Positions 1 through 64,000 of a DNA stretch of 64,000 nt are shown piece by piece. The DNA is taken from contig JAQURC010000006.1 in the NCBI GenBank assembly GCA_028715785.1, positions 21,630 to 85,629 of the forward strand, in the 5' to 3' direction. This DNA is from Candidatus Omnitrophota bacterium. Its GTDB lineage: Bacteria; Omnitrophota; Gorgyraeia; Gygaellales; Profunditerraquicolaceae. Below the pieces are notes generated by a model, which saw nothing but the letters and a program-made list of their open reading frames with translations, searched no databases and was not told the origin of the DNA. A program made the translations under genes and the position numbers. Each line of letters opens with the position of its first letter. Positions within the stretch are counted from its first letter, which is position 1.

Positions 1-113
1 TCGGCTCCATCGGTTTTAATTTTGGCACGGCAGACGTCCATCGTTACGATGCCCGAATCACTGATGCGGGAAAATTTTTACTTTTAGCCAGCGGGCAAAA
101 TACTGCCGAATTT

Positions 114-917
114 ATGGGCCGGGTGAATAAAATCAGGGCATTAATTGGCCAAGCTCATGAAAAAGGCGCAGCAGCATTCGTTGTTTCAGGCTTAAAGAAA
201 GATAAGATAGAACTGCTGCTGGAGGCAGTTAACAATGTGCTGCATAAAGGTGATAAAGTAGTAGTGGTGGGCGCTATCAATGCCTATCCTTTAGCCGCCG
301 AAGGAAAGACTACCGGTAAAATGGAGATTAAAAAAGACGCTTTGGAAACCTGGAAAGAAGTAGTTGAAGCGGCAAAAGCCAAAGGTATTGATTTATACTA
401 TCCTAAGGCGCTTAAAATAGTGAAAGATTTAACTACAGCGAAAAACGAAGATATTCAGGTTATTCAGGACGGAAATATTCCTGAGGATTATGTGATTGGC
501 GATGTGGCTGAACAGGGGCTTACAGAGATATTTAATATTCTTGAGGATGAGAATGTTAAATTGGTATTACAATCCGGCCCTGTTGGGCCGTTTGACTTAA
601 ATGATGTTCTCGCTGAAGGCAGTAACAAATTTCAGCAAAAATTGGCAGAGTTATCGTTAAAGAAAAAAGTAGTTTCTCTTGGTTCCGATACTCAAAAGGC
701 CAATAAAAAAGCAGGCGTGGAGGGCAAATTCCCCGATCAATTTACCGACGGCGGTTCGTTCCTTGATGCCTTAACTTGTCCGAAAGGCGAAGATTGTCCG
801 GCTATTAGCGCATTAAAAGAATCGGCAAAAATATATGCTGGGGTTTTAGCCAAAGATATTGAAAAAGAGGCCGAAAAAGTAGAAACGGCTGCAGGTGAAG
901 TTACGACAAAGAATTAA
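114..917 (+). CDS. Hypothetical protein, no recognisable motifs. The frame is open upstream to position 3 with an in-frame ATG at 48, so the gene may be 5'-partial and continue beyond the window edge.
   Basis: Long ORF with coherent codon usage, same strand and 50 nt upstream of the giant ORF. No stop codon in frame between positions 3 and 114. Confidence 0.5.
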   Translation: MGRVNKIRALIGQAHEKGAAAFVVSGLKKDKIELLLEAVNNVLHKGDKVVVVGAINAYPLAAEGKTTGKMEIKKDALETWKEVVEAAKAKGIDLYYPKALKIVKDLTTAKNEDIQVIQDGNIPEDYVIGDVAEQGLTEIFNILEDENVKLVLQSGPVGPFDLNDVLAEGSNKFQQKLAELSLKKKVVSLGSDTQKANKKAGVEGKFPDQFTDGGSFLDALTCPKGEDCPAISALKESAKIYAGVLAKDIEKEAEKVETAAGEVTTKN

Positions 918-939
918 ATTTGAAAAAGTTGGCATAAAA

Positions 940-965
940 GTAGGGGGCGTTTAAACGTCCCCTAC
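940..965. repeat. Palindromic hairpin element, family P1 (GTAGGGGGCG-TTTAAA-CGTCCCCTAC), copy A. It is immediately followed by a perfect DnaA-box 9-mer TGTGGATAA at 968-976.
   Basis: Near-perfect 26-nt inverted repeat centred on GTTTAAAC. The same architecture recurs at 9822, 42096 and 63610. Confidence 0.75.
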
Positions 966-966
966 A

Positions 967-3900
967 ATGTGGATAACTAATAGCTCCGGGAAGACAATGC
1001 GTAAATCAAAATTCAGCCCCTGGATAAGGTCTGTTGCTTTATTAGTAGTGGCTGTTTTTCTGCCGCAGCAGGTAATTTACGCCGGCAGCATCACCGATGA
1101 AATTACGTCTCGTCTCCCCAGCGTATCCAGCCTTAAATCAAGCGTTCAATCCACCATCTCCACCGCCCAATCCTATGTTTCTAAAGCCAATAGCGCCTAC
1201 ACTTCCGCAAGCAATGTTTACAACGCCGTAAAAGCCTCTACCGGCCTATCGGTAAGAAGCTTTGTCTCTCCCTTAAGCAGTATCAATGTCCAAACTATTA
1301 AAACTACTGCCGGCATAGCTACTGCCGCCCTTACCCGTAATCCCCAGGCAGGAATAGCCATAGCCAATACCAATTGGGCCAAGACGATATCTAATGGCCT
1401 TCCCGCAATAAAAAATTCTATTTACGATAAAGCAATCTGGGCAAGAGACCAGACTATATTCAAACCCGGTTTTAACGATAGCCCGGAAGGCCAAGAACAT
1501 TGGAAAGCTCTTGGCACAGCTTTTATCTTTATAACCGGCCCGGCTGGAGCAGCTGAAGGATTGCTTTCAAGCGCTGGCGGATTAGTGACTGTCAGTGTTG
1601 CCCGATACGCGCCTTCTTTAGCGATAAGAGGCGGTTCTTGGGCTTTGCAGGGCAGCCGGTTAATAGAATGGGTAGGGCCGAAAGTGGGGCAGGGCAGCAG
1701 TTGGGTATTTAATAGCCGGCCGGTCGCAGCTTATGGCAAATATGTGCTTGTGCCTGCGGGAATAGAGGTAATGGGTAATACTCTTTACGGTTATTCTCCG
1801 TTTAAATCCGTCGCGTTTACAACTTATAACTCTAATCAAGGGCAGATTACTAATTTGATGGGGGATATCAGCAGAAGGCAGCACTCGCTTGAGGCAGGGA
1901 GTTTTGCCGCTGAAAATTATGAACCGCTGATCAGCGATTTGTCAACCGCGTTTCCCGGTAACACTGCTACGCCCGAAGGAGTAAAGAGTTATTTACAGAA
2001 GAATGAAGGTAAATATCGCGGGGTTATATCCAATGATGCGCAGATTTCCTCCGATTTGGCAGTAATAAGTAATTTAAGCAACGACAATAAACACCAGGCA
2101 GGTAAATTCAATTCTTTTGAAAAAGGGTTTACTGCGTTGGCAGAAGTTAATTATGCCGCAGTTAACGCATTAGGCAATGGAATAAATAGTTCAGGTATTC
2201 CTCTTGCGGGTGAATTTATTAAATCCGTAGGTTCTTTTACCCCGCTTACCGGGCTTTCAATCGGCGGCTCTGTGGGCGCTGACCCCGGCCAAGGATTATA
2301 TGGTTTTGCGAATTTCTTTGCCAGTCCGGTTGAAAATGGTATTGGGCTTCGCGAAGGTTCAATTATTGAGCGTTTATCAAACCGCGAATTTTCGGCGCTT
2401 TTAACAGGCGCAGATTATCATTCTAATTATAGAAACCTTGGGAAAGCCGCAGGCAGCGCTTTTATTATGTTGGGCGGCGGCAGGCAGGTTTCAGGAGCGG
2501 CTAAGTCCGTGAAAGCAAAAGCAGGGACGTTAGATTCATTTTTGTCCGTTCATCCGGATATTAACGCTGTTGTAGCGCACCCTTACTTTAAACCCGCGGC
2601 GCACGCCTTAATATTGACCCTGCCGCTGGTGGGCGCAGCGCTATGGGAAGGTTATCAAAATAATAACTTAGGTAAACCTTTTGCTGCTACTACAGTGATG
2701 GCGGCAAATATGTTTGCGCCTTCTCTTGTTGCCAGGAGTAGATTTAATTCTAACCAGCAACTCGATCCTTTAATGAGTCCTAAAAACGATTTTCCTAAGA
2801 AATCCCCTATACCGGTGAAGAGTTTATTCGAGGATCAGGTAATGACTCTTAAAAGCATGGTTTCCAGCGGGACAAACGACCGCTTGGCGGTAATAAGAGG
2901 TTTAGGCACCGGTAAGACCACAGCCTTGTTAGCTTATATTTTGCCGTATAAAATAGGTGATAACCTAAAGAGAGGCAAGGGCACTCTTATATTGACTCCT
3001 AATGATGGGGTTACTAATGATGTGAAAGCGGTTCTCCGGGGGGCCAATGACGTTGGATTCAATCATCAAGAAATTCAGAAGCGGTTAGGAACAAATGTTA
3101 ATTTCCCTAAAGAGATAACTGAAAAGAAACTAAAAATTGAAAGTGTAACCAAAACTGAAGATAAACTTAAGCAGGAGCAGGATTTTATCGATAAGGTTAT
3201 GAATAATGATGTAGTGGTTATGCCGTATGAACTTTATAGTTCAATTTATCATACTTATTTAATGCGGCCAGGCCGAATGGACGCGGCCAGAGAAAAAGTT
3301 ATCAACAGGATTAAAGACAGTAATTTTCTTATGGATGAAGTTGATCTGCCCGCGTTTCTTCCTTCTTTGATGATGAGTGAGGGCAGAATGTATGTTCCTG
3401 AGGGTAATCCAGAATACAATTACTGGCAGGATGTGGCGGGGAAAAGCCGGCAGATTTATGATAAAGTTAAATATGACAAGGTTAATTCTAATGATATGAA
3501 ATTAGATAAGATAGAAGGCGAAACAAGCGCGGAATTAGAGTTTAGAACTATGGCTCAGGGGCAGAAGTTATTGAGTGAACGAATTCCGGGAATAGAAGAA
3601 TTGCCTTTGCCGGATTCCGCAACAGTGCGGAACTTAGTCCGGGAAATAAAAAATAAACATTCAGAAATAGGATACACTGACCAGGAAATTGCCGAGCATA
3701 TAGCCCATGGAACCTGGGGGTATCGGTCATATGAATTAAGAAACTCGTTTACTAAAGAAGAATACGCTGTTAAGACCGAGGCTGTTCCGGCAGCCGATAT
3801 AGATACATACGGTCCCAAAAAAGCTGTGGATACCGTAAAGATCGGAGGCGTGGAAGGCAGGGATATTCATAATTTTGATTTGCATATACCCGCGGGCCAA

Positions 3901-6513
3901 CAGCAAATCTTAGAAATACTTCACGGTGCCAAGCTTATTTCCCGGCCCTTAAAAGGGGATCATGTGGGTAACGCTATCGATGCTTTAGAAATATTAGGAG
4001 GTAGTATTGGATTCACAGGCACTGTTTCTGATACAGCCAAGCCTGTTCTTGAAAAAGCAGGCTTTACAAAGTTCGATTATGGGCAGGTAAAAGCTTCTGA
4101 TTACGAAGCCCCGGTTGTAAACGCAGATTTGAGCCAGACAATAAAGCAAGTCACAGATGGTATTGTCAATAACCGGGGGGATCGGCTTGATATCGATATA
4201 ACCCCGAATAATCCCCTTTCCCGTCTTATTAAAAAAGTTTTAATATCCAAGGGAATTGCTCCCGCGAAATTGGCAAAAGAGGGGGAAAATTATAAATTTA
4301 TAGAAGGAAAATATGTTCATATCGGAGGCCGGACTCCGGAAAAGGCTGCCCAGGCATTATTGGATTCTTTGAAAACCGAAAAAGCCCCTTATGCTATCGT
4401 CGGGACCGCCAATGAAATCGGCAGAGGCCTGAATTTTGATCCCGCGCCTTATTTAGCCAAAGATGGCACAAAAGTAGCGGTAAATCTTATTGAGCCGGAG
4501 TTGATGACCGCCACCCAGGTTAACCAGGGAGCGGGCCGTATCGGGGGGAAATTCCGATTTACAAATATAAAAGATAAAGAAGGTAATCTTCATAATCCGG
4601 AAAAAATCGTCCGCCTTCTGATGAGCAAAGATATGATGCGGCCAATGCCTGAATTTGAAGAAGCGCTGAAATTAGATAATTCTCAAGATGGTGTAAAAAG
4701 CCTTAAAATTATGGAAGCCCTGCAGGATGTCTGGAATAAAAACGAGAGAGAGGTAGTTGCCAGATCGGGCCTTTCTTCAGAGAGAATCGACAATAAAGTA
4801 GTGAAAAGTGAATTCAAGGAAGTAGATATGCCTACTACTTTGGAGGAAATAAAAGAGAAAGATGCCAAGGATTACCTTGTTTTAAAAGGCTACACGACTG
4901 AAAGTATTGTTAAAAAAGGAGAAGCATATATAAAGGAGAATAAGCTTACGATTAAGGGATTACGGTTTATGCAATTGCTTAAGGAGGCCGAGGCATTATT
5001 GGATAAGCAGCATAAGATTTTGGATAAAATTACTGCGCTTCGCATTTTGAATATAGATAATCCCGTCCAATTCGCGATAGGTTTGACTGAAAAGGGCATC
5101 GTAGAGCTTGAAGATTACAATAAGAGAGGGTTAACTTCCGTTATGTGCTTAGGAAGGGTATTAAAGCCGTTTAATACGGATATTTCAAGCGAAGAAATAA
5201 AACAATATCAGGATATCATAAGCAGCGCTTTGGAACAGAAGCTTGAATTCGTTGAAGGGCTGATAAATAAAAATAAGATAAAAATAGACGATAACGGGAC
5301 AAAAGAGTTAATTCTAAAGAAATTAGGGCTGCTAAGGGGCTCTTTAGCCAATATCCAGGAAATATCCCGTCAGATATCCGACGGATATGCTAAAAATAAA
5401 GGCACTGTTCTTCCAGCAGACAAGTTGCGTTTAAAATCCGCCTACCGTGAATTCGAAAATATTATGGCGTATCAGGATTTAGAGGATATCAGCGCTAAAC
5501 TTGGTTCTCCGGCAATAACTGACCTGATTCCTTTGTTTATTCCCAATGCCGGCACCGATGAGATCGCGAAATTCTCCGCGATTTTTGATTTTGCCAAGGA
5601 TAACAATATTAACTTGGCCCCGTATAATTTATTTGAATTGTTTAATTTGACTGACGGTAACAATAAAATTGATTTTGCCAAATTTATTGACAAGAACACC
5701 GGGGATCCGTATCTAAAAATCTATGCGCAACGATTAGCCCTTTATGAAAACGTTTTAGCCAAACAAATGCAATATTATATCCAATTATTTAGCGGAAAAA
5801 CAAAAGATGCAAAAGAATATGAACAGGGCTTGCAGGAAGATGTCGATTTCTTGAGGAATTTTGACATCGATCCAACAAGGGGCGCCCGGCTTAATTTAGC
5901 TCAACTAAGAAAATTGTCGGATGGAAAGCTCTCCGATAAATTATTGTTAAGAATTTATTTGGGTTTATGCGTTTCCGATGAAGAAATCGAAAATTTTATT
6001 CTTGACGAAGGAATTAATAATATAGTTTTAAAGAAAGAAGGATCGCAAGAAGTATCCGAGGCCTTGGCAGAACTAATTCGCCTTGGAAAATTATACGGGA
6101 TGGAAAGGGCAATAAGAGAGGTGCAGGCAAAATATGCCCCTGATGTAGTAAATGGAGCAATAAAGGAATATTTAGCAAATATAGGACAAGGAAAGTATTT
6201 CAGGCCCGAATACTTTAATACAATACAGGGGGGTATTATTGATGCGGTTTCTACCCTGGCGCCTTTAATAAATAGAGAAGGAGCGATTAACGCAGCTGCG
6301 GTTATGGGTATAGGCCTTCTAAGATATCCGGTTTCAGCAAGTTTTAAGGCTATTACCGAGGCAATTTTTAATACCAATTCTCCGGAGCAACGGCTTCGGG
6401 CTATCAGCGATATCAAAGCAACCCTTGACATCCTTCCTCCAACAGTATCAACCGCGCCTGCCTTACCAGCAGTCGATTCGAAAACAGTTGAAGTGGCCGA
6501 AACCGCCGTATAA
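967..6513 (+). CDS. Giant secreted or membrane-anchored protein (1848 aa) with an internal SF2-helicase-like ATPase core. The true start is probably the Met at 997 (MRKSKFSPWIRSVALLVVAVFLP..., signal-peptide-like), because the 967 ATG lies inside the conserved repeat flank.
   Basis: N-terminal hydrophobic signal/anchor, then an S/T/A-rich region. Walker A GLGTGKTT, motif Ia-like LILTPNDG, Walker B LMDEVD, motif V-like GTANEIGRGLNFD, motif VI-like QGAGRIGG. Long C-terminal alpha-helical, K/E-rich region. Confidence 0.7.
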   Translation: MWITNSSGKTMRKSKFSPWIRSVALLVVAVFLPQQVIYAGSITDEITSRLPSVSSLKSSVQSTISTAQSYVSKANSAYTSASNVYNAVKASTGLSVRSFVSPLSSINVQTIKTTAGIATAALTRNPQAGIAIANTNWAKTISNGLPAIKNSIYDKAIWARDQTIFKPGFNDSPEGQEHWKALGTAFIFITGPAGAAEGLLSSAGGLVTVSVARYAPSLAIRGGSWALQGSRLIEWVGPKVGQGSSWVFNSRPVAAYGKYVLVPAGIEVMGNTLYGYSPFKSVAFTTYNSNQGQITNLMGDISRRQHSLEAGSFAAENYEPLISDLSTAFPGNTATPEGVKSYLQKNEGKYRGVISNDAQISSDLAVISNLSNDNKHQAGKFNSFEKGFTALAEVNYAAVNALGNGINSSGIPLAGEFIKSVGSFTPLTGLSIGGSVGADPGQGLYGFANFFASPVENGIGLREGSIIERLSNREFSALLTGADYHSNYRNLGKAAGSAFIMLGGGRQVSGAAKSVKAKAGTLDSFLSVHPDINAVVAHPYFKPAAHALILTLPLVGAALWEGYQNNNLGKPFAATTVMAANMFAPSLVARSRFNSNQQLDPLMSPKNDFPKKSPIPVKSLFEDQVMTLKSMVSSGTNDRLAVIRGLGTGKTTALLAYILPYKIGDNLKRGKGTLILTPNDGVTNDVKAVLRGANDVGFNHQEIQKRLGTNVNFPKEITEKKLKIESVTKTEDKLKQEQDFIDKVMNNDVVVMPYELYSSIYHTYLMRPGRMDAAREKVINRIKDSNFLMDEVDLPAFLPSLMMSEGRMYVPEGNPEYNYWQDVAGKSRQIYDKVKYDKVNSNDMKLDKIEGETSAELEFRTMAQGQKLLSERIPGIEELPLPDSATVRNLVREIKNKHSEIGYTDQEIAEHIAHGTWGYRSYELRNSFTKEEYAVKTEAVPAADIDTYGPKKAVDTVKIGGVEGRDIHNFDLHIPAGQQQILEILHGAKLISRPLKGDHVGNAIDALEILGGSIGFTGTVSDTAKPVLEKAGFTKFDYGQVKASDYEAPVVNADLSQTIKQVTDGIVNNRGDRLDIDITPNNPLSRLIKKVLISKGIAPAKLAKEGENYKFIEGKYVHIGGRTPEKAAQALLDSLKTEKAPYAIVGTANEIGRGLNFDPAPYLAKDGTKVAVNLIEPELMTATQVNQGAGRIGGKFRFTNIKDKEGNLHNPEKIVRLLMSKDMMRPMPEFEEALKLDNSQDGVKSLKIMEALQDVWNKNEREVVARSGLSSERIDNKVVKSEFKEVDMPTTLEEIKEKDAKDYLVLKGYTTESIVKKGEAYIKENKLTIKGLRFMQLLKEAEALLDKQHKILDKITALRILNIDNPVQFAIGLTEKGIVELEDYNKRGLTSVMCLGRVLKPFNTDISSEEIKQYQDIISSALEQKLEFVEGLINKNKIKIDDNGTKELILKKLGLLRGSLANIQEISRQISDGYAKNKGTVLPADKLRLKSAYREFENIMAYQDLEDISAKLGSPAITDLIPLFIPNAGTDEIAKFSAIFDFAKDNNINLAPYNLFELFNLTDGNNKIDFAKFIDKNTGDPYLKIYAQRLALYENVLAKQMQYYIQLFSGKTKDAKEYEQGLQEDVDFLRNFDIDPTRGARLNLAQLRKLSDGKLSDKLLLRIYLGLCVSDEEIENFILDEGINNIVLKKEGSQEVSEALAELIRLGKLYGMERAIREVQAKYAPDVVNGAIKEYLANIGQGKYFRPEYFNTIQGGIIDAVSTLAPLINREGAINAAAVMGIGLLRYPVSASFKAITEAIFNTNSPEQRLRAISDIKATLDILPPTVSTAPALPAVDSKTVEVAETAV

Positions 6514-6801
6514 TGCATACAGATAACCCTAAATTAATTGATAAGCCATATTTAAAAAGGCGAGGGAAAATGAAATTTATTTCCACGGTCGTAAAAATTA
6601 CCGGATATAGAACCCGCGCAGGAGATAAATGAGATTGTTAAAAATGACGCTGATTTAATTTCCAAGTTTATGGATAGTTTTATTTAAGGTTTTTATGTTC
6701 TTTGAAAATATCGGGCCAAATTTTTTCTTGATTAATTTGATAAATAAAGGATAATATGCGTAAGTTCACTTGGCTCACTAGGTTAGGGCGGGGAGAAAAA
6801 G

Positions 6802-7497
6802 ATGGGCGAACGCAGAAAATTAGCCAGATGGCAGGTAAATCAACACGCCGCGCTTAAATTGGAGCAGGCCGCCGAGGAATTATTCTGCCAAATCAAGGAT
6901 ATCAATTCTAAAGGGGCAAGGATTACTTTAAATACAAAATTGCCGCAGGATAGCCGGCTTAAGATGAGTTTACGGCTCTCTGAAAATTATGCCGTTGAGG
7001 CGGAAGTTTGGGTTGCCTGGCACAAGGTTATTAACGGCATTAACCACTACGGGCTTTATTTTAGCAGGATAAAGGATGCGGATAAGGATAAAATTTATAA
7101 ATTTATCAACAGGTATCGTTCTAATGGTTTGAAACAGGAACCGTCGCCGGCAGCTGCAAGGGTTGAGAAAGAGAAAGGAGGTGAAGGGATGCATGACCAT
7201 CGGATATTCGAAAGGTTCAGGAAGGAATTTTCCGCCCGCTTTATCGGCTTAGACGGAAAAGAGGGGCAGGCTCAAACATTTGATGTAAGCGCAAAAGGCC
7301 TGGGGTTATCAACCACAAATGAATTGGAATCCAAGACTCCTCTAGAGATCTGGTTGGATGTTCCTGGCAGCACCGATCCTTTATACACAAGGGGGCAGGT
7401 TGTCTGGTCAAGGTTGGCAGGGGTAAGCGGATATCGTTCGGGTATCGAATTGGAAAGGGCTGATCTTATGGGTGTTTCGCGCCTCCTGCGCGCCTGA
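6802..7497 (+). CDS. Tandem PilZ-domain protein, a putative c-di-GMP receptor.
   Basis: Two RxxxR ... D/NxSxxG motif pairs: RRKLAR...DINSKGA in the N-terminal half and RIFERFR...DVSAKGLGL in the C-terminal half. Confidence 0.55.
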   Translation: MGERRKLARWQVNQHAALKLEQAAEELFCQIKDINSKGARITLNTKLPQDSRLKMSLRLSENYAVEAEVWVAWHKVINGINHYGLYFSRIKDADKDKIYKFINRYRSNGLKQEPSPAAARVEKEKGGEGMHDHRIFERFRKEFSARFIGLDGKEGQAQTFDVSAKGLGLSTTNELESKTPLEIWLDVPGSTDPLYTRGQVVWSRLAGVSGYRSGIELERADLMGVSRLLRA

Positions 7498-7615
7498 TTT
7501 AGCCGATAAAAAACTTGATTTGTTGGCTAAAATATGCTAAATTTTTATATTAACGTCTTTTATAATCTATTCCTATAGGGTAGATCTCCCACTAAAAGCG
7601 GAAGGAGTTATTAAG

Positions 7616-8914
7616 ATGTGGTTTAAGAACATACTTCTGGGTATTTCTATATTATTTTCAGCATTAGGCTGTTCGGGCCAAAAAGTTGATTCCAAACCCA
7701 CCATAACTATCTGGCACTGGATGACCGACCGCGACGCAACCTTCCAGGATCTGGCAAAAAAATATGAAACTTTAACCGGCGTAAAAGTAAATTTCGAGCT
7801 TTATGCCCCTTCGGACGCTTATTCACAGAAGATCCGCGCCGCAGCCCAGGGCATAAACCTTCCGGATGTTTTTGGCATTTTGGGAGAAAAGAGGGATTTT
7901 GCTTCTTTTATCAAAGCCGGCCACATTTTAGATCTTACCTCCTATATGGAAGCCAATAATAACGGTTGGAAGAACAGTTTTTTCCCCAAGGCGCTGGCGG
8001 TAAATGAATTTGCCGCAGGCAATAGTTATGGGATAAATCCCGGCACCTACGGTGTCCCTGTCGATATTATGACCATCCAGATGGTCTATAACAAAAAACT
8101 TTTTACGCAGTTGGGATTAAATCCCAGCCGGCCTCCGAAGACCCTCCAGGAGTTTTTAGATATCGGTCCGAAAATCCAGGCCGCCGGAATGCAGGGGCTG
8201 GTTTCCGGATGGGGCGAGGTTTGGATGATTGATTGCCTGGCCAATGACTATGCCTTCAATATTATGGGTAAAGATAAGGTAATGGCGACGATCAGGGGCC
8301 AGGTCCCTTATACCGATCCGGATTGGGTCAAGGTATTTTCTATCTTTAAGCAGATGCAGGACTCCGGTGTTTTAGCCAAAGGCCTGGTAACCATGATCAA
8401 TAAATCCGCCGAGCAGCTTTTTGCCAATGAAAAAGCTGTTTTTGCTTTTAACGGTTCCTGGTGCGTGAATGTTTATAAGGGGATGAATCCTAATCTTGAA
8501 TACGGGGCAATACTTCCGCCGCAGGCCTCTGACAAATATCCGATGTCTATCTGGGGCGGGGCAGGTTCTTCTTTTATGGTCAACGCGCGTTCTAAAAATA
8601 AGGAAGAAGCAATTAAGTTTTTAGTCTGGCTGACCGGCCAGGACCAGCAGGCATATTTATCCAGGGCCACCAATAACCTGCCTGCCAACAAAAACTGTTT
8701 GGCTAAGATCCCCGAGGTGCTTGCCCAATTTGCCCGCGGCATGGAGTATGCCACCCATCCGAACGTCTGGGGGGTTTCGGAGTTTTCTTTGGTCATCGAG
8801 GCTTTTGACCGCGGTATCCAATCCATCATTATCGGAGAGAAAACCCCCGAGCAGGTTGCTGATGAAGTTCAGAAAGTAAAGGAAAGGGAATTAAATAAGA
8901 GAAGAGCCAAATAG
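7616..8914 (+). CDS. ABC transporter substrate-binding lipoprotein, carbohydrate (CUT1) type.
   Basis: Lipoprotein signal peptide with lipobox LGC|SG. Length and composition typical of family-1 sugar-binding proteins. Followed by two MalFG-type permease genes. Confidence 0.7.
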   Translation: MWFKNILLGISILFSALGCSGQKVDSKPTITIWHWMTDRDATFQDLAKKYETLTGVKVNFELYAPSDAYSQKIRAAAQGINLPDVFGILGEKRDFASFIKAGHILDLTSYMEANNNGWKNSFFPKALAVNEFAAGNSYGINPGTYGVPVDIMTIQMVYNKKLFTQLGLNPSRPPKTLQEFLDIGPKIQAAGMQGLVSGWGEVWMIDCLANDYAFNIMGKDKVMATIRGQVPYTDPDWVKVFSIFKQMQDSGVLAKGLVTMINKSAEQLFANEKAVFAFNGSWCVNVYKGMNPNLEYGAILPPQASDKYPMSIWGGAGSSFMVNARSKNKEEAIKFLVWLTGQDQQAYLSRATNNLPANKNCLAKIPEVLAQFARGMEYATHPNVWGVSEFSLVIEAFDRGIQSIIIGEKTPEQVADEVQKVKERELNKRRAK

Positions 8915-8917
8915 TCA

Positions 8918-9811
8918 ATGACACACAAATCAATGAAGCTGAAAGATACATTAGAGAATTACACCTTTGTCCTGCCGGCAGTAACCATATTTTCCATATT
9001 CTATATTATTCCTTTTATCTGGGTTTTTCAGTTGGGCCTCTTTGATTGGGACGGGATCTCTTTTAGCAAGACGTTTGTGGGCTTGGCAAATTTCAAAGAG
9101 ATCTTCCTGCAGGATAAAAACTGGTGGCAATCGATGTGGAACGCCGGTTACATCACTTTGATCGCCCTTACTTTTCAGAATATCCTGGCTTTTATGCTCG
9201 CCTGGGCCTGCGACCGCGAAATGAGGATGAAAAATTTTTACCGGGTGATTTTTTTTATCCCTCCGGTCCTCTCGGAAGTGGTCGTGGGCATGGCCTGGCG
9301 TTTTATCATCAATGACATCGACGGGGCGAATGTCATCAATCGCACGCTTACACAAATGGGTTTTCCGCATTTAGTGCATAATTGGTTATCCGACCCCAAC
9401 ACCGCACTTACTACCGTTGCGATTGTGCATTGCTGGAAGGGTTTTGGCTGGGGGTTCCTGATTTTTCTGGCAGGTCTGCAGACCATACCGCGCGAACTTT
9501 ACGAAGCCGCCCGGGTTGACGGGGCAAGCGCCTGGCAGTCATTTAAAAAAGTAACCATACCTTTGATGATCCCGGTGATGGTGCTGGTGGCCATCCTTAC
9601 GGTATTGGGCACGATGCAGGTGTTTGTATTGATTGTCAGCCTGGTGGGAGGCGAATTTGCCGGGCATACTTCGGTTCCGGTTTTAAGGATCCTGGCTTCT
9701 ATGCGCGGCTCATCGCGTTTTGGTTATGCCTGCGCCCAGGGGATTACTTTCGGTCTGGTATTGATTATAATATCTTTTATCCAATACCGTTTTTCCAAAA
9801 AAGGGCAATAG
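8918..9811 (+). CDS. Sugar ABC transporter permease (MalF/UgpA-like).
   Basis: Six hydrophobic segments; EAA loop motif YEAARVDGASAWQSFKKVTIPL. Confidence 0.75.
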   Translation: MTHKSMKLKDTLENYTFVLPAVTIFSIFYIIPFIWVFQLGLFDWDGISFSKTFVGLANFKEIFLQDKNWWQSMWNAGYITLIALTFQNILAFMLAWACDREMRMKNFYRVIFFIPPVLSEVVVGMAWRFIINDIDGANVINRTLTQMGFPHLVHNWLSDPNTALTTVAIVHCWKGFGWGFLIFLAGLQTIPRELYEAARVDGASAWQSFKKVTIPLMIPVMVLVAILTVLGTMQVFVLIVSLVGGEFAGHTSVPVLRILASMRGSSRFGYACAQGITFGLVLIIISFIQYRFSKKGQ

Positions 9812-9821
9812 AGTTATCAAT

Positions 9822-9858
9822 GTAGCGGAGGTTTAAACCTCCGCTACATTGTGGATAA
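9822..9858. repeat. Palindromic hairpin family P1, copy B (GTAGCGGAGG-TTTAAA-CCTCCGCTAC), plus an adjacent perfect DnaA-box 9-mer TGTGGATAA at 9850-9858.
   Basis: Perfect 26-nt inverted repeat lying intercistronically between the two permease genes. Shares the flank AWTGTGGATAAYT with copy A. Confidence 0.75.
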
Positions 9859-9886
9859 TTTTCAAGAAAGGCCAGTGAGATAAAGA

Positions 9887-10735
9887 ATGATGAACTCATT
9901 TTATTATAAGGGTAAAAAGATCGTGGTAAATACGCTGATCCATCTTTTCCTGATTAGCGTGGCAATAACCTGTCTTTATCCGCTGCTTTGGATGATCGTT
10001 TCAAGCCTTAAAACCCAGGATATGATCTTTAAGGATATTTCTTTGATCCCGCATCAGTTCCGCCTGGAGAATTATGTCCTGGCCTGGAAAGAAGGGGGAT
10101 TCGGCGGAAACTTTTTTAACAGTATTATTTATACCGTTTCGGTAGTCTTCGGGATAGTGATTATTTCTTCCATGGCCGCCTATGCTTTCAGCCGCTTACG
10201 TTTTGCGGGAAGTAAATTTTTGTTCATCATGTTTATGGCGGCAATGATGATCCCCATCCCGGGAAGTTTTGTCGCCCTCTATGTTTTATTAAATAAACTG
10301 CATTTAAGGAATACTCCCATCGGTTATATTCTGTGCATGATTAACGTGGGGCTCTCCACCAGCATATTTTTGCTGAAAACTTTTTTTGATAAGATGCCCA
10401 AGGAGCTGGAAGATGCCGCGCGCATCGACGGCTGCTCGAAAATCGGGATTTGGTGGCATGTTGCCCTGCCGCTGGCCAAGCCGGTGCTGGCGGTGGTGAT
10501 TGTTTTTAACGCTTTAGCCGTATGGAACGAATATATCCTGGCGCTGATTATTTTTGATAACCGCAAGTTCATGCCGCTTCAGGTGGCCTTGCAGTCTTTT
10601 CAGGGCGAGTTCGTCACCAATTATCCGCTGTTAATGGCCGGATTGACGATTACGGCCCTGCCGATTATTTTAGTATATCTTTTTATGCAGAAGTATATTA
10701 TCAAGGGCGTTACCCAGGGAGCGGTAGTAGGATGA
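9887..10735 (+). CDS. Sugar ABC transporter permease (MalG/UgpE-like).
   Basis: EAA motif LEDAARIDGCSKIGIWWHVALPL; six TM segments. Confidence 0.75.
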   Translation: MMNSFYYKGKKIVVNTLIHLFLISVAITCLYPLLWMIVSSLKTQDMIFKDISLIPHQFRLENYVLAWKEGGFGGNFFNSIIYTVSVVFGIVIISSMAAYAFSRLRFAGSKFLFIMFMAAMMIPIPGSFVALYVLLNKLHLRNTPIGYILCMINVGLSTSIFLLKTFFDKMPKELEDAARIDGCSKIGIWWHVALPLAKPVLAVVIVFNALAVWNEYILALIIFDNRKFMPLQVALQSFQGEFVTNYPLLMAGLTITALPIILVYLFMQKYIIKGVTQGAVVG

Positions 10736-10758
10736 GTTGTATAAATTTAAAATTTAAT

Positions 10759-10834
10759 GTGTCATTGCGAGCCCGCAGGGCGAAGCAATCTGGGCTTGGA
10801 TTGCTTCGTCGCCTTCGGCTCCTCGCAATGACAC
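10759..10834. repeat. MITE/REP-like palindromic element, family M (terminal inverted repeats GTGTCATTGCGAG ... CTCGCAATGACAC; internal CGAAGCAATC / GATTGCTTCG), copy 1.
   Basis: 76-nt element with terminal and internal inverted repeats. Homologous copies at 15552, 24941 and 57939. Confidence 0.8.
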
Positions 10835-13119
10835 TGCCAGTGTTTTTCATTTGCCAATGTACTGACGTGCTGGCTTCCCAGCCTGTTCCTCCCGCTGCTA
10901 CCGCCAGGCCTTCCTCAAGCGAGTTGACCACTAAGGCCTGGATTGCCCACGGCAAAAGGGATATCGAGGCGACGAATAAATACACTCAGGAATGTATCGA
11001 TCTATACAGTTTCCAAGCGGATAAAGAGCAGGCAGCTTTAGCCGCATTGCCTAAGAATAAAAAAGAGATCGAGGCGGTGCAGGTATTAAACGATGTGGCT
11101 ACCTGTTATTTTATTCAGGCTGAGGGCCTGATGCGCCAGCAAAAAATCGATGAGGCCAAGAAAATATTTAAATTGATCATCGATAAATATTCTTACGGAC
11201 AAGCCTGGGACCCGCGCGGCTGGTTCTGGTCGATAAAACTGGCTGCCGAACAAACGATCAAAAAAATCGAAACCGGCTCGATAGAAGTGGAGCAGAAGAA
11301 AAAAGTCAGCCAGCTTGCGACAAAATTGACTTTATTCGATCCGGGTAAAGAAGAAATTGTCGATTACGCAAAATACGGCGAGTTTCAAAACATCGGGACC
11401 AAAGATTATCAGTATGTTGTCGGCGACCAGAAGGGTTTAATCGAGGCAGCCGGAGAAGGCGTCTACCCCAATAACAGCGCAGTCAGGAAAGACCCGATTT
11501 TTAAGCAGGTGATTAAAGACAAGCGCCTGGAGGGGGATGTCTGGGATTTTCTTTATTCCCCGGATCTAGAGGCGGCATTTGTCAAATGGACAACCTCCAG
11601 CGAGCCGCAAGGGGTGAGATTATATGGCACCGGTTTGATTTTGGAGAAGGCCGGTTTAATCACCCAGGCGATCAAATGCTATTATTCGATTGTCGTGCAT
11701 TTCCCCGGCAGCTACGGCTGGACTTACTGGCATACGCCTTGGTATGTGGGCCAGGCCTCGATTGCCAAAATAAATTTTCTTCTCAGGCGCAACCCGCAGT
11801 TAGGTTATAAACTGGAAGGCGCGCAGATCGATATCATCAATGGTTTTGATAATGATATTTCCAATGATGTTGCGGTGGCTAATCCCGGCAAATTCGTGAA
11901 AGTTGATATGGGCCAGGAAGCGGCCAAGGCCAGGCCTACGGCTGAATCCGTGGGGATTAAAAAGAAGGTAGGACGCGGCAAGGTGCGTTTAGTGCAGTAT
12001 AATAATAATGACTGGCAGCTTCTGGTCGAGGACAAGCCTTATATTATTAAAGCGGTTACTTACGCTCCCACTAAGGTTGGCCAGTCTCCGGATGACGGAA
12101 CGCTTAAGAACTGGATGGAGGAGGATTTGAATAAAAACGGCAAAATCGACGGCCCCTATGATGCCTTCGTGGATAAGAACAGGAACAACATCCAGGATGC
12201 CGATGAGCCGTCGGTCGGTGATTTTAAATTGATGCAGGATATGGGTATTAATACCATACGCCTCTACCATCATCCTTTAAAGGTAAACAAAGAATTAATG
12301 CGCGATATGTATAATGCTTATGGGATAGGCGTAATTATGGGGGATTTTTTAGGTAAATATGCCATCGGCTCCGGGGCTGCCTGGAATCCCGGGACCGACT
12401 ATAACAATGAAGCGCAAAAGAAGAAAATGATCGAGTCGGTCAAAGGGATGGTCAATGAATTTAAAGACGAGCCCTACATTTTATTCTGGCTCCTGGGCAA
12501 TGAGAATGTTTACGGTTATGCCTGCAACGCCAATGAATACCCGGAAGCTTATTTTAAATTCGCCAACGAGGTGGCCAGGATAATTAAGTCTATCGACCCA
12601 AATCATCCGGTAGCCATATGCAGCGGCGATATTTTATTTCTGGATAAATTCGGCAAGAGCGCCCCGGATATAGATATCTTCGGTACCAATGCCTACCGCG
12701 GGGATTATGGTTTCGGCGCTTTTTGGAGGCAGGTCAAGGAACAGGCAGGCAAGCCGGCTTTTATCACCGAGTTTGGCTGTCCGGCATACGCTGAAGGGAA
12801 AAGTGTCGATGAAGCCGAGGAGCTGCAGGCGCAATATCATTTGGGTTCCTGGGAGGACATTCAGGATAATATGGCGTTTGGCGGCACAGCAGGTAACGCA
12901 ATAGGCGCAGTGATCTTTGAATGGCTGGATGAATGGTGGAAGGCTTATGAGCCGGGGATCCATGACACCAAGGGTTTGTGGACCGGGCCGTTTCCCGACG
13001 GATATATGCATGAGGAGTGGCTGGGTGTCAGCGGCCAGGGGGATGGAAAACTAAGCCCGTTTTTGCGGCAACTGCGCAAAGCGTATTATATGTATCAGAA
13101 AAAGTGGAAACAGAATTAA
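10828..13119 (+). CDS. Secreted clan GH-A (TIM-barrel) glycoside hydrolase with a large N-terminal extension. Probable start is ATG 10828 (MTLPVFFICQ..., signal-like); the track's 10732 start reads through the repeat element.
   Basis: C-terminal half carries clan-A catalytic signatures LLGNENVYG (acid/base NE) and FITEFGCPAY (nucleophile E), plus EWLDEWWK, all shared with the 14263 gene. EF-hand/dockerin-like loop DLNKNGKIDGPYD. GH family (GH5/GH2-like) not assignable by eye. Confidence 0.6.
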   Translation: MTLPVFFICQCTDVLASQPVPPAATARPSSSELTTKAWIAHGKRDIEATNKYTQECIDLYSFQADKEQAALAALPKNKKEIEAVQVLNDVATCYFIQAEGLMRQQKIDEAKKIFKLIIDKYSYGQAWDPRGWFWSIKLAAEQTIKKIETGSIEVEQKKKVSQLATKLTLFDPGKEEIVDYAKYGEFQNIGTKDYQYVVGDQKGLIEAAGEGVYPNNSAVRKDPIFKQVIKDKRLEGDVWDFLYSPDLEAAFVKWTTSSEPQGVRLYGTGLILEKAGLITQAIKCYYSIVVHFPGSYGWTYWHTPWYVGQASIAKINFLLRRNPQLGYKLEGAQIDIINGFDNDISNDVAVANPGKFVKVDMGQEAAKARPTAESVGIKKKVGRGKVRLVQYNNNDWQLLVEDKPYIIKAVTYAPTKVGQSPDDGTLKNWMEEDLNKNGKIDGPYDAFVDKNRNNIQDADEPSVGDFKLMQDMGINTIRLYHHPLKVNKELMRDMYNAYGIGVIMGDFLGKYAIGSGAAWNPGTDYNNEAQKKKMIESVKGMVNEFKDEPYILFWLLGNENVYGYACNANEYPEAYFKFANEVARIIKSIDPNHPVAICSGDILFLDKFGKSAPDIDIFGTNAYRGDYGFGAFWRQVKEQAGKPAFITEFGCPAYAEGKSVDEAEELQAQYHLGSWEDIQDNMAFGGTAGNAIGAVIFEWLDEWWKAYEPGIHDTKGLWTGPFPDGYMHEEWLGVSGQGDGKLSPFLRQLRKAYYMYQKKWKQN

Positions 13120-13133
13120 AACGGAGGTGTAAG

Positions 13134-14282
13134 ATGAGAAAGTTGTCAGCAGTATTACTGGCTTTAAGTCTTTTGGTCCCGGCAATGGCCGCTTCCGAAG
13201 AAAAAGCCGCAGGCCCCAAGGAGTTTGTGGTCTACTTGGATAAAAACGCCAAGGAGAATCATTATATTCCTAGCGGCTGGATGGGTGATTACGGCGATAT
13301 CAAAATGAATGACCAGTCAGCGGATAATCCGCATGGCGGGACAACCAGCATTCAATTCATTTATAGCGCCAAGAAATCACAGAATCAGGGTTGGGCCGGA
13401 GTTTACTGGCAGAATCCTTCGAACAACTGGGGAAACAAAAAAGGCGGTTTTGACTTGACCGGCATGACCAAACTTACTTTTTGGGCCCGCGGGGCAAAAG
13501 GCGGTGAAGTGATCCAGAAGGTGATGGTCGGCGGGATCAAGGGGACATATCCTGATACCGCGATGGTGGAGATGGGGCCCATTGAATTGACCAATGCCTG
13601 GAAACAGTATACGGTTAATTTAGTAGGTAAGGATCTTTCTTATGTTAACGGCGCTTTTGGCTGGACTTCAACCGCCGATTTAAATCCGGAGGGAGCCGCG
13701 TTTTATATCGATGATATAAAATTTGAGGCGGATGCGGCTTTGAAACCCGAGGGTAAAAAACAACAGGCAATGCCGTTCTATATTTATGCCGACCGCTCAA
13801 CCGCAGCCAACCATTTTATACCTAGCGGCTGGATGGGCGATTACGGCGATATAAAATATGACGGGGCTTCCAAAGAAGACCCGTATTTAGGCGATACTTG
13901 CGTTAAAATAATCTACAACGGAAAAGCCGCCCAAGGCGCGCGCTGGGCGGGGATTTTCTGGCAGAATCCGGCTAATAACTGGGGCAGCGTTGATGCGGGT
14001 TTTGATCTTTCCAAAGCCGCCAAGCTTACTTTTTGGGCCCGCGGGGCAAAAGGCGGAGAACGCATCGAAGAGTTCAAGGTCGGCGGGATTATGGGGGAGT
14101 TTTCGGATTCAGACAGCGCGACCATCGGCCCGGTCCTCTTGAATAAAGAGTGGACCCAATATACTATTGATTTAAAAGGCAAAGATTTGTCGTATGTTAT
14201 CGGCGGTTTTTGCTGGTCGGCAAATGTGGACAACAACCCGGAAGGCGCTACATTCTATCTGGATGAGATCAAGTTTGAATAA
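13134..14282 (+). CDS. Secreted protein made of two tandem ~170-aa repeats, putatively a carbohydrate-binding module protein.
   Basis: Signal peptide MRKLSAVLLALSLLVPAMAAS, RBS GGAGG before ATG 13134. Internal duplication (HYIPSGWMGDYGDIK...FWARGAKGGE...YVNGAFGW... and HFIPSGWMGDYGDIK...FWARGAKGGE...YVIGGFCW...). Aromatic-rich beta-sandwich-like composition. Confidence 0.6.
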   Translation: MRKLSAVLLALSLLVPAMAASEEKAAGPKEFVVYLDKNAKENHYIPSGWMGDYGDIKMNDQSADNPHGGTTSIQFIYSAKKSQNQGWAGVYWQNPSNNWGNKKGGFDLTGMTKLTFWARGAKGGEVIQKVMVGGIKGTYPDTAMVEMGPIELTNAWKQYTVNLVGKDLSYVNGAFGWTSTADLNPEGAAFYIDDIKFEADAALKPEGKKQQAMPFYIYADRSTAANHFIPSGWMGDYGDIKYDGASKEDPYLGDTCVKIIYNGKAAQGARWAGIFWQNPANNWGSVDAGFDLSKAAKLTFWARGAKGGERIEEFKVGGIMGEFSDSDSATIGPVLLNKEWTQYTIDLKGKDLSYVIGGFCWSANVDNNPEGATFYLDEIKFE

Positions 14283-15540
14283 TAAAAATAGTAATTACAA
14301 AGCTACAGGTTACAGGCATTTCTTGCTTGCAGCCTGTAGCTTTTTGTTTGTATTTATTTTGTCCGCCTGCCAGCCCAAGCAAGGCGCCTATATCCAAAAG
14401 TTAAAAAATCAACACTACGTTCTTATCGTAAACGCCCGGCCGTATATCGTCAAAGGAGTTTGTTATAACCCCATCCCGATAGGTTCAAATCAGGAGTATG
14501 ACTGGTGGGGTGATCCGAATAAGCCCTGGATTACCGACGGCAAACTGATGAAGGATATGGGGGTCAATACTATCCGTCTTTATCAAGCGCATGAGCATCC
14601 CGAAGAAGTAAGGCAGGTAATCCGGGATTTATATAATTTATACGGCATCCGGACACTCCTGGGCGACTGGCTGGGGTTCTGGGAATACCCCTGTCCTTTT
14701 TACGGCGACCAGAAATTCCAGGATAAAGTAAAGGCTCAGGTGTTGGAGATGGTCAAGCTTTATAAAGATGAGCCCGGGATCCTCGGATGGATTTTAGGAA
14801 ATGAGAATAATTATTCCTGCCTGGGGCATGTCAATCCCTGGTCAAGCCCCGAGGTTGACCAGGAAACAAACCCCCAGAAACAAAAAGCGCTGCGCGCAAA
14901 AATTTATTATTCTTTTGTAAATGATATCTCCAAGGAAATACATAAAATCGACTCCAGGCATCCGGTAGGGTTAGGCAACGGGGAGTTGGTGGGGTTGGAT
15001 TCTGCCGACAAATTTTGCCGGGATGTTGATTTTGTGGCCTGTATAATTTACCGCGGCAAGACCTTCGGCAATCTTTTTAGATCCCTCAAGATGACATTCG
15101 ATAAGCCGGTATTATTGTCCGAATTCGGCGCGGATTGCCACGATGCCTACTTAAAAAAAGAAGACCAGAATATGCAGGCGTTCTTCCTGCAATCCCAGTG
15201 GCAGCAGATCTACGAAAACTTAGCCAATAATAAAACAGGGGCGGGCAATTGCATAGGCGGGACGGTTTTTGAATGGACGGATGAATGGTGGAAGCACAGT
15301 TCGGATAATCCGGAAAGCTGGAAGGTCCATGACACCGAAGGCGGCTGGTCCAACGGCAGTTATTATTTTGACATAAAAGTCCCGGGCGGCATGAATATGA
15401 ACGAAGAATGGTTCGGTATATGCGCTTTATCGGAAAACCTTGAAAATGGTCTAAATAAACGTATCCCGCGCAAGGCCTATTATGTTATCAGGGAATTCTG
15501 GAAGCATCCGGTAATTAAAAAAGCGCATAAGAAAAAATAA
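14263..15540 (+). CDS. Clan GH-A glycoside hydrolase lipoprotein, paralogous to the catalytic half of the 10828 gene. Start is uncertain: ATG 14263 overlaps the upstream gene by 20 nt.
   Basis: Lipobox-like FILSAC|QP. Shared motifs WILGNENNYS, LLSEFGADCHD, FEWTDEWWK. Confidence 0.6.
   Translation: MRSSLNNKNSNYKATGYRHFLLAACSFLFVFILSACQPKQGAYIQKLKNQHYVLIVNARPYIVKGVCYNPIPIGSNQEYDWWGDPNKPWITDGKLMKDMGVNTIRLYQAHEHPEEVRQVIRDLYNLYGIRTLLGDWLGFWEYPCPFYGDQKFQDKVKAQVLEMVKLYKDEPGILGWILGNENNYSCLGHVNPWSSPEVDQETNPQKQKALRAKIYYSFVNDISKEIHKIDSRHPVGLGNGELVGLDSADKFCRDVDFVACIIYRGKTFGNLFRSLKMTFDKPVLLSEFGADCHDAYLKKEDQNMQAFFLQSQWQQIYENLANNKTGAGNCIGGTVFEWTDEWWKHSSDNPESWKVHDTEGGWSNGSYYFDIKVPGGMNMNEEWFGICALSENLENGLNKRIPRKAYYVIREFWKHPVIKKAHKKK
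14299..14346 (+). terminator. Candidate intrinsic terminator or intercistronic hairpin (AAAGCTACAGG ... CCTGTAGCTTTTTG).
   Basis: 9-10 bp stem with a 23-nt loop followed by a T-run, just downstream of the 14282 stop. It lies inside the 5' end of the next predicted ORF. Confidence 0.35.
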
Positions 15541-15551
15541 TATAGTTAGGC

Positions 15552-15698
15552 GTGTCATTGCCGGGAGCGCAGCGGTTGCGAGGCGAAGCCGAAGCAAACC
15601 AGCAGCCCCTCGCAACTGGATTCCTTCGCTTCGCTCGGAACAGGCTGCGCAATCCAAAGCGAGATTGCTTCGGGCACTTCGTGCCCTCGCAATGACAC
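15552..15698. repeat. MITE/REP-like family M, copy 2 (long 147-nt variant with extra internal inverted repeats).
   Basis: Starts GTGTCATTGCCGGGAGCGCAGCG, ends CCTCGCAATGACAC; internal GCGAAGCCGAAGCAA / TTGCTTCGGGCACTTCG. Fills the intergenic space upstream of the 15714 gene. Confidence 0.8.
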
Positions 15699-15713
15699 TA
15701 AAGGGGAGGCAAT

Positions 15714-17267
15714 ATGTCAGTATTTTTGAGATGCACTCTGATAATTTTTTTAAGCATATTTTCATGGGCACCTTCGGTTTATTGCGCTCAAACATCCGGT
15801 TGTTCCGGCATCGAAGAATCCAAATCGAAATATCTGGCGGCCAACCGGTATAATGAATTTGTCGAGTTTCTTGATAATTTTAAGGATAAGGATAAAGTTG
15901 ATCCGCTTTGCTTGAATTATTATAAGGCGCAAACCCGTTACCTGCAGCTCGAATACCTGGAAGAAAAACAATCCTGGGATGATTATTTTGCCAACGGCAA
16001 CAATTATCGCCAGCAATTAGAGCAGAATGCCCAAAAGGTTGTTGACCAGGCCGATGCCGCCAATCCCTTAAGGCCGAAAGCAAGGCTTTTGCTTTGGCAA
16101 TTCCATTATGGCCAGCAGGATGCTTTTGTCCAGGCCTCATTAGACGATCTGGTTAGCGACCTTGGCGCTTACGCTAAAATTAAAAGCGACCCGGAACTGA
16201 TCAAAAATGTTGCCGATGCTCTCTTGGCCGTCGAAGAAAAAACAAAGGCCCGCCAAATTTATAAGCTTTATGTAGATCAGCTTGTCGCAGGAACGATGAC
16301 CGATGCAAAGCTCAAAAGCCAGGCCGCCGGATTTTACAAGGAAGGCAACCTGGAATTAGCGCAGGCTGTTTATAATATTTATATAGAAAGGATTTCAAAA
16401 ACCCCGGCTCCGGAGAAACTCATCCAGGAGTTGTTTGAAATTGCCAGCCTTTTTGTTTATAAGCAGACAGGCTTCTATGATATGGCTTACGCGGAGGATA
16501 TTTACGCCAAGATAGAAAAATTGGGCGGTAAGGATGCTTTTAATCAGGCAGCAATCTACTTGCGCGCCTTTAACTTAGAGAAACTCAAGGATTATAAAGG
16601 AGCGCAGAAGCTTTATTTGCAATTAATCCAGCTTTATCCGGATACCAAGTATTTTGATGAGGCCGTTTATAAAATTGCCATGATCGAGGCGTATGCTTTG
16701 GCAAATATTAATGAAGCAAGAAAATATTTTGAAATACTTGCGGCTAAGACCGTATTCAGCCCGCAGGTTATTTCCAGCCTCTATCAGTTAGGGCTATTGG
16801 CGCAATGGGAAGGCAACTTAGTTAAAGCCCAGGAATATTATGGCCTGTTGTTAAAAAATTCCGCGGATAACCATGTTTCCACCGCGGCCCTTGTTAAGGA
16901 CAGGCTCAAGGAGATAGAAGAGAATAAGCAGCTCGATTACAATTTAAAGACTTTCCTCGACCTGTCTTTAAAAAATGAGAATACACTGGTTGAGCCGGGC
17001 AAGGCAGAATTAAGATCTTCCGGATACCTGCTCGATAAAAATCAGAAAGCCGTAATTTCCTCTTTAGTCGCTATGCCGCAGAGCGGCTGTAATCAAGTTG
17101 ACCTGCAGTATCTCTGGAGCGGCGACTTGGGCGGGGAAAACCCTGCGGTAACCGATGGAAGCTTTCAATGCGCCTATTCCGATGCCGGGACAAAAACGAT
17201 AAATATAGTGATAATTTCGCCCGCAGGAGCCATCGACCGCTTCTTTATAATGGTGGATGTCTATTAA
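15714..17267 (+). CDS. Secreted TPR-like repeat protein (517 aa).
   Basis: Signal peptide MSVFLRCTLIIFLSIFSWAPSVYCAQ; helical repeat composition (YYKAQ..., LYLQLIQLYPD...). C-terminal ~80 aa resembles a small beta domain. Confidence 0.5.
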   Translation: MSVFLRCTLIIFLSIFSWAPSVYCAQTSGCSGIEESKSKYLAANRYNEFVEFLDNFKDKDKVDPLCLNYYKAQTRYLQLEYLEEKQSWDDYFANGNNYRQQLEQNAQKVVDQADAANPLRPKARLLLWQFHYGQQDAFVQASLDDLVSDLGAYAKIKSDPELIKNVADALLAVEEKTKARQIYKLYVDQLVAGTMTDAKLKSQAAGFYKEGNLELAQAVYNIYIERISKTPAPEKLIQELFEIASLFVYKQTGFYDMAYAEDIYAKIEKLGGKDAFNQAAIYLRAFNLEKLKDYKGAQKLYLQLIQLYPDTKYFDEAVYKIAMIEAYALANINEARKYFEILAAKTVFSPQVISSLYQLGLLAQWEGNLVKAQEYYGLLLKNSADNHVSTAALVKDRLKEIEENKQLDYNLKTFLDLSLKNENTLVEPGKAELRSSGYLLDKNQKAVISSLVAMPQSGCNQVDLQYLWSGDLGGENPAVTDGSFQCAYSDAGTKTINIVIISPAGAIDRFFIMVDVY

Positions 17268-17288
17268 ATCCAGCCTCGCCGAAAACTA

Positions 17289-17348
17289 GGGGACGTTTCT
17301 ATTTTTTCATAGCCTCGGCTTCAAAAAAATAGAAACGTTCCCTTTTTC
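17289..17348 (+). terminator. Rho-independent terminator, long-hairpin family T2 (GGGGACGTTTCTATTTTTT ... AAAAAAATAGAAACGTTCCC + TTTTTC).
   Basis: ~19-bp stem with a 15-nt loop and a U-tract, 22 nt after the 17267 stop. A related copy lies at 54114. Confidence 0.6.
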
Positions 17349-17436
17349 TTGAAACTACTTGACTTGAGGCTTCTTTAGTAGTAAAGTAAAAATAAATATT
17401 TCCATTTATTTTTATAAAGCGAGGCAATTCCCTCCC

Positions 17437-18669
17437 ATGCATCTATTAGATCTACAAAAAGAAGATTTTAGCGAAAAAGAAAAACGCAATATCGAGATAC
17501 TGGGCATACTTAGGAAGCAGGGGCCGATAAGCCGCCCGGATATTTCCCAGGAGATGGGGATAAATATAGTGAGCGTTTCCAACTATATCGACGATTTCAT
17601 CAAGAGTAACCTGGTTTATGAAAAGGAGCTTGATGTGTCCGAAGGGGGCCGCAGGCCGGTGTTGCTGGATTTAAACCCGCGGGCCGGATACGCCATCGGG
17701 GTGGGGTTAAACCTGATGAACATGGTCGGGCTTCTTGTGGATTTAAAGGGCAACATTATTACCAAAACTCAAATTGTCCGGCCGCAGGCTTCGGTTAAGG
17801 AAGTCTCTGAGTGCCTTTTAGAAATTGTGCGCGAAATCTTAAGGCGCTCCAAAGGATATGTTGAAAATATAAAAGGTATCGGCGTGGGCGTTGCCGGATT
17901 GATCAATAAAAAAGACGGCTCTATCCGCTGGCCGCAGAAAATGGACCATTATTATACTTATGCCTCGGTAGACCTTCCTTTAAAGGGGTTGATCGAGAAA
18001 GAATTCAACCTGCCGACACTGATCGAGAATGACGCCAGCAGCGCCTGCTTTGGCGAACATTGGCTGGATTTAGGAGGGGCCTATAAAGATGTCATTTATA
18101 TGTTCTCCGGGGTCGGCTGCGGGATCATGATCAACGGGGAGCTTTATCGCGGCTGGCAGGGATATGCCGGCGAGGTTTCCGTTTATAATTATAAGGAGCA
18201 GGACCTTTTTAACTGCCCAACCGGATCCCCCTGTTTTGTCAAACGCTGGGATATGGATTTGGGGATTGTCGATGAGATAAAAGCAATTTTGCTTAAAGAT
18301 AAAGAAAAAGCAGCGGAGTTTTTGCGGGCCAGCTCAACCAGCATAGAGAGCATAGATTTAAAAAGCATATTCAGCGCCTCCCGCTTAAAGAATGAAGTGG
18401 CCTTGACGGTACTAGAGCGGGCGGCCAAAAGATTAGGGATAAAAATCGCTTACCTGGTTAACCTGCTTAACCCGCAGGTGGTAATCATCGGCGGAGGCTT
18501 CGAAGAGTCAGGAGAAGAGTTTTTAAATAAAGTCAGGAGCACGGTTATGGATTGGGCTTTCCGCGAAGTAACCAGTGATTTGAAAATCGTTTATTCTCAA
18601 TTAAGAGAGAATGCCGTGGCCATGGGTGCGGCAAGTTTGGTTTTAGAGAGAGTATTCGCTCAATTATAA
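17437..18669 (+). CDS. ROK-family transcriptional regulator (NagC/XylR-like).
   Basis: N-terminal wHTH (ILGILRKQGPISRPDISQEMGI), ROK sugar-kinase-like fold with glycine-rich segments GVGVAGLIN and MFSGVGCGIMINGELYRG. Confidence 0.7.
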   Translation: MHLLDLQKEDFSEKEKRNIEILGILRKQGPISRPDISQEMGINIVSVSNYIDDFIKSNLVYEKELDVSEGGRRPVLLDLNPRAGYAIGVGLNLMNMVGLLVDLKGNIITKTQIVRPQASVKEVSECLLEIVREILRRSKGYVENIKGIGVGVAGLINKKDGSIRWPQKMDHYYTYASVDLPLKGLIEKEFNLPTLIENDASSACFGEHWLDLGGAYKDVIYMFSGVGCGIMINGELYRGWQGYAGEVSVYNYKEQDLFNCPTGSPCFVKRWDMDLGIVDEIKAILLKDKEKAAEFLRASSTSIESIDLKSIFSASRLKNEVALTVLERAAKRLGIKIAYLVNLLNPQVVIIGGGFEESGEEFLNKVRSTVMDWAFREVTSDLKIVYSQLRENAVAMGAASLVLERVFAQL

Positions 18670-18687
18670 GCCATAACAGGGGGGATT

Positions 18688-19560
18688 ATGGAACAAAAAA
18701 CAAAATTTATTATTATTGGCTTGATAGTTTTTTCCGTAGTATGCCTTTTTTTCCTTTTTCAGGCGACTAACCAGCAGCAGACGCTGCTTAGGGAAAACAA
18801 TGATTTAAAGAGCGAGAATGCCACCCTGTTGAGTAAAGTTAACCGGCTTGAAAATGACTTAAGAGGAAACCAGAGTAAAATAGATTCTCTTAGAGGCGAG
18901 AGGGATAAGTGGGCCGAGGAGTTGAATGATTTACAGAAGAAATACGAATCAGTAGCCAGGGTCAGGGACGAACTGATTGAGAAGTTAAAGAAGCAAAGCC
19001 AGCGTCAGCAGGAGATGTTCGTTGCCCAAGACGCGCTGAAAACGCTTAAGGCTGAGAATGAAGAGTTTACCCGGCAATTAAAGAGTTTAAGCAGCCGTAA
19101 AATTATTTTGGATCAAAAAATCCAGAGCCTTCAGGAAACTAACTCCGCGCTGGAGAAGCGCTTGAATGAAATGAATACGATGCTTGTCAACAGGATGCCT
19201 CAGGCGGGTTCTCTTGGAAGCGAATCGGATATGATTAAGAGCGGCGTCCCCGCGGCGACTTTAGAGAAAAAAAGAGAGTCTGTGGAGCTGCCGGCAATAA
19301 TAGTGCGGTCATCGTTTTCTCCGGAAAAGCCAGTGGTGCCGGCATTTGGCGGCAAGATCTTAGCGGTAAATACGGATAATAACTTTGTAATTATAGATTT
19401 GGGGTCTGCATCAGGAGTGAAGGTTGGAGATATGTTTAATGTTTACCGCGCGCAAAAATCAATTGGTTCTATCGCGGTAATCCAGATAAGAGACAGTATT
19501 TCCGCCTGCGACATAAAGAGGACAAGTACGCCGTTAAAAATCGGCGATAATATCAAATAG
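18688..19560 (+). CDS. Membrane-anchored coiled-coil protein, hypothetical.
   Basis: One N-terminal TM (IIIGLIVFSVVCLFFLF), ~150 aa of heptad-rich coiled coil (LENDLRGNQSKIDSLRGERDKWAEELNDLQKK...), small C-terminal beta domain. Confidence 0.5.
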   Translation: MEQKTKFIIIGLIVFSVVCLFFLFQATNQQQTLLRENNDLKSENATLLSKVNRLENDLRGNQSKIDSLRGERDKWAEELNDLQKKYESVARVRDELIEKLKKQSQRQQEMFVAQDALKTLKAENEEFTRQLKSLSSRKIILDQKIQSLQETNSALEKRLNEMNTMLVNRMPQAGSLGSESDMIKSGVPAATLEKKRESVELPAIIVRSSFSPEKPVVPAFGGKILAVNTDNNFVIIDLGSASGVKVGDMFNVYRAQKSIGSIAVIQIRDSISACDIKRTSTPLKIGDNIK

Positions 19561-19563
19561 CCA

Positions 19564-20595
19564 ATGGCACGTATTAAAAAAGCAGTATCTGCCTCCAGAA
19601 ATAATTCTATTGTTGATGTCGCGCGGGCCAGCGGAGTATCCATTACTACCGTTTCCCGGGTAATCAATAAGATCGGCTCGGTCAAAGAATCCAACCGTAT
19701 AAAAGTAATGAATGCGGTCCGTGAATTGAAATTCCAGCCGTCTGTCTTTGCGCAGCGCCTGGCAACCGGCAAAAGCAATGTTGTGGCTTTGGTGATCCCG
19801 CGCTATGAAGGGGTATTTTATTCATTCTATGCCCTGGAGCTTATCCGCGGGGTAGGCACGATGTGCGAAGCTCTCAAGCTGGATTTACTTTTGCATTTAA
19901 CCGATGCGCGCTCTCCATTATCTCTGCGCGGAGTAGGCGGGATAATCTTTTCCGATATTATCGGTAACCGCGCCCAGTTGGAGGAATGTTTGGCAAAAGG
20001 CATACCCAGCGTCGTGATTAATTATTATGTGGATGATTTGGACGTTTCATGTATCGCCATCGATAACGCAGGCGGTGCCGAGAGGGCGGTTAATTATTTG
20101 ATCGAGCTGGGGCATCGAAAAATAGCGCATATTACCGGGGACGTAATGACCCAGGCGGCAGCCAAGCGCCTGGAGGGTTATAAGCACGCACTAACGAAAA
20201 ATAATATCAAGGTCAGGGAGGATTATATATTCCACACCGATTATTCCCGCGGGGCGGCAAGGAGCGCGGCCGAGAAGTTGATCAAGGCGGCGGATCCGGC
20301 AACCGCTGTATTTGTCGCCTCGGATGCGATGGCCCTGGAAGTAATGGCTGTGGCCCGTGAGTCAGGCAAGAATATTCCGGATGATTTATCGATTGTCGGT
20401 TTTGATGATAATCCTTCGGGGCTTTATGGCCCGGTCGGGCTTACTACCGTGCGCCAGCCGTTGATCCGGATGGCCGAAGAAAGCGTTAAAGAATTGAACC
20501 GGCTGATTGTCTTAAATAAAAATGCGCCAAAAAAGATCCTGCTTCCGGCGGAATTAGTGATCCGGGAGTCCTGCAAGCCTTTTTCCGGCGGATAA
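19564..20595 (+). CDS. LacI-family transcriptional regulator.
   Basis: N-terminal HTH (IVDVARASGVSITTVSRVINK) followed by a periplasmic-binding-protein-like sugar-binding core. Confidence 0.75.
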   Translation: MARIKKAVSASRNNSIVDVARASGVSITTVSRVINKIGSVKESNRIKVMNAVRELKFQPSVFAQRLATGKSNVVALVIPRYEGVFYSFYALELIRGVGTMCEALKLDLLLHLTDARSPLSLRGVGGIIFSDIIGNRAQLEECLAKGIPSVVINYYVDDLDVSCIAIDNAGGAERAVNYLIELGHRKIAHITGDVMTQAAAKRLEGYKHALTKNNIKVREDYIFHTDYSRGAARSAAEKLIKAADPATAVFVASDAMALEVMAVARESGKNIPDDLSIVGFDDNPSGLYGPVGLTTVRQPLIRMAEESVKELNRLIVLNKNAPKKILLPAELVIRESCKPFSGG

Positions 20596-20602
20596 GCTTT
20601 TC

Positions 20603-20649
20603 CTACAATCTATTGTATATTGCATAAATATCTATACAATATGTTGTAA
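20603..20649. promoter_or_regulatory. Tandem NrdR boxes: CTACAATCTATTGTAT (centre ~20610.5) and ATACAATATGTTGTAA (centre ~20641.5), centre-to-centre 31 bp.
   Basis: Both 16-mers match the NrdR-box consensus acaCwAtATaTwGtgt at 12 or more of 16 positions. The ~31-bp spacing matches the paired NrdR sites typical upstream of RNR genes. They sit directly upstream of the nrdJ promoter. Confidence 0.6.
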
Positions 20650-20656
20650 TTTTTTA

Positions 20657-20685
20657 TTGACAACCGTTGCCTCCTTTGTTATATT
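20657..20685 (+). promoter_or_regulatory. Sigma-70-type promoter for nrdJ: TTGACA (20657-20662), 17-bp spacer, TATATT (20680-20685).
   Basis: Consensus -35 with exact 17-bp spacing to a TATAAT-like hexamer; ~45 nt upstream of ATG 20732. Confidence 0.55.
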
Positions 20686-20731
20686 GCTTAAGTAATTTGT
20701 CGTTAACCTTCCTAAATATTCGAGGTGAAAA

Positions 20732-23026
20732 ATGGAATTAAAGTTATCCCCCAACGCCGTCAAAGTCCTTGAGCGCAGGTATCTGCGCAAGGATCAAGAG
20801 GGTAAACTTATCGAAACCCCGGAGCAGTTGTTTGCCCGCGTAGCCGGCGCCATTGCTATCGCGGATAAACAATACGGCGCATCAGAACAGGATGTAAAAC
20901 TTCTTACGGAGGCATTTTTTAAGATGATGGCCAATTTAGAATTCCTGCCTAATTCCCCGTGCCTGATGAACGCGGGAAAAGAATTAGGGCAGCTTTCCGC
21001 CTGCTTTACCCTTCCCATCGAAGATTCGATGGAATCCATTTTTGAAACCTTAAAAGTTACCAGCCTTATCCATAAATCCGGCGGCGGCACAGGTTTTAAT
21101 TTTTCACGCCTGCGCCCCAAGAATGCCGTAGTCAAAACTACCGGCGGAGTAGCCAGCGGGCCGATTTCATTTATGCGCGTCTATGATGCGGCAACCGAGG
21201 CGGTCAAACAGGGCGGCACACGCCGGGGCGCAAATATGGGGATTCTGCGCGTGGACCATCCGGATATCCTGGAGTTTATTACCTGCAAGGAAAACAATAA
21301 TCATATTACTAATTTTAATATTTCCGTTGCCATTACCGATGAGTTTATGCAGAGATTGGCCAAGGGCGAGGATTATGACTTGATCGATCCGCACACGCAT
21401 AAGCCGGTGCAGAAAATCAACAGTAAAGATGTATTTAATTTAATCGTAAAACAGGCGCACAAAAACGGGGAGCCCGGGATTATCTTTATTGACCGGATTA
21501 ACCAGTATAACCCCACTCCGAAATTAGGGGAGATTGAAAGTACCAATCCCTGCGGTGAACAGCCTCTCTTGCCTTATGAAAGCTGCGATTTAGGCTCGAT
21601 AAACCTGGACCAGATGTGCAAAAAATCCGGGGCACGCTGCGAGATCAATTGGGAGAGGTTAAAAGAGGTTACGGCTTTAGCGGTGCATTTTCTGGATAAT
21701 CTGATCGATGTGAATAAATTCCCGCTTCCGGAGATCGAGGAGGCCACCAAGGCCACTCGGAAGATCGGCTTAGGGGTTATGGGCTGGGCAAGCTTATTGA
21801 TCCGCCTGAATATCCCTTATAATAGCGAAGAGGCCGTGGCTTTGGGGGAAAAAGTAATGTCATTTATCCTGGAGGAAGCCAATAAAAAATCCCTGGAATT
21901 GGGGAAAAATAAAGGCGTATTCCCGGCTTTTAAAGGAAGTATTTATGATAAAAAAGACGGTTCAAGCAGGATGCGCAGCGCCACGCTGACAACCATCGCC
22001 CCCACGGGGACGATCAGTATCATCGCCGGCCCCTGTTCTTCGGGAATCGAGCCTTTATTCGCCCTCTCATATTATCGTAATGTCATGGACAATGATAAGC
22101 TGGTGGAGGTGGAGCCGTTATTTGAGCAGGTTGCGCGGCAAAGAGGGTTCTATAGCACCAAGCTTATGGAAAAGATTGCCGAGAGCGCTTCAATAAAAGA
22201 TATTAAGGAGATTCCCGAAGATGTGCGCAGGATTTTTGTGACCAGCCACGACATCGCTCCTGAATGGCATGTGCGGATGCAGGCAGCTTTCCAGAAATAT
22301 GTGCATAATGCGACAAGCAAGACGATTAATTTTCCGCATGAGGCAACTATTGAGGAAGTGCGCAAATCTTATATCATGGCGTTTGATTTAAATTGCAAAG
22401 GCATAACTATTTACCGCGATAAGAGCCGCGAGGAGCAGGTGTTAAATGTCGGCAAGCCCAAGGAAAAGCAGGAAAGAATTATTCATGAGATCAAGAAAGA
22501 GATTGCCCCGCGCCCGCGGCCGGAAGTAATTATCGGCACGACCACCAAGGTTTCTACCGGTTGCGGCAATCTTTACGTGACCATAAATATCGACGAGGAC
22601 GGCAAACCCTTTGAGTTATTTACCCAGATGGGTAAGGCCGGCGGTTGCGCCGCCAGCCAGCTGGAAGCAACCGGACGACTGGTTTCTTTGGCTTTTCGCG
22701 CCAATATCGAGGTAAAGTCTATTATCGAGCAATTACGTAATATCCGCTGCCCGTCTCCCTCCTGGGAAAAGGGGCAGAGAATATTTTCTTGCGCTGATGC
22801 CATTGCCCGGGTTATCGAGCGCCGGCTGATCAATACGCAGCCAGTTGCTATGGTTGCCGCAGAATCCGCGACCATTCCGATGAAGCATTCGCACGATGAC
22901 CAATTACAATCATCGGATTTGGATGAGCAGGTCAATATTGTGGGAATGTGCCCTGATTGCGGAGGCGCCCTGCGTCATGAAGAAGGCTGCGTCAAATGCC
23001 ATGGCTGCGGATATTCCAAGTGTTAA
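20732..23026 (+). CDS. nrdJ: Class II (adenosylcobalamin-dependent) ribonucleotide reductase, NrdJ.
   Basis: 764 aa. RNR 10-stranded barrel signatures (SACFTLPIEDSM..., active-site region NPCGEQPL, CDLGSINL). C-terminal Zn-ribbon CPDCGG...CVKCHGCGYSKC, typical of monomeric class II RNRs. Confidence 0.8.
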   Translation: MELKLSPNAVKVLERRYLRKDQEGKLIETPEQLFARVAGAIAIADKQYGASEQDVKLLTEAFFKMMANLEFLPNSPCLMNAGKELGQLSACFTLPIEDSMESIFETLKVTSLIHKSGGGTGFNFSRLRPKNAVVKTTGGVASGPISFMRVYDAATEAVKQGGTRRGANMGILRVDHPDILEFITCKENNNHITNFNISVAITDEFMQRLAKGEDYDLIDPHTHKPVQKINSKDVFNLIVKQAHKNGEPGIIFIDRINQYNPTPKLGEIESTNPCGEQPLLPYESCDLGSINLDQMCKKSGARCEINWERLKEVTALAVHFLDNLIDVNKFPLPEIEEATKATRKIGLGVMGWASLLIRLNIPYNSEEAVALGEKVMSFILEEANKKSLELGKNKGVFPAFKGSIYDKKDGSSRMRSATLTTIAPTGTISIIAGPCSSGIEPLFALSYYRNVMDNDKLVEVEPLFEQVARQRGFYSTKLMEKIAESASIKDIKEIPEDVRRIFVTSHDIAPEWHVRMQAAFQKYVHNATSKTINFPHEATIEEVRKSYIMAFDLNCKGITIYRDKSREEQVLNVGKPKEKQERIIHEIKKEIAPRPRPEVIIGTTTKVSTGCGNLYVTINIDEDGKPFELFTQMGKAGGCAASQLEATGRLVSLAFRANIEVKSIIEQLRNIRCPSPSWEKGQRIFSCADAIARVIERRLINTQPVAMVAAESATIPMKHSHDDQLQSSDLDEQVNIVGMCPDCGGALRHEEGCVKCHGCGYSKC

Positions 23027-23034
23027 ATATTTAA

Positions 23035-23091
23035 GGGGACGTGCCAAAAGGGGACACCCTCTTAAAGGGTGTCCCCCAAGAGGACGTCCCC
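23035..23091. terminator. Nested double hairpin (family T1): GGGGACGTGCC-AAAA-[GGGGACACCCT-CTTAA-AGGGTGTCCCC]-CAAGA-GGACGTCCCC. Likely a bidirectional terminator or REP.
   Basis: Inner 11-bp perfect stem nested in an outer ~9-bp stem, 9 nt after the nrdJ stop. The reverse-complement copy lies at 46083. Confidence 0.55.
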
Positions 23092-23114
23092 GACTACACC
23101 TCTAATTATTTTCC

Positions 23115-24941
23115 ATGGATAATTTTGATGTAATTATTGTCGGTGCCGGCCATGCCGGCATCGAGGCAAGCTTGGCGTGCGCCCGGCTTGGCGCTAAAAC
23201 CTTGATGCTTACCTTGGATATTAATTCCATCGGTAGGATGAGCTGTAATCCGGCTATCGGCGGGGTAGGCAAGGGCCAGCTGGTAAAAGAAATCGATGCT
23301 TTAGGCGGCCAGATGGGCCGGGCTGCCGATGCCTGCGCGATCCAGTTCCGTATCCTTAACTCCTCAAAAGGCGCGGCGGTGCAGTCATCACGGGCCCAGA
23401 TCGATATGCATAAATATAGCCGTTATATGCGGCGTATAGTTTTACATCAGAAAAATTTAACGGTAAAAGAGGCAGAGGCAAAGAAATTAATCGTTAGAGA
23501 TGGCAGGGTTTTAGGAGTAGTTACGGATAAGGGGGAGATTGGCTCTAAATGCGTAATTATTTGCCCGGGGACATTTTTAGACGGTATAATTCATATAGGG
23601 TTAAAACATTTCAGCGCCGGCCGGATTAATGAACGCGCTTCCGTGGGGCTGGCGGATCACCTGAAAAGTTTAGGTTTTAACACCTTGCGTTTTAAAACCG
23701 GGACCTGCCCGCGCCTGAATAAGCATACCATTAATTTTTCCAATCTAATAATCCAGGAAGGGGATTTAATCCCCAAGCCGTTTTCGTTCTCAACAAAAAA
23801 CATAAAGCAAAAACAGGTTTGCTGCCACATTACTTATACCAATAAAAATACGCATGAGTTAATTCGGGCTAACCTCAACCGCTCCCCGCTTTATGCCGGT
23901 ATAATCAAAGCTACGGGCGTCAGATATTGCCCGTCGATCGAGGACAAAATCGTTAAATTCGCGGATAAAGAACGCCATCAGGTATTTTTAGAGCCCGAAG
24001 GTTTAGGAGTGGATGAAATTTATCCTAACGGCATATCCACCAGTTTACCCGAAGATGTGCAGCTTAAGCTTTTGCATTCTATTGCAGGGTTAGAGACAAC
24101 AAAGGTCATCCGTTTTGGTTATGGCATTGAACATACCGTGGTTGACTCCACTCAGCTTTACCCCAGCCTGGAAACAAAATTAATCAAAAATCTTTTTTTT
24201 GCCGGACAGATTAACGGCACAACCGGTTATGAAGAAGCAGCGGCCCAGGGATTGGTCGCCGGAATTAATGCCGCCCTGCGCCTTAAAGATAAAGAAGCTT
24301 TTATTCTGGACCGCTCAAGCAGCTATATCGGCGTGTTAATCGATGATTTAACCACTAAAGGCACGGCTGAACCATACCGCATGTTTACCTCAAGGGTGGA
24401 ATACCGTTTAATTATCCGCGAGGACAACGCGGACTTGCGTTTAGCCAAGGCAGGCTTTGATTTAGGTTTGGTAAAAAAAGATGTTTACCGTAAAATAAAA
24501 AAGAAAGCCCAGGGTATTAAAGAAGGCCTGATTTTTTTAAGAAAAACCCGGATTAATTGCGCTCCTTTTCATAAACCGTTAACTTTGGAAAAATTATTAA
24601 AACGGCCGCAGATAAGCATCAAAGATGTAAATAAGCTGCATAAATTAAAACCGGCGATACCTGAATCCGCTTGGCGGCAGGTTGAAATTGAGGTAAAATA
24701 TGCCGGGTTTATCCAAAGGCAAGAGAAGGATGTGGAACGGTTTAAGCATATAGAGAAAATCAAGCTCCCGGCGAATTTTGATTACGGCAGTTTAGCCGGC
24801 ATATCCCGGGAGATAAGGGAGAAGTTGTCTAAATTTAGGCCGCTTAATTTGGGCCAGGCCTCGCGTATTTCAGGGGTTACGCCTGCGGCAATTTCCCTGC
24901 TTATGGTTTATTTGAGAAAACTAAAAGGCTGTCCAAGTTAG
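23115..24941 (+). CDS. mnmG: tRNA uridine 5-carboxymethylaminomethyl modification enzyme MnmG (GidA).
   Basis: 608 aa. N-terminal FAD Rossmann motif VIIVGAGHAGIEA. Conserved GidA blocks (YCPSIEDK, GQINGTTGYEEAAAQG) and C-terminal helical domain. Confidence 0.85.
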   Translation: MDNFDVIIVGAGHAGIEASLACARLGAKTLMLTLDINSIGRMSCNPAIGGVGKGQLVKEIDALGGQMGRAADACAIQFRILNSSKGAAVQSSRAQIDMHKYSRYMRRIVLHQKNLTVKEAEAKKLIVRDGRVLGVVTDKGEIGSKCVIICPGTFLDGIIHIGLKHFSAGRINERASVGLADHLKSLGFNTLRFKTGTCPRLNKHTINFSNLIIQEGDLIPKPFSFSTKNIKQKQVCCHITYTNKNTHELIRANLNRSPLYAGIIKATGVRYCPSIEDKIVKFADKERHQVFLEPEGLGVDEIYPNGISTSLPEDVQLKLLHSIAGLETTKVIRFGYGIEHTVVDSTQLYPSLETKLIKNLFFAGQINGTTGYEEAAAQGLVAGINAALRLKDKEAFILDRSSSYIGVLIDDLTTKGTAEPYRMFTSRVEYRLIIREDNADLRLAKAGFDLGLVKKDVYRKIKKKAQGIKEGLIFLRKTRINCAPFHKPLTLEKLLKRPQISIKDVNKLHKLKPAIPESAWRQVEIEVKYAGFIQRQEKDVERFKHIEKIKLPANFDYGSLAGISREIREKLSKFRPLNLGQASRISGVTPAAISLLMVYLRKLKGCPS

Positions 24942-25014
24942 TGTCATTGCCAGGAGCGTAGCGACGAAGCAATCTAATACGAGATTGCTTCGCCCTTCGG
25001 GCTCGCAATGACAC
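24941..25014. repeat. MITE/REP-like family M, copy 3. It fills the entire mnmG-queG intergenic space.
   Basis: GTGTCATTGCCAGGAGCGTAGCGACGAAGCAATC ... GATTGCTTCGCCCTTCGGGCTCGCAATGACAC. Its first G is the last base of the mnmG TAG stop. Its terminal CAATGACAC supplies the ATG (25008) used by the ORF track. Confidence 0.8.
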
Positions 25015-25025
25015 GCTATTTTAGA

Positions 25026-25703
25026 ATGGATAAAAATAAGAACTATTCAATTTTAAAGAAATTCTGCCTCGATGAAGGTATTGATCTTTTTGGGGTTGCC
25101 GATATAAGCCGGATAAGGGGTGAATTTAAGATCTCTCCCAAAATTTCGCAGAATTTCGACAAGGCTATTTGTTTGGGGGTCATGCTTTCCGCAGCCGTGC
25201 TTTCCGAAATAGATATTGTGCCTACCAAGCTGTATTTCCATCATTATAAAATAGTAAATTCTTTCCTGGACCACATAGCTTTAAGATTATGTAATATAAT
25301 CCAGAAGCGGGGTTTTTTGGCCCTTGCCGTCCCCGCGACCCAAATCATTGATTGGGAAAATAACATTGCGCATCTTTCGCACCGGAAATTAGGGGTTTTG
25401 GCCGGGTTGGGCTGGATTGGCCGGAATAACCTTTTGGTGAACGAGAGATTAGGCAGCCAATTCCGCTTGGTTTCGGTATTAACCAACATGCCGTTAAAGG
25501 CAGATGAGTTAAGTAAAAAAGATTGTGGGCAGTGCAGGCTTTGTGTTAAGATATGCCCGTCAGGGGCGATTCAGGATAATCCGGCGGATTTTGACCATGT
25601 TAAATGTTTTGAAAAACTCAAGAGTTTTCAGAAACAGCGCCAGGTTGAGCAGTTTGTCTGCGGAGTATGCGTGAATGTTTGCAAAGGCAAGGAAAAACAA
25701 TAG
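25026..25703 (+). CDS. queG: QueG-like epoxyqueuosine reductase family protein (short form; 4Fe-4S ferredoxin-type). Start probably MDKNK at 25026 rather than 25008.
   Basis: Cys clusters CGQCRLCVKICPSG and CGVCVNVC. Resembles the C-terminal half of QueG, but at ~226 aa it is much shorter than canonical QueG (~380 aa). Confidence 0.4.
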   Translation: MDKNKNYSILKKFCLDEGIDLFGVADISRIRGEFKISPKISQNFDKAICLGVMLSAAVLSEIDIVPTKLYFHHYKIVNSFLDHIALRLCNIIQKRGFLALAVPATQIIDWENNIAHLSHRKLGVLAGLGWIGRNNLLVNERLGSQFRLVSVLTNMPLKADELSKKDCGQCRLCVKICPSGAIQDNPADFDHVKCFEKLKSFQKQRQVEQFVCGVCVNVCKGKEKQ

Positions 25704-26396
25704 ATGAAAGAAAAAATATTAATCGTCGAGGATGAAAGAGATATCATTAAGATGCTTGAGTATAACCTTAAGAAGGAGGGTTTTAAGGTTATTAGCGCCG
25801 GTGACGGTGAGGATGCTTTGGACCTGGCGGTGCGCGGGCAGCCGGACCTTATTTTGCTGGATTTGATGCTTCCGGGAATGGACGGCCTGGAGGTATGCAA
25901 GGCCTTAAAAAAAGAAAGCAAGGCCGCAGCTATACCGATAATTATGCTTACGGCCAAAGGCCAGGAATCGGATAAAGTGGTCGGTTTAGAATTAGGCGCG
26001 GATGATTATATGACCAAGCCGTTTAGCGTGCGCGAACTGATCGCCCGTATCAAGGCGGTCCTGCGCCGGGTAGCTGAAAAAGAAAAACTTCCGGAGATAT
26101 TCCAAGCCGGGGATTTAAAAATAGATTTTGCCAAAATATCCGTAACGGTCAAGGATAAGCCGGTTGAGTTAACGGCCAAGGAGTTTGAGCTTTTAAGGAC
26201 TTTGCTTGCCGCCAAAGGCAGGGTCTTATCGCGGGATTATCTATTAGACACAATTTGGGGTTTTGATCATGCGATGGAGATCCAGACGCGCACAGTCGAT
26301 GTGCATATCCGCACCCTGCGTAAAAAACTAAAAAACGCATCCAAATATATTCTAACAGTGAAAAATTACGGTTACCGTTTTGAGGTAGAGGGATAA
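25704..26396 (+). CDS. phoB: OmpR/PhoB-family response regulator.
   Basis: Receiver domain (ILIVEDERD, LILLDLMLPGMDG, phospho-acceptor Asp in LDLMLPG, conserved K in YMTKPF) plus winged-helix trans_reg_C (TAKEFELLRTL..., VDVHIRTLRKKL). Adjacent to a histidine kinase and the Pho island. Confidence 0.75.
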   Translation: MKEKILIVEDERDIIKMLEYNLKKEGFKVISAGDGEDALDLAVRGQPDLILLDLMLPGMDGLEVCKALKKESKAAAIPIIMLTAKGQESDKVVGLELGADDYMTKPFSVRELIARIKAVLRRVAEKEKLPEIFQAGDLKIDFAKISVTVKDKPVELTAKEFELLRTLLAAKGRVLSRDYLLDTIWGFDHAMEIQTRTVDVHIRTLRKKLKNASKYILTVKNYGYRFEVEG

Positions 26397-26399
26397 AAA

Positions 26400-27509
26400 T
26401 TGTTCAATTCCCGCCTAAAGAAAAAAATATCCGAGCTGGATTCCGAACTGGAAATATTCAAGCAGCGCATCGACCTTTTAGAAAATGAGAACAACCGCAT
26501 ACATGCCATATTAAACAGTATGGTTGAGGGGGTAATCGCGGTAGATAAAGACACGCGTGTTCTTTGGCTTAATCCAACAGCCGAAAATATTTTTAATATC
26601 TCCCAAAAGAACGCGCAAGGTAAGATTTTTCTAGAGGTATTCCCTAACAATGATATTGCTGATGTAATTGCCTTGGTCTTAAAAGGCAAAGAACCCGTTT
26701 CTAAAGAGCTGGCTCTTATTTGGCCGGTACAAAAAGTATTCCAGGTGAATGCCTCCCCGATTTTTGAATCCAAAGTAACCAGCGGCTGCCTTTTAGTCAT
26801 CCACGATATTACCGAGATCAGGCGCCTTGAGACGATGCGCCGGGATTTTGTGGCCAATGTTTCGCACGAGTTGAAAACGCCGCTTACCTCGATAAAAGGT
26901 TTTGTGGAAACCCTGCTTGAGGGGGCCCTGGAGGACAAAGAAAACAGCGTCAATTTCCTCAAGATCATCAATACCCACGCTGACAGGCTGAATACTTTAA
27001 TTAATGACCTGCTGGATCTTTCGCATATCGAATCCAAAGAAATTGTGCTTAAAAAAGATAAATTTGATTTAGCCGGGCTTGTCAATGAGGTTATATCGGG
27101 ATTTAAGTCTCAGGCAAAAAAGAAAGGGATAGAGATCAATTCGGCATTACCCCAAGGCCTGGAAATTTTTGCCGATAAGAGCAAGATCGAACAAGTTTTC
27201 ACTAACCTGGTTAATAATGCAATAAAATACAATAAAGAGAACGGTTTTGTGCGTATTTATTCTGAGCAGCTTGCCGATAAAATAAAAATTGTTGTCGAAG
27301 ATTCCGGTTCAGGCATACCCGCAAAAGATATCCCCCGTATTTTTGAGCGCTTTTACCGCGTCGATAAAGCCCGCTCCCGCCAGCTTGGAGGCACCGGCCT
27401 TGGGCTTTCTATTGTTAAGCATATCATCGAACTGCATGGCGGTAATGTTGGAGTGGAAAGCACCGAAGGCTTAGGCTCCAAATTTTGGTTTATCCTGCCA
27501 ATTTCCTAA
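26400..27509 (+). CDS. phoR: PhoR-like sensor histidine kinase lacking obvious transmembrane segments (coiled coil - PAS - HisKA - HATPase).
   Basis: H-box VSHELKTPLTSIKG, N-box NLVNNAIKYN, G-boxes DSGSGIP and GGTGLGLSIV. No hydrophobic N-terminus. Confidence 0.65.
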   Translation: MFNSRLKKKISELDSELEIFKQRIDLLENENNRIHAILNSMVEGVIAVDKDTRVLWLNPTAENIFNISQKNAQGKIFLEVFPNNDIADVIALVLKGKEPVSKELALIWPVQKVFQVNASPIFESKVTSGCLLVIHDITEIRRLETMRRDFVANVSHELKTPLTSIKGFVETLLEGALEDKENSVNFLKIINTHADRLNTLINDLLDLSHIESKEIVLKKDKFDLAGLVNEVISGFKSQAKKKGIEINSALPQGLEIFADKSKIEQVFTNLVNNAIKYNKENGFVRIYSEQLADKIKIVVEDSGSGIPAKDIPRIFERFYRVDKARSRQLGGTGLGLSIVKHIIELHGGNVGVESTEGLGSKFWFILPIS

Positions 27510-27543
27510 TTACCACAATATCTTCTCGAGTGTCATTTTTAAT

Positions 27544-27597
27544 TTTACCCAGATTTTACCTCTCTTTGAAGTAGATTTAACCCCTTTATTTTATACT
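27544..27597 (+). promoter_or_regulatory. Pho-box-like promoter: direct repeats TTTACC (27544), TTTACC (27555), TTTGAA (27565), TTTAAC (27576) with 10-11 bp periodicity, then TATACT (27592-27597).
   Basis: Four hexamer repeats in helical phase replace the -35 region, as in PhoB/PhoP-activated promoters. The -10 sits only 6-7 nt before ATG 27604 / TTG 27598, suggesting a possibly leaderless mRNA. Confidence 0.45.
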
Positions 27598-28002
27598 TTG
27601 GCCATGGTTAAGAAAATAATGATCGTAGAAGATGATAAAGATGTCAACGACCTTATTGCCTATAACCTGCGCAAAGAGGATTTTTATGTGGAGCAGGCTT
27701 TTGACGGCTTAAGTGCACAGGAGAGAATTAGAAAAGAAAGTTTTAATATTGTTATTCTCGATATTATGCTGCCCGGCATAGATGGGTTTGATATATGCAA
27801 ACTGATAAAAGATGACCCGCGGAATTTTCACACCTTTATTATAGTGGTGAGCGCTAAATCTCATGAACAGGATAAATTATATGCCCATCTTTTGGGGGCG
27901 GATTGTTATCTAAGCAAACCCTTCAATTTGGCAAGCTTATTAAGCACGGTAAGGGAAATAAGCGCCAACCTGGATAAAGAATTTTTAGTAAAAAGCAGAT
28001 AA
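27598..28002 (+). CDS. Stand-alone CheY-like receiver-domain protein (134 aa). The start may be TTG 27598 or ATG 27604.
   Basis: Receiver motifs IMIVEDDKD, IVILDIMLPGIDG, YLSKPF. No output domain. Confidence 0.65.
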   Translation: MAMVKKIMIVEDDKDVNDLIAYNLRKEDFYVEQAFDGLSAQERIRKESFNIVILDIMLPGIDGFDICKLIKDDPRNFHTFIIVVSAKSHEQDKLYAHLLGADCYLSKPFNLASLLSTVREISANLDKEFLVKSR

Positions 28003-28007
28003 ATTGA

Positions 28008-28061
28008 ATTTACACAGATTTTACCTGCGTTTAATTTAGAATCAATATGAAAAATGTAATA
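28008..28061 (+). promoter_or_regulatory. Pho-box-like promoter upstream of the porin gene: TTTACA (28008), TTTACC (28019), TTTAAT (28029), then extended -10 TGTAATAT (28054-28061).
   Basis: The sequence TTTACMCAGATTTTACCT is nearly identical to the box at 27544-27561. 11-bp periodicity. Confidence 0.45.
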
Positions 28062-28107
28062 TTGCAGTGATATCAGGGGAGGGTTAACAAAAAAAGGAGG
28101 GACAGGA

Positions 28108-29394
28108 ATGAAAAGGTTGTTAATCGCAGTATTGTTGGGAACTTTCTGCTTGATGAGCGCAGGTGTCCGGGTTTCATACGCAGGGGAAATCGATTTATTG
28201 TTACAAAAGTTAGTAGATAAAGGTGTTTTAACCGGCGCAGAAGCACAGCAGGTAAAACTTGAGACTCAGGAGCAGGTAAAGAAGGAAATTGCCCAGGGCA
28301 AGTATTCTTCTCTGCCGGCTTGGGTGCAGAATATCAAGTTAAAAGGTGATTTACGGCTGAGATATCAGAATCAACATGAAAAAAATAATGCTGATATACA
28401 AAAAGACGCCAACATCGGCCGTGTGCGTATGCGCTTGGGCTTAGAGGCCAAGGTAAACGATAAGATCCTCGCCGGAGTCGGTATAGCTACCGGAAGCGGA
28501 GATCCGCGCTCTACCAATATATCTTTCGGCGGTTACAATAGTAAAAAGACGGTTGTGCTGGATTATGCTTACGGTAAGTATGCGCCGCTTCCCTGGCTAA
28601 AACTTGTCGGCGGAAAAATGCTTCCTGGTGATGTATTTTGGGAGCCTACCGATTTAATATGGGATACGGATATAACTCCTGAAGGCGCGGTTATCGGGCT
28701 TAGCAAGGATTTGAATCCCAGAACCAATTTGTTTATGAACGGCAGTTTCTTAGTTGTCGAGACAGATTCTACATCAACTTCCGGGGCTTCGGCGTTCCTT
28801 ATTCAGCCGGGAGCAAGTTACAAATTTAATGATACCTACTCATTAAAAGGGGCGGTTTCTTTTTCCTCGTTCGATGTCAAAGACCAGGTTCCTTCAAGCC
28901 ACGATAAAGGCTCCAATACTAAATATAATAGCACTTCTGCTACTACGGGAAACTATGCCTTTAATTACGCGATGCTTAATCCTGCGTTAGAATTTAAGAT
29001 TATGCAGCCTTTTAAAGTTTTTGGGTTAAGCCCTGAATCTTTAAAGTTTTTTGGTGAATATGTGAATAACCTGGATGTTTCCAAGAAAAATACCGGTTTC
29101 TCGGCAGGGTTCCAGCTTGGCAATGAAAAAATCGAAAAGTGGGGTGATTGGCAGTTACGATACCTCTATGCTATGTTAGGCAAGGATGCCGTGCTTGATA
29201 TATTGCCTGACTCTGACCGTTATAGCGGTAAAACAGGCATAAGAAGCCATGAGGTTATTTTAAATTTCGGCTTAGCTAAAAATACCTCCCTTGGTTTTGA
29301 TATCTACCGTTCATGGGGAATAAACGGGATAAATAGCGGCGGAAGGGCGCAGCCTGAAACCTTGGCTCAGGTTGATCTTAATATGAAGTTCTGA
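28108..29394 (+). CDS. Outer-membrane porin, putatively anion/phosphate-selective (OprO/OprP-like), first gene of the pst operon.
   Basis: Signal peptide and an N-terminal coiled-coil-like segment. Alternating beta-strand pattern with C-terminal ...DLNMKF (terminal Phe). Sits under a Pho box and immediately upstream of pstS. Confidence 0.5.
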   Translation: MKRLLIAVLLGTFCLMSAGVRVSYAGEIDLLLQKLVDKGVLTGAEAQQVKLETQEQVKKEIAQGKYSSLPAWVQNIKLKGDLRLRYQNQHEKNNADIQKDANIGRVRMRLGLEAKVNDKILAGVGIATGSGDPRSTNISFGGYNSKKTVVLDYAYGKYAPLPWLKLVGGKMLPGDVFWEPTDLIWDTDITPEGAVIGLSKDLNPRTNLFMNGSFLVVETDSTSTSGASAFLIQPGASYKFNDTYSLKGAVSFSSFDVKDQVPSSHDKGSNTKYNSTSATTGNYAFNYAMLNPALEFKIMQPFKVFGLSPESLKFFGEYVNNLDVSKKNTGFSAGFQLGNEKIEKWGDWQLRYLYAMLGKDAVLDILPDSDRYSGKTGIRSHEVILNFGLAKNTSLGFDIYRSWGINGINSGGRAQPETLAQVDLNMKF

Positions 29395-29427
29395 CAAGCG
29401 TAATCAGCGAAAAGAGGAGGAATTAAA

Positions 29428-30246
29428 ATGAAATTAACAAGGTTAGCGGTAATGGGAACGTTGATTTTGGGCCTTGCGTTACCCTGCTACGCAGAGAAGA
29501 TTGTGGTTGAAGGCTCTACTACTGTGCTTCCTATCGCCCAAAAAACAGCTGAAGTTTATATGGACAAAAATCCCGGTGCCAATATTTCTGTGCGCGGCGG
29601 AGGTTCAGGAGTGGGTATTGCATCGTTGTTAGATAAAAATTGCGATATCGCTGATTCTTCCCGTCCGATTAAGGACACAGAGCTTGATAAAGCAGTAACT
29701 AACGGCGTTGATGCTACAGCTAATATAGTTGCCATGGATGGTTTAGCAGTAATTGTCAATCCGGAAAATAGCATTAGTAAATTAAGTAAAAAACAGGTAA
29801 AAGATATTTTTACCGGCACAATTTCTAACTGGTCTCAGTTAGGAGGCAAAGATGAGAAGATTGTAGTTGTATCCCGCGATACTTCAAGCGGGACATTTGA
29901 AGCTTTCCTCACGTTAGTATTGGAAGGCGGTAAAACCCGCTCTGATGCTTTAATGCAGGCATCTAATCAGGCAGTGGCAACTACTGTTGCTGGCACCCCG
30001 GGAGCTATAGGTTATGTGGGGTTAGGTTTTCTTTCATCTTCGGTAAAGGCGATTGAAATAAACGGAGTTATGCCTTCAAGGGATACGGTTGTCTCCGGTA
30101 AATATCCAGTTACCCGCCCGCTTTTTATGTACACCAATGGTAAACCTAAAGGGTTAGTTAAGGAATACATTGATTTTATTTTAAGCGATGAAGGACAGAA
30201 GTTAGTTGAAGAAGAGGGTTTTGTAGGGTTAAAGGAGAAAAAATAA
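29428..30246 (+). CDS. pstS: Phosphate ABC transporter substrate-binding protein PstS.
   Basis: Signal peptide. PBP-like fold motifs (GSTTVLPIAQK, SVRGGGSGVGIASL, VSRDTSSGTFEAF, GAIGYVGLGF) characteristic of the PstS family. Confidence 0.8.
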   Translation: MKLTRLAVMGTLILGLALPCYAEKIVVEGSTTVLPIAQKTAEVYMDKNPGANISVRGGGSGVGIASLLDKNCDIADSSRPIKDTELDKAVTNGVDATANIVAMDGLAVIVNPENSISKLSKKQVKDIFTGTISNWSQLGGKDEKIVVVSRDTSSGTFEAFLTLVLEGGKTRSDALMQASNQAVATTVAGTPGAIGYVGLGFLSSSVKAIEINGVMPSRDTVVSGKYPVTRPLFMYTNGKPKGLVKEYIDFILSDEGQKLVEEEGFVGLKEKK

Positions 30247-30269
30247 AGCGTTTACTCGGTAACCCTAAG

Positions 30270-30300
30270 ATGGCACGGTGGATTTATTCTGCCGTGCCAT
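30270..30300 (+). other. Intercistronic pstS-pstC stem-loop (ATGGCACGG ... CCGTGCCAT, 9-bp perfect stem, 13-nt loop, no U-tract).
   Basis: Perfect inverted repeat between pstS and pstC. It occupies the position taken by a P1 palindrome in operon 2. Candidate mRNA-stabilising or processing hairpin. Confidence 0.5.
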
Positions 30301-30310
30301 TACTCCTATT

Positions 30311-31201
30311 ATGAAGATACTGCGTTTTAAAGAAAGACTATACAAATGGATTTTTACTATCCTTGCCTTTGCTTCGCTTTTTTTCCTGATGGGCATTGTG
30401 TTAGTGCTGGTTAAAGAAAGCCTGCCCATATTCCAGAAAGTAAACTTCTTTAAATTTATCTTTGGCCGCAGCTGGTATCCTACTTATAATCCCGCGGAAT
30501 TCGGAATCTTACCTTTAATTTTAGCTTCTATTTGGGTAACTTTGGGCGCGGTTGTAGTTTGTGTTCCTTTAGGGGTTGGCAGCGCGCTTTATCTAAATGA
30601 ATTAGCCGGGAGGCGCCAAAAAGCCGTACTCAAGCCAATCGTTGAATTGTTAGCCAGCATCCCTTCGGTAGTTTTCGGATTTTTTGGCGTGGTTATACTT
30701 ACGCCTTTATTACAGAAGGTATTTCATTTACCTACAGGGTTAACTGCCTTAAATGCCAGTATTATTTTGGGGGTTATGGCTACTCCTACGGTATGCAGTA
30801 TCGCAGAAGACGCATTAAATTATGTCCCGAATGCGTTTCGCGAGGCTTCATTTGCGGTAGGGGCCACACGCTGGCAAACTTTGACTCAAGTAATAATCCC
30901 GGCAGCGGGTTCAGGAATAGCTACGGCCATAATTTTAGGGATGAGCCGGGCGATCGGCGAAACGATGACTGTGTTAATGGTTGCCGGAGGTTCAGCAGTC
31001 ATACCTCATACATTCTTAGAGCCGGTGCGGCCGATGACCGCGGCGATTGCCGCGGAGATGGGGGAGGCTCCTATGGGCGGCAGCCATTATCACGCGCTTT
31101 TTGCCATCGCGCTCATATTATTTGTGATTACATTTATATTTAATGTTATCGCCGAGATAATCAGCCGGAGTTTTAGGGTAAAGCTGGGGTTAAGCGGATG
31201 A
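30311..31201 (+). CDS. pstC: Phosphate ABC transporter permease PstC. The start is ambiguous: ATG 30311 or GTG 30278 inside the hairpin.
   Basis: Six TM segments and an EAA-like loop. Conserved PstC blocks (WYPTYNPAEFGILP, PSVVFGFFG, ASIILGVMATPTV). Confidence 0.75.
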   Translation: MKILRFKERLYKWIFTILAFASLFFLMGIVLVLVKESLPIFQKVNFFKFIFGRSWYPTYNPAEFGILPLILASIWVTLGAVVVCVPLGVGSALYLNELAGRRQKAVLKPIVELLASIPSVVFGFFGVVILTPLLQKVFHLPTGLTALNASIILGVMATPTVCSIAEDALNYVPNAFREASFAVGATRWQTLTQVIIPAAGSGIATAIILGMSRAIGETMTVLMVAGGSAVIPHTFLEPVRPMTAAIAAEMGEAPMGGSHYHALFAIALILFVITFIFNVIAEIISRSFRVKLGLSG

Positions 31202-32046
31202 AGAAAGAGTTTTCGCAAAATTTGGGATTTTTTGGTTTATTCCTCTGCATGCTTACTACCATTTTGGCCCTGGGCTCAATTATTTATTTTATCGCGGCGC
31301 GTGGATTTAGCGTGTTGAGTTGGAGTTTTCTTACCCAGGTGCCGTATTCGGCGATGACTAAAGGCGGGATTGCGCCGGTTATCGTGGGCACATTTTATAT
31401 TACTTTGGGGGCGATTATGTTTGCTCTTCCGCTGGGGATTGCTTGCGCGGTATATCTTTGCGAGTATTCACCTAAGAGCATCGTGGTAAATATTATTAGA
31501 ATCAGCATCAATAATCTGGCCGGCGTGCCATCGGTTGTCTTTGGCCTATTTGGCTTAGCGGTGTTCGTTAAATTCTTCGGTTTTGGAGTTTCCATTCTCT
31601 CCGGAAGCCTGACTTTAGGGATTTTGGCGCTGCCAATGATAATCTCCTCAGCGCAAGAGGCGCTTTTGGCCGTTCCTCAATCAATCAGGGAAGCTTCATT
31701 ATCTCTGGGGGCGACGAAATGGGGAACTATCAAAAATATCGTCTTACCTACAGCTTTGCCCGGGATCCTTACCGGTGTGATTTTAAGTATTGGCAGGGTG
31801 GCCGGAGAAACTGCACCGATTCTATTTACCGCCGCCGCCTTTTATACGCGCGGCTATCCTAAATCCGTATTTTCCGAAGTCATGGCCCTGCCGTACCATA
31901 TTTACGCGCTGATGACTGAAGGAGCGCATCCGGATAAGCAAAGAGCGATTGCCTATGGTTGCAGCTTGGTGCTTTTATTTTTGGTTTTATTTATTTCAGG
32001 ATTTGCTATATTCTTGCGTCAAAGGCAGAGGAGTTTGTATGGATAA
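31198..32046 (+). CDS. pstA: Phosphate ABC transporter permease PstA.
   Basis: ATGA start/stop overlap with pstC. PstA blocks ([34 protein letters not shown]-loop [12 protein letters not shown]). Confidence 0.8.
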
Positions 32047-32800
32047 CAAGATAAAAATGCAGGCAAAAAACGTGGATTTTTTTTACGGGAAAAACCAGGC
32101 GCTAAAAAATGTCAACCTCAATGTTTATGCCAATAAAGTTACGGCGATGATCGGGCCTTCAGGCTGCGGCAAATCAACATTCATCCGTCTGTTTAACCGG
32201 ATGAATGAATTAGTCGCGCATACAACCCTTAAAGGCAAGATTTTGCTGGATGATTTGGATATTAACAGCCCTCTGGTTGATGCCGTGGATATTCGAAAAA
32301 GGGTGGGGATGGTTTTTCAGAAACCCAATCCTTTTCCTAAAACTATATTTGAAAATATAAGCTACGGTTTAAAAGTGAACGGAATAAAAGATAAAGCGTT
32401 TATTGAGCAGAAGGTTGAAGATTCCTTAAAGAAGGCGGTTATCTGGGCTGAAGTAAAGGACAGGCTTAATGACAGTGCTTTGAAATTATCCGGCGGGCAG
32501 CAACAACGTTTATGTATTGCCCGGTGTTTGGCCGTAGAGACAGAGGTAATACTATTTGATGAGCCATGTGCCAGCCTGGATCCGATATCAACCGCTAAGA
32601 TAGAGGAATTGATTTTGGAGCTTAAAAAAGATTATTCCATTGTGATTGTCACGCATAATATGCAGCAGGCAGCGCGGGTCTCTGATTATACAGGGTTTTT
32701 CCTTTTGGGGGAGTTGATTGAGTTTGGAAAAACGCAGGATATATTTACCGCTCCCAAAGATAAAAAAACCGAGGCTTATATAACCGGTAGGTTTGGTTAA
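32039..32800 (+). CDS. pstB: Phosphate ABC transporter ATPase PstB (canonical).
   Basis: Walker [11 protein letters not shown]-loop [12 protein letters not shown], signature LSGGQQQRL, Walker [13 protein letters not shown]-loop [11 protein letters not shown]. 8-nt overlap with pstA. Start taken as MDNKI (32039), not the track's 31949. Confidence 0.85.
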
Positions 32801-32829
32801 ACAAGGCAACTTATTAGCGAGGTCTGATT

Positions 32830-33507
32830 ATGGAAAGACATTTTGACGTAGAGTTGGCCGATTTAAAAAGTAGTATACTTCAGATGGGTGATTTAGTGGA
32901 GGAAGCGATTATTGATTCGGTGGAGGCGCTTAAACAGTTACGTAAAGATAAAGCTGCCAGGGTGATTGCCGAAGATAAGATTGTTGATGAGTGCGAACTT
33001 AAAATTGATGAAGAGTGTCTGGATCTTTTGGCTTTAAGGCAGCCGATGGCAGTGGACCTGCGTTTTATTACCATGGCGATGAAGATCTCTACTGATTTGG
33101 AAAGAATGGCGGATCTGGCTGTGGATATCTCCCAGCGGGTGTTGGAATTAGCAGATAAGCCGCTGCTTAAGCCGCTGGTAGATATACCAAAATTAACCCT
33201 GCTTGCGCAAAAGATGACTCGTGATGCCATAAGTTCATTTGTTAATAAAGACGCGGAATTAGCCAGGATAGTAATATCGAGCGATCGAGAAGCCGATAAC
33301 CTGCGTGATCTAGTTCAACAGGAGCTGCTCAATGATTATATCTCCAAAAATAAAACAACTATTCCACGCGCTATTCCTTTACTTTTGATTGCCCGCCATC
33401 TTGAGCGTATCTGCGATCACGCCACTAATATCGCCGAAGATGTAATCTATATGGTTGAGGCAAAGGTAGTAAAACACCACCTGGAAAAATTAGATGAAAA
33501 CAGTTGA
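32830..33507 (+). CDS. phoU: Phosphate uptake regulator PhoU.
   Basis: Two PhoU repeats with conserved ERxADxxTNIAE-type motifs (DLERMADLAVDIS; LERICDHATNIAEDVIY). Confidence 0.8.
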   Translation: MERHFDVELADLKSSILQMGDLVEEAIIDSVEALKQLRKDKAARVIAEDKIVDECELKIDEECLDLLALRQPMAVDLRFITMAMKISTDLERMADLAVDISQRVLELADKPLLKPLVDIPKLTLLAQKMTRDAISSFVNKDAELARIVISSDREADNLRDLVQQELLNDYISKNKTTIPRAIPLLLIARHLERICDHATNIAEDVIYMVEAKVVKHHLEKLDENS

Positions 33508-33569
33508 TTTAAGATGGTTGCTGCAATATTATAATGTCGCGTTGTATTTTAAAAGGAGATACTTTTAGC

Positions 33570-34001
33570 ATGGATAAGAAAAAAGTTTTATTTGTTTGCG
33601 TGCATAACTCGGCTCGTTCGCAAATGGCCGAAGCGTTTTTAAAACAGATGGCTGGTGATAGATTTGAGGTGGAGAGCGCGGGCCTGGAGCCTGGCAAGTT
33701 AAATCCCACAGTTGTCGAGGTGATGAAAGAGGTAGGCATCGATATTTCACAGAACAAGACTAAGAGTGTGTTTGATTTCTACAAACAGGGTAAACGATAT
33801 GATTATGTTGTGACTGTGTGCGCTGAATCGCAAGCGGAAAAGTGTCCTATTTTTCCCGGGACAGCAGTCACACAAAGAATGCATTGGGGTTTTGATGACC
33901 CCTCGAGTTTTCAGGGGGGCCAGGATGAGAGAATGAAGAAAATCCGCCAGGTTAGAGATAAAATTAAACGCCGGATTATGGAATGGATTAATGAAAGATA
34001 G
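33570..34001 (+). CDS. arsC: Low-molecular-weight protein-tyrosine-phosphatase / arsenate reductase (ArsC, LMWP family).
   Basis: Catalytic P-loop CVHNSARSQMAE (CX5R(S/T)) at the N-terminus, plus a downstream Cys pair (VTVCAES, EKCPIF) as in thioredoxin-coupled ArsC. 144 aa. Confidence 0.6.
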   Translation: MDKKKVLFVCVHNSARSQMAEAFLKQMAGDRFEVESAGLEPGKLNPTVVEVMKEVGIDISQNKTKSVFDFYKQGKRYDYVVTVCAESQAEKCPIFPGTAVTQRMHWGFDDPSSFQGGQDERMKKIRQVRDKIKRRIMEWINER

Positions 34002-34875
34002 CCGGTGCAAAGTATTTTGCTTGCCTGTTATTATCCGCCCCCGTTTACTATCAGTTATTTTAATGGTATTAGCTTTATCCTTGAATACAGTTGTTCAGGG
34101 TTCCTTTGCCCAAGGTGCCGATTCTACTTATCGCAAAGGTATAGAATACGCTTCCGAAGGAAGATTCCCGGAGGCTGCGGATTGGTTTCAAGATAACCTA
34201 AAAAACAATAAATCAGATTCTACTTCACTTAGTTCCCTTATCGTTATTAAGGATTTAAATGACGGTAAAATTACCGATGTGTATGCCAAGTCTTTTTTTA
34301 CAGGATTGAATTTTCTACAAAACGGTAATATAGATGATGGGCTTAAGGAGCTCCAGAAGGCTATAGAATTTAATCCAGGCTATCCTAAGCCGTATAATGT
34401 CATTGGTGTGGTTTATGCTTCAGTTGGGGATAAATCCAAAGCCATTGATTATTTCCAAAAAGCCATAGAAATAAATCCTCAATATAGCCAGGCATGTTTT
34501 AACCTAGCCGCGTTGTATCAATCATCAGCCCAGCCGGAAGATGCCCTTAAGTATTATGAGAAAGTAATATCTTTGGATCCAAATTCTTTCGAAGCAATAA
34601 TTAATATGGCCGCAATTTATGCTTTACTTGGGAAATACTCCGAAGCGATTAGGTATTATCAAAATGCCATCGGGTTGGATGGGAATAACCCCGAACTGTA
34701 TTATAACCTCGCCCTATCTTATTTTATGTCTGATCAATTTAGAAAGTTTAAAGAAAATCTTCTTAAATCCCAAGAATTATATCAAGAAAAAGGTGATCGC
34801 CAGGGGCTTGAGAAAGTAGCAGTATATATGAATAAGATGAAAGAAATTGAAAGCAAGGCAAGGCATACCAAGTAA
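33991..34875 (+). CDS. Secreted TPR-repeat protein.
   Basis: Signal peptide (LSVILMVLALSLNTVVQGSFAQ). Several 34-aa TPR-like repeats (AIEYFQKAIEINPQYSQACFNLAALYQ...). Confidence 0.6.
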   Translation: MKDSRCKVFCLPVIIRPRLLSVILMVLALSLNTVVQGSFAQGADSTYRKGIEYASEGRFPEAADWFQDNLKNNKSDSTSLSSLIVIKDLNDGKITDVYAKSFFTGLNFLQNGNIDDGLKELQKAIEFNPGYPKPYNVIGVVYASVGDKSKAIDYFQKAIEINPQYSQACFNLAALYQSSAQPEDALKYYEKVISLDPNSFEAIINMAAIYALLGKYSEAIRYYQNAIGLDGNNPELYYNLALSYFMSDQFRKFKENLLKSQELYQEKGDRQGLEKVAVYMNKMKEIESKARHTK

Positions 34876-34933
34876 GCAACTCCCCTCATTAGAACGGACA
34901 CTCCCTGATTGTTAATTGTAATTATGCGGTAAA

Positions 34934-34987
34934 TTTACAAAGAATTTACATTGCCTTAATAATTAGTTAACAAATTAATTGTATATT
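34934..34987 (+). promoter_or_regulatory. Pho-box-like promoter: TTTACA (34934), TTTACA (34945), TTAATA (34956) at 11-bp period, then extended -10 TGTATATT (34980-34987).
   Basis: Direct hexamer repeats of the same type as at 27544 and 28008. Located upstream of the TPR / giant-membrane-protein unit. Confidence 0.45.
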
Positions 34988-35076
34988 TTCTATGTAAGCA
35001 ATGGATTAAAAAGCCACGGAAGGGAAAGGTCTCGTAAAAGAGGCTTTTCCCTTAAAATATCACCAGGGAATCAAAA

Positions 35077-35730
35077 ATGTTAAAAATAAGAGGCACTATT
35101 TTATCCATAATATTTATCCTTTTATTGTCGCGCTATGCCGTGGCCGAAGTAGTTACTCTCAAATCCGGCAAGGTTATTGACGGTGAAATTGTCGAAAGAA
35201 ATAAAGACTATGTTAAAGTTAAATATGATGGACAAGAGATTTATTATGAAAATAAATATATTAAAAATATAGAGGCACAAAATACGCCTGAGCCAGCCGT
35301 GAATGCGGAAAAAGAAAAAGCAGCGCAAGATCCAATGCCATCTTTTAAGAGCGCAATAGAGTTGGCTGCGGCAGGGAACTTCAGCCAGGCTAGGCAGGAA
35401 TTTCAAAAGCAGTTCAATGATATAAAAGGAGGGCTTAATATTCTTGATGATGTGGAGAAAGGCTTAATCAGTAAAGAGTATGCCATCTATTTATTTCAAG
35501 GGTCATTGCATATGATTAACGGGGAATATAATTTAGCCATAACATCTTTGGAAAAGGCCTGGGAAATTAATCCCAGGGATCCGGATCTAAATTATAACCT
35601 CGGTTCCGCTTATTTTTCCTTGGGGGAATATAAAGAATCAATCGTGTATTTGTCCGCTGTTTTAAAATTACAACCGCTTGATACCGAGGCCCAGGAGCTT
35701 CTAACCAGGGCTTATCATGGACAAAACTAA
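35077..35730 (+). CDS. Secreted TPR-repeat protein (217 aa).
   Basis: Signal peptide MLKIRGTILSIIFILLLSRYAVA. C-terminal TPR repeats (YNLAITSLEKAWEINPRDPDLNYNLGSAYFSLGEYKESIVYL). Confidence 0.6.
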   Translation: MLKIRGTILSIIFILLLSRYAVAEVVTLKSGKVIDGEIVERNKDYVKVKYDGQEIYYENKYIKNIEAQNTPEPAVNAEKEKAAQDPMPSFKSAIELAAAGNFSQARQEFQKQFNDIKGGLNILDDVEKGLISKEYAIYLFQGSLHMINGEYNLAITSLEKAWEINPRDPDLNYNLGSAYFSLGEYKESIVYLSAVLKLQPLDTEAQELLTRAYHGQN

Positions 35731-35747
35731 ACAGCTAATTCCTCAAC

Positions 35748-38700
35748 ATGTTTAGAATGTTACGTAGAATCTTAGCCTGCCTGTTATGTTTTACGCTCCT
35801 CTTTGAACAGAGTGGTTTTGCCCAGTCTGTAGCGGAAGGCAATTTCTTAGGTTTTTTTGCCCCTCCTCACCTAAGCGGCGCCTTTAATCCCGCGCGTCTT
35901 CGCTATGTTGCATACGCCGAAAACATCAATAAATTTAAATTTTTATTTGACAAGGGTGATTTAAGAGATACTGACGATTTTACTTTAAAGGATTCAATCA
36001 GCGGACCTTTAAGTTATTTTTTGGTAGGGATAACTTTACCGAGCGAAAGTTTCTGGGTAAATCTGCGGCCGGATTCCCCGGCTAATGTTATCGATGATTT
36101 ACTGGCTGAAACTGATGTGGGCAAGATTTTCTTAGAAGCCGACTTGCAGTTAAAGAAGGAGTTTGCTCGTTACACTATGTCTGCCCAGCAGGGAAAAGAA
36201 TATCGGCTGCAAATCAGGAAAAAAGCCGAAGAGCTTTTTGGCTGCCTGGCGTTAGCTCCTTCAACTTTTACCCGCGTGTGGATTGACCCGGGTGAGATAA
36301 TCATCAGAGAAACTCAAAACAGCGCTTATATATATAAAGCAAATTTGAATGTGCTTACGGAGGAAGATTATTTTGGAAATTCCTTGGCCTCTGAAGATAA
36401 ACGGGTACAGGCTTTTAACGAATACGCGTCAGAACTTATAAAAAATTTAATTTTACCCAAGCTTATCAAGGAGGTGAATACCGGGAAAGAATTTGCCGCT
36501 TTAAGACAGGTTTATTATTCTTTTATTTTAGCTCAGTGGTTTAAAAATAGATTCTTGCAGCGTAACGGTCCAGCGCCCCGGTTTATCGATAGTAAAATTT
36601 TATCTGGTCTTAATTCTAAACATCCTTGGTCCAAGGAGGATTATTTTGCGCAATACCAGGAATCAGTACAAAGGGGGGACTACCGTTTTGATGAAAGAGA
36701 ACCTTTAGTTTTTGGAGAAATGGTAACTAGTTATTCTTGCGGCGGGGTAACTCTGGCATTAAAAATTCCGCCTTTTGCTTCTGCGGGGATGATCACTAGT
36801 GATGGGAGTATGACTTTAATAGGCGGAAGAGAAATAGAAGGTATTTTATCCCCTGACCGGGTTCTTGACCTAGGGTTAATCAGTGCAACTGCAAAATTTG
36901 ATCTAAAGGATCCGCTGGGTAATGTTATTGTTGAATCCGCAGCAAGTTCAGTTCGTAATGCTGCGTCAGCCGCTCCTGTTTCTGCTGCCAGCAGCGCGCA
37001 GGCGATGAATGACGGTGGAAGCCAGGTATTGAAAAAAGCAAAAGAAAAACTAAGTGTGTTAGAATTAAATAATCCGGCTTATTTAATTGCCGCGGAGCTA
37101 TTGCTTGGCGCTTTATTTATTTTTGGATTTTTTGTTGACGCCGGGAGTATGTTTTATAACTATGGGGTATTTGGACACTCCGTAATAGAAAGGTTTGTCG
37201 GTTATCCCTTGCCGAGTTTGAATGAGTATTTCCAGATTATCTCGCTTTCTTTTATTGCCTTTAACGCCTTGTTTGGATTATCAAAATCACCCGCGGTTAG
37301 GGCAAAAACCGGGCTTGCCCCCATTTTTTCAATACTTTCGGGATTTACGCTTTTTGGGATAGTGCCGCTGGCTATCAGCCTTACGGGTTTAGATAAATAT
37401 TTCAACTTGCAACTGGCGGTTTCTCCTTACGCGATGGAGGCCTTCGCGCTTTTGGGCGCGGCAGTTATAGGTCTATTGCCGGGGATGAATACTAAAAAGG
37501 AGAGCCCGGTTGATTTCCCTGAGAGTAGTCCGGATATAGAAAATAATACGGGTTGGGTGGAGCCTTCATGGGACGCTGTAGTAGAGGCGGCTTTGAATGA
37601 AGTAAACAAAAGGGCCGGTATTTCCGGCCTTACCGATGGAGCCTGTCTTGAGTTCCTGGAACAAACGCGCAAGCTCAGAAACCTCCTGCCTTTTGAATCG
37701 CATATCGTTACCGACAAAAGAGTCGCCTATTATCAGATTTACGACGAAGCTTTACAGTCTCTGTGCAAGAAACTCCAGGAAATTATGGATAGGCTGCGTG
37801 TAAGTACAGATGAGTTGGAACGAAAACGCCTGAATATCTACGCTTCTGAAATATTGGTTACTGCCGAATATTTTAATGAATGCCTGCGCGCTCTTAATGA
37901 GGTAGAGAATATCCCTCTTTCATCCGGTGACCGGCTTGACCGCAGCACCCCTTTTCGTAAAACAATCTCTTTTATTGTCGGGCATGCCTTTGGGTTTAAT
38001 AAGACATTTAACTATTCCAAGAAGGAGCTTATGAAGCAGCTAAAGGAGAAAATCATTCCGTTAGGCAATAGCTTGGATAACCTTTATTCGACAAAAGCCG
38101 ATATCGATAAGCAGGTTATTAAAAAGTGGGGGGAATGGATCCAAAACTGTTATGAAGGCAAAAGAAAAAGGCTGGGCGCCAGAAAAGGCTGGGTTTTTTG
38201 GAAAGAGATGTTCGGCCCGCTTGTCAGCCTGGTCTTGGTGGCTTCTGCACTTCCGATTGGCGGGAACATTGGTTTTCTAGAGTTCTTGTCCGCCCCTGAC
38301 TTTAGCGCGGGCGCTTTATGGAACGCAAAACCATTGGTAGGGCTTTCGCTTATTTTTTTGGGTTGGTATGTGTTACTGTTTCCCGGCAGAGGTAAAGCCG
38401 ACCAGACTTATAAAGAACACAATAAGACAATTGAGAAGTTAAAGCGGCAATTTAAAGACACTTTTTTCCTTATTGAGGGGGATTCAAGAAACAAGGCATT
38501 ACAATTTGCTTATGAGCAGTCTCTTGAAGCGGCTTGGAAAGAACTTTCTAGCGCCAGCGCAAGCGCGCAGGCAGTCATTGTTGTCACGGAACAGCCCAAA
38601 ATAATTCAGGATTTTCTTGAAAATTTGCGCGGTACGATATTACGAAAAGATGTCGAATTATTGGCTATTTCCGCCGAAAACAAAGGCAGTGCCGCGGCGT

Positions 38701-40094
38701 TTATCGAAGGTATGTTAGAAGCGCGGAAGTTTAAGAGAAGTATACTGTTGTTGGGAAGAGAGCAGGATATTGCGCGGTCATTGCAGCTTTTGCCGCTTCC
38801 GGCGTTTGAGCCGCTGGGGCGGCCATTGACCCCTTTGGAATTATCGCTGATTAATGGTTATCAGCTAACCCAGGCTTTAAAACAAAAAGGCCGTTGGGGT
38901 ACAGCGGTAGAAGTTACGCATAAATGCTTGATTCGTGATCTGAATTCATCATTGGAAGAAGTGCCTGACATGGAATTAACAACGGCATTGGTCGATATAG
39001 AGCAAATGGCCAGGCAGGATCTGGCATTAATTGTTGAAAATAACGGTAATGGCGGAAACGGTAAGCCAAAACCGTATGGGTGGATCCGCAAGATATTTAA
39101 ACATTTGAGTCTAGAAGACGTGAGAAATAAGACCGGGCCAAGGCATTTGCCCGCGTTTTCTGTTGACTGGCGCAATAAAGAAAAGCGGCAAATGCGCGTA
39201 TTCAGCGGAGAGATATTGGTAAGTATTCAGGATAAAGAACGCAATGAGTCTTTTATGTCGTTTCTTTCGCAAATGAAGGATTATATGGCTGAGCATTCCA
39301 AAGATAGTTTTCAACCCAATCTTACTACCCATTTTCTCGTTCCTCTGGTTATGCTTACTAATAACGAAGGAGCAGGGATTCACCGTTTTCGGGAGGGCCT
39401 GAATTTAAAAAATAAAGAGGATATTTTTTTAAAGGGGCTCTTCAATTTGTTTTGGCCTGAAGATGATACAGGGTATCACAGTAAATTAGCAGCTCTTCAA
39501 ATAGAAGCTCTTATACCCCATCAAAGTTCATTCTATACGCGTTTAGACGGCACTACGGATGCGGATGCGGTATTGAAACAACAATTAGGCGGCCTTTATA
39601 CTGAACCGCCTAACAAAGAAATTTTAACTTTACTGTACAGGGCTGCCCAAAACGAGGATACAGCCTCAATGCAACATGAATTAGACGGCGGGCATTCATC
39701 ATCCAATGTAATATCCTCCAGCCCGCAGAGAGTTGTAATTCCATCATTGGGAGCCGGCGTCGGCGGCATAGGTTTTTCTTCAATGAAAGTTGTCCTGAAC
39801 TACGATGATCTGTTGAAAATAGATGGGGAGTGGGGTCAAATTGAAAAGATGTTGGAGTCCGGAAACCTTCCCTCGATACCTTCGGTCACAAATTATGTGG
39901 AAACGGCGGTAAAAAATACTGATTCCGGTATGCAGTTATATAAAGCGATGGCCTGCGTTGCCGGTATCCTCAAACTGGAAGAAGAATTGGTAATCCCGGC
40001 GCAGATGGAAATTAAAAGGCTGTTGCTGGTGCTGGAAGAACATCTAAACCGGCAGGGCGGCCAAATGAATTCTAAGAATCTTGCTTTAAGGTAA
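35748..40094 (+). CDS. Giant hypothetical membrane protein (1448 aa) with signal peptide and two internal clusters of TM helices.
   Basis: Signal peptide MFRMLRRILACLLCFTLLFEQSGFAQS. Hydrophobic cluster ~aa 440-590 (four helices) and ~aa 820-880 (two helices). No recognisable catalytic motifs. Downstream of the Pho box at 34934. Confidence 0.6.
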   Translation: MFRMLRRILACLLCFTLLFEQSGFAQSVAEGNFLGFFAPPHLSGAFNPARLRYVAYAENINKFKFLFDKGDLRDTDDFTLKDSISGPLSYFLVGITLPSESFWVNLRPDSPANVIDDLLAETDVGKIFLEADLQLKKEFARYTMSAQQGKEYRLQIRKKAEELFGCLALAPSTFTRVWIDPGEIIIRETQNSAYIYKANLNVLTEEDYFGNSLASEDKRVQAFNEYASELIKNLILPKLIKEVNTGKEFAALRQVYYSFILAQWFKNRFLQRNGPAPRFIDSKILSGLNSKHPWSKEDYFAQYQESVQRGDYRFDEREPLVFGEMVTSYSCGGVTLALKIPPFASAGMITSDGSMTLIGGREIEGILSPDRVLDLGLISATAKFDLKDPLGNVIVESAASSVRNAASAAPVSAASSAQAMNDGGSQVLKKAKEKLSVLELNNPAYLIAAELLLGALFIFGFFVDAGSMFYNYGVFGHSVIERFVGYPLPSLNEYFQIISLSFIAFNALFGLSKSPAVRAKTGLAPIFSILSGFTLFGIVPLAISLTGLDKYFNLQLAVSPYAMEAFALLGAAVIGLLPGMNTKKESPVDFPESSPDIENNTGWVEPSWDAVVEAALNEVNKRAGISGLTDGACLEFLEQTRKLRNLLPFESHIVTDKRVAYYQIYDEALQSLCKKLQEIMDRLRVSTDELERKRLNIYASEILVTAEYFNECLRALNEVENIPLSSGDRLDRSTPFRKTISFIVGHAFGFNKTFNYSKKELMKQLKEKIIPLGNSLDNLYSTKADIDKQVIKKWGEWIQNCYEGKRKRLGARKGWVFWKEMFGPLVSLVLVASALPIGGNIGFLEFLSAPDFSAGALWNAKPLVGLSLIFLGWYVLLFPGRGKADQTYKEHNKTIEKLKRQFKDTFFLIEGDSRNKALQFAYEQSLEAAWKELSSASASAQAVIVVTEQPKIIQDFLENLRGTILRKDVELLAISAENKGSAAAFIEGMLEARKFKRSILLLGREQDIARSLQLLPLPAFEPLGRPLTPLELSLINGYQLTQALKQKGRWGTAVEVTHKCLIRDLNSSLEEVPDMELTTALVDIEQMARQDLALIVENNGNGGNGKPKPYGWIRKIFKHLSLEDVRNKTGPRHLPAFSVDWRNKEKRQMRVFSGEILVSIQDKERNESFMSFLSQMKDYMAEHSKDSFQPNLTTHFLVPLVMLTNNEGAGIHRFREGLNLKNKEDIFLKGLFNLFWPEDDTGYHSKLAALQIEALIPHQSSFYTRLDGTTDADAVLKQQLGGLYTEPPNKEILTLLYRAAQNEDTASMQHELDGGHSSSNVISSSPQRVVIPSLGAGVGGIGFSSMKVVLNYDDLLKIDGEWGQIEKMLESGNLPSIPSVTNYVETAVKNTDSGMQLYKAMACVAGILKLEEELVIPAQMEIKRLLLVLEEHLNRQGGQMNSKNLALR

Positions 40095-40109
40095 GGGGGC
40101 ATTTACGGC

Positions 40110-40385
40110 ATGAAAAATTACATTTTCAAAAATGATTTAAGGCGCAAGAATACAAAATTTCTTACAACAGCCAGCATGGTTTTAAAAACGTACGCTTGGT
40201 TTATTCTTATTTTAAGCGTATTGTCGGCAATATTGATAATGTCCGGGGTTTTAAGCAGCGTGCCGCCGTGGGCAGGCCTGGTTGTTTTATCCGCGTATAC
40301 ATTCTTCTTCTTTTTCTTCTACACCATAGCCGAAATTTCAGATTTATTGGTAGCGATCAAAGAGGCGTTACAAAGTAATTGTTGA
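40110..40385 (+). CDS. Small two-TM membrane protein (91 aa).
   Basis: Two hydrophobic helices (AWFILILSVLSAILIMSGVL; LVVLSAYTFFFFFFYTIAEI). Located 16 nt after the giant gene. Confidence 0.4.
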   Translation: MKNYIFKNDLRRKNTKFLTTASMVLKTYAWFILILSVLSAILIMSGVLSSVPPWAGLVVLSAYTFFFFFFYTIAEISDLLVAIKEALQSNC

Positions 40386-40483
40386 CTAAATCCCCGATTA
40401 ATTATTTACTTACTCATTAACATATCATATAATAATTCAGATTGTTTTACCCGCAATAATCTTTCCAAAGAAAGGTTAAAGAA

Positions 40484-41140
40484 ATGAATAAAACAGGCTT
40501 GGTGGCTATTGGTTTGATACTATTGTTATTAGCTAATGCCTATGCTTATGACGACGGTGATTTTCAGGTATGGAACACGGATGTCGAGGAAATCCAGCTT
40601 AAGAAAGATTTAAAGCTGGCCTTTGAGCAGGAGTTTCGCTGGGGGGATAACGCCAGTGAATTTTACTACCAGCATTATGATGTCGGATTAACCTATAACC
40701 TAAATAAATATTGGAGTGCCGGCGGTGGATACCGGCATGTGCTTAATAAAAGCAAAGATAAATTTTTGGTAGAAAACGAGCCTTATGTTACGGCCACTTT
40801 TGCCAGCCAATTTGCCGGATTTAAATATGATGACCGCAGCCGGCTGGAATATAACCATTTTGATTATAAAGATGACACCTGGCGCTACCGCAATAAGCTT
40901 ACGGTAAAGGCCCCCTGGAAATTTACTAAATTAGAGATCCAGCCGTTTGCTGCCGATGAGATATTCATTCTTTTTGATGATGGCCAGAGGTTAAGTGAAA
41001 ACAGGACGACTGCGGGTTTGGCGATGAATATCGCCAAAAACCTAAAAGGTGAAGTTTATTATATGTTCAGAACCGTAAAAAGCGGACTGAAGTGGACGGA
41101 TACGAATGTATTGGGAACAAAACTAAAGTTAGTGTTTTAA
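40484..41140 (+). CDS. Small outer-membrane beta-barrel-type protein (DUF2490-like), hypothetical.
   Basis: Signal peptide ending ANAYA. Alternating amphipathic strands rich in Y/W/G. C-terminal LKLVF (terminal Phe). Confidence 0.45.
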   Translation: MNKTGLVAIGLILLLLANAYAYDDGDFQVWNTDVEEIQLKKDLKLAFEQEFRWGDNASEFYYQHYDVGLTYNLNKYWSAGGGYRHVLNKSKDKFLVENEPYVTATFASQFAGFKYDDRSRLEYNHFDYKDDTWRYRNKLTVKAPWKFTKLEIQPFAADEIFILFDDGQRLSENRTTAGLAMNIAKNLKGEVYYMFRTVKSGLKWTDTNVLGTKLKLVF

Positions 41141-41142
41141 AT

Positions 41143-41186
41143 TTTACTTAGATTTAACATGGATTTAGAGTAAATACAAGTATAAT
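41143..41186 (+). promoter_or_regulatory. Pho-box-like promoter for operon 2: TTTACT (41143), TTTAAC (41153), TTTAGA (41164), AATACA (~41173), then perfect -10 TATAAT (41181-41186).
   Basis: Hexamer direct repeats at 10-11 bp phase abutting a consensus -10, ~35 nt before pstS2 ATG 41221. Confidence 0.45.
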
Positions 41187-41220
41187 AAAGGTAATATAAA
41201 TATGAGCAAATGGAGGAGAA

Positions 41221-42075
41221 ATGTTTAAGAAAGGTTTGTTTATTTTAGCTTTGCTTATCTTTACGGTTCCGGCGTTTGCCGGAAAAGATAAAAATTCCAT
41301 CCAGATTAAAGGCTCGGATACTATGGTCAATCTCGGACAGGCCTGGGCAGAGAAATATATGGAAAAAAATCCCGGGGATTTTGTGGCGGTAACCGGCGGC
41401 GGCTCCGGGACAGGATTGTCCAGTTTAATCAGCGGAACCTGCGATATCGCGATGAGCTCAAGAAATATCAAGGATAAAGAGATTTCTTTGGCCGAACAAA
41501 AAGGGATTGATCCTTTTGAGATAAAAGTTGCTTTGGATGGTTTGGCGGTAGTCGTCAATCCGGCTAATCCGGTGAGCAAGCTCACAGTGGAACAGCTGGC
41601 CGGAATCTTTACCGGCAGTATCACTAACTGGAAAGAAGTGGGGGGAAAAGACGGGAAGATCGTCATTCTTTCGCGCGAAGTAAATTCCGGGACCCACGTT
41701 TATTTTAAAGAGCACGTATTAAGGAAAGGCAATGCCAACGGCAGAGAGGAATTTGCTCCCGGAGCCTTGTTATTATCTTCTTCGCAGGCGATTGCCGATG
41801 AAGTTGCCGGTAATTCCGCAACGATAGGTTATTATGGGATGGGTTATATCTCAAGCAAGCAAAAGCCCGTTGCTATTGCTAAAGACGCTAAATCCGAATA
41901 CGTTAATCCCAGTATCGAGAATGTTCTAAGCGGTAAATACCCCATATCCAGGCCGCTTTTTCTATATACTAATGGAGAGCCGCAAGGACTGATTAGGAAA
42001 TTCGTTGATTATGCCCTTTCTAAAGAAGGTCAGGATATTGTAGTCAAGACGGACTTTGTTCCCATTAAAAAATAA
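41221..42075 (+). CDS. pstS: Phosphate-binding protein PstS (second copy).
   Basis: Signal peptide. Conserved PstS blocks (GSDTMVNLGQAWAEKY, VTGGGSGTGLSSL, LSREVNSGTHVYF, IGYYGMGY). Confidence 0.8.
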   Translation: MFKKGLFILALLIFTVPAFAGKDKNSIQIKGSDTMVNLGQAWAEKYMEKNPGDFVAVTGGGSGTGLSSLISGTCDIAMSSRNIKDKEISLAEQKGIDPFEIKVALDGLAVVVNPANPVSKLTVEQLAGIFTGSITNWKEVGGKDGKIVILSREVNSGTHVYFKEHVLRKGNANGREEFAPGALLLSSSQAIADEVAGNSATIGYYGMGYISSKQKPVAIAKDAKSEYVNPSIENVLSGKYPISRPLFLYTNGEPQGLIRKFVDYALSKEGQDIVVKTDFVPIKK

Positions 42076-42095
42076 TGCGAAAGTTATTAACAGTT

Positions 42096-42121
42096 GTAGG
42101 GGAGGTTTAAACCTCCCCTAC
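42096..42121. repeat. Palindromic hairpin family P1, copy C (GTAGGGGAGG-TTTAAA-CCTCCCCTAC), intercistronic between pstS2 and pstC2.
   Basis: Perfect 26-nt palindrome centred on GTTTAAAC. Confidence 0.75.
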
Positions 42122-42141
42122 ATTAAGGGTATCAGGCGGCT

Positions 42142-43005
42142 ATGCGGAAAATCAAGGAGTTTGTTATTGAGAAGCTAATCCTGGTCTGCGGCTTAGCTTC
42201 CATATTTTTTGTCATCCTAATTTTTTTATTTCTAACCAAAGAAGGCCTGTCCGTATTTAAATCGGTTAGTCCTTTTAATTTTCTTTTTGGCAAAAGCTGG
42301 TATCCCATCTCTGAACCGCCGCAATTAGGGATCTTACCGCTAATATTGGGTTCATTATTAGTGACCTTGGGAGCGGCAATTATTTCTATCCCTATAGGCG
42401 TAGCCTGCGCAGTTTATATCGCCGAAATCGCGCCATTAAAAATTAAAGAAATTCTAAAAGCCGGAATTGAATTATTGGCGGCTATACCCAGCGTGGTCTT
42501 AGGTTTTATTGGTATGGTAACTTTAGTCCCCTGGGTAAAGACTACTTTTCATCTGCCTACGGGTTTAACTGCCTTGTCCGGTTCGATAATTTTAGCTTTT
42601 ATGGCTATGCCGACGATAGTTTCGATTGCCGAGGACGCGCTTTATTCTGTTCCCAAAAGTTATAAAGAAGGCGCCTTTGCTTTAGGGGCTACGCATTGGC
42701 AGACAATTTACCGGGTTTTGCTTCCGGCTGCTTCTTCAGGGATAGTCGCGGCGGTAATGCTTGGTATCGGCCGGGTAATCGGCGAGACCATGGCGGTAAT
42801 GATGATTACCGGCAACGCCGCGGTCATTCCGCAGAGCATTCTTGTGCCGGTGCGCACTTTGACCGCCACCATTGCCGCGGAAATGGGCGAGGCGGTTGTG
42901 GGCAGCGAACATTATTTTGCGCTTTTTGCTATCGGCATAGTTTTATTCATCATAAGTTTTATCATCAATGTTACCGCGGACCTATTCTTGCACAAGAGGC
43001 ATTAA
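42142..43005 (+). CDS. pstC: Phosphate ABC permease PstC (second copy).
   Basis: Paralog of the 30311 gene (WYPISEPPQLGILP, PSVVLGFIG, ILAFMAMPTIVSIAEDAL). Confidence 0.8.
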   Translation: MRKIKEFVIEKLILVCGLASIFFVILIFLFLTKEGLSVFKSVSPFNFLFGKSWYPISEPPQLGILPLILGSLLVTLGAAIISIPIGVACAVYIAEIAPLKIKEILKAGIELLAAIPSVVLGFIGMVTLVPWVKTTFHLPTGLTALSGSIILAFMAMPTIVSIAEDALYSVPKSYKEGAFALGATHWQTIYRVLLPAASSGIVAAVMLGIGRVIGETMAVMMITGNAAVIPQSILVPVRTLTATIAAEMGEAVVGSEHYFALFAIGIVLFIISFIINVTADLFLHKRH

Positions 43006-43853
43006 TGCGTAATACGCAAAGATCACAAAAGATCGCCTTCTTTTTTCTTTTCCTGGCTACGCTTTTAATTGTTGTGCCGGTTGGCTTGATTGTTGTGATT
43101 ATTATCCAGAAAGGCCTGCCGGCGATTAACTGGCAATTTTTAGCGGATATTCCGCGCCAGGGGATGCGCGCCGGAGGGATTTTCCCGGCGATCATCGGGA
43201 CAATTTATCTTGTTTTGGGCGCGATAATCTTTGCCCTGCCCATAGGCCTGCTGGCGGCAATTTATTTAAGTGAATACGCAAAGGACAATATTCTTAACCG
43301 CATAATCAAGCTGGCAATCGTGAATCTCTCCGGTGTGCCTTCGGTTGTCTATGGTTTATTTGGTTTGGCGCTTTTTGTGGTTTTCTTAAAATTTGGCGCA
43401 TCGATTTTATCCGGTTCGCTCACTTTAGGGATAATGATCCTGCCGATAATCATTACTACCTCCCGGGAGGCTTTGGAAAGCGTGCCGCATTCGTTTCGCG
43501 AGGTAAGCTTGTCTTTGGGGGCAAGTAAATGGCAAACCATAAGGCATATAGTTTTACCCAATGCCGTACCCGGAATTCTAACCGGGACCATTCTGGGATT
43601 AGGCCGCGCAGCGGGAGAAACCGCCCCGATTCTTTTTACTGTGGCGGCTTTTTATCTGCCGCAGCTGCCTAAATCTATTTTTGATCAGGCGATGGCGCTG
43701 CCGTATCACTTGTATGTAATTTCAACGCAGGTGCCTAATGTGGATGAAAAAATACGTTATGGCACGGCTTTAGTCCTGTTATCTTTGGTTTTGTTTATGA
43801 ATTTAGTGGCCATAATCATCCGTTATAATTTCAGAAAGAAGAAGAAATGGTAA
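43005..43853 (+). CDS. pstA: Phosphate ABC permease PstA (second copy). Start MRNTQRSQK at 43005 (TAATG overlap); the track's 42696 extension is an out-of-context frame.
   Basis: Paralog of the 31198 gene (GGIFPAIIGTIYLVLGA, NLSGVPSVVYGLFG, REVSLSLGASKW). Confidence 0.75.
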   Translation: MRNTQRSQKIAFFFLFLATLLIVVPVGLIVVIIIQKGLPAINWQFLADIPRQGMRAGGIFPAIIGTIYLVLGAIIFALPIGLLAAIYLSEYAKDNILNRIIKLAIVNLSGVPSVVYGLFGLALFVVFLKFGASILSGSLTLGIMILPIIITTSREALESVPHSFREVSLSLGASKWQTIRHIVLPNAVPGILTGTILGLGRAAGETAPILFTVAAFYLPQLPKSIFDQAMALPYHLYVISTQVPNVDEKIRYGTALVLLSLVLFMNLVAIIIRYNFRKKKKW

Positions 43854-44593
43854 AACTTAACGCCAGGAACCTGAATATCTGGTTTGGCCAGATCCACGCT
43901 TTAAAAAGCGTGAACATCGAGGTAGAGGCCAATGAGATTTTAAGCGTAATCGGCCCGTCCAACAGCGGAAAGACCAGTTTCCTGCGCATGCTTAATCGTC
44001 TGAATGACCTGTATCCGGGTTTTAAAATGAGCGGCAGCTTAGAGTTTGATCAAGAGGATATCAGAAAAATAGATATTGAGGTTTTGCGCAAAAAAGTAGG
44101 CATGGTTTTTGCTTTACCCCTGCCCCTGCCTTTATCGATTTTTGAAAATGTGGCCTATGGGGTCAGGATGCACGGAGAAAATAACCGCGGCCGGATCTCC
44201 GGGATTGTCGAGCGTTCCTTAAAGCAAGCCTATCTCTGGGATGAGGTCAAGGACAGGTTGGATGTCTCGGCTTTTAAATTATCCGGCGGACAGCAGCAGC
44301 GTCTTTGCATTGCCCGGACCCTGGCGGTTGAGCCGGAGGTCATCTTATTCGATGAGCCTTGTTCCGGGCTTGACCCGATTTCAACCGCCAAAGTTGAAGA
44401 GGCAATGTTAAAGCTGAAAAAAGACTATACAATAGTTTTAGTAACTAACAATGTAAAGCAGGCGGCCAGGGTGGGGGACCGCACGGCTTTTTTTCTGTCA
44501 GGAGAGCTGATAGAATTGGACAAAACAGAAAAGATGTTTACGGCGCCCAGCGACCAGCGTACCGATGGCTATATTAGAGGAAAGTTTGGATAA
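43847..44593 (+). CDS. pstB: PstB-like ATPase with degenerate catalytic loops (Q-loop Gln to Ala, H-loop His to Asn); signature motif intact.
   Basis: Walker [11 protein letters not shown]-loop region [13 protein letters not shown] (canonical [10 protein letters not shown]). Signature LSGGQQQRL. Walker [13 protein letters not shown]-loop [12 protein letters not shown] (canonical VTHNMQQ). Confidence 0.75.
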
Positions 44594-45348
44594 TGGCGGA
44601 TATTTTAGTAAATAATTTAAATTTATGGTACGCTGATTTCCAGGCGCTGATAGGCGTAAAAGCGCATTTTACCCAAAAGCAGATTACCGCTATGATTGGG
44701 CCATCAGGGTGCGGTAAGTCGACTTTACTGCGGGTGTTTAACCGGATGAATGACCTTATCGAAGGGGTGCGCGTAGAAGGGGAAGTAATCATTGACGCCG
44801 AAAATATAATTTCCGATAAAACGGATTTAGTGGGCTTGCGTAAAAAAGTAGGCATGGTCTTTCAGCGGCCCAACCCCTTCCCGTTATCTATTTATGAGAA
44901 TATTGTTTTTGGCCAGAAGGTGCATGCCGAAGGCTTAACTAAGCTAAAACTCAATGAGATAGTTGAGGATAGCTTAAAATCCGTTCTTTTGTGGGATGAA
45001 CTTAAAGATAAGCTGAATAAATCCGCGCTGAGTTTGTCGCTTGAACAGAAGCAGCGGCTTTGCATTGCCAGGCTGATCGCGGTTAAGCCTGAGATTTTGC
45101 TGATGGATGAGCCCTGTTCGACCCTTGACCCGCAGGCAACCAGCCGTATCGAAGAATTAATGCGTGAACTTAAGAATAACTATACTATAATAATTGTTAC
45201 GCACAATATGCAGCAGGCAGCGCGCGTTTCGGACCAAACAGGTTTTATGCTTTTAGGCGAATTGGTTGAATTTGGTAAAACAGAGGATATTTTTACCCGG
45301 CCAAAAGATAAGCGGACAGAAGATTATATTACCGGCCGATACGGTTAG
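44593..45348 (+). CDS. pstB: PstB ATPase with consensus catalytic loops but a degenerate ABC signature (LSLEQKQRL instead of LSGGQQQRL).
   Basis: Walker [11 protein letters not shown]-loop [12 protein letters not shown], Walker [13 protein letters not shown]-loop [11 protein letters not shown]. Signature [14 protein letters not shown]. Confidence 0.8.
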
Positions 45349-45383
45349 ACACCCCGCGCTTATAAGGTATTGCGCGGGTATGG
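45349..45383. repeat. REP-like hairpin family R2 (ACACCCCGCGC-TTATAAGGTATT-GCGCGGGTAT), copy 1.
   Basis: ~10-bp GC-rich stem with a conserved 12-nt loop, starting 1 nt after the pstB stop. Further copies at 47899, 51208 (inverted) and 51287 (inverted). Confidence 0.7.
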
Positions 45384-45404
45384 CCTTGTGGCCAAGGAGG
45401 ATAA

Positions 45405-46073
45405 ATGCTAAGGCATTTAGATGAAGAATTAAAGGAACTGCACAAAGATATTTTGAAGATGGCGGTATTTGCCCAGGAGTCGATATTTAAATCTATCGAG
45501 TCGCTAAAGAACCGCGATAAAAACCTGGCTCAGGATGTAATCGATACTGATAATAAGATCGATGAACTGGAGTTGGCAATCGATGAAAAATGCATTGATC
45601 TTATTGCCCGTTATCAGCCGATGGCAGGAGATTTAAGGTATATTACCACCGGGATGAAGATAAATACGGAGCTGGAGCGGATTGCCGACATAGCATTAGA
45701 TATCTCGCAAAAATCATTAGCATTGATGGATAAGCCTTTACTTAAACCATTAGTGGATATTCCCAAGCTTTCCCAGGTGGCGCAGAATATGGTTAAGGAT
45801 GCCATTGACGCATTTGTCAAAAAGGATGCCCAGTTGGCCCGGCAGGTGGTTTTAGCGGATTGCGAAGCCGACAGGTTGCGTAACCTGGTTCAGGATGAGC
45901 TGGTTAATGAATATCTGGCGCGCGATCCTAAAACCGCGGAGCGGGCGGTGGCATTATTGCTTATTGCCCGGTATTTGGAGCGTATCTGCGACCACACTAC
46001 CAATATTGCCGAAGACGTAATTTATATGGTCGAGGCAAAAGTAGTCAAGCACCATCCCGAAGAATTGAAATAA
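45405..46073 (+). CDS. phoU: PhoU (second copy).
   Basis: Paralog of the 32830 gene (ELERIADIALDIS; LERICDHTTNIAEDVIY). Confidence 0.8.
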   Translation: MLRHLDEELKELHKDILKMAVFAQESIFKSIESLKNRDKNLAQDVIDTDNKIDELELAIDEKCIDLIARYQPMAGDLRYITTGMKINTELERIADIALDISQKSLALMDKPLLKPLVDIPKLSQVAQNMVKDAIDAFVKKDAQLARQVVLADCEADRLRNLVQDELVNEYLARDPKTAERAVALLLIARYLERICDHTTNIAEDVIYMVEAKVVKHHPEELK

Positions 46074-46082
46074 TTTCTAGTT

Positions 46083-46150
46083 GGGGGGACGTCCTCTTAG
46101 GGGACACCCTTTAAAAAGGGTGTCCCTTTTTGGCACGTCCCTTTTAATTT
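46083..46150. terminator. Nested double hairpin family T1, copy 2 (reverse-complement orientation of 23035-23091), followed by TTTTAATTT.
   Basis: GGGACGTCC-TCTTA-[GGGGACACCC-TTTAAAAA-GGGTGTCCC]-TTTTTGGCACGTCCC; 10 nt after the phoU2 stop. Confidence 0.55.
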
Positions 46151-46161
46151 AATATATCCCC

Positions 46162-46190
46162 TTGACCCCTCGTATTTAGTGGTATATAAT
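46162..46190 (+). promoter_or_regulatory. Sigma-70 promoter for the Lrp-family gene: TTGACC (46162-46167), 17 bp, TATAAT (46185-46190).
   Basis: Near-consensus -35, 17-bp spacer, perfect -10; ~70 nt before ATG 46261. Confidence 0.55.
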
Positions 46191-46260
46191 CCATTCAATA
46201 TCTGTTTAAATATTGTAAAATAATTTTTTAGGCCATTACAATAGCAAAAGGAGTGAAAAA

Positions 46261-46746
46261 ATGGATGAGATTCTAGAAATTTTAGAAAAAGACGGCCGGG
46301 CAAGCGTGGAAGATATCGCTAAAATGACCCGCAAGAATCCGGAGGATGTAAAAAAGGCGATCAAGAAATACGAAAAAGAGGGGGCAATTTTAAAATATAA
46401 GGCGGTAATCAATAAGGATTTGATTAAGGACAATGAATCCGAGGTCAGGGCTTTAATTGAGGTGAATATCATCCCCCAGAAGGACCTGGGTTTTGAGAAA
46501 ATTGCCGAGCGTATCTATTCATTCCCCGAGGTAACCAGTTGTTATTTAATCAGCGGAACATATGATTTATTGGTGGTTGTCGAGGGCAAGAACCTGCATA
46601 CGGTTTCCAACTTTGTGGCGGAGAAGCTTTCCTGTTTAGAGAATGTCCGCGGCACAGCCACCCATTTTTTATTGAAAAAGTATAAGGAAGACGGAGTAAT
46701 TTTGAAGCAGAAAGCGGAGAACAAAAGGATAGCCATATCCTATTAA
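46261..46746 (+). CDS. Lrp/AsnC-family transcriptional regulator.
   Basis: N-terminal HTH (ILEILEKDGRASVEDIAKMTRKNPEDVKKAIKKYE) and C-terminal RAM/ACT-like domain (ALIEVNI..., TYDLLVVVEG). 161 aa. Confidence 0.75.
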   Translation: MDEILEILEKDGRASVEDIAKMTRKNPEDVKKAIKKYEKEGAILKYKAVINKDLIKDNESEVRALIEVNIIPQKDLGFEKIAERIYSFPEVTSCYLISGTYDLLVVVEGKNLHTVSNFVAEKLSCLENVRGTATHFLLKKYKEDGVILKQKAENKRIAISY

Positions 46747-46753
46747 AGGGCAA

Positions 46754-47914
46754 ATGCAAATATCAAAAGTTGTAGAAAAAATGCAGCCATCGGGCATCCG
46801 GGCGTTCTTTGATTTAGTGCTCGGGATGAAGGATGTTATATCTTTAGGAGTGGGGGAGCCGGATTTTGTCACCCCCTGGCAGATCCGTGAGGCCGGGATC
46901 TATTCCCTGGAGCAGGGTTTTACCAGTTATACCTCGAATAAAGGGCTGTATAAACTGCGTTTAGGAATCCACCGTTTTTTAAAAAGTGAATACGGCCTGG
47001 ACTATTGCCCGGATGAGGAAATATTAATTACCGTGGGAGTCAGCGAGGGCATTGACCTGCTTATGCGGGCGATCATTAACCCCGGCGATAAGATATTGGT
47101 TCCCCAACCCAGTTATGTTTCATACGGCCCGGTTACCGAGCTTGCCGGCGGCACTCCGGTTTATATCGATACCTCAAAAGATGGATTCAAAATCACGCCC
47201 AGGCTTTTAGAAAAACATATCGATAAGAAGACCAAAGGTATTGTTTTGAATTACCCCACCAATCCTACCGGTGTTTCATACCGCCGCAAGGAGCTGCTGG
47301 ATATAAATAAAGTTTTATTAAAACATAAAATACTTTGTATCAGTGATGAAGTTTATGGCGACCTGACTTATGATTTTGAGCATGTTGCTTTTCCGGCTTT
47401 ACCGGGTGCCAGGAAAAATACGGTTTATTTTAACGGATTTTCCAAGTCATACGCGATGACCGGCTGGCGCGTGGGATTTGCCTGCGGCCCGAAAGAGATC
47501 ATCGCGGCGATGACTAAAATCCATCAATATACGATTATGTGCGTATCGATCACCAGCCAGATGGCCGCGGCAGAGGCATTGGTCAGCGGCAGGAGATCGG
47601 TAGAGCAGATGAAACGCGAATATAACCGCAGGCGGGAGCTGATGACCTTTGAATTAAATTCTTTGGGATTAAAATGCTTCCGGCCGCAGGGAGCTTTTTA
47701 TGTTTTTCCCTGCATTAAAAGCGCAGGTTTGTCGTCTATGGAATTCTCGCGCCAATTATTGAAAGAGGAGAAGGTGGCGGTGGTCCCGGGAACTGCTTTT
47801 GGTCCCTGCGCGGAAGGTTATATCAGGATTTCTTACGCTTCCAGCATGGATAATTTAAAGGAAGCTTTGAATAGAATAAAAAGATTTTTAAATAGAAGGA
47901 CACCCCGCGCTTAA
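46754..47914 (+). CDS. PLP-dependent aminotransferase, class I (aspartate/aromatic family).
   Basis: Conserved PLP-lysine context FSKSYAMTGWRVGF. N-terminal ISLGVGEPDF and NYPTNPTG motifs typical of fold-type I aminotransferases. Confidence 0.8.
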   Translation: MQISKVVEKMQPSGIRAFFDLVLGMKDVISLGVGEPDFVTPWQIREAGIYSLEQGFTSYTSNKGLYKLRLGIHRFLKSEYGLDYCPDEEILITVGVSEGIDLLMRAIINPGDKILVPQPSYVSYGPVTELAGGTPVYIDTSKDGFKITPRLLEKHIDKKTKGIVLNYPTNPTGVSYRRKELLDINKVLLKHKILCISDEVYGDLTYDFEHVAFPALPGARKNTVYFNGFSKSYAMTGWRVGFACGPKEIIAAMTKIHQYTIMCVSITSQMAAAEALVSGRRSVEQMKREYNRRRELMTFELNSLGLKCFRPQGAFYVFPCIKSAGLSSMEFSRQLLKEEKVAVVPGTAFGPCAEGYIRISYASSMDNLKEALNRIKRFLNRRTPRA

Positions 47915-47932
47915 AGGTATTGCGCGGGTGTT
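47899..47932. repeat. REP-like hairpin family R2, copy 2 (ACACCCCGCGC-TTAAAGGTATT-GCGCGGGTGTTG). It overlaps the last four codons and the stop of the aminotransferase gene.
   Basis: Same stem and loop as 45349. The gene's C-terminal ...TPRA* is encoded by the element. Confidence 0.7.
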
Positions 47933-47950
47933 GTCTTCGTAGACAAGATA

Positions 47951-48673
47951 ATGGCTGCTAAAAAAGACAATTTCCAGGTTTATGTAAAACAGATTGAGGC
48001 TATTTCAAAAGTGGCAAACCTGCTTACTTCCGGGATGTATTTGGAAGAGCTCCTGCGTTTAGTGGTGCAGGTTACCGCTGAAATTATGAACTCCAAAATT
48101 TCTTCTTTGATGCTGCTTGACCCGGAGAAAAAAGAGCTGGTGGTTAAAGCTACGCAGTCAATATCCGAGGCCTACAATAAAAAGCCTAATATCCGTTTAG
48201 GCGAAGGTATAGCCGGCATGGTTGCCCGGGAGAATAAGCCGATGTGTATCCTGGATGTTAAAAGCGATGCGCGCTATCTAAACCAGGATGTGGCTAAAAA
48301 AGAGGGCTTATGTTCTTTGGCTTGCGTGCCGTTGGCAGTCAAGGGAAGAGTCATCGGGGTACTCAACTGTTATACTTCTAAAAAGCACAAATTTTCTAAA
48401 CACGAATTGGATCTTTTGACGGCTCTGGCCAATCAGGCGGCCATTGCTATCGAAAACGCAGAGCTGGATTTACGCGTCCGCTCGGCAGAAGAGGCCCTGA
48501 CCATTCGTAAGCTGGTCGAGAGGGCAAAGGACATCCTTTCCCAGGAAGCAAACATTGCGCCTTCAGAAGCATACCGTTTGATCCAGAAGCAAAGTATGGA
48601 TATGCGAAAATCCATGCGCGAGGTGGCCGAGGCGATTATTCTGGCAAAAGATATAAGGACCAGGAAAAAATGA
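47951..48673 (+). CDS. GAF-ANTAR one-component RNA-binding antitermination regulator.
   Basis: N-terminal GAF-like domain (~aa 20-170). C-terminal ANTAR domain ending ...[45 protein letters not shown], matching the ANTAR helical signature. 4-nt overlap with nadE. Confidence 0.7.
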
Positions 48674-50355
48674 AAGATAAATCTTTGCGCCTGGCAATTG
48701 CGCAGGTAAATTCCACTGTCGGCGACCTGCGAGGGAATGCCGCTAAAATCAGCCGGTATATCGAAAAAGCAAAAGATTGCGGCGCAGATATCGTCTGTTT
48801 CCCGGAATTGGCGCTTTGCGGATACCCTCCCGAAGACCTCCTGTTAAAACCAAAATTCATCAGTGATAACCTCAAAGCCTTAAAAAAGTTGGCCAGGGCC
48901 ATAAAAGGCAATATCACCGCGATTGTAGGTTTTGCCGATGGCAGGGGCAAAGTGGCCTATAATGCCGCCGCGGTAATTTATAACCGGAAAATTAAAGGGG
49001 TCTACCGCAAGGTCCTTCTGCCCAATTACGGGGTTTTTGATGAGAAACGTTATTTTGAGCCCGGAGACAAGCCCCTGGTTTTTAAGTTTGGTGATTTTAT
49101 CTTTGGAGTAAATATCTGTGAGGACATTTGGTATCCGAGCGGCCCGACAAAATCGCAGGCGGAAGCGGGAGCAAAATTAATCCTGAATATCAATGCCTCT
49201 CCCTATTATGCGGCTAAATTCAAGCAAAGGCAGGCGGTTATTGCCGGCCAGGCCAAGAGCAACAGGGTGTTTGTGGTTTACGCTAACCTTGTCGGCGGCC
49301 AGGATGAGCTGGTATTTGACGGCCAGAGCATGATTGTCGATAATAAGGGGAAAACGCTGGCGCGCGCCAGGGCCTTTGCGGAGGATTTATTAATCCAGGA
49401 TTTAGATATTCCCGCAAGCAAGGTAAGCCCTTCTAGAAAGATAATTAGAATTTCGAACATATTGCAGCCGGCAAAGAAAAAAATAGTTACCCAGGAAGAG
49501 CCTGAGATTTTACGGCCTGTAGAAGAGATTTACCGGGCATTGGTCTTAGGATTAAGGGATTATGTGCTTAAAAACGGTTTTGGAAAAGTTATCATCGGTT
49601 TAAGCGGCGGGATTGATTCTTCTTTGGTGGCGGCGCTGGCAGTGGATGCTTTAGGTAAAGAAAATGTTACCGGCGTATTCATGCCTTCGCGCTATTCTTC
49701 CAGCCACTCACATGAAGACGCTATCATGCTAGCGAGAAATTTAGGGATTAAATTTATCACTATTTCTATCGAGCAAATATTCAAGTTTTACCTGTTGGCG
49801 CTTGAGCCGCATTTTAAAGGCCTGGGAAGGGATAGCGCCGAGGAGAACCTGCAGGCGCGCATAAGAGGTAATATCCTGATGGCTTTTTCCAACAAATTCG
49901 GCTGGCTGGTCCTGGCTACCGGAAATAAATCAGAGATGAGCACCGGTTATGCCACTCTTTACGGCGATATGGCCGGAGGGCTTGCCGTGATCAAAGATGT
50001 GCCCAAAACATTGGTTTATAAATTATCCAGGCACAGGAATTCTATCTGTCAAGTTATCCCCGAGCGCGTATTTACCAAGGCCCCTACTGCCGAACTGAAA
50101 CCAAACCAGAAGGACCAGGATACCCTGCCGCCTTATGAAATCCTGGATGCGATCCTGAAAGCCTATGTTGAAGAAGATAAGGATTTGGCAAAAATTGTCT
50201 CTTCAGGTTTTAATAAAGAAACAGTCAATAAGACTATTAGTATGGTGGATAAAAATGAATATAAACGCAGGCAGTCTCCGCCGGGTATCAAGATTACGCC
50301 CAAGGCCTTTGGCCGGGACAGGCGCATGCCGATTACCAATAAGTACCGCGGTTAG
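48670..50355 (+). CDS. nadE: Glutamine-dependent NAD+ synthetase NadE (N-terminal nitrilase/glutaminase domain plus C-terminal synthetase domain).
   Basis: CN-hydrolase domain (LRLAIAQVN..., catalytic context [19 protein letters not shown]). PP-loop GLSGGIDSS and the NAD synthetase core. Confidence 0.85.
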
Positions 50356-50381
50356 AAAGATATAAAAGGCGAAAAGCAGCT

Positions 50382-51062
50382 GTGCAATTCATGGAGTTAT
50401 TTCAAAAACTAATTAATATATTGCTTAATTTTGATACCCACCTTAGTGTCCTGATCCAGCAGTGCGGTTTGTGGACATATCTCATACTTTTCGGGGTTAT
50501 CTTTGCCGAGACCGGGTTTGTGGTAACGCCGTTTCTGCCCGGAGATTCGCTTCTTTTTGTGCTGGGCGCTTTTGCCGCGCAAGGGACATTCCATCCTTTT
50601 GTTTTGGCCGGCATCCTGATGTGCGCGGCAATATTGGGCGACAGTGTTAATTATGCCATTGGGAAATATTTGGGAAATCGCCTGGTCAACGCCAAACATA
50701 TCCCTTTTTTTAAGAAAGAGTACCTGGATCGCACCCATCACTTTTATAAAAAGTACGGCGGAAAAACTATTATTTTAGCCAGGTTTATACCCGTAGTACG
50801 GATGTTTGCGCCGTTTATAGCAGGAATCGTGCGTATGGATTACGCCAAATTCTTTATCTATAATGTAATCGGAGGCGTATTATGGGTGGCAATTTTTGTG
50901 TTCGGCGGTTTTTATTTCGGGAATATTCCTATTGTGAAAGAGAATTTTTCTTTAGTCGCGCTATTGATTATAGGTATTTCAATAATGCCGGTTATAATTG
51001 AATTTTTTAAAGCAAGAACAAGAATTAAGCAGGGAGCTAAATACGCCGCACCTTCGGAATGA
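50382..51062 (+). CDS. DedA-family membrane protein.
   Basis: Four or more TM segments with the DedA signature region (FGVIFAETGFVVTPFLPGDSLLF; YGGKTIILARFIPVVRMFAPFIAGI). Confidence 0.75.
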   Translation: MQFMELFQKLINILLNFDTHLSVLIQQCGLWTYLILFGVIFAETGFVVTPFLPGDSLLFVLGAFAAQGTFHPFVLAGILMCAAILGDSVNYAIGKYLGNRLVNAKHIPFFKKEYLDRTHHFYKKYGGKTIILARFIPVVRMFAPFIAGIVRMDYAKFFIYNVIGGVLWVAIFVFGGFYFGNIPIVKENFSLVALLIIGISIMPVIIEFFKARTRIKQGAKYAAPSE

Positions 51063-51129
51063 ATTTTAGTTGACAAATCCCTAAAATGTGTTAAACTTTA
51101 AATAGATTACAGCGTTGTAGTAAAAGACA

Positions 51130-51176
51130 CAGAAGTCTTCTGGCAGGAAAGTTTGCCCAGAAGGCTTTTTTATTTG
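51130..51176 (+). terminator. Rho-independent terminator after dedA (CTTCTGGC ... GCCCAGAAGGC + TTTTTTATTT).
   Basis: ~9-bp stem with one bulge followed by a T-run, 70 nt after the stop. Confidence 0.5.
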
Positions 51177-51186
51177 TCAGGACTAA

Positions 51187-51320
51187 GGCGTCCTTTGCCC
51201 ACCGGGGCACATCCGCGCAATACCTTATAAGCGCGGGGTGTACCCATATGGGGCCAAAGGACGTTTTTGTTTTCCACCACCTGGTGGACATCCGCGCAAT
51301 ACCTATTAGCGCGGGGTGTT
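51187..51320. repeat. Structured region with two inverted-orientation R2 hairpins (51208-51244 and 51287-51320). The first is nested in an outer stem GGCGTCCTTTGCCC / GGGCCAAAGGACG + TTTTTGTTTT. It precedes the sigma-factor gene.
   Basis: CACATCCGCGC-AATACCTTATAA-GCGCGGGGTGT and GACATCCGCGC-AATACCTATTA-GCGCGGGGTGT, the reverse complements of the 45349 family. The outer 13-bp inverted repeat plus T-run resembles a terminator. Confidence 0.65.
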
Positions 51321-51334
51321 ATGAGGATTAAAAT

Positions 51335-51853
51335 ATGAGTTTTGAAGAGCTGCACCAGAAACTGTCGCCGACAATCAAGCGGATTGCCTATAAGCTAAAC
51401 GGGCGTTATCGCTCCTTTAACCATGACGACCTGTATCAGGAGGCATCAATCCACCTTTGGAGCAATTTTCTAAAAGGAAAGCTTAGCGATAAGACCGAAA
51501 GCTATATCCTGCAGGGGTGTTATTTTCATCTGAAAAATTATATCCGTAAGGTGAATGAACGCTCCAATGTTATCAGTATTGATGCTACGTTGAGCGCGGA
51601 TGGGGCAACTATAGAGGATGTGTTGGGGAAATATTGGTCTTCTCCGGATTGCCGGGGGCAATTGCATAATATATTTTTAGCGCGGAGTATCCAGAATAAT
51701 GGTTTCAACCTCAAAGAAAAAAAGCTGCTTGCCTATTTCAGCCAGGGCCTGACTACCAGAGAGATAGGCAAGCGTATGGGGATCTCTCACGTTAGCGTAG
51801 TAAAGCTGATGCAGAAGGTTAGAGCCAGGGCCCAAAAACATTTGGATAAATAA
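51335..51853 (+). CDS. Small sigma-70-family / LuxR-type HTH protein (ECF-like sigma factor, 172 aa).
   Basis: Region-2-like segment (DDLYQEASIHLWSNF) and C-terminal region-4 HTH (LTTREIGKRMGISHVSVVKLMQKVR). Confidence 0.5.
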   Translation: MSFEELHQKLSPTIKRIAYKLNGRYRSFNHDDLYQEASIHLWSNFLKGKLSDKTESYILQGCYFHLKNYIRKVNERSNVISIDATLSADGATIEDVLGKYWSSPDCRGQLHNIFLARSIQNNGFNLKEKKLLAYFSQGLTTREIGKRMGISHVSVVKLMQKVRARAQKHLDK

Positions 51854-51920
51854 AAGAGATCCTTCGTTTGTAGATAAAAGCTTATTGTAGACTCAGGACA
51901 AATTTTGCTACGCAAAATTT

Positions 51921-51951
51921 GGTTACCAGATTTAAGCATTCTTTACTTGTA
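51921..51951 (+). promoter_or_regulatory. Conserved promoter/operator-like motif GGTTACCA-N11-TCTTTACTTGTA (copy 1 of 3), preceded by the perfect palindrome CAAATTTTGC-TAC-GCAAAATTTG (51899-51921).
   Basis: Same bipartite motif at 54591 and 56928, each upstream of a nitrogen-assimilation unit and each preceded by an A/T-rich tract. Confidence 0.55.
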
Positions 51952-51989
51952 GTGACGTAAGGCACATTGAAGTGTAAGATTTAAACATA

Positions 51990-52020
51990 GGCGTTCTATG
52001 AAAATAGAGCGCCTTTTTTA
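51990..52020 (+). terminator. Leader terminator/attenuator: GGCGTTCTAT-GAAA-ATAGAGCGCC + TTTTTTATT. Alternative hairpin CATAG-GCGTT-CTATG (51985-51999) overlaps its 5' arm.
   Basis: 10-bp stem, GNRA tetraloop, U-tract. It sits between the conserved motif and the RBS GGAAAGGAG of the OMP gene. Mutually exclusive alternative pairing is seen directly in the sequence. Confidence 0.6.
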
Positions 52021-52036
52021 TTCGGAAAGGAGAATA

Positions 52037-52864
52037 ATGGCGAAACGAATTGGATTGATTTTTGCGGTTTTCTGCGTCTTTGTTTTATCAAATGCGTACG
52101 CAACTCCTTCAACGCACATCTGGGCTCCGTCAACGGATATCCAGCCTTATAAGAAAATCCACGTTACCTCGGATTTTTATTTTCCCACGACCGGCAAAGG
52201 CACCAACGCCGATAATTACGATCAGCATAATTATGTCCAGCAGGTATACGGCCTTACCTTTAGTTTATTATCGGATAAACCGGAAGAGAATCTTTTAGGC
52301 AAACTCTGGCAGCCGCTGGGAAAGATTATGGCGGAGACCGGTTTTGATTATAAAAAGGGGTTTGGTTCTTTCTATGATTCGACTCCCTGGTATTTTCATT
52401 TTAAGTTCGGCATCCCCGAAGGTTATTCAAAATTTACCTGCCCGTTAGGCAGCGCGGATATGCCCGCAATCGCCGCGGGTATGTATGACATGGGAACCAG
52501 AAGCCACCGGACGAATTATAACGTTGCTTATGTTAAGGCCGCAAAGACCGTTAATCTAGGCAAGGTTAATCTGGGAAGGTTTTCCGCCGGTTATTTTAAG
52601 GGAAATGGCAGGCTGCTTAGGGGCAGGGATGGTTTGCGGGATAACGCCGGGCCGATGTTTGCCTGGGAACGCACAATGTGCGAGATAAGCCCGAAGTTAT
52701 GGCTGTGCGTGGATTATCAGGGCACGCAATCATCTTACGGAGCGATTAATTACGGTTTTGCCTGGAGTTTTACGCCGGACATCTCGGCGATCCTTGCGTA
52801 TGATATTTATAATAACCGTAATTTAACCGACACTATTACGCTTCAATTGGATATTAATTTCTAA
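52037..52864 (+). CDS. Outer-membrane beta-barrel protein, first gene of the amt operon. Start MAKRIGLIFAV... at 52037; the track's 51998 start lies inside the leader hairpin.
   Basis: Signal peptide ending SNAYA. Beta-strand-rich, ends ...LQLDINF (terminal Phe). RBS GGAAAGGAG 7 nt upstream. Confidence 0.55.
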   Translation: MAKRIGLIFAVFCVFVLSNAYATPSTHIWAPSTDIQPYKKIHVTSDFYFPTTGKGTNADNYDQHNYVQQVYGLTFSLLSDKPEENLLGKLWQPLGKIMAETGFDYKKGFGSFYDSTPWYFHFKFGIPEGYSKFTCPLGSADMPAIAAGMYDMGTRSHRTNYNVAYVKAAKTVNLGKVNLGRFSAGYFKGNGRLLRGRDGLRDNAGPMFAWERTMCEISPKLWLCVDYQGTQSSYGAINYGFAWSFTPDISAILAYDIYNNRNLTDTITLQLDINF

Positions 52865-52879
52865 CAGAGGAGGAGCCAA

Positions 52880-54106
52880 ATGAATTCAGGCGATACAGCA
52901 TGGGTGTTAATCTCATCAGCCCTGGTTTTACTGATGACCCCCGGCCTTGCTTTTTTCTACGGAGGCATGGTGCGGCGAAAAAATGTTTTAAGCGTTTTGA
53001 TGCAGTGTTTTATTATTATGTGTGTCTTAAGCCTGCAATGGGTTTTGATTGGTTATAGCTTATCATTTCATCCGGGAAATGGGTTTTGGGGAGGTCTGCA
53101 ATGGCTGGGTTTAAACGGAGTGGGGTTGGAGCCTTACGCGGATTACGCCGGCACAATTCCGCATCAGGCGTTTATGATCTTTCAGGCGATGTTCGCCATA
53201 ATTACTCCGGCTTTGATTATCGGCGCGTTTGCCGAGAGGATGAAATTTTCCGCGTTTCTGATTTTTACTCTGCTTTGGGCAACTTTTGTTTATGATCCGT
53301 TATGCCATTGGGTTTGGGGAATGGGCGGATGGTTAAGGAATTTAGGGGCAATGGATTTTGCCGGAGGAACTGTCGTGCATATTAATGCCGGTATTGCCGC
53401 TCTTGTTACGGCAATAGTATTAGGCAGAAGAGGTAATTTAGAAAAAAATGTGCCTACTCCGCATAATATGCCTTTCGTGGTTTTGGGCACAGGGCTCTTA
53501 TGGTTTGGCTGGTTTGGTTTTAATGCCGGAAGCGCTTTGGCGGCAAATGGATTAGCGGTAAACGCCTTTGTCGTAACCAATACTGCCGCCGCGGCTGCGG
53601 GATTAAGCTGGGCGTTGATTGAATGGATACGCAATGGCAAACCCACAATTTTCGGCGTATGTTCCGGGGCGGTCGCCGGGTTAGTCGCGATTACTCCGGC
53701 AGCCGGGTTTGTGGGCGTGGTTGCGGCGATAATTATCGGTTTATTAGTCAGCGTGATTTGTTTTATCGCTGTAACTGTGATTAAGCCTCTGTTCGGTTAT
53801 GATGATTCTCTTGATGCCTTCGGCGTGCATTGCGTAGGAGGGATTTGGGGGGCCTTGGCTACCGGATTATTCGCTTCAAAATTAGTTAACCCTGCCGGAG
53901 CCGACGGATTATTTTTTGGCAACCCCAAACAATTCCTAACACAGCTTTTAGCCGTAGCCGTAACTATTGTTTATACGGCGGTTGTAACATTCGTAATTTA
54001 TAAATTAGTGGATATTTTTGTCGGGGTCAGGGTGGATGAAAAATCCGAAGCTATTGGCTTGGACCTTACGCAGCATCGCGAGAGAGCGTATACGATATTA
54101 GAATGA
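52880..54106 (+). CDS. amtB: Ammonium transporter Amt.
   Basis: 11 TM helices. Amt signature blocks (DFAGGTVVHINAGIAALV, twin-His context GFNAGSAL ... GVHCVGGIWG). Confidence 0.85.
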   Translation: MNSGDTAWVLISSALVLLMTPGLAFFYGGMVRRKNVLSVLMQCFIIMCVLSLQWVLIGYSLSFHPGNGFWGGLQWLGLNGVGLEPYADYAGTIPHQAFMIFQAMFAIITPALIIGAFAERMKFSAFLIFTLLWATFVYDPLCHWVWGMGGWLRNLGAMDFAGGTVVHINAGIAALVTAIVLGRRGNLEKNVPTPHNMPFVVLGTGLLWFGWFGFNAGSALAANGLAVNAFVVTNTAAAAAGLSWALIEWIRNGKPTIFGVCSGAVAGLVAITPAAGFVGVVAAIIIGLLVSVICFIAVTVIKPLFGYDDSLDAFGVHCVGGIWGALATGLFASKLVNPAGADGLFFGNPKQFLTQLLAVAVTIVYTAVVTFVIYKLVDIFVGVRVDEKSEAIGLDLTQHRERAYTILE

Positions 54107-54113
54107 GAAACAT

Positions 54114-54168
54114 GGGGACGGTTCTATTTTTCCATAGCTAACCGTGTTCGAAAAATAGAACCGTCCCC
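54114..54168 (+). other. Long perfect hairpin family T2, copy 2 (GGGGACGGTTCTATTTTT-19 nt loop-AAAAATAGAACCGTCCCC) between amt and glnB.
   Basis: 18-bp perfect stem. Related to the terminator at 17289 (shared arms GGGGACGKTTCTATTTTT and loop start CATAGC). No strong U-tract, so probably a partial terminator or processing site. Confidence 0.5.
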
Positions 54169-54195
54169 AGGATTTTAAAAACTCGGGAGGTATAA

Positions 54196-54537
54196 ATGAA
54201 ATTAATTATTGCGATAATTCAACCCTATAAATTAGAAGAGGTAAAAGAAGAATTGTATAAAGCGGAAGTAAATCTAATTACGGTCAGTGAGGTTTTAGGC
54301 CACGGCCGCCAGAAGGGCCTGACCGAAGTTTACCGCGGCGCAAAGGAAACCGGAAATCTCCTGCGCAAAATCCGCCTTGAGATCGCGGTAAATGATAATT
54401 ATCTTGAGCCAACCATTAAAGCAATCGTCAAAGGTGCCAAAACCGGCGAAACCGGCGACGGAAAAATTTTTGTGCTGGATTTAAAAGAGTGTGTGCGTAT
54501 AAGGACTGAAGAGCGCGGAAGCTTGGCGATAGGATAG
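54196..54537 (+). CDS. glnB: Nitrogen regulatory protein P-II (GlnB/GlnK).
   Basis: 113 aa. [20 protein letters not shown]..., T-loop region GHGRQKG..YRGA, C-terminal GDGKIFV. Confidence 0.85.
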
Positions 54538-54545
54538 TAAAACAT

Positions 54546-54589
54546 GGGGGCTGTCCTCTTGAGAGGACCGTCCCCTATTTTAAAAATTT
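54546..54589 (+). terminator. Terminator hairpin after glnB (GGGGGCTGTCCTC-TTGA-GAGGACCGTCCCC) followed by the U-rich TATTTTAAAAATTT.
   Basis: Imperfect ~12-bp stem and U-rich tail, 9 nt after the stop. Confidence 0.5.
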
Positions 54590-54590
54590 A

Positions 54591-54621
54591 GGTTACCAAC
54601 GCTTTGTATTTCTTACTTGTA
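54591..54621 (+). promoter_or_regulatory. Conserved motif GGTTACCA-N11-TTCTTACTTGTA (copy 2), upstream of the GS type III gene. A weak hairpin plus U-tract (54643-54672) follows in the leader.
   Basis: Identical half-sites to the copies at 51921 and 56928. Leader contains GGGGC...GCCTC followed by TTTTATTTT. Confidence 0.55.
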
Positions 54622-54727
54622 ATTAGAGGACGGGGGCGTTCTGGGGCCTTAAAGAATGCCTCTTTTATTTTAACTTAATTGTGGTAAAATTAAACTTAAC
54701 GGAAGAATAGATAATCAGGAGGAAGGA

Positions 54728-56923
54728 ATGAGCATAAGACAGAAAGTTCTATTTAAAATTAAAAGCACCGAATTAGAAAAAATAGATTTTCCTAAAAAAG
54801 TTTCCTCTTATTTCGGCGTGAATACCTTTAGCACGGAAACTATGCAAAAGCATATTTCTAAAGGTACTTTTGAGGCATTCAAGACCTGGATGTCTGAAGG
54901 TAAAACCATAACTTTAGCGCAGGCAAACGAAATTGCCGATGCGATGAAGGAGTGGGCAATTGCCAAAGGCGCTACCTATTATACGCACTGGTTCCAGCCG
55001 ATGACCGGGCTTACCGCGGAAAAGCACGACAGCTTTATTTCGATAACCGCTCCGGGAAAAGTAATCGAAAAATTCTCGGGGAATAAATTAATCCAGGGGG
55101 AGCCGGATGCATCCAGCTTTCCTTCAGGAGGAATCCGGGCGACCTTTGAAGCCAGAGGTTATACTGCCTGGGATCCATCAAGTGCGGCGTTTATTATCGA
55201 AAGTACGCTTGGCAAAACTTTGTGTATCCCCACAATATTTATTTCTTACCACGGTGAAGCTTTAGACAAGAAGCTGCCGCTTTTGCGTTCGGATGAAGCG
55301 TTAAATAACGCCGCTTTAGGCCTGATTAAACTTTTCGGCCATAAAGATGTAAAAAAGATATTTTCTACCTGCGGTCCGGAGCAGGAATATTTCCTGATCG
55401 ATAAGAACTATTACAATTTACGCCAGGATTTGATCATGACCGGCCGGACCCTGGTTGGAGCGCCGTCTCCTAAAGGCCAGCAGTTAGAGGACCAGTATTT
55501 CGGCACGATTAAAGAGCGGGTGGTTAATTTTATGTTCGAGGTCGCTGAAGAGGCTTACAAGCTGGGCATACCGGTAATGACCCGGCACAATGAAGTTGCC
55601 CCGCATCAGTATGAATTTGCTCCGATATTCGAAGAATCAAATATCGCCGCCGATCACAATCAACTGCTTATGGAATTGATGAAAAAGATTGCCTTAAGGC
55701 ATGGGATGGTCTGCCTTTTGCATGAGAAACCTTTTGCCGGAATCAACGGCAGCGGAAAACACCTGAACTGGTCGCTGGCCGATGATAAAGGCAATAACCT
55801 GCTTAATCCCGGGCAGACTCCGGAGGATAACCTGCAGTTTTTGGCAGTTTTAGCCGCGGTATTAAGAGCGGTCTATCTGCACGCTGATCTCCTGCGTGCT
55901 TCGGTTGCCCTGGCTGGCAATGAACATCGCTTAGGCGCTAACGAGGCCCCTCCGGCCATTATCAGCGTATTTTTAGGCGAACAATTGACTTCGATCCTGG
56001 ACATGATTGAAAAAGGGGCTAAATCCAAAGTTTCTAAAAGCGACATTATCGATTTAGGGATAGGCCGCCTGCCCAAATTTAACAAGGATACAACCGATAG
56101 GAACCGCACCTCGCCTTTTGCCTTTACCGGGGCCAAATTTGAATTTCGCGCCGTCGGTTCATCGCAGAATATCTCCACACCCATCGCGGTAATCAATACC
56201 ATTATTGCTGAAAGCCTTGATTATGTTGCTGAGCAGATTAAAAAGGCCAAGTCCACGGGCAAGGATTTTAATTCCGCGGTATTGCTGGTAATCTCTAAGA
56301 TTGTTAAAGAGACCAAGGATATCCGCTTTGAAGGAAATAACTACGCGCAAGAGTGGATTAAAGAAGCTAAGAAACGGGGACTGCCGAACATCGCTTCGAC
56401 TTACCAGTCCCTGGAGGCTTTAACCAAAAAAGAGAATATCGCCCTTTTTGAGAAATACAAAGTCTTTTCTAAAGAAGAGCTGATCGCCCGTTACCATATC
56501 TGGATCCATATGTATAACCTGACCCTGGAAATCGAGGCCAATACCTTAAACGAAATGGTTAATGCTTCGGTAGTGCCGGCAGGTTATGAATATGAAAAAT
56601 TATTGGCGGCAAACCTGGACGCGTTAGTCAAATTACATAAAGACGCCAGCCTGAAAGTTGATAGCGGAGCGTTAAAAGACAAAAAGGATCATTTGGCTGA
56701 GATAGTTGCCAAGATTTATTATGTGCGCAGGAATGTCGGTGAAATGGTTAAGTTGCTTGAGGATGCCGGTAAACTAAACAACGAAAAACGCGCCGCGCTT
56801 TATTTTGATGAGCTTAAGCCTTTGATGGAGCATATTCGAAGGCACGTTGATCAGCTGGAATGCGTAGTTTCCGATGATGCCTGGGATCTGCCTAAGTATC
56901 GGGAAATGCTGTTCATAAAATAA
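54728..56923 (+). CDS. glnN: Glutamine synthetase type III (GlnN/GSIII).
   Basis: 731 aa, the characteristic GSIII length. GS catalytic-domain motifs (NGSGKHLNWS, EYEFAPIFEESN, AAVLRAVYLHADLLRAS, NRTSPFAFTGAKFEFRAVGSS). Confidence 0.8.
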   Translation: MSIRQKVLFKIKSTELEKIDFPKKVSSYFGVNTFSTETMQKHISKGTFEAFKTWMSEGKTITLAQANEIADAMKEWAIAKGATYYTHWFQPMTGLTAEKHDSFISITAPGKVIEKFSGNKLIQGEPDASSFPSGGIRATFEARGYTAWDPSSAAFIIESTLGKTLCIPTIFISYHGEALDKKLPLLRSDEALNNAALGLIKLFGHKDVKKIFSTCGPEQEYFLIDKNYYNLRQDLIMTGRTLVGAPSPKGQQLEDQYFGTIKERVVNFMFEVAEEAYKLGIPVMTRHNEVAPHQYEFAPIFEESNIAADHNQLLMELMKKIALRHGMVCLLHEKPFAGINGSGKHLNWSLADDKGNNLLNPGQTPEDNLQFLAVLAAVLRAVYLHADLLRASVALAGNEHRLGANEAPPAIISVFLGEQLTSILDMIEKGAKSKVSKSDIIDLGIGRLPKFNKDTTDRNRTSPFAFTGAKFEFRAVGSSQNISTPIAVINTIIAESLDYVAEQIKKAKSTGKDFNSAVLLVISKIVKETKDIRFEGNNYAQEWIKEAKKRGLPNIASTYQSLEALTKKENIALFEKYKVFSKEELIARYHIWIHMYNLTLEIEANTLNEMVNASVVPAGYEYEKLLAANLDALVKLHKDASLKVDSGALKDKKDHLAEIVAKIYYVRRNVGEMVKLLEDAGKLNNEKRAALYFDELKPLMEHIRRHVDQLECVVSDDAWDLPKYREMLFIK

Positions 56924-56927
56924 AAAG

Positions 56928-56958
56928 GGTTACCAAAACAGCCCTTTTCTTACTTGTA
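56928..56958 (+). promoter_or_regulatory. Conserved motif GGTTACCA-N11-TTCTTACTTGTA (copy 3), 5 nt after the glnN stop and upstream of the gltBD leader.
   Basis: Third exact occurrence of both half-sites with identical 11-nt spacing. Confidence 0.55.
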
Positions 56959-57001
56959 TATATAGACACGCTGTTGTGTTTATCATAACGAATAGAACGT
57001 A

Positions 57002-57052
57002 GACGTTCATGCTGGCTAAAACTGTTTTTTGCCAAAATGAACGTCTTTTTTT
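57002..57052 (+). terminator. Leader terminator: GACGTTCAT ... ATGAACGTC + TTTTTTTG. Alternative upstream hairpin GAACG-TAGA-CGTTC (56995-57008) overlaps its 5' arm.
   Basis: 9-bp stem with internal substructure and a 7-T run. It lies between the conserved motif and gltB. The ORF track's ATG at 57037 lies inside the 3' arm. Confidence 0.55.
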
Positions 57053-57084
57053 GTCAACAGCCATGCCTAAAGTTTGGGCATAAT

Positions 57085-57468
57085 ATGATTACTATAGTTA
57101 TTACCGAAGATGAAACAAAGGCAAAAGAGGCTTTGGCTAAGATGTTAAAGCAGGAGGGGTACACTTTATCCCCGGATACAAGCCGGGAAAATGTAATCCG
57201 CGTCGTGAAAAAGGATTGTATAAGGGACCTGGCTTTTATCAAAGACAGGGTAGTGGAATTAGAAAATTCATTGTTTATTGAAAAAAAGGGAGTATTGTAT
57301 AAATCCGTTTTGGAGGCAATCGAGAAACCTTTGCTTGAACAGACGCTAGAGCGTTGTGAAGGCAACCAGCTTAAAGCCGCCCGCATCCTGGGGATTAACC
57401 GCAACACCATGCGGGCCAAAATTAACAAATTAGGTATTGATGTTTCAAGGTGGAAAATAAATTTATGA
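57085..57468 (+). CDS. Small Fis-type HTH protein (like the C-terminal DNA-binding domain of NtrC-family activators, without receiver or AAA+ domains). Start uncertain: 57085 or 57037.
   Basis: C-terminus LEQTLERCEGNQLKAARILGINRNTMRAKINKLGI is the Fis/NtrC HTH signature. The preceding ~80 aa have no sigma-54 activator motifs (no GAFTGA, no Walker A). Confidence 0.5.
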   Translation: MITIVITEDETKAKEALAKMLKQEGYTLSPDTSRENVIRVVKKDCIRDLAFIKDRVVELENSLFIEKKGVLYKSVLEAIEKPLLEQTLERCEGNQLKAARILGINRNTMRAKINKLGIDVSRWKINL

Positions 57469-60400
57469 AACAGGCGCGTTTACCAAAAAAGCAGGGTCTA
57501 TACGACCCGCGGTTTGAGCATGATTCCTGCGGAGTAGGGTTTGTTTGCAATATCAAAGGCAAGAAAAGCCATGATATTGTTAAGCAGGGGCTGGAGGTTT
57601 TACGGCGCTTAAGCCACCGCGGAGCAACCGGCGCGGACCCTAAAACCGGTGACGGCGCGGGCCTGCTTATCCAGTTTCCTCATGAATTTTTTGTATCGAT
57701 ATGCGCGAAAGAAAAGATCAATCTGCCTAAAGAAGGTGAATATGCCTCAGGGTTAGTCTTCCTGCCGCAGGATGCCAAAGAGCGCAGGTTTTGTAAAGAG
57801 GCCTTTGAGAAAATAATTAATAGCGAAGGGCAGTTATTTTTGGGCTGGCGTAATGTACCGGTAGATAATTCTGATATCGGCCAGAGCGCCAAAGACACCC
57901 AGCCGGTGATCGAGCAGATATTTATTGGCGCTGCTGCGGTGTCATTGCGAGCCCCGAAGGGGCGAAGCAATCCAAAAGAGATTGCTTCGTCGCCTGCGGC
58001 TCCTGGCAATGACAATTTAGATAACCTGGCTTTTGAAAGAAAGCTTTATGTTATTCGTAGGCAGGTTGAAAATATTATCCGCGCCTCCAAAATAAAACAA
58101 AAAACATCTTTCTATATTCCCAGCTTGTCCGGCCGCACATTTATCTATAAGGGCCTGCTTATGCCGCATCAGGTAGAAAACTTCTTTTTGGATTTAAGTT
58201 CCCAGGAAATTAAAAGCGCTTTAGCCATGGTCCATTCGCGTTACTCTACCAATACTTTTCCCACCTGGGACCTCTCTCAACCGTTTAGATTTATCGCCCA
58301 TAACGGAGAGATCAATACTTTAAGGGGCAATATTAATTGGATGCGTGCCCGCCAAAACTTCTTAAAGAGCCAATTATTCGGCCAAGACTTAAAGAAAATA
58401 TTTCCGGTAATTGTTCCGGGCGGCAGTGATTCGGCGGCCATTGATAATGTTTTTGAGCTCCTGACCTTGTCCGGCAGAAGCCTGACGCAGGCAATCTCGA
58501 TGCTCATACCGGCTGCTTGGGAACAGAATAACCTGCTTACCCAGGAGGTAAGGGCTTTTCATAAATACCACACCTGTCTTATTGAGCCCTGGGACGGCCC
58601 GGCAGCCATGGTTTTTACTGACGGGATATCTATCGGAGCAGTGCTTGACCGTAACGGATTGCGGCCCTGCCGTTATATTGTTACCAAAGATGATTTTGTG
58701 GTGATGGCCTCCGAAGTAGGAGTTTTAGATATCGATCCTGCCAAGATCCTTCATTCAGGACGGCTTGAGCCGGGCAAGGCATTTTTTATCGATACCAAAG
58801 CCGGGTGCATAATTGAAGACAGCCGGATAAAAAAAGAGCTCAGCGAAGATAAGCCATACGATCAATGGGTTAAGAAGAATATACTGGAGTTAGACAGTTT
58901 AAAAGACAGAGGACAGAAGACAGAAGATAGAGGACAGAGGAGAGAAACAAATATTTTGACCCAATTAAAGGTTTTTGGTTATACCCGCGAAGATCTGAAA
59001 ATGATTATTAAGCCGATGGCTGAAAATGCCCAGGAACCGGTGGGCTCGATGGGCAATGATACCCCGCACGCCGTACTTTCAACCAGGCCGCAACTCTTGT
59101 TTTCCTATTTTAAACAATTATTCGCCCAGGTAACTAACCCTCCGATTGATCCTATCCGTGAGGAGCTGGTGATGAGCCTGGCCAGTTATTTGGGCCCGGA
59201 AAAGAATATTTTAAGCGATGGAGAGGACCACTGCCATAAATTATTAGTAAAACAGCCGATTTTAAACGACGCGGAATTAAAGAAAATCAGAAAAATTAGA
59301 ACAAGCGGATTTAGGACTAAAACAATCTCCATAAATTTTAAGATTTCCGAAAAGGACGCCTTCAAAAGGACATTGGAGAGAATACGTAAAGAGGCAGAGC
59401 AGGCGATATCCGCCAAAGGCGGATCCCTGCCTGTCCGGCAGGCAGGCGCCTCCGGCGGAAAAAAAGGCTATACTTTTATTATTTTAAGCGACCGCGGAGT
59501 GAATAAAGATTATGCCGCTATTCCCAGCCTCCTGGCGGTTTCAGCGCTGCACCATTATCTGGTGCGCCGTTCTTTGCGCACGCAGATCAGCATTATTTTA
59601 GAGAGCGCCGAGCCCCGCGAAGTAAATCATTTTGCCCTGCTTTTTGCCTACGGAGTTGATTGTGTTAATCCGTATCTTGTATTTGGCGCCTTGGAAAAGA
59701 TGGCTAAAGAGAAAGAATTGAACCTTGGCGCCGAGAAGGCAAAGCATAATTACATAAAAGCCATCGACAAAGGGATACTCAAAGTCCTTTCCAAGATGGG
59801 CATCTCGACTTTACAGAGTTACCGCGGGGCCCAGATTTTTGAAGCGGTGGGATTAAATAAAAGCGTAATTGATGAATATTTCACCGGCACAGTTTCCCGG
59901 ATTAACGGCGCATCTTTAGGGGTAATTGTTAAAGAAACTATTCTGCGCCATAAGGAGGCTTTTGCCGTAAGGAGCCAAGGCGAAAATCATCTGGCTTCCG
60001 GCGGCCTTTATCAGTGGAGGCGCGACGGAGAATTCCATCTCTGGAACCCGGACACGATTGCCGCTTTGCAGGATGCCGCGCGCAATAATGATGCCAAAAA
60101 ATATCAGGAGTTTGCCAGCTTAATTAATGATCAGTCAAAAAATCCGACTACTCTAAGAAGCCTGCTAAAATTTAAAATACAAAAATCTATCCCGCTAAGT
60201 GAAGTTGAGCCGGTTGAAGAAATTGTAAAAAGGTTTGCTACCGGGGCGATGAGTTTTGGCTCAATCAGCCGCGCCACGCATGAAACGATTGCTATCGCCA
60301 TGAATAGGTTAGGTGGAAGGTCTAATACTGGAGAGGGCGGCGAAGACCCCGCGCGTTTTGTTCCGTTGCCTGGCGGAGATTCTGCCAGAAGCGCGATAAA

Positions 60401-62132
60401 GCAGGTTGCCTCCGGGCGTTTCGGCGTAACCACGAATTATTTAGTTAATGCCGATGAAATCCAGATAAAAATGGCCCAAGGCGCAAAACCCGGCGAGGGC
60501 GGCCAGCTTCCCGGGCATAAGGTAAGCGCGATAATCGCCAAGACCCGCTATACTACCCCGGGAGTTACTTTGATTTCCCCGCCTCCGCACCATGATATAT
60601 ATTCAATCGAAGATTTAGCGCAGCTTATCTTTGACCTAAAAAACGCAAATCCCAAAGCGCGGATTAGCGTAAAATTAGTTTCTGAAATCGGCGTAGGCAC
60701 GGTAGCCGCGGGTGTGGCTAAAGGGCATGCCGATATGATCCTTATTTCCGGCCAGGACGGAGGCACCGGAGCTTCTCCTTTGAGTTCAATTAAACACGCC
60801 GGACTTCCCTGGGAGCTGGGGCTTTCCGAAACGCACCAGACTTTAGTCTTAAATGATTTAAGGAGCAGGGTGCGCCTGCAGAGTGACGGCCAGATGCGCA
60901 CCGGACGGGATGTGGCGATTGCCGCAATGCTTGGCGCCGAAGAGTTCGGTTTCTGCACCGCGGTATTAATCGTGTTGGGATGCGTGATGCTGCGTCATTG
61001 TAATTTAAATAATTGTTCGGTAGGGATTGCTACCCAAGATGAGATCCTGGAAAAAAGATTTACCGGCCGGCCGGAATATATTATTAATTATTTTACCTTT
61101 ATCGCCGATGAACTGCGCCAGATCATGAGCTCTTTAGGCATAAAAAAATTAGAGGATATGGTCGGCAGGGTGGATCTGCTGGAATTGAATCAGGAGATTT
61201 TACCCTGGAAGGCAAAAGAAATCGATTTTTCTAAAATCCTTTATAAACCTCAGGTGCCGGAGTCAGTAATTACGCATTATTGTAAAAAACAGGACCATGG
61301 TATTGATAAGATTCTGGATTTAAAGTTGATTGAATTATCCGAGCCGGCATTGGCAGAAGCTAAAAACGTGGAAATAAATCAAAAGATCGAAAACGTAAAC
61401 CGCGCCACCGGGGCAATGTTAAGCGGGGAGGTTTGCCGGCGGTTTGGCGAAAGCGGGCTGCCCGAAGATACGATTAAATGTAATTTTAAAGGGGTGGCCG
61501 GCCAAAGCTTCGGGGCTTTTTTGGCCAAAGGGATAACTTTTGCCCTGGAAGGCATGGCTAATGATTATGTGGGCAAAGGGATATCCGGAGGTAAAATTAT
61601 AATTTATCCGGATAAAAAAGTTGATTACAAACCGGATGAAAATATTATTATCGGCAACACTACTTTCTACGGGGCAATCAACGGAGAGGCATATATACGG
61701 GGGGTTGCCGGAGAGAGGTTCTGTATCCGGAATTCCGGGTTAAATGCGGTTATTGAGGGTTTGGGAGACCACGGTTGTGAATATATGACCGGAGGAAGGG
61801 TGGTTGTCCTGGGAAAATGCGGCAGGAATTTCGGGGCAGGGATGTCCGGGGGGATTGCCTATTGTCTGGATGAAAGAAGAGATTTTAAGAAAAAATGTAA
61901 TTTGGAGATGGTGGCTTTGGAGAAAATAAATGCCCAAGACGCAGAGACGATCAAAAACCTGCTGTTTAACCACCGCAAATACACGCAAAGCTTTAAAGCC
62001 AAAGAGATTCTCGATGATTTTCATAAGTATGCCAATCTTTTTGTCAAAGTCATGCCTTTGGAATACAAACGTATATTGGAAGAAAAAAAGGCTGTTGGGA
62101 AGGCTGACCTGGGAGAATATACTGATGGGTGA
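57450..62132 (+). CDS. gltB: Glutamate synthase large subunit GltB (1560 aa), carrying an in-frame family-M repeat insertion and a low-complexity linker insert.
   Basis: Ntn amidotransferase start HDSCGVGFVCN. Central and FMN domains (GGKKGYTFIILSDRG, FGVTTNYLVNADEIQIKMAQGAKPGEGGQLPG, ISGQDGGTGASP). C-terminal GXGXG beta-helix (GAINGEAYIRGVAGERF). Confidence 0.9.
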   Translation: MENKFMKQARLPKKQGLYDPRFEHDSCGVGFVCNIKGKKSHDIVKQGLEVLRRLSHRGATGADPKTGDGAGLLIQFPHEFFVSICAKEKINLPKEGEYASGLVFLPQDAKERRFCKEAFEKIINSEGQLFLGWRNVPVDNSDIGQSAKDTQPVIEQIFIGAAAVSLRAPKGRSNPKEIASSPAAPGNDNLDNLAFERKLYVIRRQVENIIRASKIKQKTSFYIPSLSGRTFIYKGLLMPHQVENFFLDLSSQEIKSALAMVHSRYSTNTFPTWDLSQPFRFIAHNGEINTLRGNINWMRARQNFLKSQLFGQDLKKIFPVIVPGGSDSAAIDNVFELLTLSGRSLTQAISMLIPAAWEQNNLLTQEVRAFHKYHTCLIEPWDGPAAMVFTDGISIGAVLDRNGLRPCRYIVTKDDFVVMASEVGVLDIDPAKILHSGRLEPGKAFFIDTKAGCIIEDSRIKKELSEDKPYDQWVKKNILELDSLKDRGQKTEDRGQRRETNILTQLKVFGYTREDLKMIIKPMAENAQEPVGSMGNDTPHAVLSTRPQLLFSYFKQLFAQVTNPPIDPIREELVMSLASYLGPEKNILSDGEDHCHKLLVKQPILNDAELKKIRKIRTSGFRTKTISINFKISEKDAFKRTLERIRKEAEQAISAKGGSLPVRQAGASGGKKGYTFIILSDRGVNKDYAAIPSLLAVSALHHYLVRRSLRTQISIILESAEPREVNHFALLFAYGVDCVNPYLVFGALEKMAKEKELNLGAEKAKHNYIKAIDKGILKVLSKMGISTLQSYRGAQIFEAVGLNKSVIDEYFTGTVSRINGASLGVIVKETILRHKEAFAVRSQGENHLASGGLYQWRRDGEFHLWNPDTIAALQDAARNNDAKKYQEFASLINDQSKNPTTLRSLLKFKIQKSIPLSEVEPVEEIVKRFATGAMSFGSISRATHETIAIAMNRLGGRSNTGEGGEDPARFVPLPGGDSARSAIKQVASGRFGVTTNYLVNADEIQIKMAQGAKPGEGGQLPGHKVSAIIAKTRYTTPGVTLISPPPHHDIYSIEDLAQLIFDLKNANPKARISVKLVSEIGVGTVAAGVAKGHADMILISGQDGGTGASPLSSIKHAGLPWELGLSETHQTLVLNDLRSRVRLQSDGQMRTGRDVAIAAMLGAEEFGFCTAVLIVLGCVMLRHCNLNNCSVGIATQDEILEKRFTGRPEYIINYFTFIADELRQIMSSLGIKKLEDMVGRVDLLELNQEILPWKAKEIDFSKILYKPQVPESVITHYCKKQDHGIDKILDLKLIELSEPALAEAKNVEINQKIENVNRATGAMLSGEVCRRFGESGLPEDTIKCNFKGVAGQSFGAFLAKGITFALEGMANDYVGKGISGGKIIIYPDKKVDYKPDENIIIGNTTFYGAINGEAYIRGVAGERFCIRNSGLNAVIEGLGDHGCEYMTGGRVVVLGKCGRNFGAGMSGGIAYCLDERRDFKKKCNLEMVALEKINAQDAETIKNLLFNHRKYTQSFKAKEILDDFHKYANLFVKVMPLEYKRILEEKKAVGKADLGEYTDG
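57939..58016. repeat. MITE/REP-like family M, copy 4, inserted in-frame within gltB (encodes AAVSLRAPKGRSNPKEIASSPAAPGND).
   Basis: GTGTCATTGCGAGCCCCGAAGGGGCGAAGCAATCCAAAAGAGATTGCTTCGTCGCCTGCGGCTCCTGGCAATGACAAT. Same terminal and internal inverted repeats as the intergenic copies. 78 nt, which is 26 codons, with no stop. Confidence 0.8.
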
Positions 62133-63567
62133 TCCAAAAGGATTCTTAAAAGTTAAAAGACAGCCCGGGACATACCGTCTGGTTTGCGAAAGAATAAAAG
62201 ATTTCGCCGAAGTTAATTTATTGCGGACTGAATTTCAAAACAAGGAGCAGGCATCGCGCTGTATGGATTGCGGCACGCCTTTTTGCCACTCCGGCTGCCC
62301 CATCGGTAATTATATACCGGAATGGAATGACCTTGTTTTTGCCGGCCAGTGGGAAAAGGCCTTTAGTTTACTTAACGCCACCAATAACCTTCCGGAAATT
62401 ACCGGAAGGATTTGCCCTGCGCTTTGTGAATATGCCTGTGTTTTGGGGATCAATGATGACCCGGTAACGATTCGGGAAAACGAATTGAGTATTATCGAGT
62501 ATGCCTTTAAGAATGATTTAATCCAGCCGCGAATTTTAAGCAAGAGGACAGGAAAAAAAATAGCCGTAGTCGGTTCCGGGCCGGCAGGCCTGGCCTGCGC
62601 CGACCAGCTGAATTGCGCCGGGCATAAGGTTGTGGTTTTTGAAAGGGATGATGCCATTGGAGGAATTTTGCGTTATGGGATCCCCGAGTTTAAGCTGGAG
62701 AAGAAAATAATCGACCGCCGGATAAAGATCCTGCAAAAGGAAGGGATAAAATTTAAAACGAATGTTGATGTAGGCGCGGATTTATCCGCGCGAAAATTGT
62801 TGCGGGAGTTTGACGCGGTTTGTATTGCCTGCGGGTCGCGGCAGCCGCGGGACCTGCATATTGAGGGCAGAAACCTTTCCGGCATCCATTTTGCCATGGA
62901 TTATTTGATTCAATCCAATAAAAGGATAAAAGGAGAGAGGATACCGGATGATTTATTGATTGACGCAAAGGATAAGCGCGTAGCGGTGATCGGCGGAGGA
63001 GATACCGGAGCAGATTGCGTGGGAGTGGCGCATCGGCAAGGCGCATCCTGCGTTACGCAGATCGAGATTATGCCTAAACCCGCCTCCTGCCGCACTAAAG
63101 ATTACCCCTGGCCAAAGTATCCTTTATTGCTTAAATCTTCGACCAGCCATGAAGAAGGCGGACAAAGAGATTGGTCAATATTAACCAAAAAATTTACCGG
63201 CTCAAGCGGAAAGGTAAAAAAACTTTCCTGCGCAAGGGTGGAGTTTAAAAAAGATGCCGCGGGGTGCCCGGTCATGCAGGAAGTAAGGGATTCGGAGTTT
63301 GAAATCGAAACCGACCTGGTGATTCTGGCTTTGGGTTTTTTGCACCCTGAGAAAAAAGGGATAATCGAGGAACTCAGATTGGATTTGGATCAAAAGGGAA
63401 ATGTAAAAACAAGCGATAATTTTATGACTTCTAACGAAGGCCTGTTTGCCTGTGGAGATATGCGCCGCGGCCAATCCCTGATTGTCTGGGCAATTGCCGA
63501 AGGCAGGCGCGCTGCCCACTATATCGACAAATACCTTATGGGTGATTCAATCCTGCCGGTGTTATAA
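62125..63567 (+). CDS. gltD: Glutamate synthase small subunit GltD (NADPH-dependent). Start MGDPKGF at 62125 (8-nt overlap with gltB); the track's 61930 extension is rejected.
   Basis: N-terminal Fe-S cysteine clusters ([17 protein letters not shown]; CPALCEYAC). FAD/NADPH Rossmann motifs [12 protein letters not shown] and [14 protein letters not shown]-terminal [18 protein letters not shown]. Confidence 0.9.
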
Positions 63568-63572
63568 AATTC

Positions 63573-63668
63573 GTAACAGTTCAACTCTTGGAAGCGCTCC
63601 GACAAGATTGTAGGGCAGGTTTAAACCTGCCCTACGACGATCTCCTTCTGAAAGCTGAACTGTTACTA
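63573..63668. repeat. Composite nested hairpin after gltD: outer arms GTAACAGTTCAACTCTTGGAAG / CTTCTGAAAGCTGAACTGTTAC enclose P1 palindrome copy D (63610-63635, GTAGGGCAGG-TTTAAA-CCTGCCCTAC).
   Basis: Perfect 26-nt GTTTAAAC-centred palindrome flanked by a ~22-nt imperfect inverted repeat, 6 nt after the stop. Likely operon terminator or REP. Confidence 0.65.
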
Positions 63669-63753
63669 AAATTCAAGCTTTTTTACTAATTTTAAGTTAC
63701 AATATTAAGAAAAAGACAAGGAGAGAGGTTTGTATTTATTAGAGTTTTTAATC

Positions 63754-64000
63754 ATGTTTCCGTTGTTAATCTCCGTAATCCTGCTTTTGTTAAAAGGGGA
63801 AAGATTGCGGGCCGGCCTGGTCAAGATATCCGCCTTAGCCATTTCTTCGGCAGCCATTGCCCTGCTCATAAGCACTTTCCATCGAAGTATCCAGTATTTT
63901 AAAGCCGAATCCCATCTGGTTGATAAAATCATGTTTTTTACGGAATGGGCTTTGGCAGGTTATATTTTATATTTAGGGTTAAAATTCAAACGCGCCCGCC
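63754..64000 (+). CDS. 3'-partial ORF for a hydrophobic membrane protein (continues past the window end).
   Basis: ATG 63754, no stop to the window edge. MFPLLISVILLLLKG...ISALAISSAAIALLIS... predicts two or three TM helices. The overlapping minus-strand ORF 63705..63932 is judged spurious. Confidence 0.35.
   Translation, partial: MFPLLISVILLLLKGERLRAGLVKISALAISSAAIALLISTFHRSIQYFKAESHLVDKIMFFTEWALAGYILYLGLKFKRAR

Follow-up and report, generated by a model that had tools for sequence, protein, structure and literature searches.

The window analysed here, a stretch of 64,000 nucleotides from a Candidatus Omnitrophota bacterium, contains near its 5' end a real ORF of 1848 aa, whose sequence is that of the NCBI MAG protein PHP73_05600 (Candidatus Omnitrophica). 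The features of this gene and its neighbours are collected in Table 1. The upstream ORF is open at the window edge, as a previous sequence-only reading had stated, but it is not of unknown nature, since it encodes the PGK-like end of a giant glycolytic fusion. It ends in a conserved tail (..KDIEKEAEKVETAAGEVTTKN) that is also found on the GPI-TIM-PGK and TIM-PGK fusions directly upstream of the homologues. The downstream gene does encode a protein with two PilZ domains, the Pfam model matching in two stretches.

Table 1. Features of the SecA-like gene and of its neighbours, with positions in the window
Feature	Position (nt)	Strand	Details and basis
PGK-like C-terminal part of giant signal-peptide-bearing glycolytic-enzyme fusion	3..917	+	Pfam PGK 1.7e-22
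Intergenic hairpin	940..965	+	10-bp stem (one G-U pair), loop TTTAAA; read from sequence
Whole ORF	967..6513	+	1848 aa as annotated; probable true start ATG 997 (1838 aa)
Predicted Sec-type signal peptide	997..1083	+	aa 11-39
Orphan N-domain	1084..2766	+	aa 40-600, S/T/A/G-rich; alignment and BLASTP vs homologue loci
Marginally hydrophobic Gly/Ala-rich segment	1510..1626	+	aa 182-220; KD 1.2-1.3; family mean ~1.05
Marginally hydrophobic hairpin	2587..2733	+	aa 541-559 and 571-589, then basic residues (RSR)
NBD1 (RecA-like lobe 1)	2824..3366	+	aa ~620-800; motifs, homologue Pfam, PDB profile, AF2
Walker A GLGTGKTT	2899-2922	+	within NBD1
Motif Ia LILTPNDG	2986-3009	+	within NBD1
Walker B LMDEVD	3328-3345	+	within NBD1
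PPXD-like insertion	3379..3996	+	aa ~805-1010, between motifs II and III; ~205 aa
Motif III GFTGT	4009..4023	+	aligns with SecA GMTGTA
NBD2 (RecA-like lobe 2)	4084..4611	+	aa ~1040-1215; motifs, hhalign, AF2
Motif V GTANEIGRGLNFD	4402-4440	+	within NBD2
Motif VI QGAGRIGG	4525-4548	+	within NBD2
K/E-rich helical C-terminal domain	4612..6336	+	aa ~1216-1790; hhalign, composition
Conserved C-terminal tail	6337..6510	+	aa 1791-1848: ..AITEAIFNTNSPEQRLRAISDIKATLDILPPTVSTAPALPAVDSKTVEVAETAV
Tandem-PilZ protein, putative c-di-GMP receptor	6802..7497	+	Pfam PilZ 4.6e-20
Sugar ABC transporter	SBP 7616-8914; permeases 8918-9811, 9887-10735	+	Pfam
GH2/GH72-like glycoside hydrolase with TPR	10732-13119	+	Pfam

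These three genes had been proposed to form a module. Instead, they belong to a conserved locus of approximately 30 kb with the order PPDK, GPI/GAPDH/TIM/PGK fusion, (enolase), SecA-like gene, (iPGM), PilZ, sugar ABC transporter, GH. Synteny holds fully on the upstream side and in part on the other: glycolytic fusions directly precede the SecA-like gene in all seven homologue loci, while PilZ is present in five of eight loci, the window counted. The enzymes are divergent and every one of these neighbours has the same kind of signal peptide. On the 3' side, contigs permitting, there are an iPGM and/or a PilZ gene, a sugar ABC transporter and a glycoside hydrolase; the stop codon of the SecA-like gene overlaps the iPGM start in three loci, and the downstream part of the window (7616..13119) has the same order in loci L004, L088, L089 and L092. 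The locus is syntenic and organised as an operon, and the fixed place of the gene among giant glycolytic fusions suggests a dedicated system that handles exported multi-enzyme proteins. A conjugation or defence translocase, which had also been suggested, was discarded: PADLOC gave 0 hits and PHROGs nothing significant, no mobile context was found and the neighbours are metabolic and transport genes.

Translation of the 1848-aa protein probably starts at ATG 997, as the sequence-only reading preferred. This codon has GGGAAG 5 nt upstream and the homologues begin with MxKSKFSPW or MKKA. ATG 967 has no Shine-Dalgarno sequence and lies immediately 3' of the 10-bp hairpin, which lacks a T-run and was not called by the terminator search. 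The protein carries Sec-type signal peptide features, with a positive n-region (MRKSKFSPWIR), an h-region of 12-13 residues (SVALLVVAVFLP) and a c-region QQVIYA/G. The h-region is the sole segment with a Kyte-Doolittle (KD) value of at least 1.6 (1.8, with a mean of 1.97 over seven homologues, in which it is kept). The ..YA/ site is common to the 1848-aa protein, the window's own porin and the neighbouring glycolytic fusions.

The N-terminal part is rich in S/T/A, as described previously (S/T/A/G account for 35-43% of the first 600 aa). Its aa 40-600 have no match in Pfam or PDB, and a whole-family profile found none for the N- or C-domains. This N-domain is the best-conserved part of the family (approximately 50-58% identity), with invariant motifs such as GSFxPLTGLSIGG. 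No convincing TM segment was found past the signal peptide with simple hydropathy and Hessa scales. Two regions are marginally hydrophobic. The segment at aa 182-220, not insertion-competent by a simple Hessa scale, may be membrane-associated. The hairpin at aa 541-589 (KD 1.48 and 1.24 for its two halves), located approximately 50 aa before the motor core, is below standard TM thresholds and fails the simple Hessa scale. Its hydrophobic character is kept in all homologues, and it is a candidate membrane anchor just ahead of the motor.

The middle of the protein harbors the ordered SF2 motif set that had been listed for it: GLGTGKTT (aa 645), LILTPNDG (aa 674), LMDEVD (aa 788), motif V (aa 1146) and motif VI (aa 1187), the spacing of the last two being 41 aa instead of approximately 45. 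Motif III (GFTGT, aa 1015), absent from that list, is also present. These are not chance matches, as the core region is homologous to ATPases of the SF2/SecA type. The description of the core as helicase-like was correct for the SF2 motifs and the NTPase type, but the core is SecA-like specifically and not a nucleic-acid helicase; a PPXD-type insertion separates its motifs II and III, and a DEVD...LMMS.G stretch follows Walker B.

Both RecA-like lobes and the insertion were recognised through homologues. For NBD1, lobe 1 of homologue P0011 matches Pfam DEAD above the gathering threshold (7.6e-8), Dicer, DDX and NS3 match with their RecA1 lobe in the PDB profile search, and the AF2 pLDDT is 65-89. 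NBD2, covered by homologues P0010, P0012, P0008 and P0011, is collinear with SecA 420-636 in hhalign and shows a beta-alpha pattern in the AF2 model (pLDDT 50-78). The insertion (..EEYAVK..GVEGRDIHNFDLHIPAGQQQILEILHGAKLISRP..) matches ..DYIVKDGEV..TGRxxxGRRWSDGLHQAVEAKEGVxIQ.. of SecA, with P=8e-4 for this region against the SecA alignment (hhalign). The bridging homologue P0013 aligns with the SecA HMM over SecA 293-391 (P=4.3e-9), and its top Pfam match is SecA_PP_bind, the SecA preprotein cross-linking domain (E=0.02). BLASTP links the window protein to P0009 (2e-20, NBD1), P0011 (2e-17, 479 aa) and P0013 (1e-14, 297 aa). A 9-sequence family profile compared with 81 SecA sequences is collinear over SecA 84-636 with a score of 46.6 (P=1.3e-4), against 21.7 +/- 3.2 and a maximum of 33 in a block-shuffled null. 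Finally, the structure check proposed earlier was run: an AF2 model of the core, which was usable only after distant homologues had been added (a 3-sequence alignment gave a pLDDT of 39), matches SecA structures, with SecA2 of C. difficile and M. tuberculosis among the best Foldseek matches. The core has the fold of SecA and is homologous to it and, judged from these comparisons, is a very divergent copy of this protein-export motor.

In direct searches, PF07517, PF01043 and NCBIfam SecA did not match the window protein even at E<=10. Pfam, NCBIfam, PADLOC, PHROGs and PDB phmmer searches with the protein and its core gave no match or sub-threshold DEAD/Flavi_DEAD matches, and a PDB profile search with a 7-sequence core alignment gave weak SF2 lobe-1 matches only (E 0.006-0.1); SecA was found neither there nor by PDB phmmer and hmmsearch. 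The putative SecA assignment of the window protein, PPXD included, is thus transitive via its homologues and not direct. In hhalign comparisons with single E. coli sequences, where the SF2 controls were single sequences and not family alignments, SecA was not separated from RhlE, RhlB, UvrB or Rep. The case shows that a motor of the SecA type can diverge beyond the reach of every curated model.

The family is tiny, with about nine proteins from Omnitrophota, and an exhaustive profile search detected only 8 relatives among 1.84e9 proteins. A homologue search with the core alignment found none and with the N-domain one protein, low-complexity words apparently swamping the candidate selection. 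Orthologues have 1641-2031 aa and P0011, with 5845 aa, is the sole long relative. Conservation of Walker A and DEVD, which had been suggested as a check, is partial: they are kept in three of about nine members and lost in the rest. In subfamily A, to which the window protein belongs, none of the seven motifs is damaged or varies, at an overall identity of 59-81%. The distant relative P0009 keeps canonical Walker A and B motifs, and P0011 keeps DEFD with a deviant Walker A (GEGKG); that motifs persist at 23-29% identity speaks for nucleotide binding being under selection in this lineage. Subfamily B (six of about nine members) is without GxGxGKT and DEVD, and therefore an ATP-driven step cannot be a family-wide mechanism. 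Its core does not align significantly with subfamily A, the extended family profile or SecA (P 0.11-0.27), which leaves a SecA-like reading of its motifs by eye unsupported.

Residues 1200-1848 are rich in K/R/D/E, in agreement with the helical tail of approximately 600 aa described before. The C-terminal regions of subfamilies A and B are homologous (hhalign 2.2e-11), and the tail at aa 1791-1848 is 65-68% identical even to that of subfamily B. No SecA scaffold or wing is detectable in the C-terminal 618 aa with hhalign against the SecA alignment (P=0.27), and the window protein has no Pfam match to the helical scaffold, helical wing and two-helix finger (SecA_SW, PF07516). The acidic end of the tail is similar to the tails of the neighbouring enzymes (..VETAAGEVTTKN). 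A C-terminal LPxTVS was rejected as a sortase LPxTG signal, as it has no G and the phylum is diderm.

We propose, tentatively and with a probability of roughly 40%, that the protein is an envelope-associated, dedicated factor that grips very long pre-proteins and aids the translocation or assembly of the glycolytic fusions. It would be a stand-alone, extremely divergent SecA-type module, consisting of NBD1, a PPXD-like polypeptide clamp and NBD2 without scaffold and wing, and followed by the family-specific helical C-domain. The Sec signal peptide and the conserved 560-aa N-domain, which ends in the weakly hydrophobic hairpin, would tie it to the cell envelope, and the motor would be cytoplasmic, behind this hairpin. 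Co-transcribed with the glycolytic fusions (PPDK; GPI/GAPDH/TIM/PGK; enolase; iPGM), it would most likely work on them, playing in trans the part of the SecA-like domains that Omnitrophota giant proteins carry within their own chain. We infer this polypeptide-handling function, the choice of cargo and the cytoplasmic position of the motor. The step would be ATP-driven in subfamily A, the window's protein included. The missing gene for a SecY-like channel counts against a translocation factor, as neither SecY-like nor Asp genes were found in the eight loci. So does the topology at face value: if no TM segment follows the signal peptide, the entire protein with its motor would be extracytoplasmic, and a translocation ATPase would find no ATP there.

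This face-value topology leads to a possible, although doubtful, explanation, in which the protein is fully exported together with the glycolytic fusions. Its place of action would be the periplasm, the surface or the interior of a prey or host cell, where it would organise the exported enzymes as a scaffold or clamp. In subfamily A it could be an ATPase, supplied with ATP that co-exported PGK and PPDK make on the spot. The signal peptide is of the cleavable type, with a short h-region and a porin-like site, no later segment reaches TM hydrophobicity, and the neighbours are likewise signal-peptide-only. The metabolic content of signal-peptide-bearing long proteins in Omnitrophota is predicted to be extracytoplasmic (bioRxiv 10.64898/2026.06.07.730766). 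A D-x-x-x-R-L-P-like motif after the signal peptide and an acidic C-terminal tail are common to the protein and the neighbouring enzymes, and these features shared with the presumed cargo suggest co-cargo and not machinery. The loss of Walker motifs in most family members would also fit a place without ATP. However, canonical Walker A and B are kept in subfamily A and P0009, and in part in P0011, and full export would need an extracytoplasmic ATPase of the SF2/SecA type, of which no example is known. In addition, the conserved hairpin, followed by basic residues, could be a stop-transfer anchor, and a substrate supply for periplasmic glycolysis is not evident.

The same loss of motifs in subfamily B would agree with a SecA-like core that is a degenerate, non-catalytic relic. 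The N-domain, C-domain and tail would then carry the function, for example as a structural protein of the envelope or one on which the enzyme fusions dock, and the motifs of the window protein would be leftovers. Conservation between subfamilies A and B extends to these parts (50-68% identity; hhalign 2e-11) but not to the core, and motif VI retains only one of the arginines of SecA. We consider a relic unlikely, given the seven intact and invariant motifs of subfamily A and their full or partial retention in P0009 and P0011. Highly improbable is an SF2 nucleic-acid helicase or translocase of the XPD/DinG, RIG-I or DEAD-box type with a long N-terminal extension, used for instance in envelope DNA/RNA handling. 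The weak Pfam and PDB sequence matches to DEAD, Dicer and NS3 point in this direction, and a single RhlE scores as well as a single SecA in hhalign, but by sequence the insertion is a homologue of the SecA PPXD, a SecA-like stretch follows Walker B, PADLOC and PHROG are without match, and the context is one of export and sugar metabolism in all eight loci. The core has no XPD/DinG-type Fe-S cysteine cluster (hhalign against E. coli DinG, P=0.15) and no Q-motif, and no neighbour gene is related to nucleic acids.

The Omnitrophota are ultra-small bacteria that probably live as predators or depend on hosts. Their giant proteins still await an explanation, as does the way in which such chains get into or through the membrane. 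Here one gene encodes the suspected export module and others the multi-enzyme passenger, at 1.5-3 kaa in place of 30-150 kaa, and this manageable size makes the locus a tractable model for testing the role of divergent SecA-like domains. The presence of Sec signal peptides on the PPDK, GPI, GAPDH, TIM, PGK, enolase and iPGM homologues of one operon is remarkable in itself. Should they prove to work as enzymes beyond the cytoplasm, nanobacterial carbon and energy metabolism would have to be understood differently. In its boldest form, and very unlikely as a whole, the operon could be an extracytoplasmic energy-plus-motor system, in which a near-complete lower-glycolysis set (TIM, GAPDH, PGK, iPGM, enolase, PPDK, plus GPI), exported as giant fusions via Sec signal peptides, would make ATP outside the cytoplasm. 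The site could be an enlarged periplasm, the cell surface or the inside of a prey or host cell, and the ATP would drive a co-exported SecA-like ATPase that pulls or threads polypeptides there. Such an ATP-driven motor of the SF2/SecA type would be the first to work outside the bacterial cytoplasm.

Compared with known systems, the protein shares the RecA1/RecA2 core and its motifs with SF2 nucleic-acid helicases, and differs from XPD/DinG, RIG-I-like and DEAD-box enzymes in the absence of visible Fe-S cysteines or a Q-motif from the core and in its SecA-PPXD-like insertion. Its genomic context also sets it apart from XPD/DinG and RIG-I-like helicases. With canonical SecA (PF07517, PF01043, PF07516) it has in common two RecA-like nucleotide-binding domains, the motif order I, Ia, II (DEVD), PPXD insertion, III (G-x-TGT), V (..GRG..) and VI (..GR.G), the position of the PPXD in NBD1 between II and III, a profile alignment collinear over SecA 84-636 and the structural match of the AF2 model. 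Identity is only about 13%, without a direct HMM match, and the scaffold, wing and two-helix-finger domains are absent. While SecA is a soluble or peripheral cytoplasmic protein, the window protein has an N-terminal signal peptide, a 560-aa N-domain, a single Arg in motif VI and an unrelated C-terminal region of 630 aa. As in accessory Sec systems (SecA2, SecA2/SecY2), whose task is the export of particular large substrates from adjacent genes, a SecA paralogue lies beside a few unusual, very large signal-peptide-bearing proteins, and two SecA2 proteins are among the best Foldseek matches. However, SecA2 proteins are clearly recognisable members of the SecA family and have no signal peptides, and the locus has no SecY2 or Asp genes, even though candidate substrates are adjacent.

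A further close resemblance is to proteins of the same phylum, and the sequence-only reading of the protein as highly unusual was overstated in this respect, since SecA-like domains in membrane-associated Omnitrophota proteins have been published (bioRxiv 10.1101/2023.11.21.568195). That work described giant proteins with divergent SecA_DEAD and SecA_PP_bind domains beside TM anchors and without scaffold/wing, and proposed a role in export. Multi-enzyme, signal-peptide-bearing long proteins have also been reported in Omnitrophota, together with a PF07517 group of 20 proteins (bioRxiv 10.64898/2026.06.07.730766). Like the SecA modules of giant proteins (West-Roberts et al. 2023), the window protein has a divergent SecA DEAD motor and a PPXD without scaffold and wing, and is associated with very long signal-peptide/TM-bearing multi-enzyme proteins and with sugar-import and glycoside-hydrolase genes. 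The weakly hydrophobic hairpin before its motor (KD 1.2-1.5) is a candidate counterpart of their TM anchors. Unlike them, it is encoded by a separate 1.8-kaa gene (1848 aa) and is not within a polypeptide of >10-30 kaa, it is too divergent to match PF07517 or PF01043, and most of its orthologues have lost the Walker motifs. It also has its own cleavable-type signal peptide and orphan N-domain, and lies within a glycolytic-fusion operon. It is a stand-alone, more divergent variant of the published SecA-like domains, in a new context.

The ORF at 967-6513 (+) codes for 1848 aa (the window protein), identical to PHP73_05600, a hypothetical protein from a Candidatus Omnitrophica MAG, and our analysis confirmed what the sequence-only reading had observed on it. 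The SF2 motifs named there are all present and ordered at aa positions 645-1187, and a motif III was found in addition. Residues 1-600 are indeed rich in S/T/A/G (35-43%) and the last ~630 in K/R/D/E. The start at ATG 997, already preferred, has GGGAAG 5 nt upstream and agrees with the orthologue N-termini (MxKSKFSPW or MKKA), while ATG 967 lacks a ribosome-binding site and immediately follows a hairpin of 10 bp (940-965). This hairpin (GTAGGGGGCG-TTTAAA-CGTCCCCTAC), near-perfect and without a T-run, separates the upstream fusion gene from the start of the SecA-like one; as several homologue loci have an intergenic gap of only ~20-30 nt, conservation is unlikely.

Coordinates of motifs, shared termini, porin and glycolytic clusters (L, homologue loci)
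Feature	Position	Remark
Walker A GLGTGKTT	aa 645	read from sequence
LILTPNDG	aa 674	read from sequence
LMDEVD	aa 788	read from sequence
Motif III GFTGT	aa 1015	additional motif
GTANEIGRGLNFD	aa 1146	read from sequence
QGAGRIGG	aa 1187	read from sequence
Shared-terminus regions, SecA-like gene	window 997-1120 and 6337-6510	
Porin	window 28060-29391	Pfam Porin_5
Glycolytic cluster	window 3-917	
Glycolytic cluster	L001 1584-9916	
Glycolytic cluster	L002 815-9967	
Glycolytic cluster	L003 1034-9928	
Glycolytic cluster	L004 1-9978	
Glycolytic cluster	L088 1-9976	
Glycolytic cluster	L089 1-9971	
Glycolytic cluster	L092 103-3066	

A word-indexed search of 5.8e9 proteins recovered seven proteins, all (7/7) from Omnitrophota, and later look-ups added two further family members (P0014 and P0017). 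GxGxGKT and DEVD are retained in subfamily A (the window protein, P0002 and P0003). In subfamily B (P0004-7 and P0017) the N-domain is ~50% identical to that of subfamily A; a 58-aa tail (65-68% identity) and the helical C-terminal domain (hhalign 2.2e-11) are likewise common to the two. The middle ~680 aa of subfamily B have no Walker motifs and no detectable relation to subfamily A or SecA; the region is of similar length and the genes (loci L001, L004, L088, L089 and L092) occupy the same operon position, which may point either to extreme divergence or to motor replacement. The sequence-only reading wanted conservation of the Walker A lysine and of the acidic residues in DEVD checked; only 3 of ~9 orthologues keep them.

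Searches of Pfam, NCBIfam, PADLOC, PHROGs and PDB sequences gave no match or a sub-threshold DEAD only. With the core profile of subfamily A as query, HMMER run exhaustively over 1.84e9 representatives matched only eight proteins, six of them distant (P0008, 1701 aa; P0009; P0010; P0011, 5845 aa; P0012; P0013). The distant relatives are firmly tied to the window protein by pairwise BLASTP: P0009 (E 2e-20, lobe 1), P0011 (E 2e-17, 23.6% over 479 aa), P0010 (E 9e-16, lobe 2) and P0013 (E 1e-14, 25.6% over 297 aa). P0008, the P0012 cluster and P0013 come from MAGs assigned to Micrarchaeia, Bathyarchaeia and Elusimicrobiota. The contigs of P0008, P0012/P0015 and P0013 are short, and the spread of these proteins and P0011 (loci L090 and L091 among them) is patchy; mis-binning, transfer or DNA of episymbionts in the bins of their hosts may be the reason.

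Lobe 1 of P0011 passes the Pfam DEAD threshold (7.6e-8). For P0013, the top match among 24,736 Pfam families is the SecA preprotein cross-linking domain (PPXD; E=0.02, below the gathering threshold). An HMM and alignment built from E. coli secA and 80 proteobacterial secA loci places residues 196-289 of P0013 on SecA 293-391 (20.9 bits, P=4.3e-9), with ..DYYVKDGRVVVMN.GRG...LPAGMMQVLEAKHNV...IVGLTGTA facing ..DYIVKDGEVVIVDEFTGR..GRRWSDGLHQAVEAKEGV...LAGMTGTA of SecA. The profile of nine family sequences is collinear with SecA 84-636 over NBD1, PPXD and NBD2 (score 46.6, P=1.3e-4, probability 53%), against 21.7 +/- 3.2 (maximum 33) for 60 block-shuffled queries and 17.3 for reversed SecA; the segment with PPXD and motif III by itself gives P=8e-4. 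The SecA assignment is transitive, because subfamily A alone has no significant match to SecA (P=0.25) and single E. coli sequences do not tell SecA apart from RhlE, UvrB or Rep. Neither scaffold nor wing of SecA is recognisable in the C-terminal 618 aa (P=0.27).

The two-lobe RecA-like fold of SF2 proteins, proposed from the motifs, is established. The AF2 pLDDT was 39 with three sequences and 62.6 with a seven-sequence alignment, lobe 1 and the insertion reaching 70-90. In Foldseek against PDB, XPD ranked 1 (7.5e-7), and SecA2 or SecA took ranks 2-7, 9, 11 and 12 (1e-6 to 1e-4); the TM-scores stay low (0.2-0.27), as the domains of the AF2 model are poorly packed. SecA is among the best matches of the predicted structure, and the sequence of the insertion singles it out.

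One gene order is common to the window and seven homologue loci (L001-L004, L088, L089 and L092): PPDK (1273-2267 aa); a GPI/(GAPDH)/TIM/PGK fusion (1493-3050 aa, enolase included in some); an optional enolase; the SecA-like gene; an optional iPGM (891-1567 aa), whose start overlaps the SecA-like stop in three loci; PilZ; a sugar-binding protein, two permeases and (MFS); and a GH2/GH72-like hydrolase. The upstream ORF, previously taken as unknown, is the PGK-like end of such a fusion (Pfam PGK 1.7e-22), inside which the window starts, and carries the tail of the homologue fusions, ..KDIEKEAEKVETAAGEVTTKN. The enzyme domains are very divergent (Pfam: PGK 84-90 bits, TIM 82-96, Enolase_C 58-140) and keep catalytic signatures in part (GAPDH SCTTN, enolase SHRSGETLD, TIM GHSATR). 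Enolase and iPGM bear long extensions, and large parts of the glycolytic proteins have no Pfam match. Two ORFs that follow the glycoside hydrolase (13131-15537; 383 and 454 aa) also lack a Pfam match; in the 383-aa ORF, 'HYIPSGWMGDYGDIK...WAGVYWQNP.NNWG...LTFWARGAKGGE' occurs twice, and this two-fold internal repeat suggests a tandem carbohydrate-binding-like module.

Every glycolytic protein of the loci starts with a Sec-type signal peptide (e.g. MFSQFPKKTLFSKLISGIVAVSFILTSVPVRSYA/, the slash marking cleavage) and has essentially no TM segment beyond it. A D-(K/N)-L-R-(P) motif follows the predicted ..YA/ site, and the C-termini are of two short types, ..EKEAEKVETAAGEVTTKN and ..ISKFIDSFI. 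The window protein has similar features: a ..YA/G site, next to it D-E-I-x-S-R-L-P, and at the other terminus the acidic V-E-x-A-E, its end being the related ..VEVAETAV. These shared motifs may act as secondary signals for sorting or docking.

The signal peptide or anchor claimed earlier for the window protein reads as a Sec signal peptide, all three regions of which are present at the N-terminus, and its ..VIYA/G site matches ..VSYA/GE on the porin of the window. This porin is followed by two separate putative Pst-type phosphate transporter operons (28060-32797, porin included, and 41206-45345; periplasmic-binding-protein/permease/ATPase genes, judged from ORF N-termini only), which look like a duplicated uptake system. 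Another large orphan ORF (35739-40091, 1451 aa) lacks a Pfam match, and its N-terminus (MFRMLRRILACLLCFTLLFEQSGFAQS) resembles a signal peptide. Only the N-terminal h-region of the SecA-like protein is clearly hydrophobic (mean KD 1.97 in seven homologues). Segments 182-220 and 541-559/571-589 have conserved, marginal hydrophobicity (KD 1.0-1.5) and fall short on a simple Hessa-scale test with values after Hessa et al. 2005. At face value, the protein would have a signal peptide without further TM segment. The hairpin at aa 541-589, followed by RSR and ~50 aa ahead of the motor, could be a stop-transfer anchor.

The finding holds, in a more specific form than had been proposed. Homology and fold, signal peptide features and operon synteny are demonstrated; for the role of the protein we favour, with a probability of roughly 0.4, a stand-alone SecA-type clamp/motor cassette. 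The signal peptide and N-domain would tie it to the envelope, and a cytoplasmic motor would handle polypeptide, its cargo being the co-transcribed, giant signal-peptide-bearing enzyme fusions during translocation or assembly. Its signal-peptide-only appearance, the termini common to it and the enzymes, and the fact that subfamily B has lost the Walker motifs would also suit a protein co-exported with the enzymes as extracytoplasmic scaffold or motor, which we consider rather unlikely. Perhaps, at long odds, exported ATP-generating glycolysis feeds an exported SecA-like ATPase; if true, this would be of very high interest. That the core is a non-catalytic relic is improbable. The motif set and two-lobe fold of the SF2-helicase-like ATPase core stand. 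A nucleic-acid helicase is very improbable, since both the homology to PPXD and the genomic context speak against it.

Most Omnitrophota giant proteins bear divergent SecA DEAD and preprotein-binding domains, according to West-Roberts et al. (bioRxiv 10.1101/2023.11.21.568195). These domains lack scaffold and wing, adjoin TM anchors, form a long-branch clade apart from the canonical SecA of the genomes, and may export their own giant protein. A 2026 preprint (10.64898/2026.06.07.730766) has a PF07517 architecture group (20 proteins) and a 'multi-enzyme metabolic' long-protein class; it reports that a signal peptide or TM segment occurs in 94% of long proteins, and the metabolic content of those with signal peptides is predicted on the periplasmic/extracellular face. 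In the text of both sources as covered here, no description of the 1.8-kaa family or the signal-peptide-bearing glycolysis operon was found, and to that extent the operon of exported-type glycolytic enzyme fusions is previously undescribed. The window protein appears to be a new, highly divergent stand-alone form of the Omnitrophota SecA-like module: while the giant proteins carry their SecA-like domains in cis, it would be the in-trans equivalent.

What the first reader, a model, noticed from the sequence alone, without database searches (positions are those of the whole stretch)
33570..41140. Pho-box-driven island of secreted TPR proteins, a 1448-aa membrane giant, a mini membrane protein and an OMP sandwiched between two complete pst-phoU operons
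Between pst operon 1 (29428-33507) and operon 2 (41221-46073) lie ArsC/LMW-PTP, two signal-peptide TPR proteins, a 1448-aa protein with signal peptide and two TM-helix clusters, a 91-aa two-TM protein and a small OMP. None has an obvious catalytic motif. A TTTACA-N5-TTTACA-N5-TTAATA Pho-box-like array (34934-34961) plus extended -10 precedes the TPR/giant unit. It is of the same type found upstream of the orphan receiver, the porin and pstS2. This predicts a phosphate-starvation-induced envelope complex of unknown function, possibly a phosphate-scavenging or surface-remodelling apparatus.
Basis: partly seen in the sequence, partly recalled or inferred. Interest (0 to 1): 0.7.

Follow-up and report, generated by a model that had tools for sequence, protein, structure and literature searches.

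The report
Phosphate-regulon giant with hidden nucleotidyltransferase domain
Between two phosphate-transporter operons of an uncultured Omnitrophota bacterium lies a phosphate-starvation-type promoter driving a TPR protein and a 1448-residue membrane protein, which belongs to a large undescribed Omnitrophota protein family, contains a hidden sugar-nucleotide-enzyme fold, and sits next to phosphate genes in at least seven genomes.

Summary
All ORFs lie at the stated coordinates, and the repeat at 34934 is a four-unit, 11-bp-phased array ending 9 bp before a -10 box. The same architecture precedes the orphan receiver, the porin and pstS2. It also lies directly upstream of the orthologous giant genes in two other genomes.

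Relatives carrying the same middle modules sit inside phoBR/porin/pstSCAB-phoU clusters in all six other genomes with enough context. Two of these repeat the "sandwich" between two pst operons. A TPR2-type secreted protein accompanies the giant in most loci, and the 91-aa two-TM protein in three loci. DUF2490 was seen in none of the other loci, and TPR1-like genes also precede other family members.

The giant is not an orphan:
- Residues 1-340 and about 1340-1431 are shared with hundreds of Omnitrophota proteins that carry unrelated enzyme "cargo". This family has no Pfam, NCBIfam or PDB match.
- The metal-binding Asp position conserved in paralogs is His-Lys in the window protein.

Best reading: a Pho-regulon, membrane-anchored nucleotide-sugar-type module that supports the phosphate-starvation response, probably envelope remodelling. 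Expression, activity and topology are untested.

The parts
27544..27582 (+). Pho-box-like array (4 units) upstream of the orphan receiver, followed by -10 TATACT. The receiver's real start is probably ATG 27604.
28009..28047 (+). Pho-box-like array upstream of the Porin_5 / pst operon 1
33534..34001 (+). LMW-PTP/ArsC-like gene at the end of pst operon 1 (likely start 33570). The same gene sits inside the pst-phoU operons of L004, L086, L090 and L091.
33991..34875 (+). TPR1, a signal-peptide TPR protein. It overlaps the LMWPc stop, so it is probably co-transcribed with pst operon 1. TPR1-like genes also precede non-Pho family members.
34934..34972 (+). Pho-box-like array of four 11-bp-phased units: TTTACA, TTTACA, TTAATA, TTAACA. 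It is the best match in the window.
34980..34987 (+). TG + TATATT, a putative extended -10, 9 bp after the last repeat unit
35018..35052 (+). 14-bp stem-loop in the predicted 5' leader of TPR2. No Rfam match.
35077..35730 (+). TPR2: signal peptide, a small beta-domain (VVTLKSGK...YIKNIE) and TPR repeats. Orthologs lie next to the giants in L004, L086, L090 and L074, and in the same locus in L001.
35748..40094 (+). The 1448-aa giant (identical to NCBI hypothetical protein PHP73_05735, Candidatus Omnitrophica MAG)
35748..35822 (+). Signal-peptide-like N-terminus (aa 1-25, MFRMLRRILACLLCFTLLFEQSGFA|Q)
35823..36767 (+). [not shown]
37080..37487 (+). TM cluster 1 (aa 445-580, four hydrophobic segments). 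The number of segments varies among orthologs.
37635..38207 (+). mid1 module (aa ~630-820). It recurs, sometimes in tandem, in related Pho-linked giants. No structure was predicted.
38220..38387 (+). TM hairpin (aa 825-880), flanked on both sides by K/R-rich segments
38565..39617 (+). Sugar-1-phosphate nucleotidylyltransferase-fold domain (aa ~940-1290), FKP/FPGT-like. His1058-Lys1059 occupy the alignment position of the Asp-Gly conserved in paralogs, and Lys1115 is invariant.
39762..40040 (+). Family-wide C-terminal module: a degenerate GGIGF version of the 'GGIDFRxLP' motif (aa 1339-1343), then a four-helix domain (aa ~1356-1431)
40110..40385 (+). 91-aa two-TM protein. It is conserved immediately downstream of the giants in L005 (73% identity) and L004 (41%).
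40484..41140 (+). DUF2490 protein with a signal peptide and C-terminal Phe (probable small outer-membrane barrel). It has its own TTTACT-17-TATAAT promoter-like site at 40405-40433 and was found in none of the fetched loci.
41143..41186 (+). Pho-box-like array (3 units), 10 bp, then TATAAT, upstream of pstS2. The same arrangement is found at the orthologous position in L086.

Best explanation
The segment 34934-40385 is a PhoB-type (Pho-box) transcription unit inside the phosphate supercluster of an Omnitrophota genome. It encodes a secreted beta-domain/TPR protein, a 1448-aa membrane-anchored protein and a two-TM mini-protein.

The large protein is a member of an Omnitrophota-specific family. 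In this family a conserved signal-peptide-bearing N-domain (about 315 aa) and a conserved C-terminal module bracket variable enzyme 'cargo'. Here the cargo is a helical module, a TM hairpin, and a domain with the FKP/FPGT-type sugar-1-phosphate nucleotidylyltransferase fold.

Proposed mechanism. When phosphate is scarce, phosphorylated PhoB binds the four phased repeats that replace the -35 box and switches the unit on together with the porin and both pst operons. [quoted passage not shown] It would be coupled through its exported N-domain to the periplasmic TPR partner. The likely purpose is phosphorus-sparing remodelling or turnover of envelope glycoconjugates.

What is shown by computation: the gene content, the repeat architecture and its conservation, the synteny, the family membership and the fold.

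What is inferred: PhoB binding and Pi-dependent induction, cytoplasmic location of the fold, any enzymatic activity, the interaction with the TPR and 91-aa proteins, and the link to the envelope.
For: Promoter.
- The array has four 11-bp-phased units ending 9-10 bp before a -10 hexamer.
- It is present at 4 promoters of the window, and at 12 promoters in 4 genomes overall. These include positions directly upstream of the giant in L001 and L004.
- PHO boxes of PhoB/PhoP regulators are tandem 11-nt direct repeats, usually two or four, close to the -35 (PMC2275107).
- phoB- and phoR-like genes lie 8 kb upstream.

Synteny. Giants sharing the mid1/NTase modules lie in pho/pst clusters in every locus with enough context.
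- L001/L002 and L004.
- L086 and L090, which have the same 'between two pst-phoU operons' position as the window.
- L091.
- L092, where the neighbours are PPK1, Metallophos, GT4 and MGDG-synthase genes.
- L074 adds a PhoU-TPR-TPR-giant arrangement.
- Family members with other cargo lie among housekeeping genes.

Fold.
- The AF2 model of aa 881-1448 has pLDDT 82, and above 90 over most of the domain.
- Foldseek gives the same top hit (E 7.9e-8, probability 1.00).

Conserved motifs. They are arranged in the order expected for FKP/FPGT enzymes, an assignment made from memory of those sequences rather than by superposition. There is an invariant Lys (K1115) and, in paralogs, an F-x-D-G strand end that I assign to the metal site.

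Topology. K/R-rich flanks on both sides of the TM hairpin (7 and 7 K/R, against 1 in the loop) place mid1 and the NTase fold in the cytoplasm.

Partners. TPR2 has a signal peptide and is conserved next to the giants.
Against: - There is no expression or binding data.
- The Asp-Gly conserved in paralogs, which I assign to the Mg2+ site (FKP Asp136), is His-Lys in the window protein and its closest orthologs. The pyrophosphate-loop Arg (FKP Arg80) has no clearly conserved counterpart. The domain may therefore be catalytically altered or inactive.
- No sequence-level match to NTP_transferase or Fucokinase families or to PDB sequences.
- Topology is inconsistent. A Sec-type signal peptide plus an even number (4+2) of TM segments would put every soluble domain outside.
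- The TPR partner is absent next to the giants in L091 and L092. The 91-aa protein is absent in most loci.
- The window contains no glycosyltransferase or lipid-remodelling gene adjacent to the unit.
Confidence: 0.5

Rival explanations
1. Regulatory or sensor reading. The nucleotidyltransferase-fold domain is a pseudo-enzyme that binds a phosphorylated metabolite (NTP, sugar-phosphate or PPi). The membrane protein would report cellular or envelope phosphorus status to the Pho circuitry (PhoR/PhoU, the orphan receiver, or the second OmpR-type regulator encoded next to it in other genomes).
For: - His-Lys replaces the Asp-Gly conserved in paralogs, in the window protein and in P0003, P0004, P0121 and P0122.
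- Orthologs carry a PadR-like winged-helix domain between the NTase fold and the C-domain: 3 members match, best E 7.6e-5.
- The gene sits directly after phoR, or beside an extra OmpR-type regulator and the receiver, in L001, L004, L091 and L092.
Against: - The window protein lacks the winged-helix domain.
- Paralogs that keep the Asp are just as tightly Pho-linked (L086, L090, L091, L092). Linkage therefore does not depend on loss of the catalytic residue.
- No known signalling domain is present.
Confidence: 0.2
2. Extracytoplasmic scavenging reading, close to the first reader's. The signal peptide is real and all soluble domains are exported. Together with the secreted TPR proteins and the outer-membrane protein, the giant would form a periplasmic or surface apparatus. 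It would harvest phosphorus from external or host-derived nucleotides, NDP-sugars or phosphorylated polymers, with the NTase fold acting in the hydrolytic or pyrophosphorolytic direction.
For: - The N-terminus is Sec-like (3 K/R, a 12-aa hydrophobic core, G-F-A|Q) and the number of TM segments is even, 4+2.
- The partners carry signal peptides.
- The unit lies next to a porin and two high-affinity Pi importers.
- Omnitrophota are proposed epibionts or predators. Their giant proteins are predicted to be largely extracellular, including glycolytic-enzyme domains (10.1101/2023.11.21.568195, PMC10066038).
Against: - The charge distribution strongly violates the positive-inside rule under this topology.
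- The orthologs' winged-helix domain and the NTP-dependent fold are typical of the cytoplasm.
- P0003 has an odd TM count, 1+2.
- DUF2490 is not conserved with the giant.
Confidence: 0.15
3. Passenger reading. The giant is just one copy of an expanding lineage-specific family that happened to land between duplicated pst operons. The repeat upstream would be an AT-rich chance match.
For: - The family is multi-copy and its members are scattered over genomes.
- The two-unit pattern alone is only marginally enriched.
Against: - Linkage to pho/pst holds in 6 of 6 further genomes with context, at 25-45% protein identity and in three different gene orders.
- The four-unit array plus -10 is conserved upstream of the orthologs.
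- Phased-triplet enrichment is 6 against 1.3 +/- 1.0.
Confidence: 0.03

Closest known systems
Pho regulon promoters (PHO boxes bound by PhoB/PhoP-type OmpR-family regulators)
   Same: - Tandem direct repeats with 11-bp periodicity, usually two or four units, placed at or near the -35 (PMC2275107).
- Here there are 3-4 units ending 9-10 bp before the -10, at pstS2, the porin/pstS1 operon, a receiver gene and the TPR2-giant unit. phoB- and phoR-like genes lie adjacent.
- From my own knowledge, the hexamer TT(T/A)ACA resembles the Bacillus subtilis PhoP core site TT(A/T/C)ACA.
   Different: - The unit consensus is lineage-specific: units 1-2 TT(T/C)ACA, unit 3 TTAAKG, unit 4 (G/T)TAAC(A/C).
- Binding and Pi-dependence have not been shown for any Omnitrophota.
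GDP-fucose pyrophosphorylase domain of FKP / FPGT and the sugar-1-phosphate nucleotidylyltransferase superfamily
   Same: - The order of conserved elements looks the same (strand-1 Ser/Thr, G-x-G-S-G, G-rich loop after strand 3, strand ending in Asp, Lys-containing strand) in the paralogs. This comparison rests on my memory of FKP/FPGT motifs, not on a superposition.
   Different: - 12% identity, with no Pfam or PDB sequence match.
- It is embedded in a 1448-aa membrane protein.
- His1058-Lys1059 occupy the alignment position of the Asp-Gly conserved in paralogs.
- The essential Arg of the PPi loop is not clearly conserved.
- There is no fucokinase or left-handed beta-helix partner domain.
Omnitrophota very long proteins ('archaeovorins' and relatives; West-Roberts et al. 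2023, bioRxiv 10.1101/2023.11.21.568195; bioRxiv 10.64898/2026.06.07.730766)
   Same: - Same phylum.
- N-terminal regions without annotated domains, near signal peptides.
- Interspersed TM helices.
- Cargo of cytoplasm-type enzymes: phosphoglucomutase, glucose-6-P isomerase, FBP aldolase/phosphatase, methyltransferases and kinases.
- The same unresolved inside/outside problem.
   Different: - This protein has 1448 aa, against more than 10,000-100,000 aa.
- It has no SecA_DEAD, C39 or dockerin domains.
- The conserved about 315-aa N-domain and the GGIDF plus four-helix C-module described here are not mentioned in the passages of those papers that I read.
Phosphate-starvation envelope remodelling systems (PlcP-Agt glycolipid pathway; B. 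subtilis tua teichuronic-acid operon)
   Same: - These are Pho-regulated replacements of P-containing envelope components by glycoconjugates that consume NDP-sugars (PMC4796936, abstract seen; the tua operon is from my own knowledge).
- In L092 the giant's neighbours are a Metallophos protein, a GT4 and an MGDG-synthase-like glycosyltransferase, and PPK1.
   Different: - There is no homology to PlcP, Agt or Tua proteins.
- No glycosyltransferase lies next to the unit in the window.
- The link is by context in one genome plus the fold.
Polymorphic / modular secreted proteins with constant ends and variable cargo (e.g. polymorphic toxins, PMC3482391)
   Same: Constant N-terminal trafficking-type region with variable enzymatic modules. 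One mosaic relative is known: in P0002 the ends are 73% and 50% identical but the NTase module only 30%.
   Different: - Both ends are constant and the middle varies.
- The cargo consists of housekeeping-type enzymes embedded in housekeeping or regulon contexts.
- No immunity genes or toxin domains were seen.

Membership tests
Pho regulon (PhoB/PhoP-dependent promoter) | Tandem direct repeats with 11-bp periodicity (two or more units) | tested here: met
   Four phased units lie at 34934-34972. There are 3-4 units at 27544, 28009 and 41143. The definition comes from PMC2275107.
Pho regulon (PhoB/PhoP-dependent promoter) | The array takes the place of the -35 box at a fixed short distance from a -10 hexamer | tested here: met
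   The last unit ends 9-10 bp before TATATT, TATACT, TAATAT or TATAAT in all four window promoters and in those of L001, L004 and L086.
Pho regulon (PhoB/PhoP-dependent promoter) | The same motif occurs at canonical Pho genes, with the cognate phoB/phoR present | tested here: met
   It occurs upstream of the porin-pstS1 operon, pstS2 and the receiver. phoB- and phoR-like genes lie at 25704-27509. Only 64 kb of the genome was available, so this is not a genome-wide test.
Pho regulon (PhoB/PhoP-dependent promoter) | Pi-limitation-dependent transcription and PhoB~P binding | not testable with these tools
   This needs expression data or EMSA/footprinting.
Sugar-1-phosphate nucleotidylyltransferase superfamily (FKP-NTD/FPGT-like) | Rossmann-like nucleotidyltransferase fold | tested here: met
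   [not shown]
Sugar-1-phosphate nucleotidylyltransferase superfamily (FKP-NTD/FPGT-like) | Sequence-profile membership (Pfam NTP_transferase/Fucokinase, or a PDB sequence match) | tested here: not met
   No Pfam hit for the giant. Of 24 relatives, only one has NTP_transferase, at E 0.21. There are no PDB sequence hits up to E 10.
Sugar-1-phosphate nucleotidylyltransferase superfamily (FKP-NTD/FPGT-like) | Metal-binding Asp at the end of the central strand (FKP Asp136) | tested here: not met
   The window has V-T-H1058-K1059, and P0003, P0004, P0121 and P0122 have H-K/Q. Paralogs P0002, P0014 and most others have F-x-D-G. Equivalence rests on motif order and secondary structure, not on a residue-level superposition.
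Sugar-1-phosphate nucleotidylyltransferase superfamily (FKP-NTD/FPGT-like) | Pyrophosphate-binding G-rich loop with essential Arg (FKP G75-G76-x-S78-R79-R80), and catalytic Lys (FKP Lys187) | tested here: inconclusive
   The loop L-L-L-G-R-E-Q-D (aa 1000-1007) keeps one Gly and one Arg, and the loop varies among relatives. Lys1115 is invariant in 24 sequences and lies in a strand, as expected for the catalytic Lys.
Sugar-1-phosphate nucleotidylyltransferase superfamily (FKP-NTD/FPGT-like) | NTP + sugar-1-P -> NDP-sugar + PPi activity | not testable with these tools
   A biochemical assay is needed.
Omnitrophota N-domain / C-module family (undescribed; defined here) | Signal-peptide-like N-terminus plus an about 315-aa N-domain with motifs FWVNLRPD, EADLQLKKD, RxWIxPGE, ALRQVYYS | tested here: met
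   It is 45-50% identical to more than 110 proteins, with 52 invariant columns in A1. There are 431 loci in species-representative genomes. Nearly all of the 80 listed are labelled Omnitrophota; the rest carry Planctomycetales, Deltaproteobacteria or unclassified labels.
Omnitrophota N-domain / C-module family (undescribed; defined here) | C-terminal 'GGIDFRxLP' motif followed by a helical domain of about 75 aa | tested here: met
   The helical domain is matched in most members. The motif is present in 110 of 120 members, and is degenerate in the window protein (GGIGF, aa 1339-1343).
Archaeovorin-type giant proteins (West-Roberts et al. 2023) | Length above 10,000-30,000 aa with numerous TM regions and divergent SecA DEAD domains | tested here: not met
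   The protein has 1448 aa, six hydrophobic segments and no SecA domain.
DUF2490 (PF10677) | Pfam profile match above the gathering score | tested here: met
   118.8 bits against a cut-off of 29.8.
Thioredoxin-type arsenate reductase ArsC (TIGR02691) / LMW-PTP | Profile match above the curated cut-off | tested here: inconclusive
   Pfam LMWPc is met (83.8 bits against 23.2). NCBIfam arsC_pI258_fam scores 131.6 bits, below its cut-off of 174.3.

The most novel reading that the evidence does not exclude
The giant may be the first member with readable context of a previously undescribed, phylum-wide Omnitrophota system. In this system a constant signal-peptide-bearing N-domain of unknown fold and a constant C-terminal 'GGIDF + four-helix' module bracket hundreds of different enzymes that are normally cytoplasmic. 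The cargo includes methyltransferases, kinases, Nudix, HD, GNAT, radical SAM, GAPDH, PGK, PGM, transaldolase and, here, a nucleotidyltransferase. The system could be a dedicated device for sorting, tethering or exporting metabolic enzymes to the membrane, the periplasm or a partner cell. Individual members would be wired into ordinary regulons such as Pho.
Probability: 0.3. Interest if true: 0.85.

Novelty: new variant of a known kind. Interest (0 to 1): 0.62.

Why it matters
- It defines the likely PhoB operator and the core Pho regulon of an uncultured phylum. It adds a conserved regulon member of unknown function whose fold makes testable biochemical predictions (nucleotide or sugar-phosphate binding; the His-for-Asp variant).
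- It exposes a large protein family (at least 431 loci in species-representative genomes) that has no Pfam, NCBIfam or structural counterpart. This family poses the same inside/outside paradox already noted for the phylum's famous giant proteins.
- The Pho-linked member offers a tractable 1.4-kaa entry point, with a known inducing signal, for working out what these architectures do.

Tried and rejected
- A homolog search with the middle region (aa 590-1345) given as plain letters returned nothing, although an identical protein is in the database. I replaced it with the exhaustive representative search, which gave 41 clusters.
- Sequence-profile searches of the N-domain and of the C-half against the PDB found nothing. 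Pfam and NCBIfam had no hit for the giant.
- There is no paralog of the giant elsewhere in the window.
- There is no Rfam family in 27400-46400.
- The generic terminator and promoter scans were uninformative, at shuffle level. The exceptions were a sigma-70-like site before DUF2490 and a strong hairpin after phoU2.
- My guess that the insert in P0004 and P0122 is a LysM domain was not supported for them by the precomputed Pfam column, which shows '-' for P0004.
- I considered a lipoprotein, Tat or prepilin-type N-terminus and rejected all three. There is no lipobox Cys in the right position, no consistent twin-Arg motif, and the hydrophobic stretch precedes rather than follows the G-F.
- More distant proteins sharing only the NTase core are not Pho-linked (P0133, and P0139 next to glycogen genes). 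The linkage therefore applies to the full mid1-TM-NTase architecture only.
- Literature searches found no description of the N-domain family.

Full report
**What is in the window.** The 64-kb window comes from a Candidatus Omnitrophota metagenome-assembled genome. The 1448-aa ORF is 100% identical to NCBI hypothetical protein PHP73_05735.

All genes from 25.7 to 46.1 kb lie on the + strand. In order they are:
- a phoB-like regulator and a phoR-like kinase;
- an orphan receiver;
- a Porin_5 porin;
- pstS-C-A-B-phoU;
- an LMW-PTP/ArsC-like gene;
- TPR1;
- a 201-bp gap;
- TPR2;
- the 1448-aa ORF;
- a 91-aa ORF;
- a DUF2490 ORF;
- pstS-C-A-B-B-phoU.

A strong hairpin follows the second phoU.

**The repeat array.** It has four 11-bp-phased hexamers (TTTACA, TTTACA, TTAATA, TTAACA), then 9 bp, then TG-TATATT.
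- The same architecture (3-4 units, 9-10 bp, a -10 hexamer) precedes the receiver (27544), the porin/pst1 operon (28009) and pstS2 (41143).
- A phased three-unit search with at most 4 mismatches finds 6 sites, against 1.3 +/- 1.0 in simulations. Five of the six fall in two of these promoters, and the 34934 array scores best.
- The looser two-unit pattern alone is only marginally enriched, at 15 against 9.1 +/- 2.8.
- Tandem 11-nt repeats near the -35, usually two or four, are the defining structure of PHO boxes (PMC2275107).

The comparative result matters most. In two other genomes the orthologous giant genes are preceded by the same four-unit array plus a -10. In L004 it reads TTCACA/TTCACA/TTAAGG/GTAACG, then 9 bp, then TATACT. 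In L001 the same array lies one base out of register. That array also precedes the second regulator and the receiver in those genomes, and the receiver and pstS2 in L086. In total there are 12 promoters in 4 genomes. I regard Pho-type control of the TPR2-giant unit as well supported by comparative evidence, but it is experimentally untested.

**Synteny.** Proteins sharing the giant's middle modules are rare: 41 representative clusters among 1.84 billion proteins. Every one that I could place on a contig with enough flanking sequence, and that has the full architecture, lies in a pho/pst cluster.

| Locus (protein) | Gene order |
|---|---|
| L001/L002 (P0003) | phoB-phoR-(85 aa)-giant-TPR-RR-receiver-porin-pstSCA |
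| L004 (P0004) | phoB-phoR-giant-89aa-TPR-RR-receiver-porin-pstSCAB-phoU-LMWPc |
| L086 (P0014) | phoB-phoR-receiver-porin-pstSCAB-LMWPc-phoU-TPR-giant-pstSCABB-phoU |
| L090 (P0131) | same sandwich as the window |
| L091 (P0125) | phoB-phoR-receiver-giant-porin-pstSCAB-LMWPc-phoU-pstS |
| L092 (P0134) | PPK1-CYTH-Metallophos-GT4-MGDG_synth-RR-giant-porin-pstSCAB-phoU |

- L074 adds a PhoU-TPR-TPR-giant arrangement. P0002's contig (L005) is too short to judge.
- Family members with other cargo (P0020, P0012) lie among housekeeping genes.
- Distant proteins sharing only the enzyme-fold core are not Pho-linked.

Accessory genes:
- TPR2-type proteins (signal peptide, small beta-domain, TPR repeats) are adjacent to the giant in L004, L086, L090 and L074, and are in the same locus in L001.
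- The 91-aa two-TM protein recurs in L005 (73% identity) and L004 (41%).
- DUF2490 recurs in none of the fetched loci and has its own sigma-70-like promoter.
- A TPR1-like gene (61% identity) precedes a family member with different cargo in L026.

**Anatomy of the giant.** BLAST mapping of 120 homologs shows that only aa 1-340 (45-50% identity) and aa ~1340-1431 (about 30%) are widely shared.

The proteins sharing these ends are 800-2500 aa long. Their middles carry very different Pfam domains, including:
- MidA-type methyltransferase, protein kinases, HATPase_c and GGDEF;
- metallophosphoesterase, HD, Nudix and GNAT;
- radical SAM/PPDK;
- GAPDH, PGK, PGM, transaldolase, glucose-6-P isomerase and FBP aldolase/phosphatase;
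- M23, HEAT and TPR.

Properties of the shared ends:
- The N-terminal region is highly conserved, with 52 invariant columns among 16 diverse members. It starts with a signal-peptide-like segment ending in the conserved FEQSGFAQ.
- The N-domain has no Pfam, NCBIfam or PDB sequence match.
- A pattern scan of species-representative genomes found 431 loci. Nearly all of the 80 listed are labelled Omnitrophota; the rest carry Planctomycetales, Deltaproteobacteria or unclassified labels. Several genomes hold two to four copies among the top 80 alone.
- The C-terminal module has a 'GGIDFRxLP' motif (110 of 120 members), a spacer of about 30 aa and a four-helix domain. In the window protein the motif is degenerate, GGIGF.

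I found no description of this family in the papers on Omnitrophota giant proteins. Those papers do report similar enzyme cargo and unannotated N-terminal regions.

**The specific cargo.** Between the constant ends the window protein has four hydrophobic segments (aa 445-580), a helical module (mid1, aa ~630-820), a TM hairpin (aa 825-880) and a 400-aa domain.

An AF2 model of aa 881-1448, built on 24 relatives, is confident: mean pLDDT 82, and above 90 across most of the domain.
- Foldseek independently gives the same top hits (E 7.9e-8 and 1.6e-6).
- There is no sequence-level signal.

The alignment of relatives shows the element order I expect for FKP/FPGT. That expectation comes from memory of those sequences and was not checked by superposition. 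The elements are:
- SA[DE]-x-V-x-V-x-T;
- G-x-G-S-G-x-A-F;
- R-x-I-V-L-L-A-G-x-x-D;
- G-G-x-x-V-x-F-x-D-G;
- G-D-I-T-L-L-G-S-W;
- R-I-x-K-x-Y-E-K;
- D-I-L-V-P-L-I-M-x-x-N-G-E-N.

These can be compared with the FKP residues shown to matter: Asp31, Gly75/76, Ser78, Arg79/80, Lys89, Asp136 and Lys187 (PMC11982464).
- Lys1115 is invariant and is the likely counterpart of the catalytic Lys.
- The strand-end Asp, which I equate with the metal ligand, is kept in P0002, P0014 and most paralogs.
- That Asp is His1058-Lys1059 in the window protein and H-K/Q in P0003, P0004, P0121 and P0122.
- The pyrophosphate loop is variable.

The fold is therefore secure, and catalytic competence is open, especially for the window's clade. 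The orthologs also carry a PadR-like winged-helix domain that the window protein lacks.

**Topology.** This is unresolved and I flag it as such.
- For export: the N-terminus has every feature of a cleavable Sec signal (3 K/R, a 12-residue core, G-F-A|Q). The accessory TPR proteins are also secreted. This suggests an exported N-domain.
- For a cytoplasmic location: the K/R distribution is decisive for the TM hairpin. There are 7 K/R before it, 1 in the loop and 7 after it. This places mid1 and the nucleotidyltransferase fold in the cytoplasm. The segments around TM cluster 1 follow the same pattern.
- The conflict: with 4+2 segments, both statements cannot be true together. P0003 (1+2 segments) would be consistent with them, but P0004 and P0122 (2+2) would not.
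- The wider puzzle: most family members have no TM segment beyond the N-terminal one, yet they carry cytoplasm-type cargo. West-Roberts et al. noted the same puzzle for glycolytic domains of archaeovorins.

**Interpretation.** My best explanation (confidence about 0.5 for the whole chain) has four steps.
1. PhoB~P activates the unit at low Pi.
2. The giant anchors an NTP/phospho-sugar-type domain at the inner membrane.
3. The domain is connected through the exported N-domain to the periplasmic TPR2 protein and perhaps the 91-aa protein.
4. The system serves phosphorus-sparing remodelling or turnover of envelope glycoconjugates.

The last step rests on three things: the fold, general knowledge that Pho regulons include NDP-sugar-consuming remodelling pathways (PlcP-Agt glycolipids, PMC4796936; teichuronic acid in Bacillus, from my own knowledge), and the L092 neighbourhood (Metallophos, GT4, MGDG synthase, PPK1). 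The sub-claims 'conserved Pho-regulon member' and 'nucleotidyltransferase fold' each deserve about 0.85.

Rivals:
- A regulatory pseudo-enzyme or sensor (0.2). It is favoured by the His-for-Asp change, the winged helix in orthologs, and the position beside regulators.
- A fully exported scavenging apparatus (0.15). It is favoured by the signal peptide and the even TM count, and disfavoured by the charge bias and the cofactor logic.
- Chance adjacency (0.03).

**Novelty and verdict.** Pho boxes, duplicated pst operons and accessory Pho genes are well known. What is new is a conserved Pho-linked member with a cryptic nucleotidyltransferase fold, built into an Omnitrophota-specific protein architecture that has no entry in the libraries searched.

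I file the finding as a new variant of a known kind (a Pho-regulon accessory unit). The family-level architecture is the more radical possibility: a phylum-wide device for tethering or exporting enzymes (probability about 0.3). Regulation and synteny were predicted correctly. The composition of the unit, the 'no catalytic motif' statement and the purely envelope-located picture need revision.

Noticed in passing
window 35748-36767 and 39762-40040; loci L006-L085: The giant's N-terminal 340 aa and its C-terminal 'GGIDF + four-helix' module define a multi-paralog family essentially confined to Omnitrophota. There are 431 loci in species-representative genomes, with 2-4 copies per genome among the top 80. 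The family brackets very diverse enzyme cargo and has no Pfam, NCBIfam or PDB counterpart.
   Followed up: partly
L005 (P0002) versus window 35748-40094: P0002 is mosaic relative to the window protein. Its N-domain is 73% identical and its C-module about 50%, but its nucleotidyltransferase-fold module is only about 30% identical and is of the Asp-containing paralog type. This suggests cargo exchange between constant ends.
   Followed up: no
L001 10001-14524, L004 10001-15514 (P0003, P0004, also P0121, P0122, P0002, P0014): Orthologs carry an extra PadR-like winged-helix domain between the nucleotidyltransferase fold and the C-module. The window protein lacks it.
   Followed up: partly
window 33534-34001; L004 23727-24173; L086 8049-8504; L090 5979-6419; L091 19964-20455: An LMW-PTP/ArsC-like gene is a conserved member of the pstSCAB-phoU operon in Omnitrophota. 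This would be consistent with arsenate detoxification coupled to phosphate uptake. Its score is below the NCBIfam ArsC cut-off.
   Followed up: partly
window 41221-46073; L086 14147-19409; L090 13048-18300: The second pst operon has two tandem pstB genes (43847-44593 and 44593-45348). The whole two-operon arrangement, including the double pstB, is conserved in distant Omnitrophota genomes.
   Followed up: partly
window 27592-27606: The orphan receiver's listed TTG start (27598) overlaps the predicted -10 (TATACT). The likely start is ATG 27604, only about 6 nt after the -10, which suggests a leaderless or nearly leaderless mRNA.
   Followed up: partly
window 35018-35052: A 14-bp GC-rich stem-loop lies in the predicted leader between the Pho box and TPR2 (region MFE -26 kcal/mol). 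It has no Rfam match. The adjacent AAGCCACGGA(A/G)G string is also present upstream of the small ORF that precedes the giant in L001.
   Followed up: partly
L092 703-7912: In one genome the Pho-linked giant is preceded by polyphosphate kinase 1, a CYTH protein, a metallophosphoesterase, a GT4 glycosyltransferase and an MGDG-synthase-like glycosyltransferase. This set is reminiscent of PlcP/Agt-type phosphate-starvation lipid remodelling.
   Followed up: no
L004 9905-10001: The database gene call for P0004 starts too far downstream. The signal-peptide-like N-terminus (…LLLFFEQSGFAQV) is encoded upstream of the annotated start, right after the Pho-box promoter.
   Followed up: partly
window 967-6513: A 1848-aa ORF has no Pfam domain at E<=1e-5. 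tblastn shows no similarity to the Pho-linked giant.
   Followed up: no
window 20732-26396 versus L001 1-7640 and L026 259-2781: The block RNR ... GidA-Fer4-phoB-phoR is shared between the window and L001. In L026, GidA-Fer4 is followed directly by a TPR1 ortholog (61% identity) and a family member with different cargo. The region is therefore a rearrangement hotspot for this family.
   Followed up: partly
L094 134-5642: A 672-aa protein sharing only the nucleotidyltransferase-fold core (P0139) lies next to GH77 amylomaltase and a glycogen-debranching-type gene. This fits a sugar-nucleotide-related ancestry of the fold.
   Followed up: no

Follow-up and report, generated by a model that had tools for sequence, protein, structure and literature searches.

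Two phosphate transport operons in the window

The window, i.e. the whole stretch of 64,000 nucleotides of Candidatus Omnitrophota DNA analysed here, contains two pst operons. Operon 1 (29428-33507) carries only one pstB, in which all motifs are consensus, and the earlier note's description of a single canonical copy is thus confirmed. The second operon (pst2) has the gene order pstS-pstC-pstA-pstB2a-pstB2b-phoU, and each of these genes matches its own NCBIfam model. The genes and neighbouring elements are:

32039..32800, + strand: pstB1 of operon 1, the canonical single PstB, used as same-genome reference copy (alignment)
40405-40433: promoter-like site, weak evidence (motif scan)
40484..41140, + strand: DUF2490 gene, with which the pst2 transcription unit probably begins (Pfam PF10677, 2.9e-34)
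41141..41158, + strand: candidate Pho box ATTTTAC-N4-ATTTAAC with an 11-bp period, 5' of pstS2 (pattern match)
41221..42075, + strand: pstS2, phosphate-binding protein (TIGR02136, 274 bits)
42142..43005, + strand: pstC2, permease (TIGR02138, 294.5 bits)
43002..43853, + strand: pstA2, permease (TIGR00974, 301.8 bits)
43847..44593, + strand: pstB2a (type a), 248 aa (ORF, NCBIfam match, alignment)
44593..45348, + strand: pstB2b (type b), 251 aa (ORF, NCBIfam match, alignment)
45405..46073, + strand: phoU2 (TIGR02135, 201.7 bits)
46120-46136: terminator-like hairpin, weak evidence (motif scan)

Stop and start codons overlap between pstA2 and pstB2a (ATGGTAA) and again between pstB2a and pstB2b (TAATG), which fits translational coupling. 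The DUF2490 gene is also found 5' of pstS in the related loci L121 and L124. The pattern of the candidate Pho box matches four times in the window, compared to 0.32 expected matches, and is kept 5' of pstS2 in loci L121, L123 and L124; the repeat at 41141..41158 may function as a Pho box. Repeats of the form ATTT[T/A]AC-N4-ATTT[T/A]AC precede operon 1 as well as operon 2. The match counts of the promoter and terminator scans were not above those in shuffled sequence.

PstB2a and PstB2b deviate in complementary motifs

The three PstB proteins of the window were aligned with E. coli PstB, for which a structure has been solved (PDB 9k3x), and the alignment was gap-free around the motifs. Identities of the window proteins to canonical PstB (E. 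coli, operon 1) amount to 48-57%, with 56% between PstB2b and the E. coli protein (pairwise count over alignment columns). By far the best family model for both paralogs is TIGR00972 (PstB; curated cutoff 343.2 bits), which PstB2b matches with 373.3 bits and PstB2a with 340.3 bits, slightly under the cutoff. The AF2 model of PstB2a (pLDDT 93.9) superimposes on E. coli PstB (9k3x_C) with a TM-score of 0.95 and an rmsd of 1.2 A, and the predicted fold is that of an intact nucleotide-binding domain (NBD). The monomer prediction for PstB2b had a pLDDT of 50 and was derived from a shallow alignment (34 sequences with identities of 80% or more), so that it is uninformative on folding. The motifs that set the two proteins apart are:

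43952..43975, + strand: PstB2a Walker A, GPSNSGKT (sequence)
44111..44113, + strand: PstB2a Q-loop position, Ala89 instead of Gln (MVFALP; E. coli Q98) (alignment)
44279..44293, + strand: PstB2a signature LSGGQ, consensus (sequence)
44447..44449, + strand: PstB2a H-loop position, Asn201 instead of His (VTNN; E. coli H210) (alignment)
45034..45048, + strand: PstB2b signature LSLEQ, non-consensus (sequence)

The earlier note had read from the sequence that PstB2a lacks the Q-loop Gln and the H-loop His but retains LSGGQ, and A89 and N201 indeed stand at the positions of E. coli Q98 and H210. It had also stated that Walker A and Walker B are kept. This holds for the general motif GxxxxGK[ST] and for the Asp-Glu pair of Walker B (D169/E170 in the alignment), but not for the P-loop as a whole, which is altered in a class-specific manner (Gly4 to Asn, Cys5 to Ser). 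The A-loop aromatic residue is present. PstB2b shows the reverse pattern: Walker A, Walker B (DEP), the Q-loop and the H-loop (VTHN) are all consensus and only the signature is degenerate, as proposed. Its Glu151 aligns with E. coli G157 and CFTR G551.

The substituted positions are the catalytic ones and are nearly invariant elsewhere, which was a check suggested in the earlier note. Among 67 full-length PstB representatives of 50%-identity clusters, the Q-loop Gln is present in 59, the Gly at signature position 4 in 64 and the H-loop His in 60, and the deviations are almost solely the two combinations seen in PstB2a and PstB2b. Single PstB proteins with VTNN and otherwise consensus motifs occur in loci L093 and L117.

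The unusual residues are conserved across phyla

Among the matches listed (120 for PstB2a and 120 for PstB2b), every Omnitrophota ortholog carries the unusual residues. The H-loop Asn is found in the 120 listed PstB2a orthologs and in 113 of 120 profile hits that were chosen without regard to this residue, the other seven being unread by the regular expression. The Q-loop position of type-a proteins is occupied by Ala (94%) or Ser (5%). By contrast with these losses, Walker A Lys and Ser/Thr are each present in 100% of type-a proteins, as are Walker B Asp and the catalytic Glu (n=115 for Glu) and S-G-G-Q at signature positions 2-5; position 1 of the signature is mostly Leu (93%) or else Met (6%), and 85% have retained the aromatic residue of the A-loop. 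In type-b proteins, Gly is absent from signature position 4, which is occupied by Glu (90%), Asp (6%) or Tyr (3%). The recurrence of the unusual residues in orthologs and across phyla is far above chance.

Class-specific loss of a canonical residue affects six alignment columns in type a and two in type b. Half of the eight columns belong to the motifs of one composite ATP site, hereafter site II, namely the Walker A Cys, Q-loop Gln and H-loop His of type a and the signature Gly of type b; the other four lie beside the Q-loop or elsewhere.

In a genome scan, 120 species genomes were found to encode type a. They represent about 20 phylum-level groups and include one cultured carrier, Sorangium cellulosum So0157-2 (locus L082; NC_021658.1, about 10418000-10419400). 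A profile search aimed at named cultured carriers returned MAGs only. The pst-phoU operon context is kept in about 200 related loci, and phoU follows the a/b pair in most loci whose downstream genes are visible. Forward pairing was counted where the stored locus contained at least 500 nt of DNA 3' of the type-a gene (109 genes); a type-b gene lies directly downstream in 104 of them, in the order pstS-C-A-Ba-Bb-phoU. In the reverse scan, with 100 informative type-b genes, 99 were immediately preceded by a type-a gene, and the remaining one has a type-a-like gene at another place in the locus. Loci L025 and L027, with just 684 and 954 nt visible downstream of type a, are too short to judge pairing, and the type-a gene of an Endomicrobia MAG (locus L111) has no partner within 6 kb downstream. 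Paired degenerate PstB proteins, for which a survey of relatives had been recommended, are common in these and well beyond.

An old gene pair under purifying constraint

When the motif columns are masked, the tree places the type-a sequences (115/115) in one clade and the type-b sequences (91/91) in another, which indicates that the pair arose by one ancient duplication. The dN/dS ratios are 0.055 for pstB2a and 0.051 for pstB2b, compared to 0.031 for pstC and pstA. These values were derived from closer relatives, as species-level loci are saturated (dS 1.2-4, some incomputable).

Specific covariation between the two proteins was considered as well. Walker A position 4 of type a and signature position 3 of type b share 0.66 bits of mutual information, above permutations. 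This candidate was rejected, since the pair ranks only 10th among type-b columns and the signal is mostly phylogenetic. The mirror-tree correlation (r = 0.755) indicates co-inheritance only.

A predicted heterodimer with one consensus ATP site

The Q-loop, H-loop and signature deviations sit on one composite site, and the opposite site is fully consensus. Judging from these sequence patterns, we consider it likely that PstB-a and PstB-b form the Pst2 motor as an obligate heterodimer. One of its ATP sites would be consensus and the other non-canonical, with slow or absent hydrolysis. One PstB of the E. coli transporter is bound to PstA and the other to PstC (PMC12976172); similarly, each PstB paralog would dock on one of the two permeases. 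Head-to-tail assembly would then place Walker A, Walker B, Q91 and H204 of PstB2b opposite LSGGQ of PstB2a in site I, which would be fully consensus and hydrolyse ATP. Site II would combine the altered P-loop, A89 and N201 of PstB2a with LSLEQ of PstB2b, and Glu151 would sit where the gamma-phosphate normally contacts a backbone amide. An a2 homodimer would be without Gln and His at both sites and a b2 homodimer would have Glu in both signatures, so that no homodimer makes a consensus site.

That the two proteins assemble physically, that nucleotide occupies site II without being hydrolysed there, and how much ATP is spent are all deduced properties of this model. Since PstB2a retains Walker A Lys and Thr, Walker B Asp and an aromatic A-loop residue, site II most likely still binds nucleotide. 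Hydrolysis there is probably slow or absent, and the site may act as a hinge or allosteric site, in which case the cost would be about one ATP per transport cycle. Several other transporters provide a background for this model. The CFTR variants G551E and G551D, which affect the same signature position, cause gamma-phosphate repulsion and block productive ATP-driven closure (PMC4178940). ATP remains bound throughout the cycle at the deviant site of Pdr5, which has the signature LNVEQ (PMC8421411). For the histidine permease, a single intact site is enough, as far as this work is cited in PMC3971661.

The earlier note had predicted one consensus and one dead ATP site. Its first part agrees with the complementary motifs, whereas "dead" exceeds the evidence and is not proven for site II, given that type-a proteins retain the catalytic Glu without exception (100%). 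Degenerate sites are said to have the absence of this Walker B residue as their hallmark (PMC7544095), and its complete retention in type a is an observation that speaks against a lack of hydrolysis. The same applies to the H-loop exchange: the consensus site of MRP1 stays active with Asn instead of His (PMC7756269), and the single PstB proteins of L093 and L117 have VTNN as well. Furthermore, residue 4 of the type-b signature is acidic in about 96% of proteins and thus not randomly degenerate, which could mean a positive chemical role.

Site II might alternatively be remodelled and functional, a possibility to which we assign a low likelihood. The signature Glu/Asp would replace Gln/His in the handling of Mg2+ or water and allow slow or regulated hydrolysis, or the site would prefer ADP or sense Pi and thereby couple the energy or phosphate status, perhaps including PhoU signalling, to transport. 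The invariant catalytic Glu, Walker A Lys/Thr and Walker B Asp of type a (100%), the A-loop aromatic residue (85%) and the non-random Glu/Asp at type-b signature position 4 (about 96%) are in line with such a function, as is the position of phoU after the pair in most loci with visible downstream genes. The ATPase of E. coli PstCAB shows apparent product (Pi) inhibition (PMC12976172), and conversion of the deviant Pdr5 site to consensus abolished activity, hence such sites are functional (PMC7756269). However, an acidic residue at the same position of CFTR repels the ATP gamma-phosphate (PMC4178940), and a signature carboxylate that takes part in catalysis is without precedent. A further-reaching proposal, which we regard as doubtful, is that PstB-a/PstB-b represent a widespread natural family of type I importers with a single catalytic ATP site, in which site II, instead of being simply dead, would be a purpose-built nucleotide/phosphate sensor. 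Through it the cell would adjust both phosphate import and PhoU/PhoR signalling to its energy or phosphate status. The marks of site II in such a sensor would be the conserved acidic signature residue where CFTR has G551, the lost Q-loop Gln, the His-to-Asn exchange and the retained catalytic Glu.

That each paralog assembles with itself into separate homodimers (a2, b2), or that PstB2b alone powers transport with PstB2a as accessory or regulatory protein, appears very improbable. PstB2 of E. faecalis is essential, while PstB1 is dispensable under PstB2 excess (PMC12096839), and type a of locus L111 has no adjacent partner, both of which would suit such an arrangement. Nevertheless, both sites would carry the G551E-like Glu in b2 and be devoid of Gln and His in a2, and the LSGGQ of type a, conserved in 100%, is sensible only as part of a catalytic site formed in trans. 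The near-perfect two-way pairing and the overlapping genes also argue against separate roles, and the Firmicute pair differs in that both of its proteins have consensus motifs (PMC12096839). Recent duplicates in decay, with the substitutions as neutral damage, can be dismissed: the non-consensus residues themselves and the score of PstB2a (340.3 bits versus the cutoff of 343.2) would fit relaxed selection, which the earlier note had named as a refutation, but dN/dS is about 0.05 in both genes, identical residues recur in hundreds of orthologs from about 20 phylum-level groups, each type is monophyletic and the PstB2a model is confident.

Under the heterodimer model, the a/b pair would be a natural and conserved one-consensus-site form of a well-studied importer. 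The ATP need of importers per cycle and the role of the second site have so far been approached via engineered mutant heterodimers, e.g. of the histidine permease, and controls are at hand in the solved homodimeric PstSCAB of E. coli and the canonical Pst system of the same genome. The pattern of degeneracy, comprising the Q-loop, the H-loop and a signature Gly-to-Glu exchange with the catalytic Glu kept, is distinctive, and it places a natural G551E-like residue inside a working transporter. Current annotation merges both types as "PstB", and a separate family model for each type could readily be built.

Comparison with known systems

Reviews treat degenerate ATP sites as a trait of ABC exporters (PMC7756269, PMC3971661). 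Our literature search of open-access papers did not find an earlier description of such an asymmetric PstB pair in a phosphate importer, and the fused-NBD proteins RbsA and NupO were its one example of degenerate-site importers. The earlier note had called a pair of this kind unexpected for PstB. This stands with regard to the degenerate motifs, but tandem pstB genes as such are known in Firmicutes, where they have consensus motifs (PMC12096839).

These Firmicute genes (pstB1/pstB2 or pstBA/pstBB; E. faecalis, B. subtilis) are likewise adjacent paralogs in a pst-phoU operon. Their products are about 60% identical and functionally non-equivalent (PMC12096839), and the B. subtilis transporter has been modelled with a PstBA/PstBB heterodimer (PMC11466899). 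In contrast to the Firmicute pair with its consensus motifs, PstB2a and PstB2b carry complementary non-consensus motifs, which would make mutual replacement impossible.

The asymmetric exporters (CFTR, TAP1/2, TM287/288, MRP1, BmrCD, PatAB) share the combination of a deviant Walker/Q/H side of one NBD with a deviant signature of the other, which leaves one consensus site, and their asymmetry is evolutionarily conserved (PMC7756269, PMC3971661). They are, however, exporters or channels with another transmembrane domain fold, and their hallmark is the loss of the Walker B Glu (PMC7544095) that type a keeps, whereas the loss of the Q-loop Gln in PstB2a is an unusual pattern compared to them. The deviant site of Pdr5 and the PDR family resembles site II in the Glu at the same fourth position (LNVEQ and LSLEQ) and in the replaced H-loop His, and ATP stays bound in Pdr5. 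Pdr5 differs in the additional absence of Walker A Lys and Walker B Glu, and it is a full-size eukaryotic exporter of the ABCG type rather than a binding-protein-dependent importer.

RbsA and NupO of B. subtilis are importers with one of two ATP sites degenerate (PMC11466899). Unlike the separately encoded PstB2a and PstB2b, their NBDs are fused in one polypeptide; the Walker A Lys is lost and, in NupO, the Walker B acids as well. They import sugars or nucleosides and are filed under type II (PMC11466899). The canonical homodimeric PstB (E. coli PstSCAB, operon 1) is alike in fold (TM-score 0.95), operon context and the presence of one PstB per permease, but is encoded by a single gene and has two identical consensus ATP sites.

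Two Pst operons in the window

The earlier note, made from the sequence alone, had described a canonical single-pstB Pst system (operon 1, pst1) and a second one with two PstB-like genes (operon 2, pst2). Both PstB-like ORFs of operon 2, here 2a and 2b, were found at exactly the coordinates it gave, and the single pstB of operon 1 has every motif consensus upon alignment. Database entries 100% identical to 2a and 2b exist. The window belongs to a Candidatus Omnitrophota MAG.

27542-27559, 28007-28024 and 41141-41158 (+): ATTT[T/A]AC-N4-ATTT[T/A]AC direct repeats with an 11-bp period
28108-33507: operon 1, phoB-phoR, Porin_5 gene, then pstS-pstC-pstA-pstB-phoU
28108-29394: Porin_5 gene
34254-34271 (-): repeat of the same pattern
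40484-41140: DUF2490 gene with a signal-peptide-like N-terminus, directly 5' of pstS2
41221-46073: operon 2, pstS-pstC-pstA-2a-2b-phoU (NCBIfam TIGR02136, TIGR02138, TIGR00974 and TIGR02135 for pstS, pstC, pstA and phoU)
43847-44593: 2a, 248 aa
44593-45348: 2b, 251 aa

The pstA2 stop and 2a start share ATGGTAA and the 2a stop and 2b start share TAATG, overlaps typical of translational coupling. The direct repeats have the layout of a Pho box and are candidate sites judging from their sequence; the window holds four matches against 0.32 expected by chance. Three of the four lie just 5' of phosphate-regulon-type genes (a stand-alone receiver ORF adjoining phoR, the porin/pst1 operon and pstS2), and the one upstream of pstS2 is kept in loci L121, L123 and L124 and in several other Omnitrophota. 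Their position before both operons suggests that both Pst systems are probably regulated by PhoB.

The Porin_5 gene stands at the start of operon 1, where operon 2 has the DUF2490 gene, and each Pst system may have a separate outer-membrane channel. The DUF2490 gene also sits upstream of pstS in L121 and L124. Directly after phoU1, a PF01451 gene (low-molecular-weight phosphotyrosine phosphatase/ArsC type, 33534-34001) is consistent with phosphate and arsenate handling being linked in operon 1. A 1448-aa ORF (35748-40094) has several hydrophobic stretches and gave no match in a Pfam search; its 1459-aa counterpart in a relative adjoins the pst2 locus (L123 1-961), also with no Pfam hit. Window 1-64000 has 49 ORFs of 150 aa or more; 47 lie on the + strand, and the two on the - strand overlap + strand ORFs. 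Every 2-kb bin shows a positive GC skew, and together this indicates that the window is probably one long co-directional leading-strand stretch.

Motif substitutions and their conservation

The three PstB proteins of the window were aligned with E. coli PstB (cryo-EM structures 9k3x and 9k3s), and the alignment was gap-free near the motifs. In 2a, the Q-loop reads MVFALP, with Ala89 aligned to E. coli Q98, and the H-loop reads VTNN, with Asn201 aligned to H210; its signature LSGGQ and Walker B Asp169-Glu170 are both intact. In 2b, Walker A, Q-loop and H-loop (VTHN) are consensus, whereas the signature is LSLEQ, with Glu151 in place of the second LSGGQ Gly (E. coli G157). The substitutions that the earlier note had claimed are real and at catalytic positions. 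The one refinement to its account concerns the P-loop of 2a, GPSNSGKT, which is non-standard for PstB as well but fits GxxxxGK[ST].

In a set of 67 full-length PstBs, each representing a 50%-identity cluster, the Q-loop Gln is present in 59, the signature Gly in 64 and the H-loop His in 60. The deviant representatives are almost only (Ala/Ser, Gly, Asn) or (Gln, Glu/Asp, His) at these positions, corresponding to 2a (type a) and 2b (type b), respectively.

All 120 of the 2a orthologs listed (79-100% identity) have LSGGQ and VTNN; the regular expression picked up MVFALP in 117 and missed it in the remaining three. The signature is LSLEQ in the 2b orthologs listed (n = 120), whose Walker A, Q-loop and H-loop are consensus. 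Estimated from three close relatives with unsaturated synonymous divergence (dS 0.3-0.55), dN/dS is 0.055 for 2a, 0.051 for 2b, 0.031 for pstC and pstA and 0.017 for phoU. An AlphaFold2 model of 2a (pLDDT 93.9, pTM 0.90) superposes on E. coli PstB with a TM-score of 0.95 and an rmsd of 1.2 Å. Pseudogenising duplicates under relaxed selection are ruled out by the ortholog conservation, the low dN/dS of about 0.05 and the confident 2a fold model.

Distribution and pairing

Paired degenerate PstBs occur in Omnitrophota and many other phyla. A scan of one genome per GTDB species with the DNA pattern GGQ-x19-DEP-x27-VTNN, whose only constraints are the His-to-Asn change and the PstB spacing, yielded at least 120 loci, and further carriers exist. 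The loci belong to Omnitrophota, Planctomycetota, Verrucomicrobiota, Lentisphaerota, Acidobacteriota, Aminicenantes, Elusimicrobiota, Ignavibacteriota, Gemmatimonadota, Spirochaetota, Hydrogenedentota, WOR-1, WOR-3, Margulis-, Firestone-, Desantis- and Wallbacteria; a cultured carrier is the myxobacterium Sorangium cellulosum So0157-2. At the Q-loop position, on which the scan pattern placed no constraint, 94% of the full-length type-a proteins have Ala and 5% have Ser.

By an alignment-based tally of the matches listed, 109 type-a genes have a stored locus that extends at least 500 nt downstream, and in 104 of these a second PstB gene comes immediately next. Every such partner has the Q-loop Gln, nearly all have GPSGCGKS, and the His is present in 93 of the 95 that could be read. 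At the fourth signature position the partners have Glu (90%), Asp (6%) or Tyr (3%), and none has Gly. The gene order is pstS-C-A-Ba-Bb without exception, with phoU next wherever the locus shows downstream genes.

A reverse scan of metagenome contigs for type b (Glu-Gln at signature positions 4-5 plus VTHN) gave at least 120 loci. Among the matches listed, a type-a gene is directly upstream in 99 of 120, 20 have too little upstream sequence and one (L242; 9108-9887, -, and 12695-13480, +) is rearranged, its type-b gene being divergent from a pstS-C-A-B-phoU operon. The PstB of that operon is type-a-like, with MVFARP (Gln-to-Ala) and an SGLD D-loop; its H-loop region is LVPHS, not LVTNN. A profile search with diverse type-a proteins listed 120 further clusters, none selected by motif, with Q-loop Ala in 119, H-loop Asn in 113 and type-a residues wherever the regular expression could read them. 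More distant proteins of both types were returned by an exhaustive representative search.

Lineages differ in their type-b signature: L[S/T]LEQ in Omnitrophota and Planctomycetota, L[S/T]GEQ in Aminicenantes, L[S/T/A]PEQ in Acidobacteriota, LPLDQ in Verrucomicrobiota and Lentisphaerota, LPLY[Q/H] in Spirochaetota and LSAEK in WOR-3. In L111 (Ca. Endomicrobiellum meruensis MAG; type-a PstB 6191-6943), no type-b gene was found within 6 kb downstream; the partner is either elsewhere or lost in such termite-gut symbionts. The next gene resembles lpxB, judged by eye from its translation. L025 and L027 show just 684 and 954 nt downstream of their type-a PstB, too little to weigh for or against a missing partner. 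A PstB-a/PstB-b/PhoU cluster of bacterial type also lies on a 2.6-kb contig assigned to a Candidatus Micrarchaeia bin (archaeal DPANN; L073); the most likely reason is misbinning, not carriage by an archaeon.

Evolution of the two types

In a neighbour-joining tree with the four motif regions masked and canonical PstBs included, type a (115/115) and type b (91/91) each formed one exclusive clade, which suggests that both descend from one old duplication and were inherited together afterwards; the mirror-tree correlation between them is r = 0.755. Six canonical-conserved columns are lost in type a (A33G/S, Walker A Cys-to-Ser, Q-loop Gln-to-Ala, Phe-to-Leu five residues after it, L186A/S/T and H-loop His-to-Asn) and two in type b (V134L and signature Gly-to-Glu). 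Type a additionally often has Asn for Walker A Gly4, and SGLD instead of SALD as D-loop. All type-a proteins (100%) keep the Walker A Lys and Ser/Thr, the Walker B Asp and Glu and the signature S-G-G-Q, the first signature residue being Leu in 93% and Met in 6%; 85% keep an A-loop aromatic residue. Seven PstB-like representatives outside both clades (P0322, P0303, P0389, P0273, P0293, P0318 and P0356) have other non-consensus combinations, e.g. GPPRGGKS/LTRGQ/EE/Asn, or LTADA, LTADE, LSIGQ or LSPGQ, and may represent further degenerate PstB lineages.

A predicted asymmetric heterodimer

In E. coli, PstA docks one PstB and PstC the other (PMC12976172). When the motifs are placed on the head-to-tail dimer geometry, the complementary degeneracy sorts into one consensus and one altered composite site, as the earlier note had argued. 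Site I would combine the catalytic motifs of 2b with the LSGGQ of 2a and be fully consensus; site II would be built from the P-loop, A89 and N201 of 2a and the LSLEQ of 2b, collecting all deviations. From these motifs, an a2 or b2 homodimer could not form any consensus site. Taken together with the near-perfect two-way pairing and the gene overlap, the best reading is an obligate a/b heterodimer.

At the same signature position, CFTR G551D/G551E causes electrostatic repulsion of the ATP gamma-phosphate and blocks productive closure (PMC4178940), and the deviant site of Pdr5 (LNVEQ, with Glu at this position) keeps ATP bound for the whole cycle but does not hydrolyse it (PMC8421411; PMC7756269). 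A single intact site suffices in histidine permease, according to a passage in PMC3971661 citing that work. Based on these direct experimental precedents we propose a transporter with one catalytic site, in which site II, by analogy, would be a nucleotide-binding site with slow or no hydrolysis.

The earlier note had called this site dead; it is non-consensus, but "dead" is not established, as the catalytic Glu, a residue whose absence has been described as the hallmark of a degenerate site (PMC7544095), is present in type a. The MRP1 consensus site retains activity with His-to-Asn (PMC7756269). Single PstBs with VTNN, otherwise consensus Walker A, Q-loop and LSGGQ, and phoU directly next (L093 972-1844, Methylomonas MAG; L117 602-1402, Spirochaeta MAG) indicate that His-to-Asn alone seems compatible with a homodimeric PstB. 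That an acidic residue is specifically conserved at type-b signature position 4 gives a hint of a positive role (regulatory, ADP- or Pi-sensing, or altered chemistry), which is the main rival explanation.

Relation to known systems

NCBIfam has no dedicated model for either PstB type. Because 2a scores 3 bits under the NCBIfam PstB cutoff, NCBI names it "phosphate ABC transporter ATP-binding protein", whereas the name of 2b ends in "PstB". Firmicutes are already known to carry tandem pstB genes; the two E. faecalis copies are both consensus in their motifs and its PstB2 can be sufficient by itself, and the authors of that study noted no prior study of tandem pstB paralogs (PMC12096839). In the open-access papers searched, no account of a Pst system with a degenerate site was found. 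Reviews treat degenerate sites as an exporter feature (PMC7756269, PMC3971661), and the one importer precedent found consists of the fused-NBD proteins RbsA and NupO (PMC11466899).

The a/b PstB pair is widespread and conserved, and here a canonical Pst system adjoins an a/b system in the same genome, with Pho-box-like repeats common to both operons. As predicted from its genes, the pst2 pair would be an asymmetric NBD heterodimer like those already known, but would differ from them in belonging to a type I importer and in its pattern of degeneracy.
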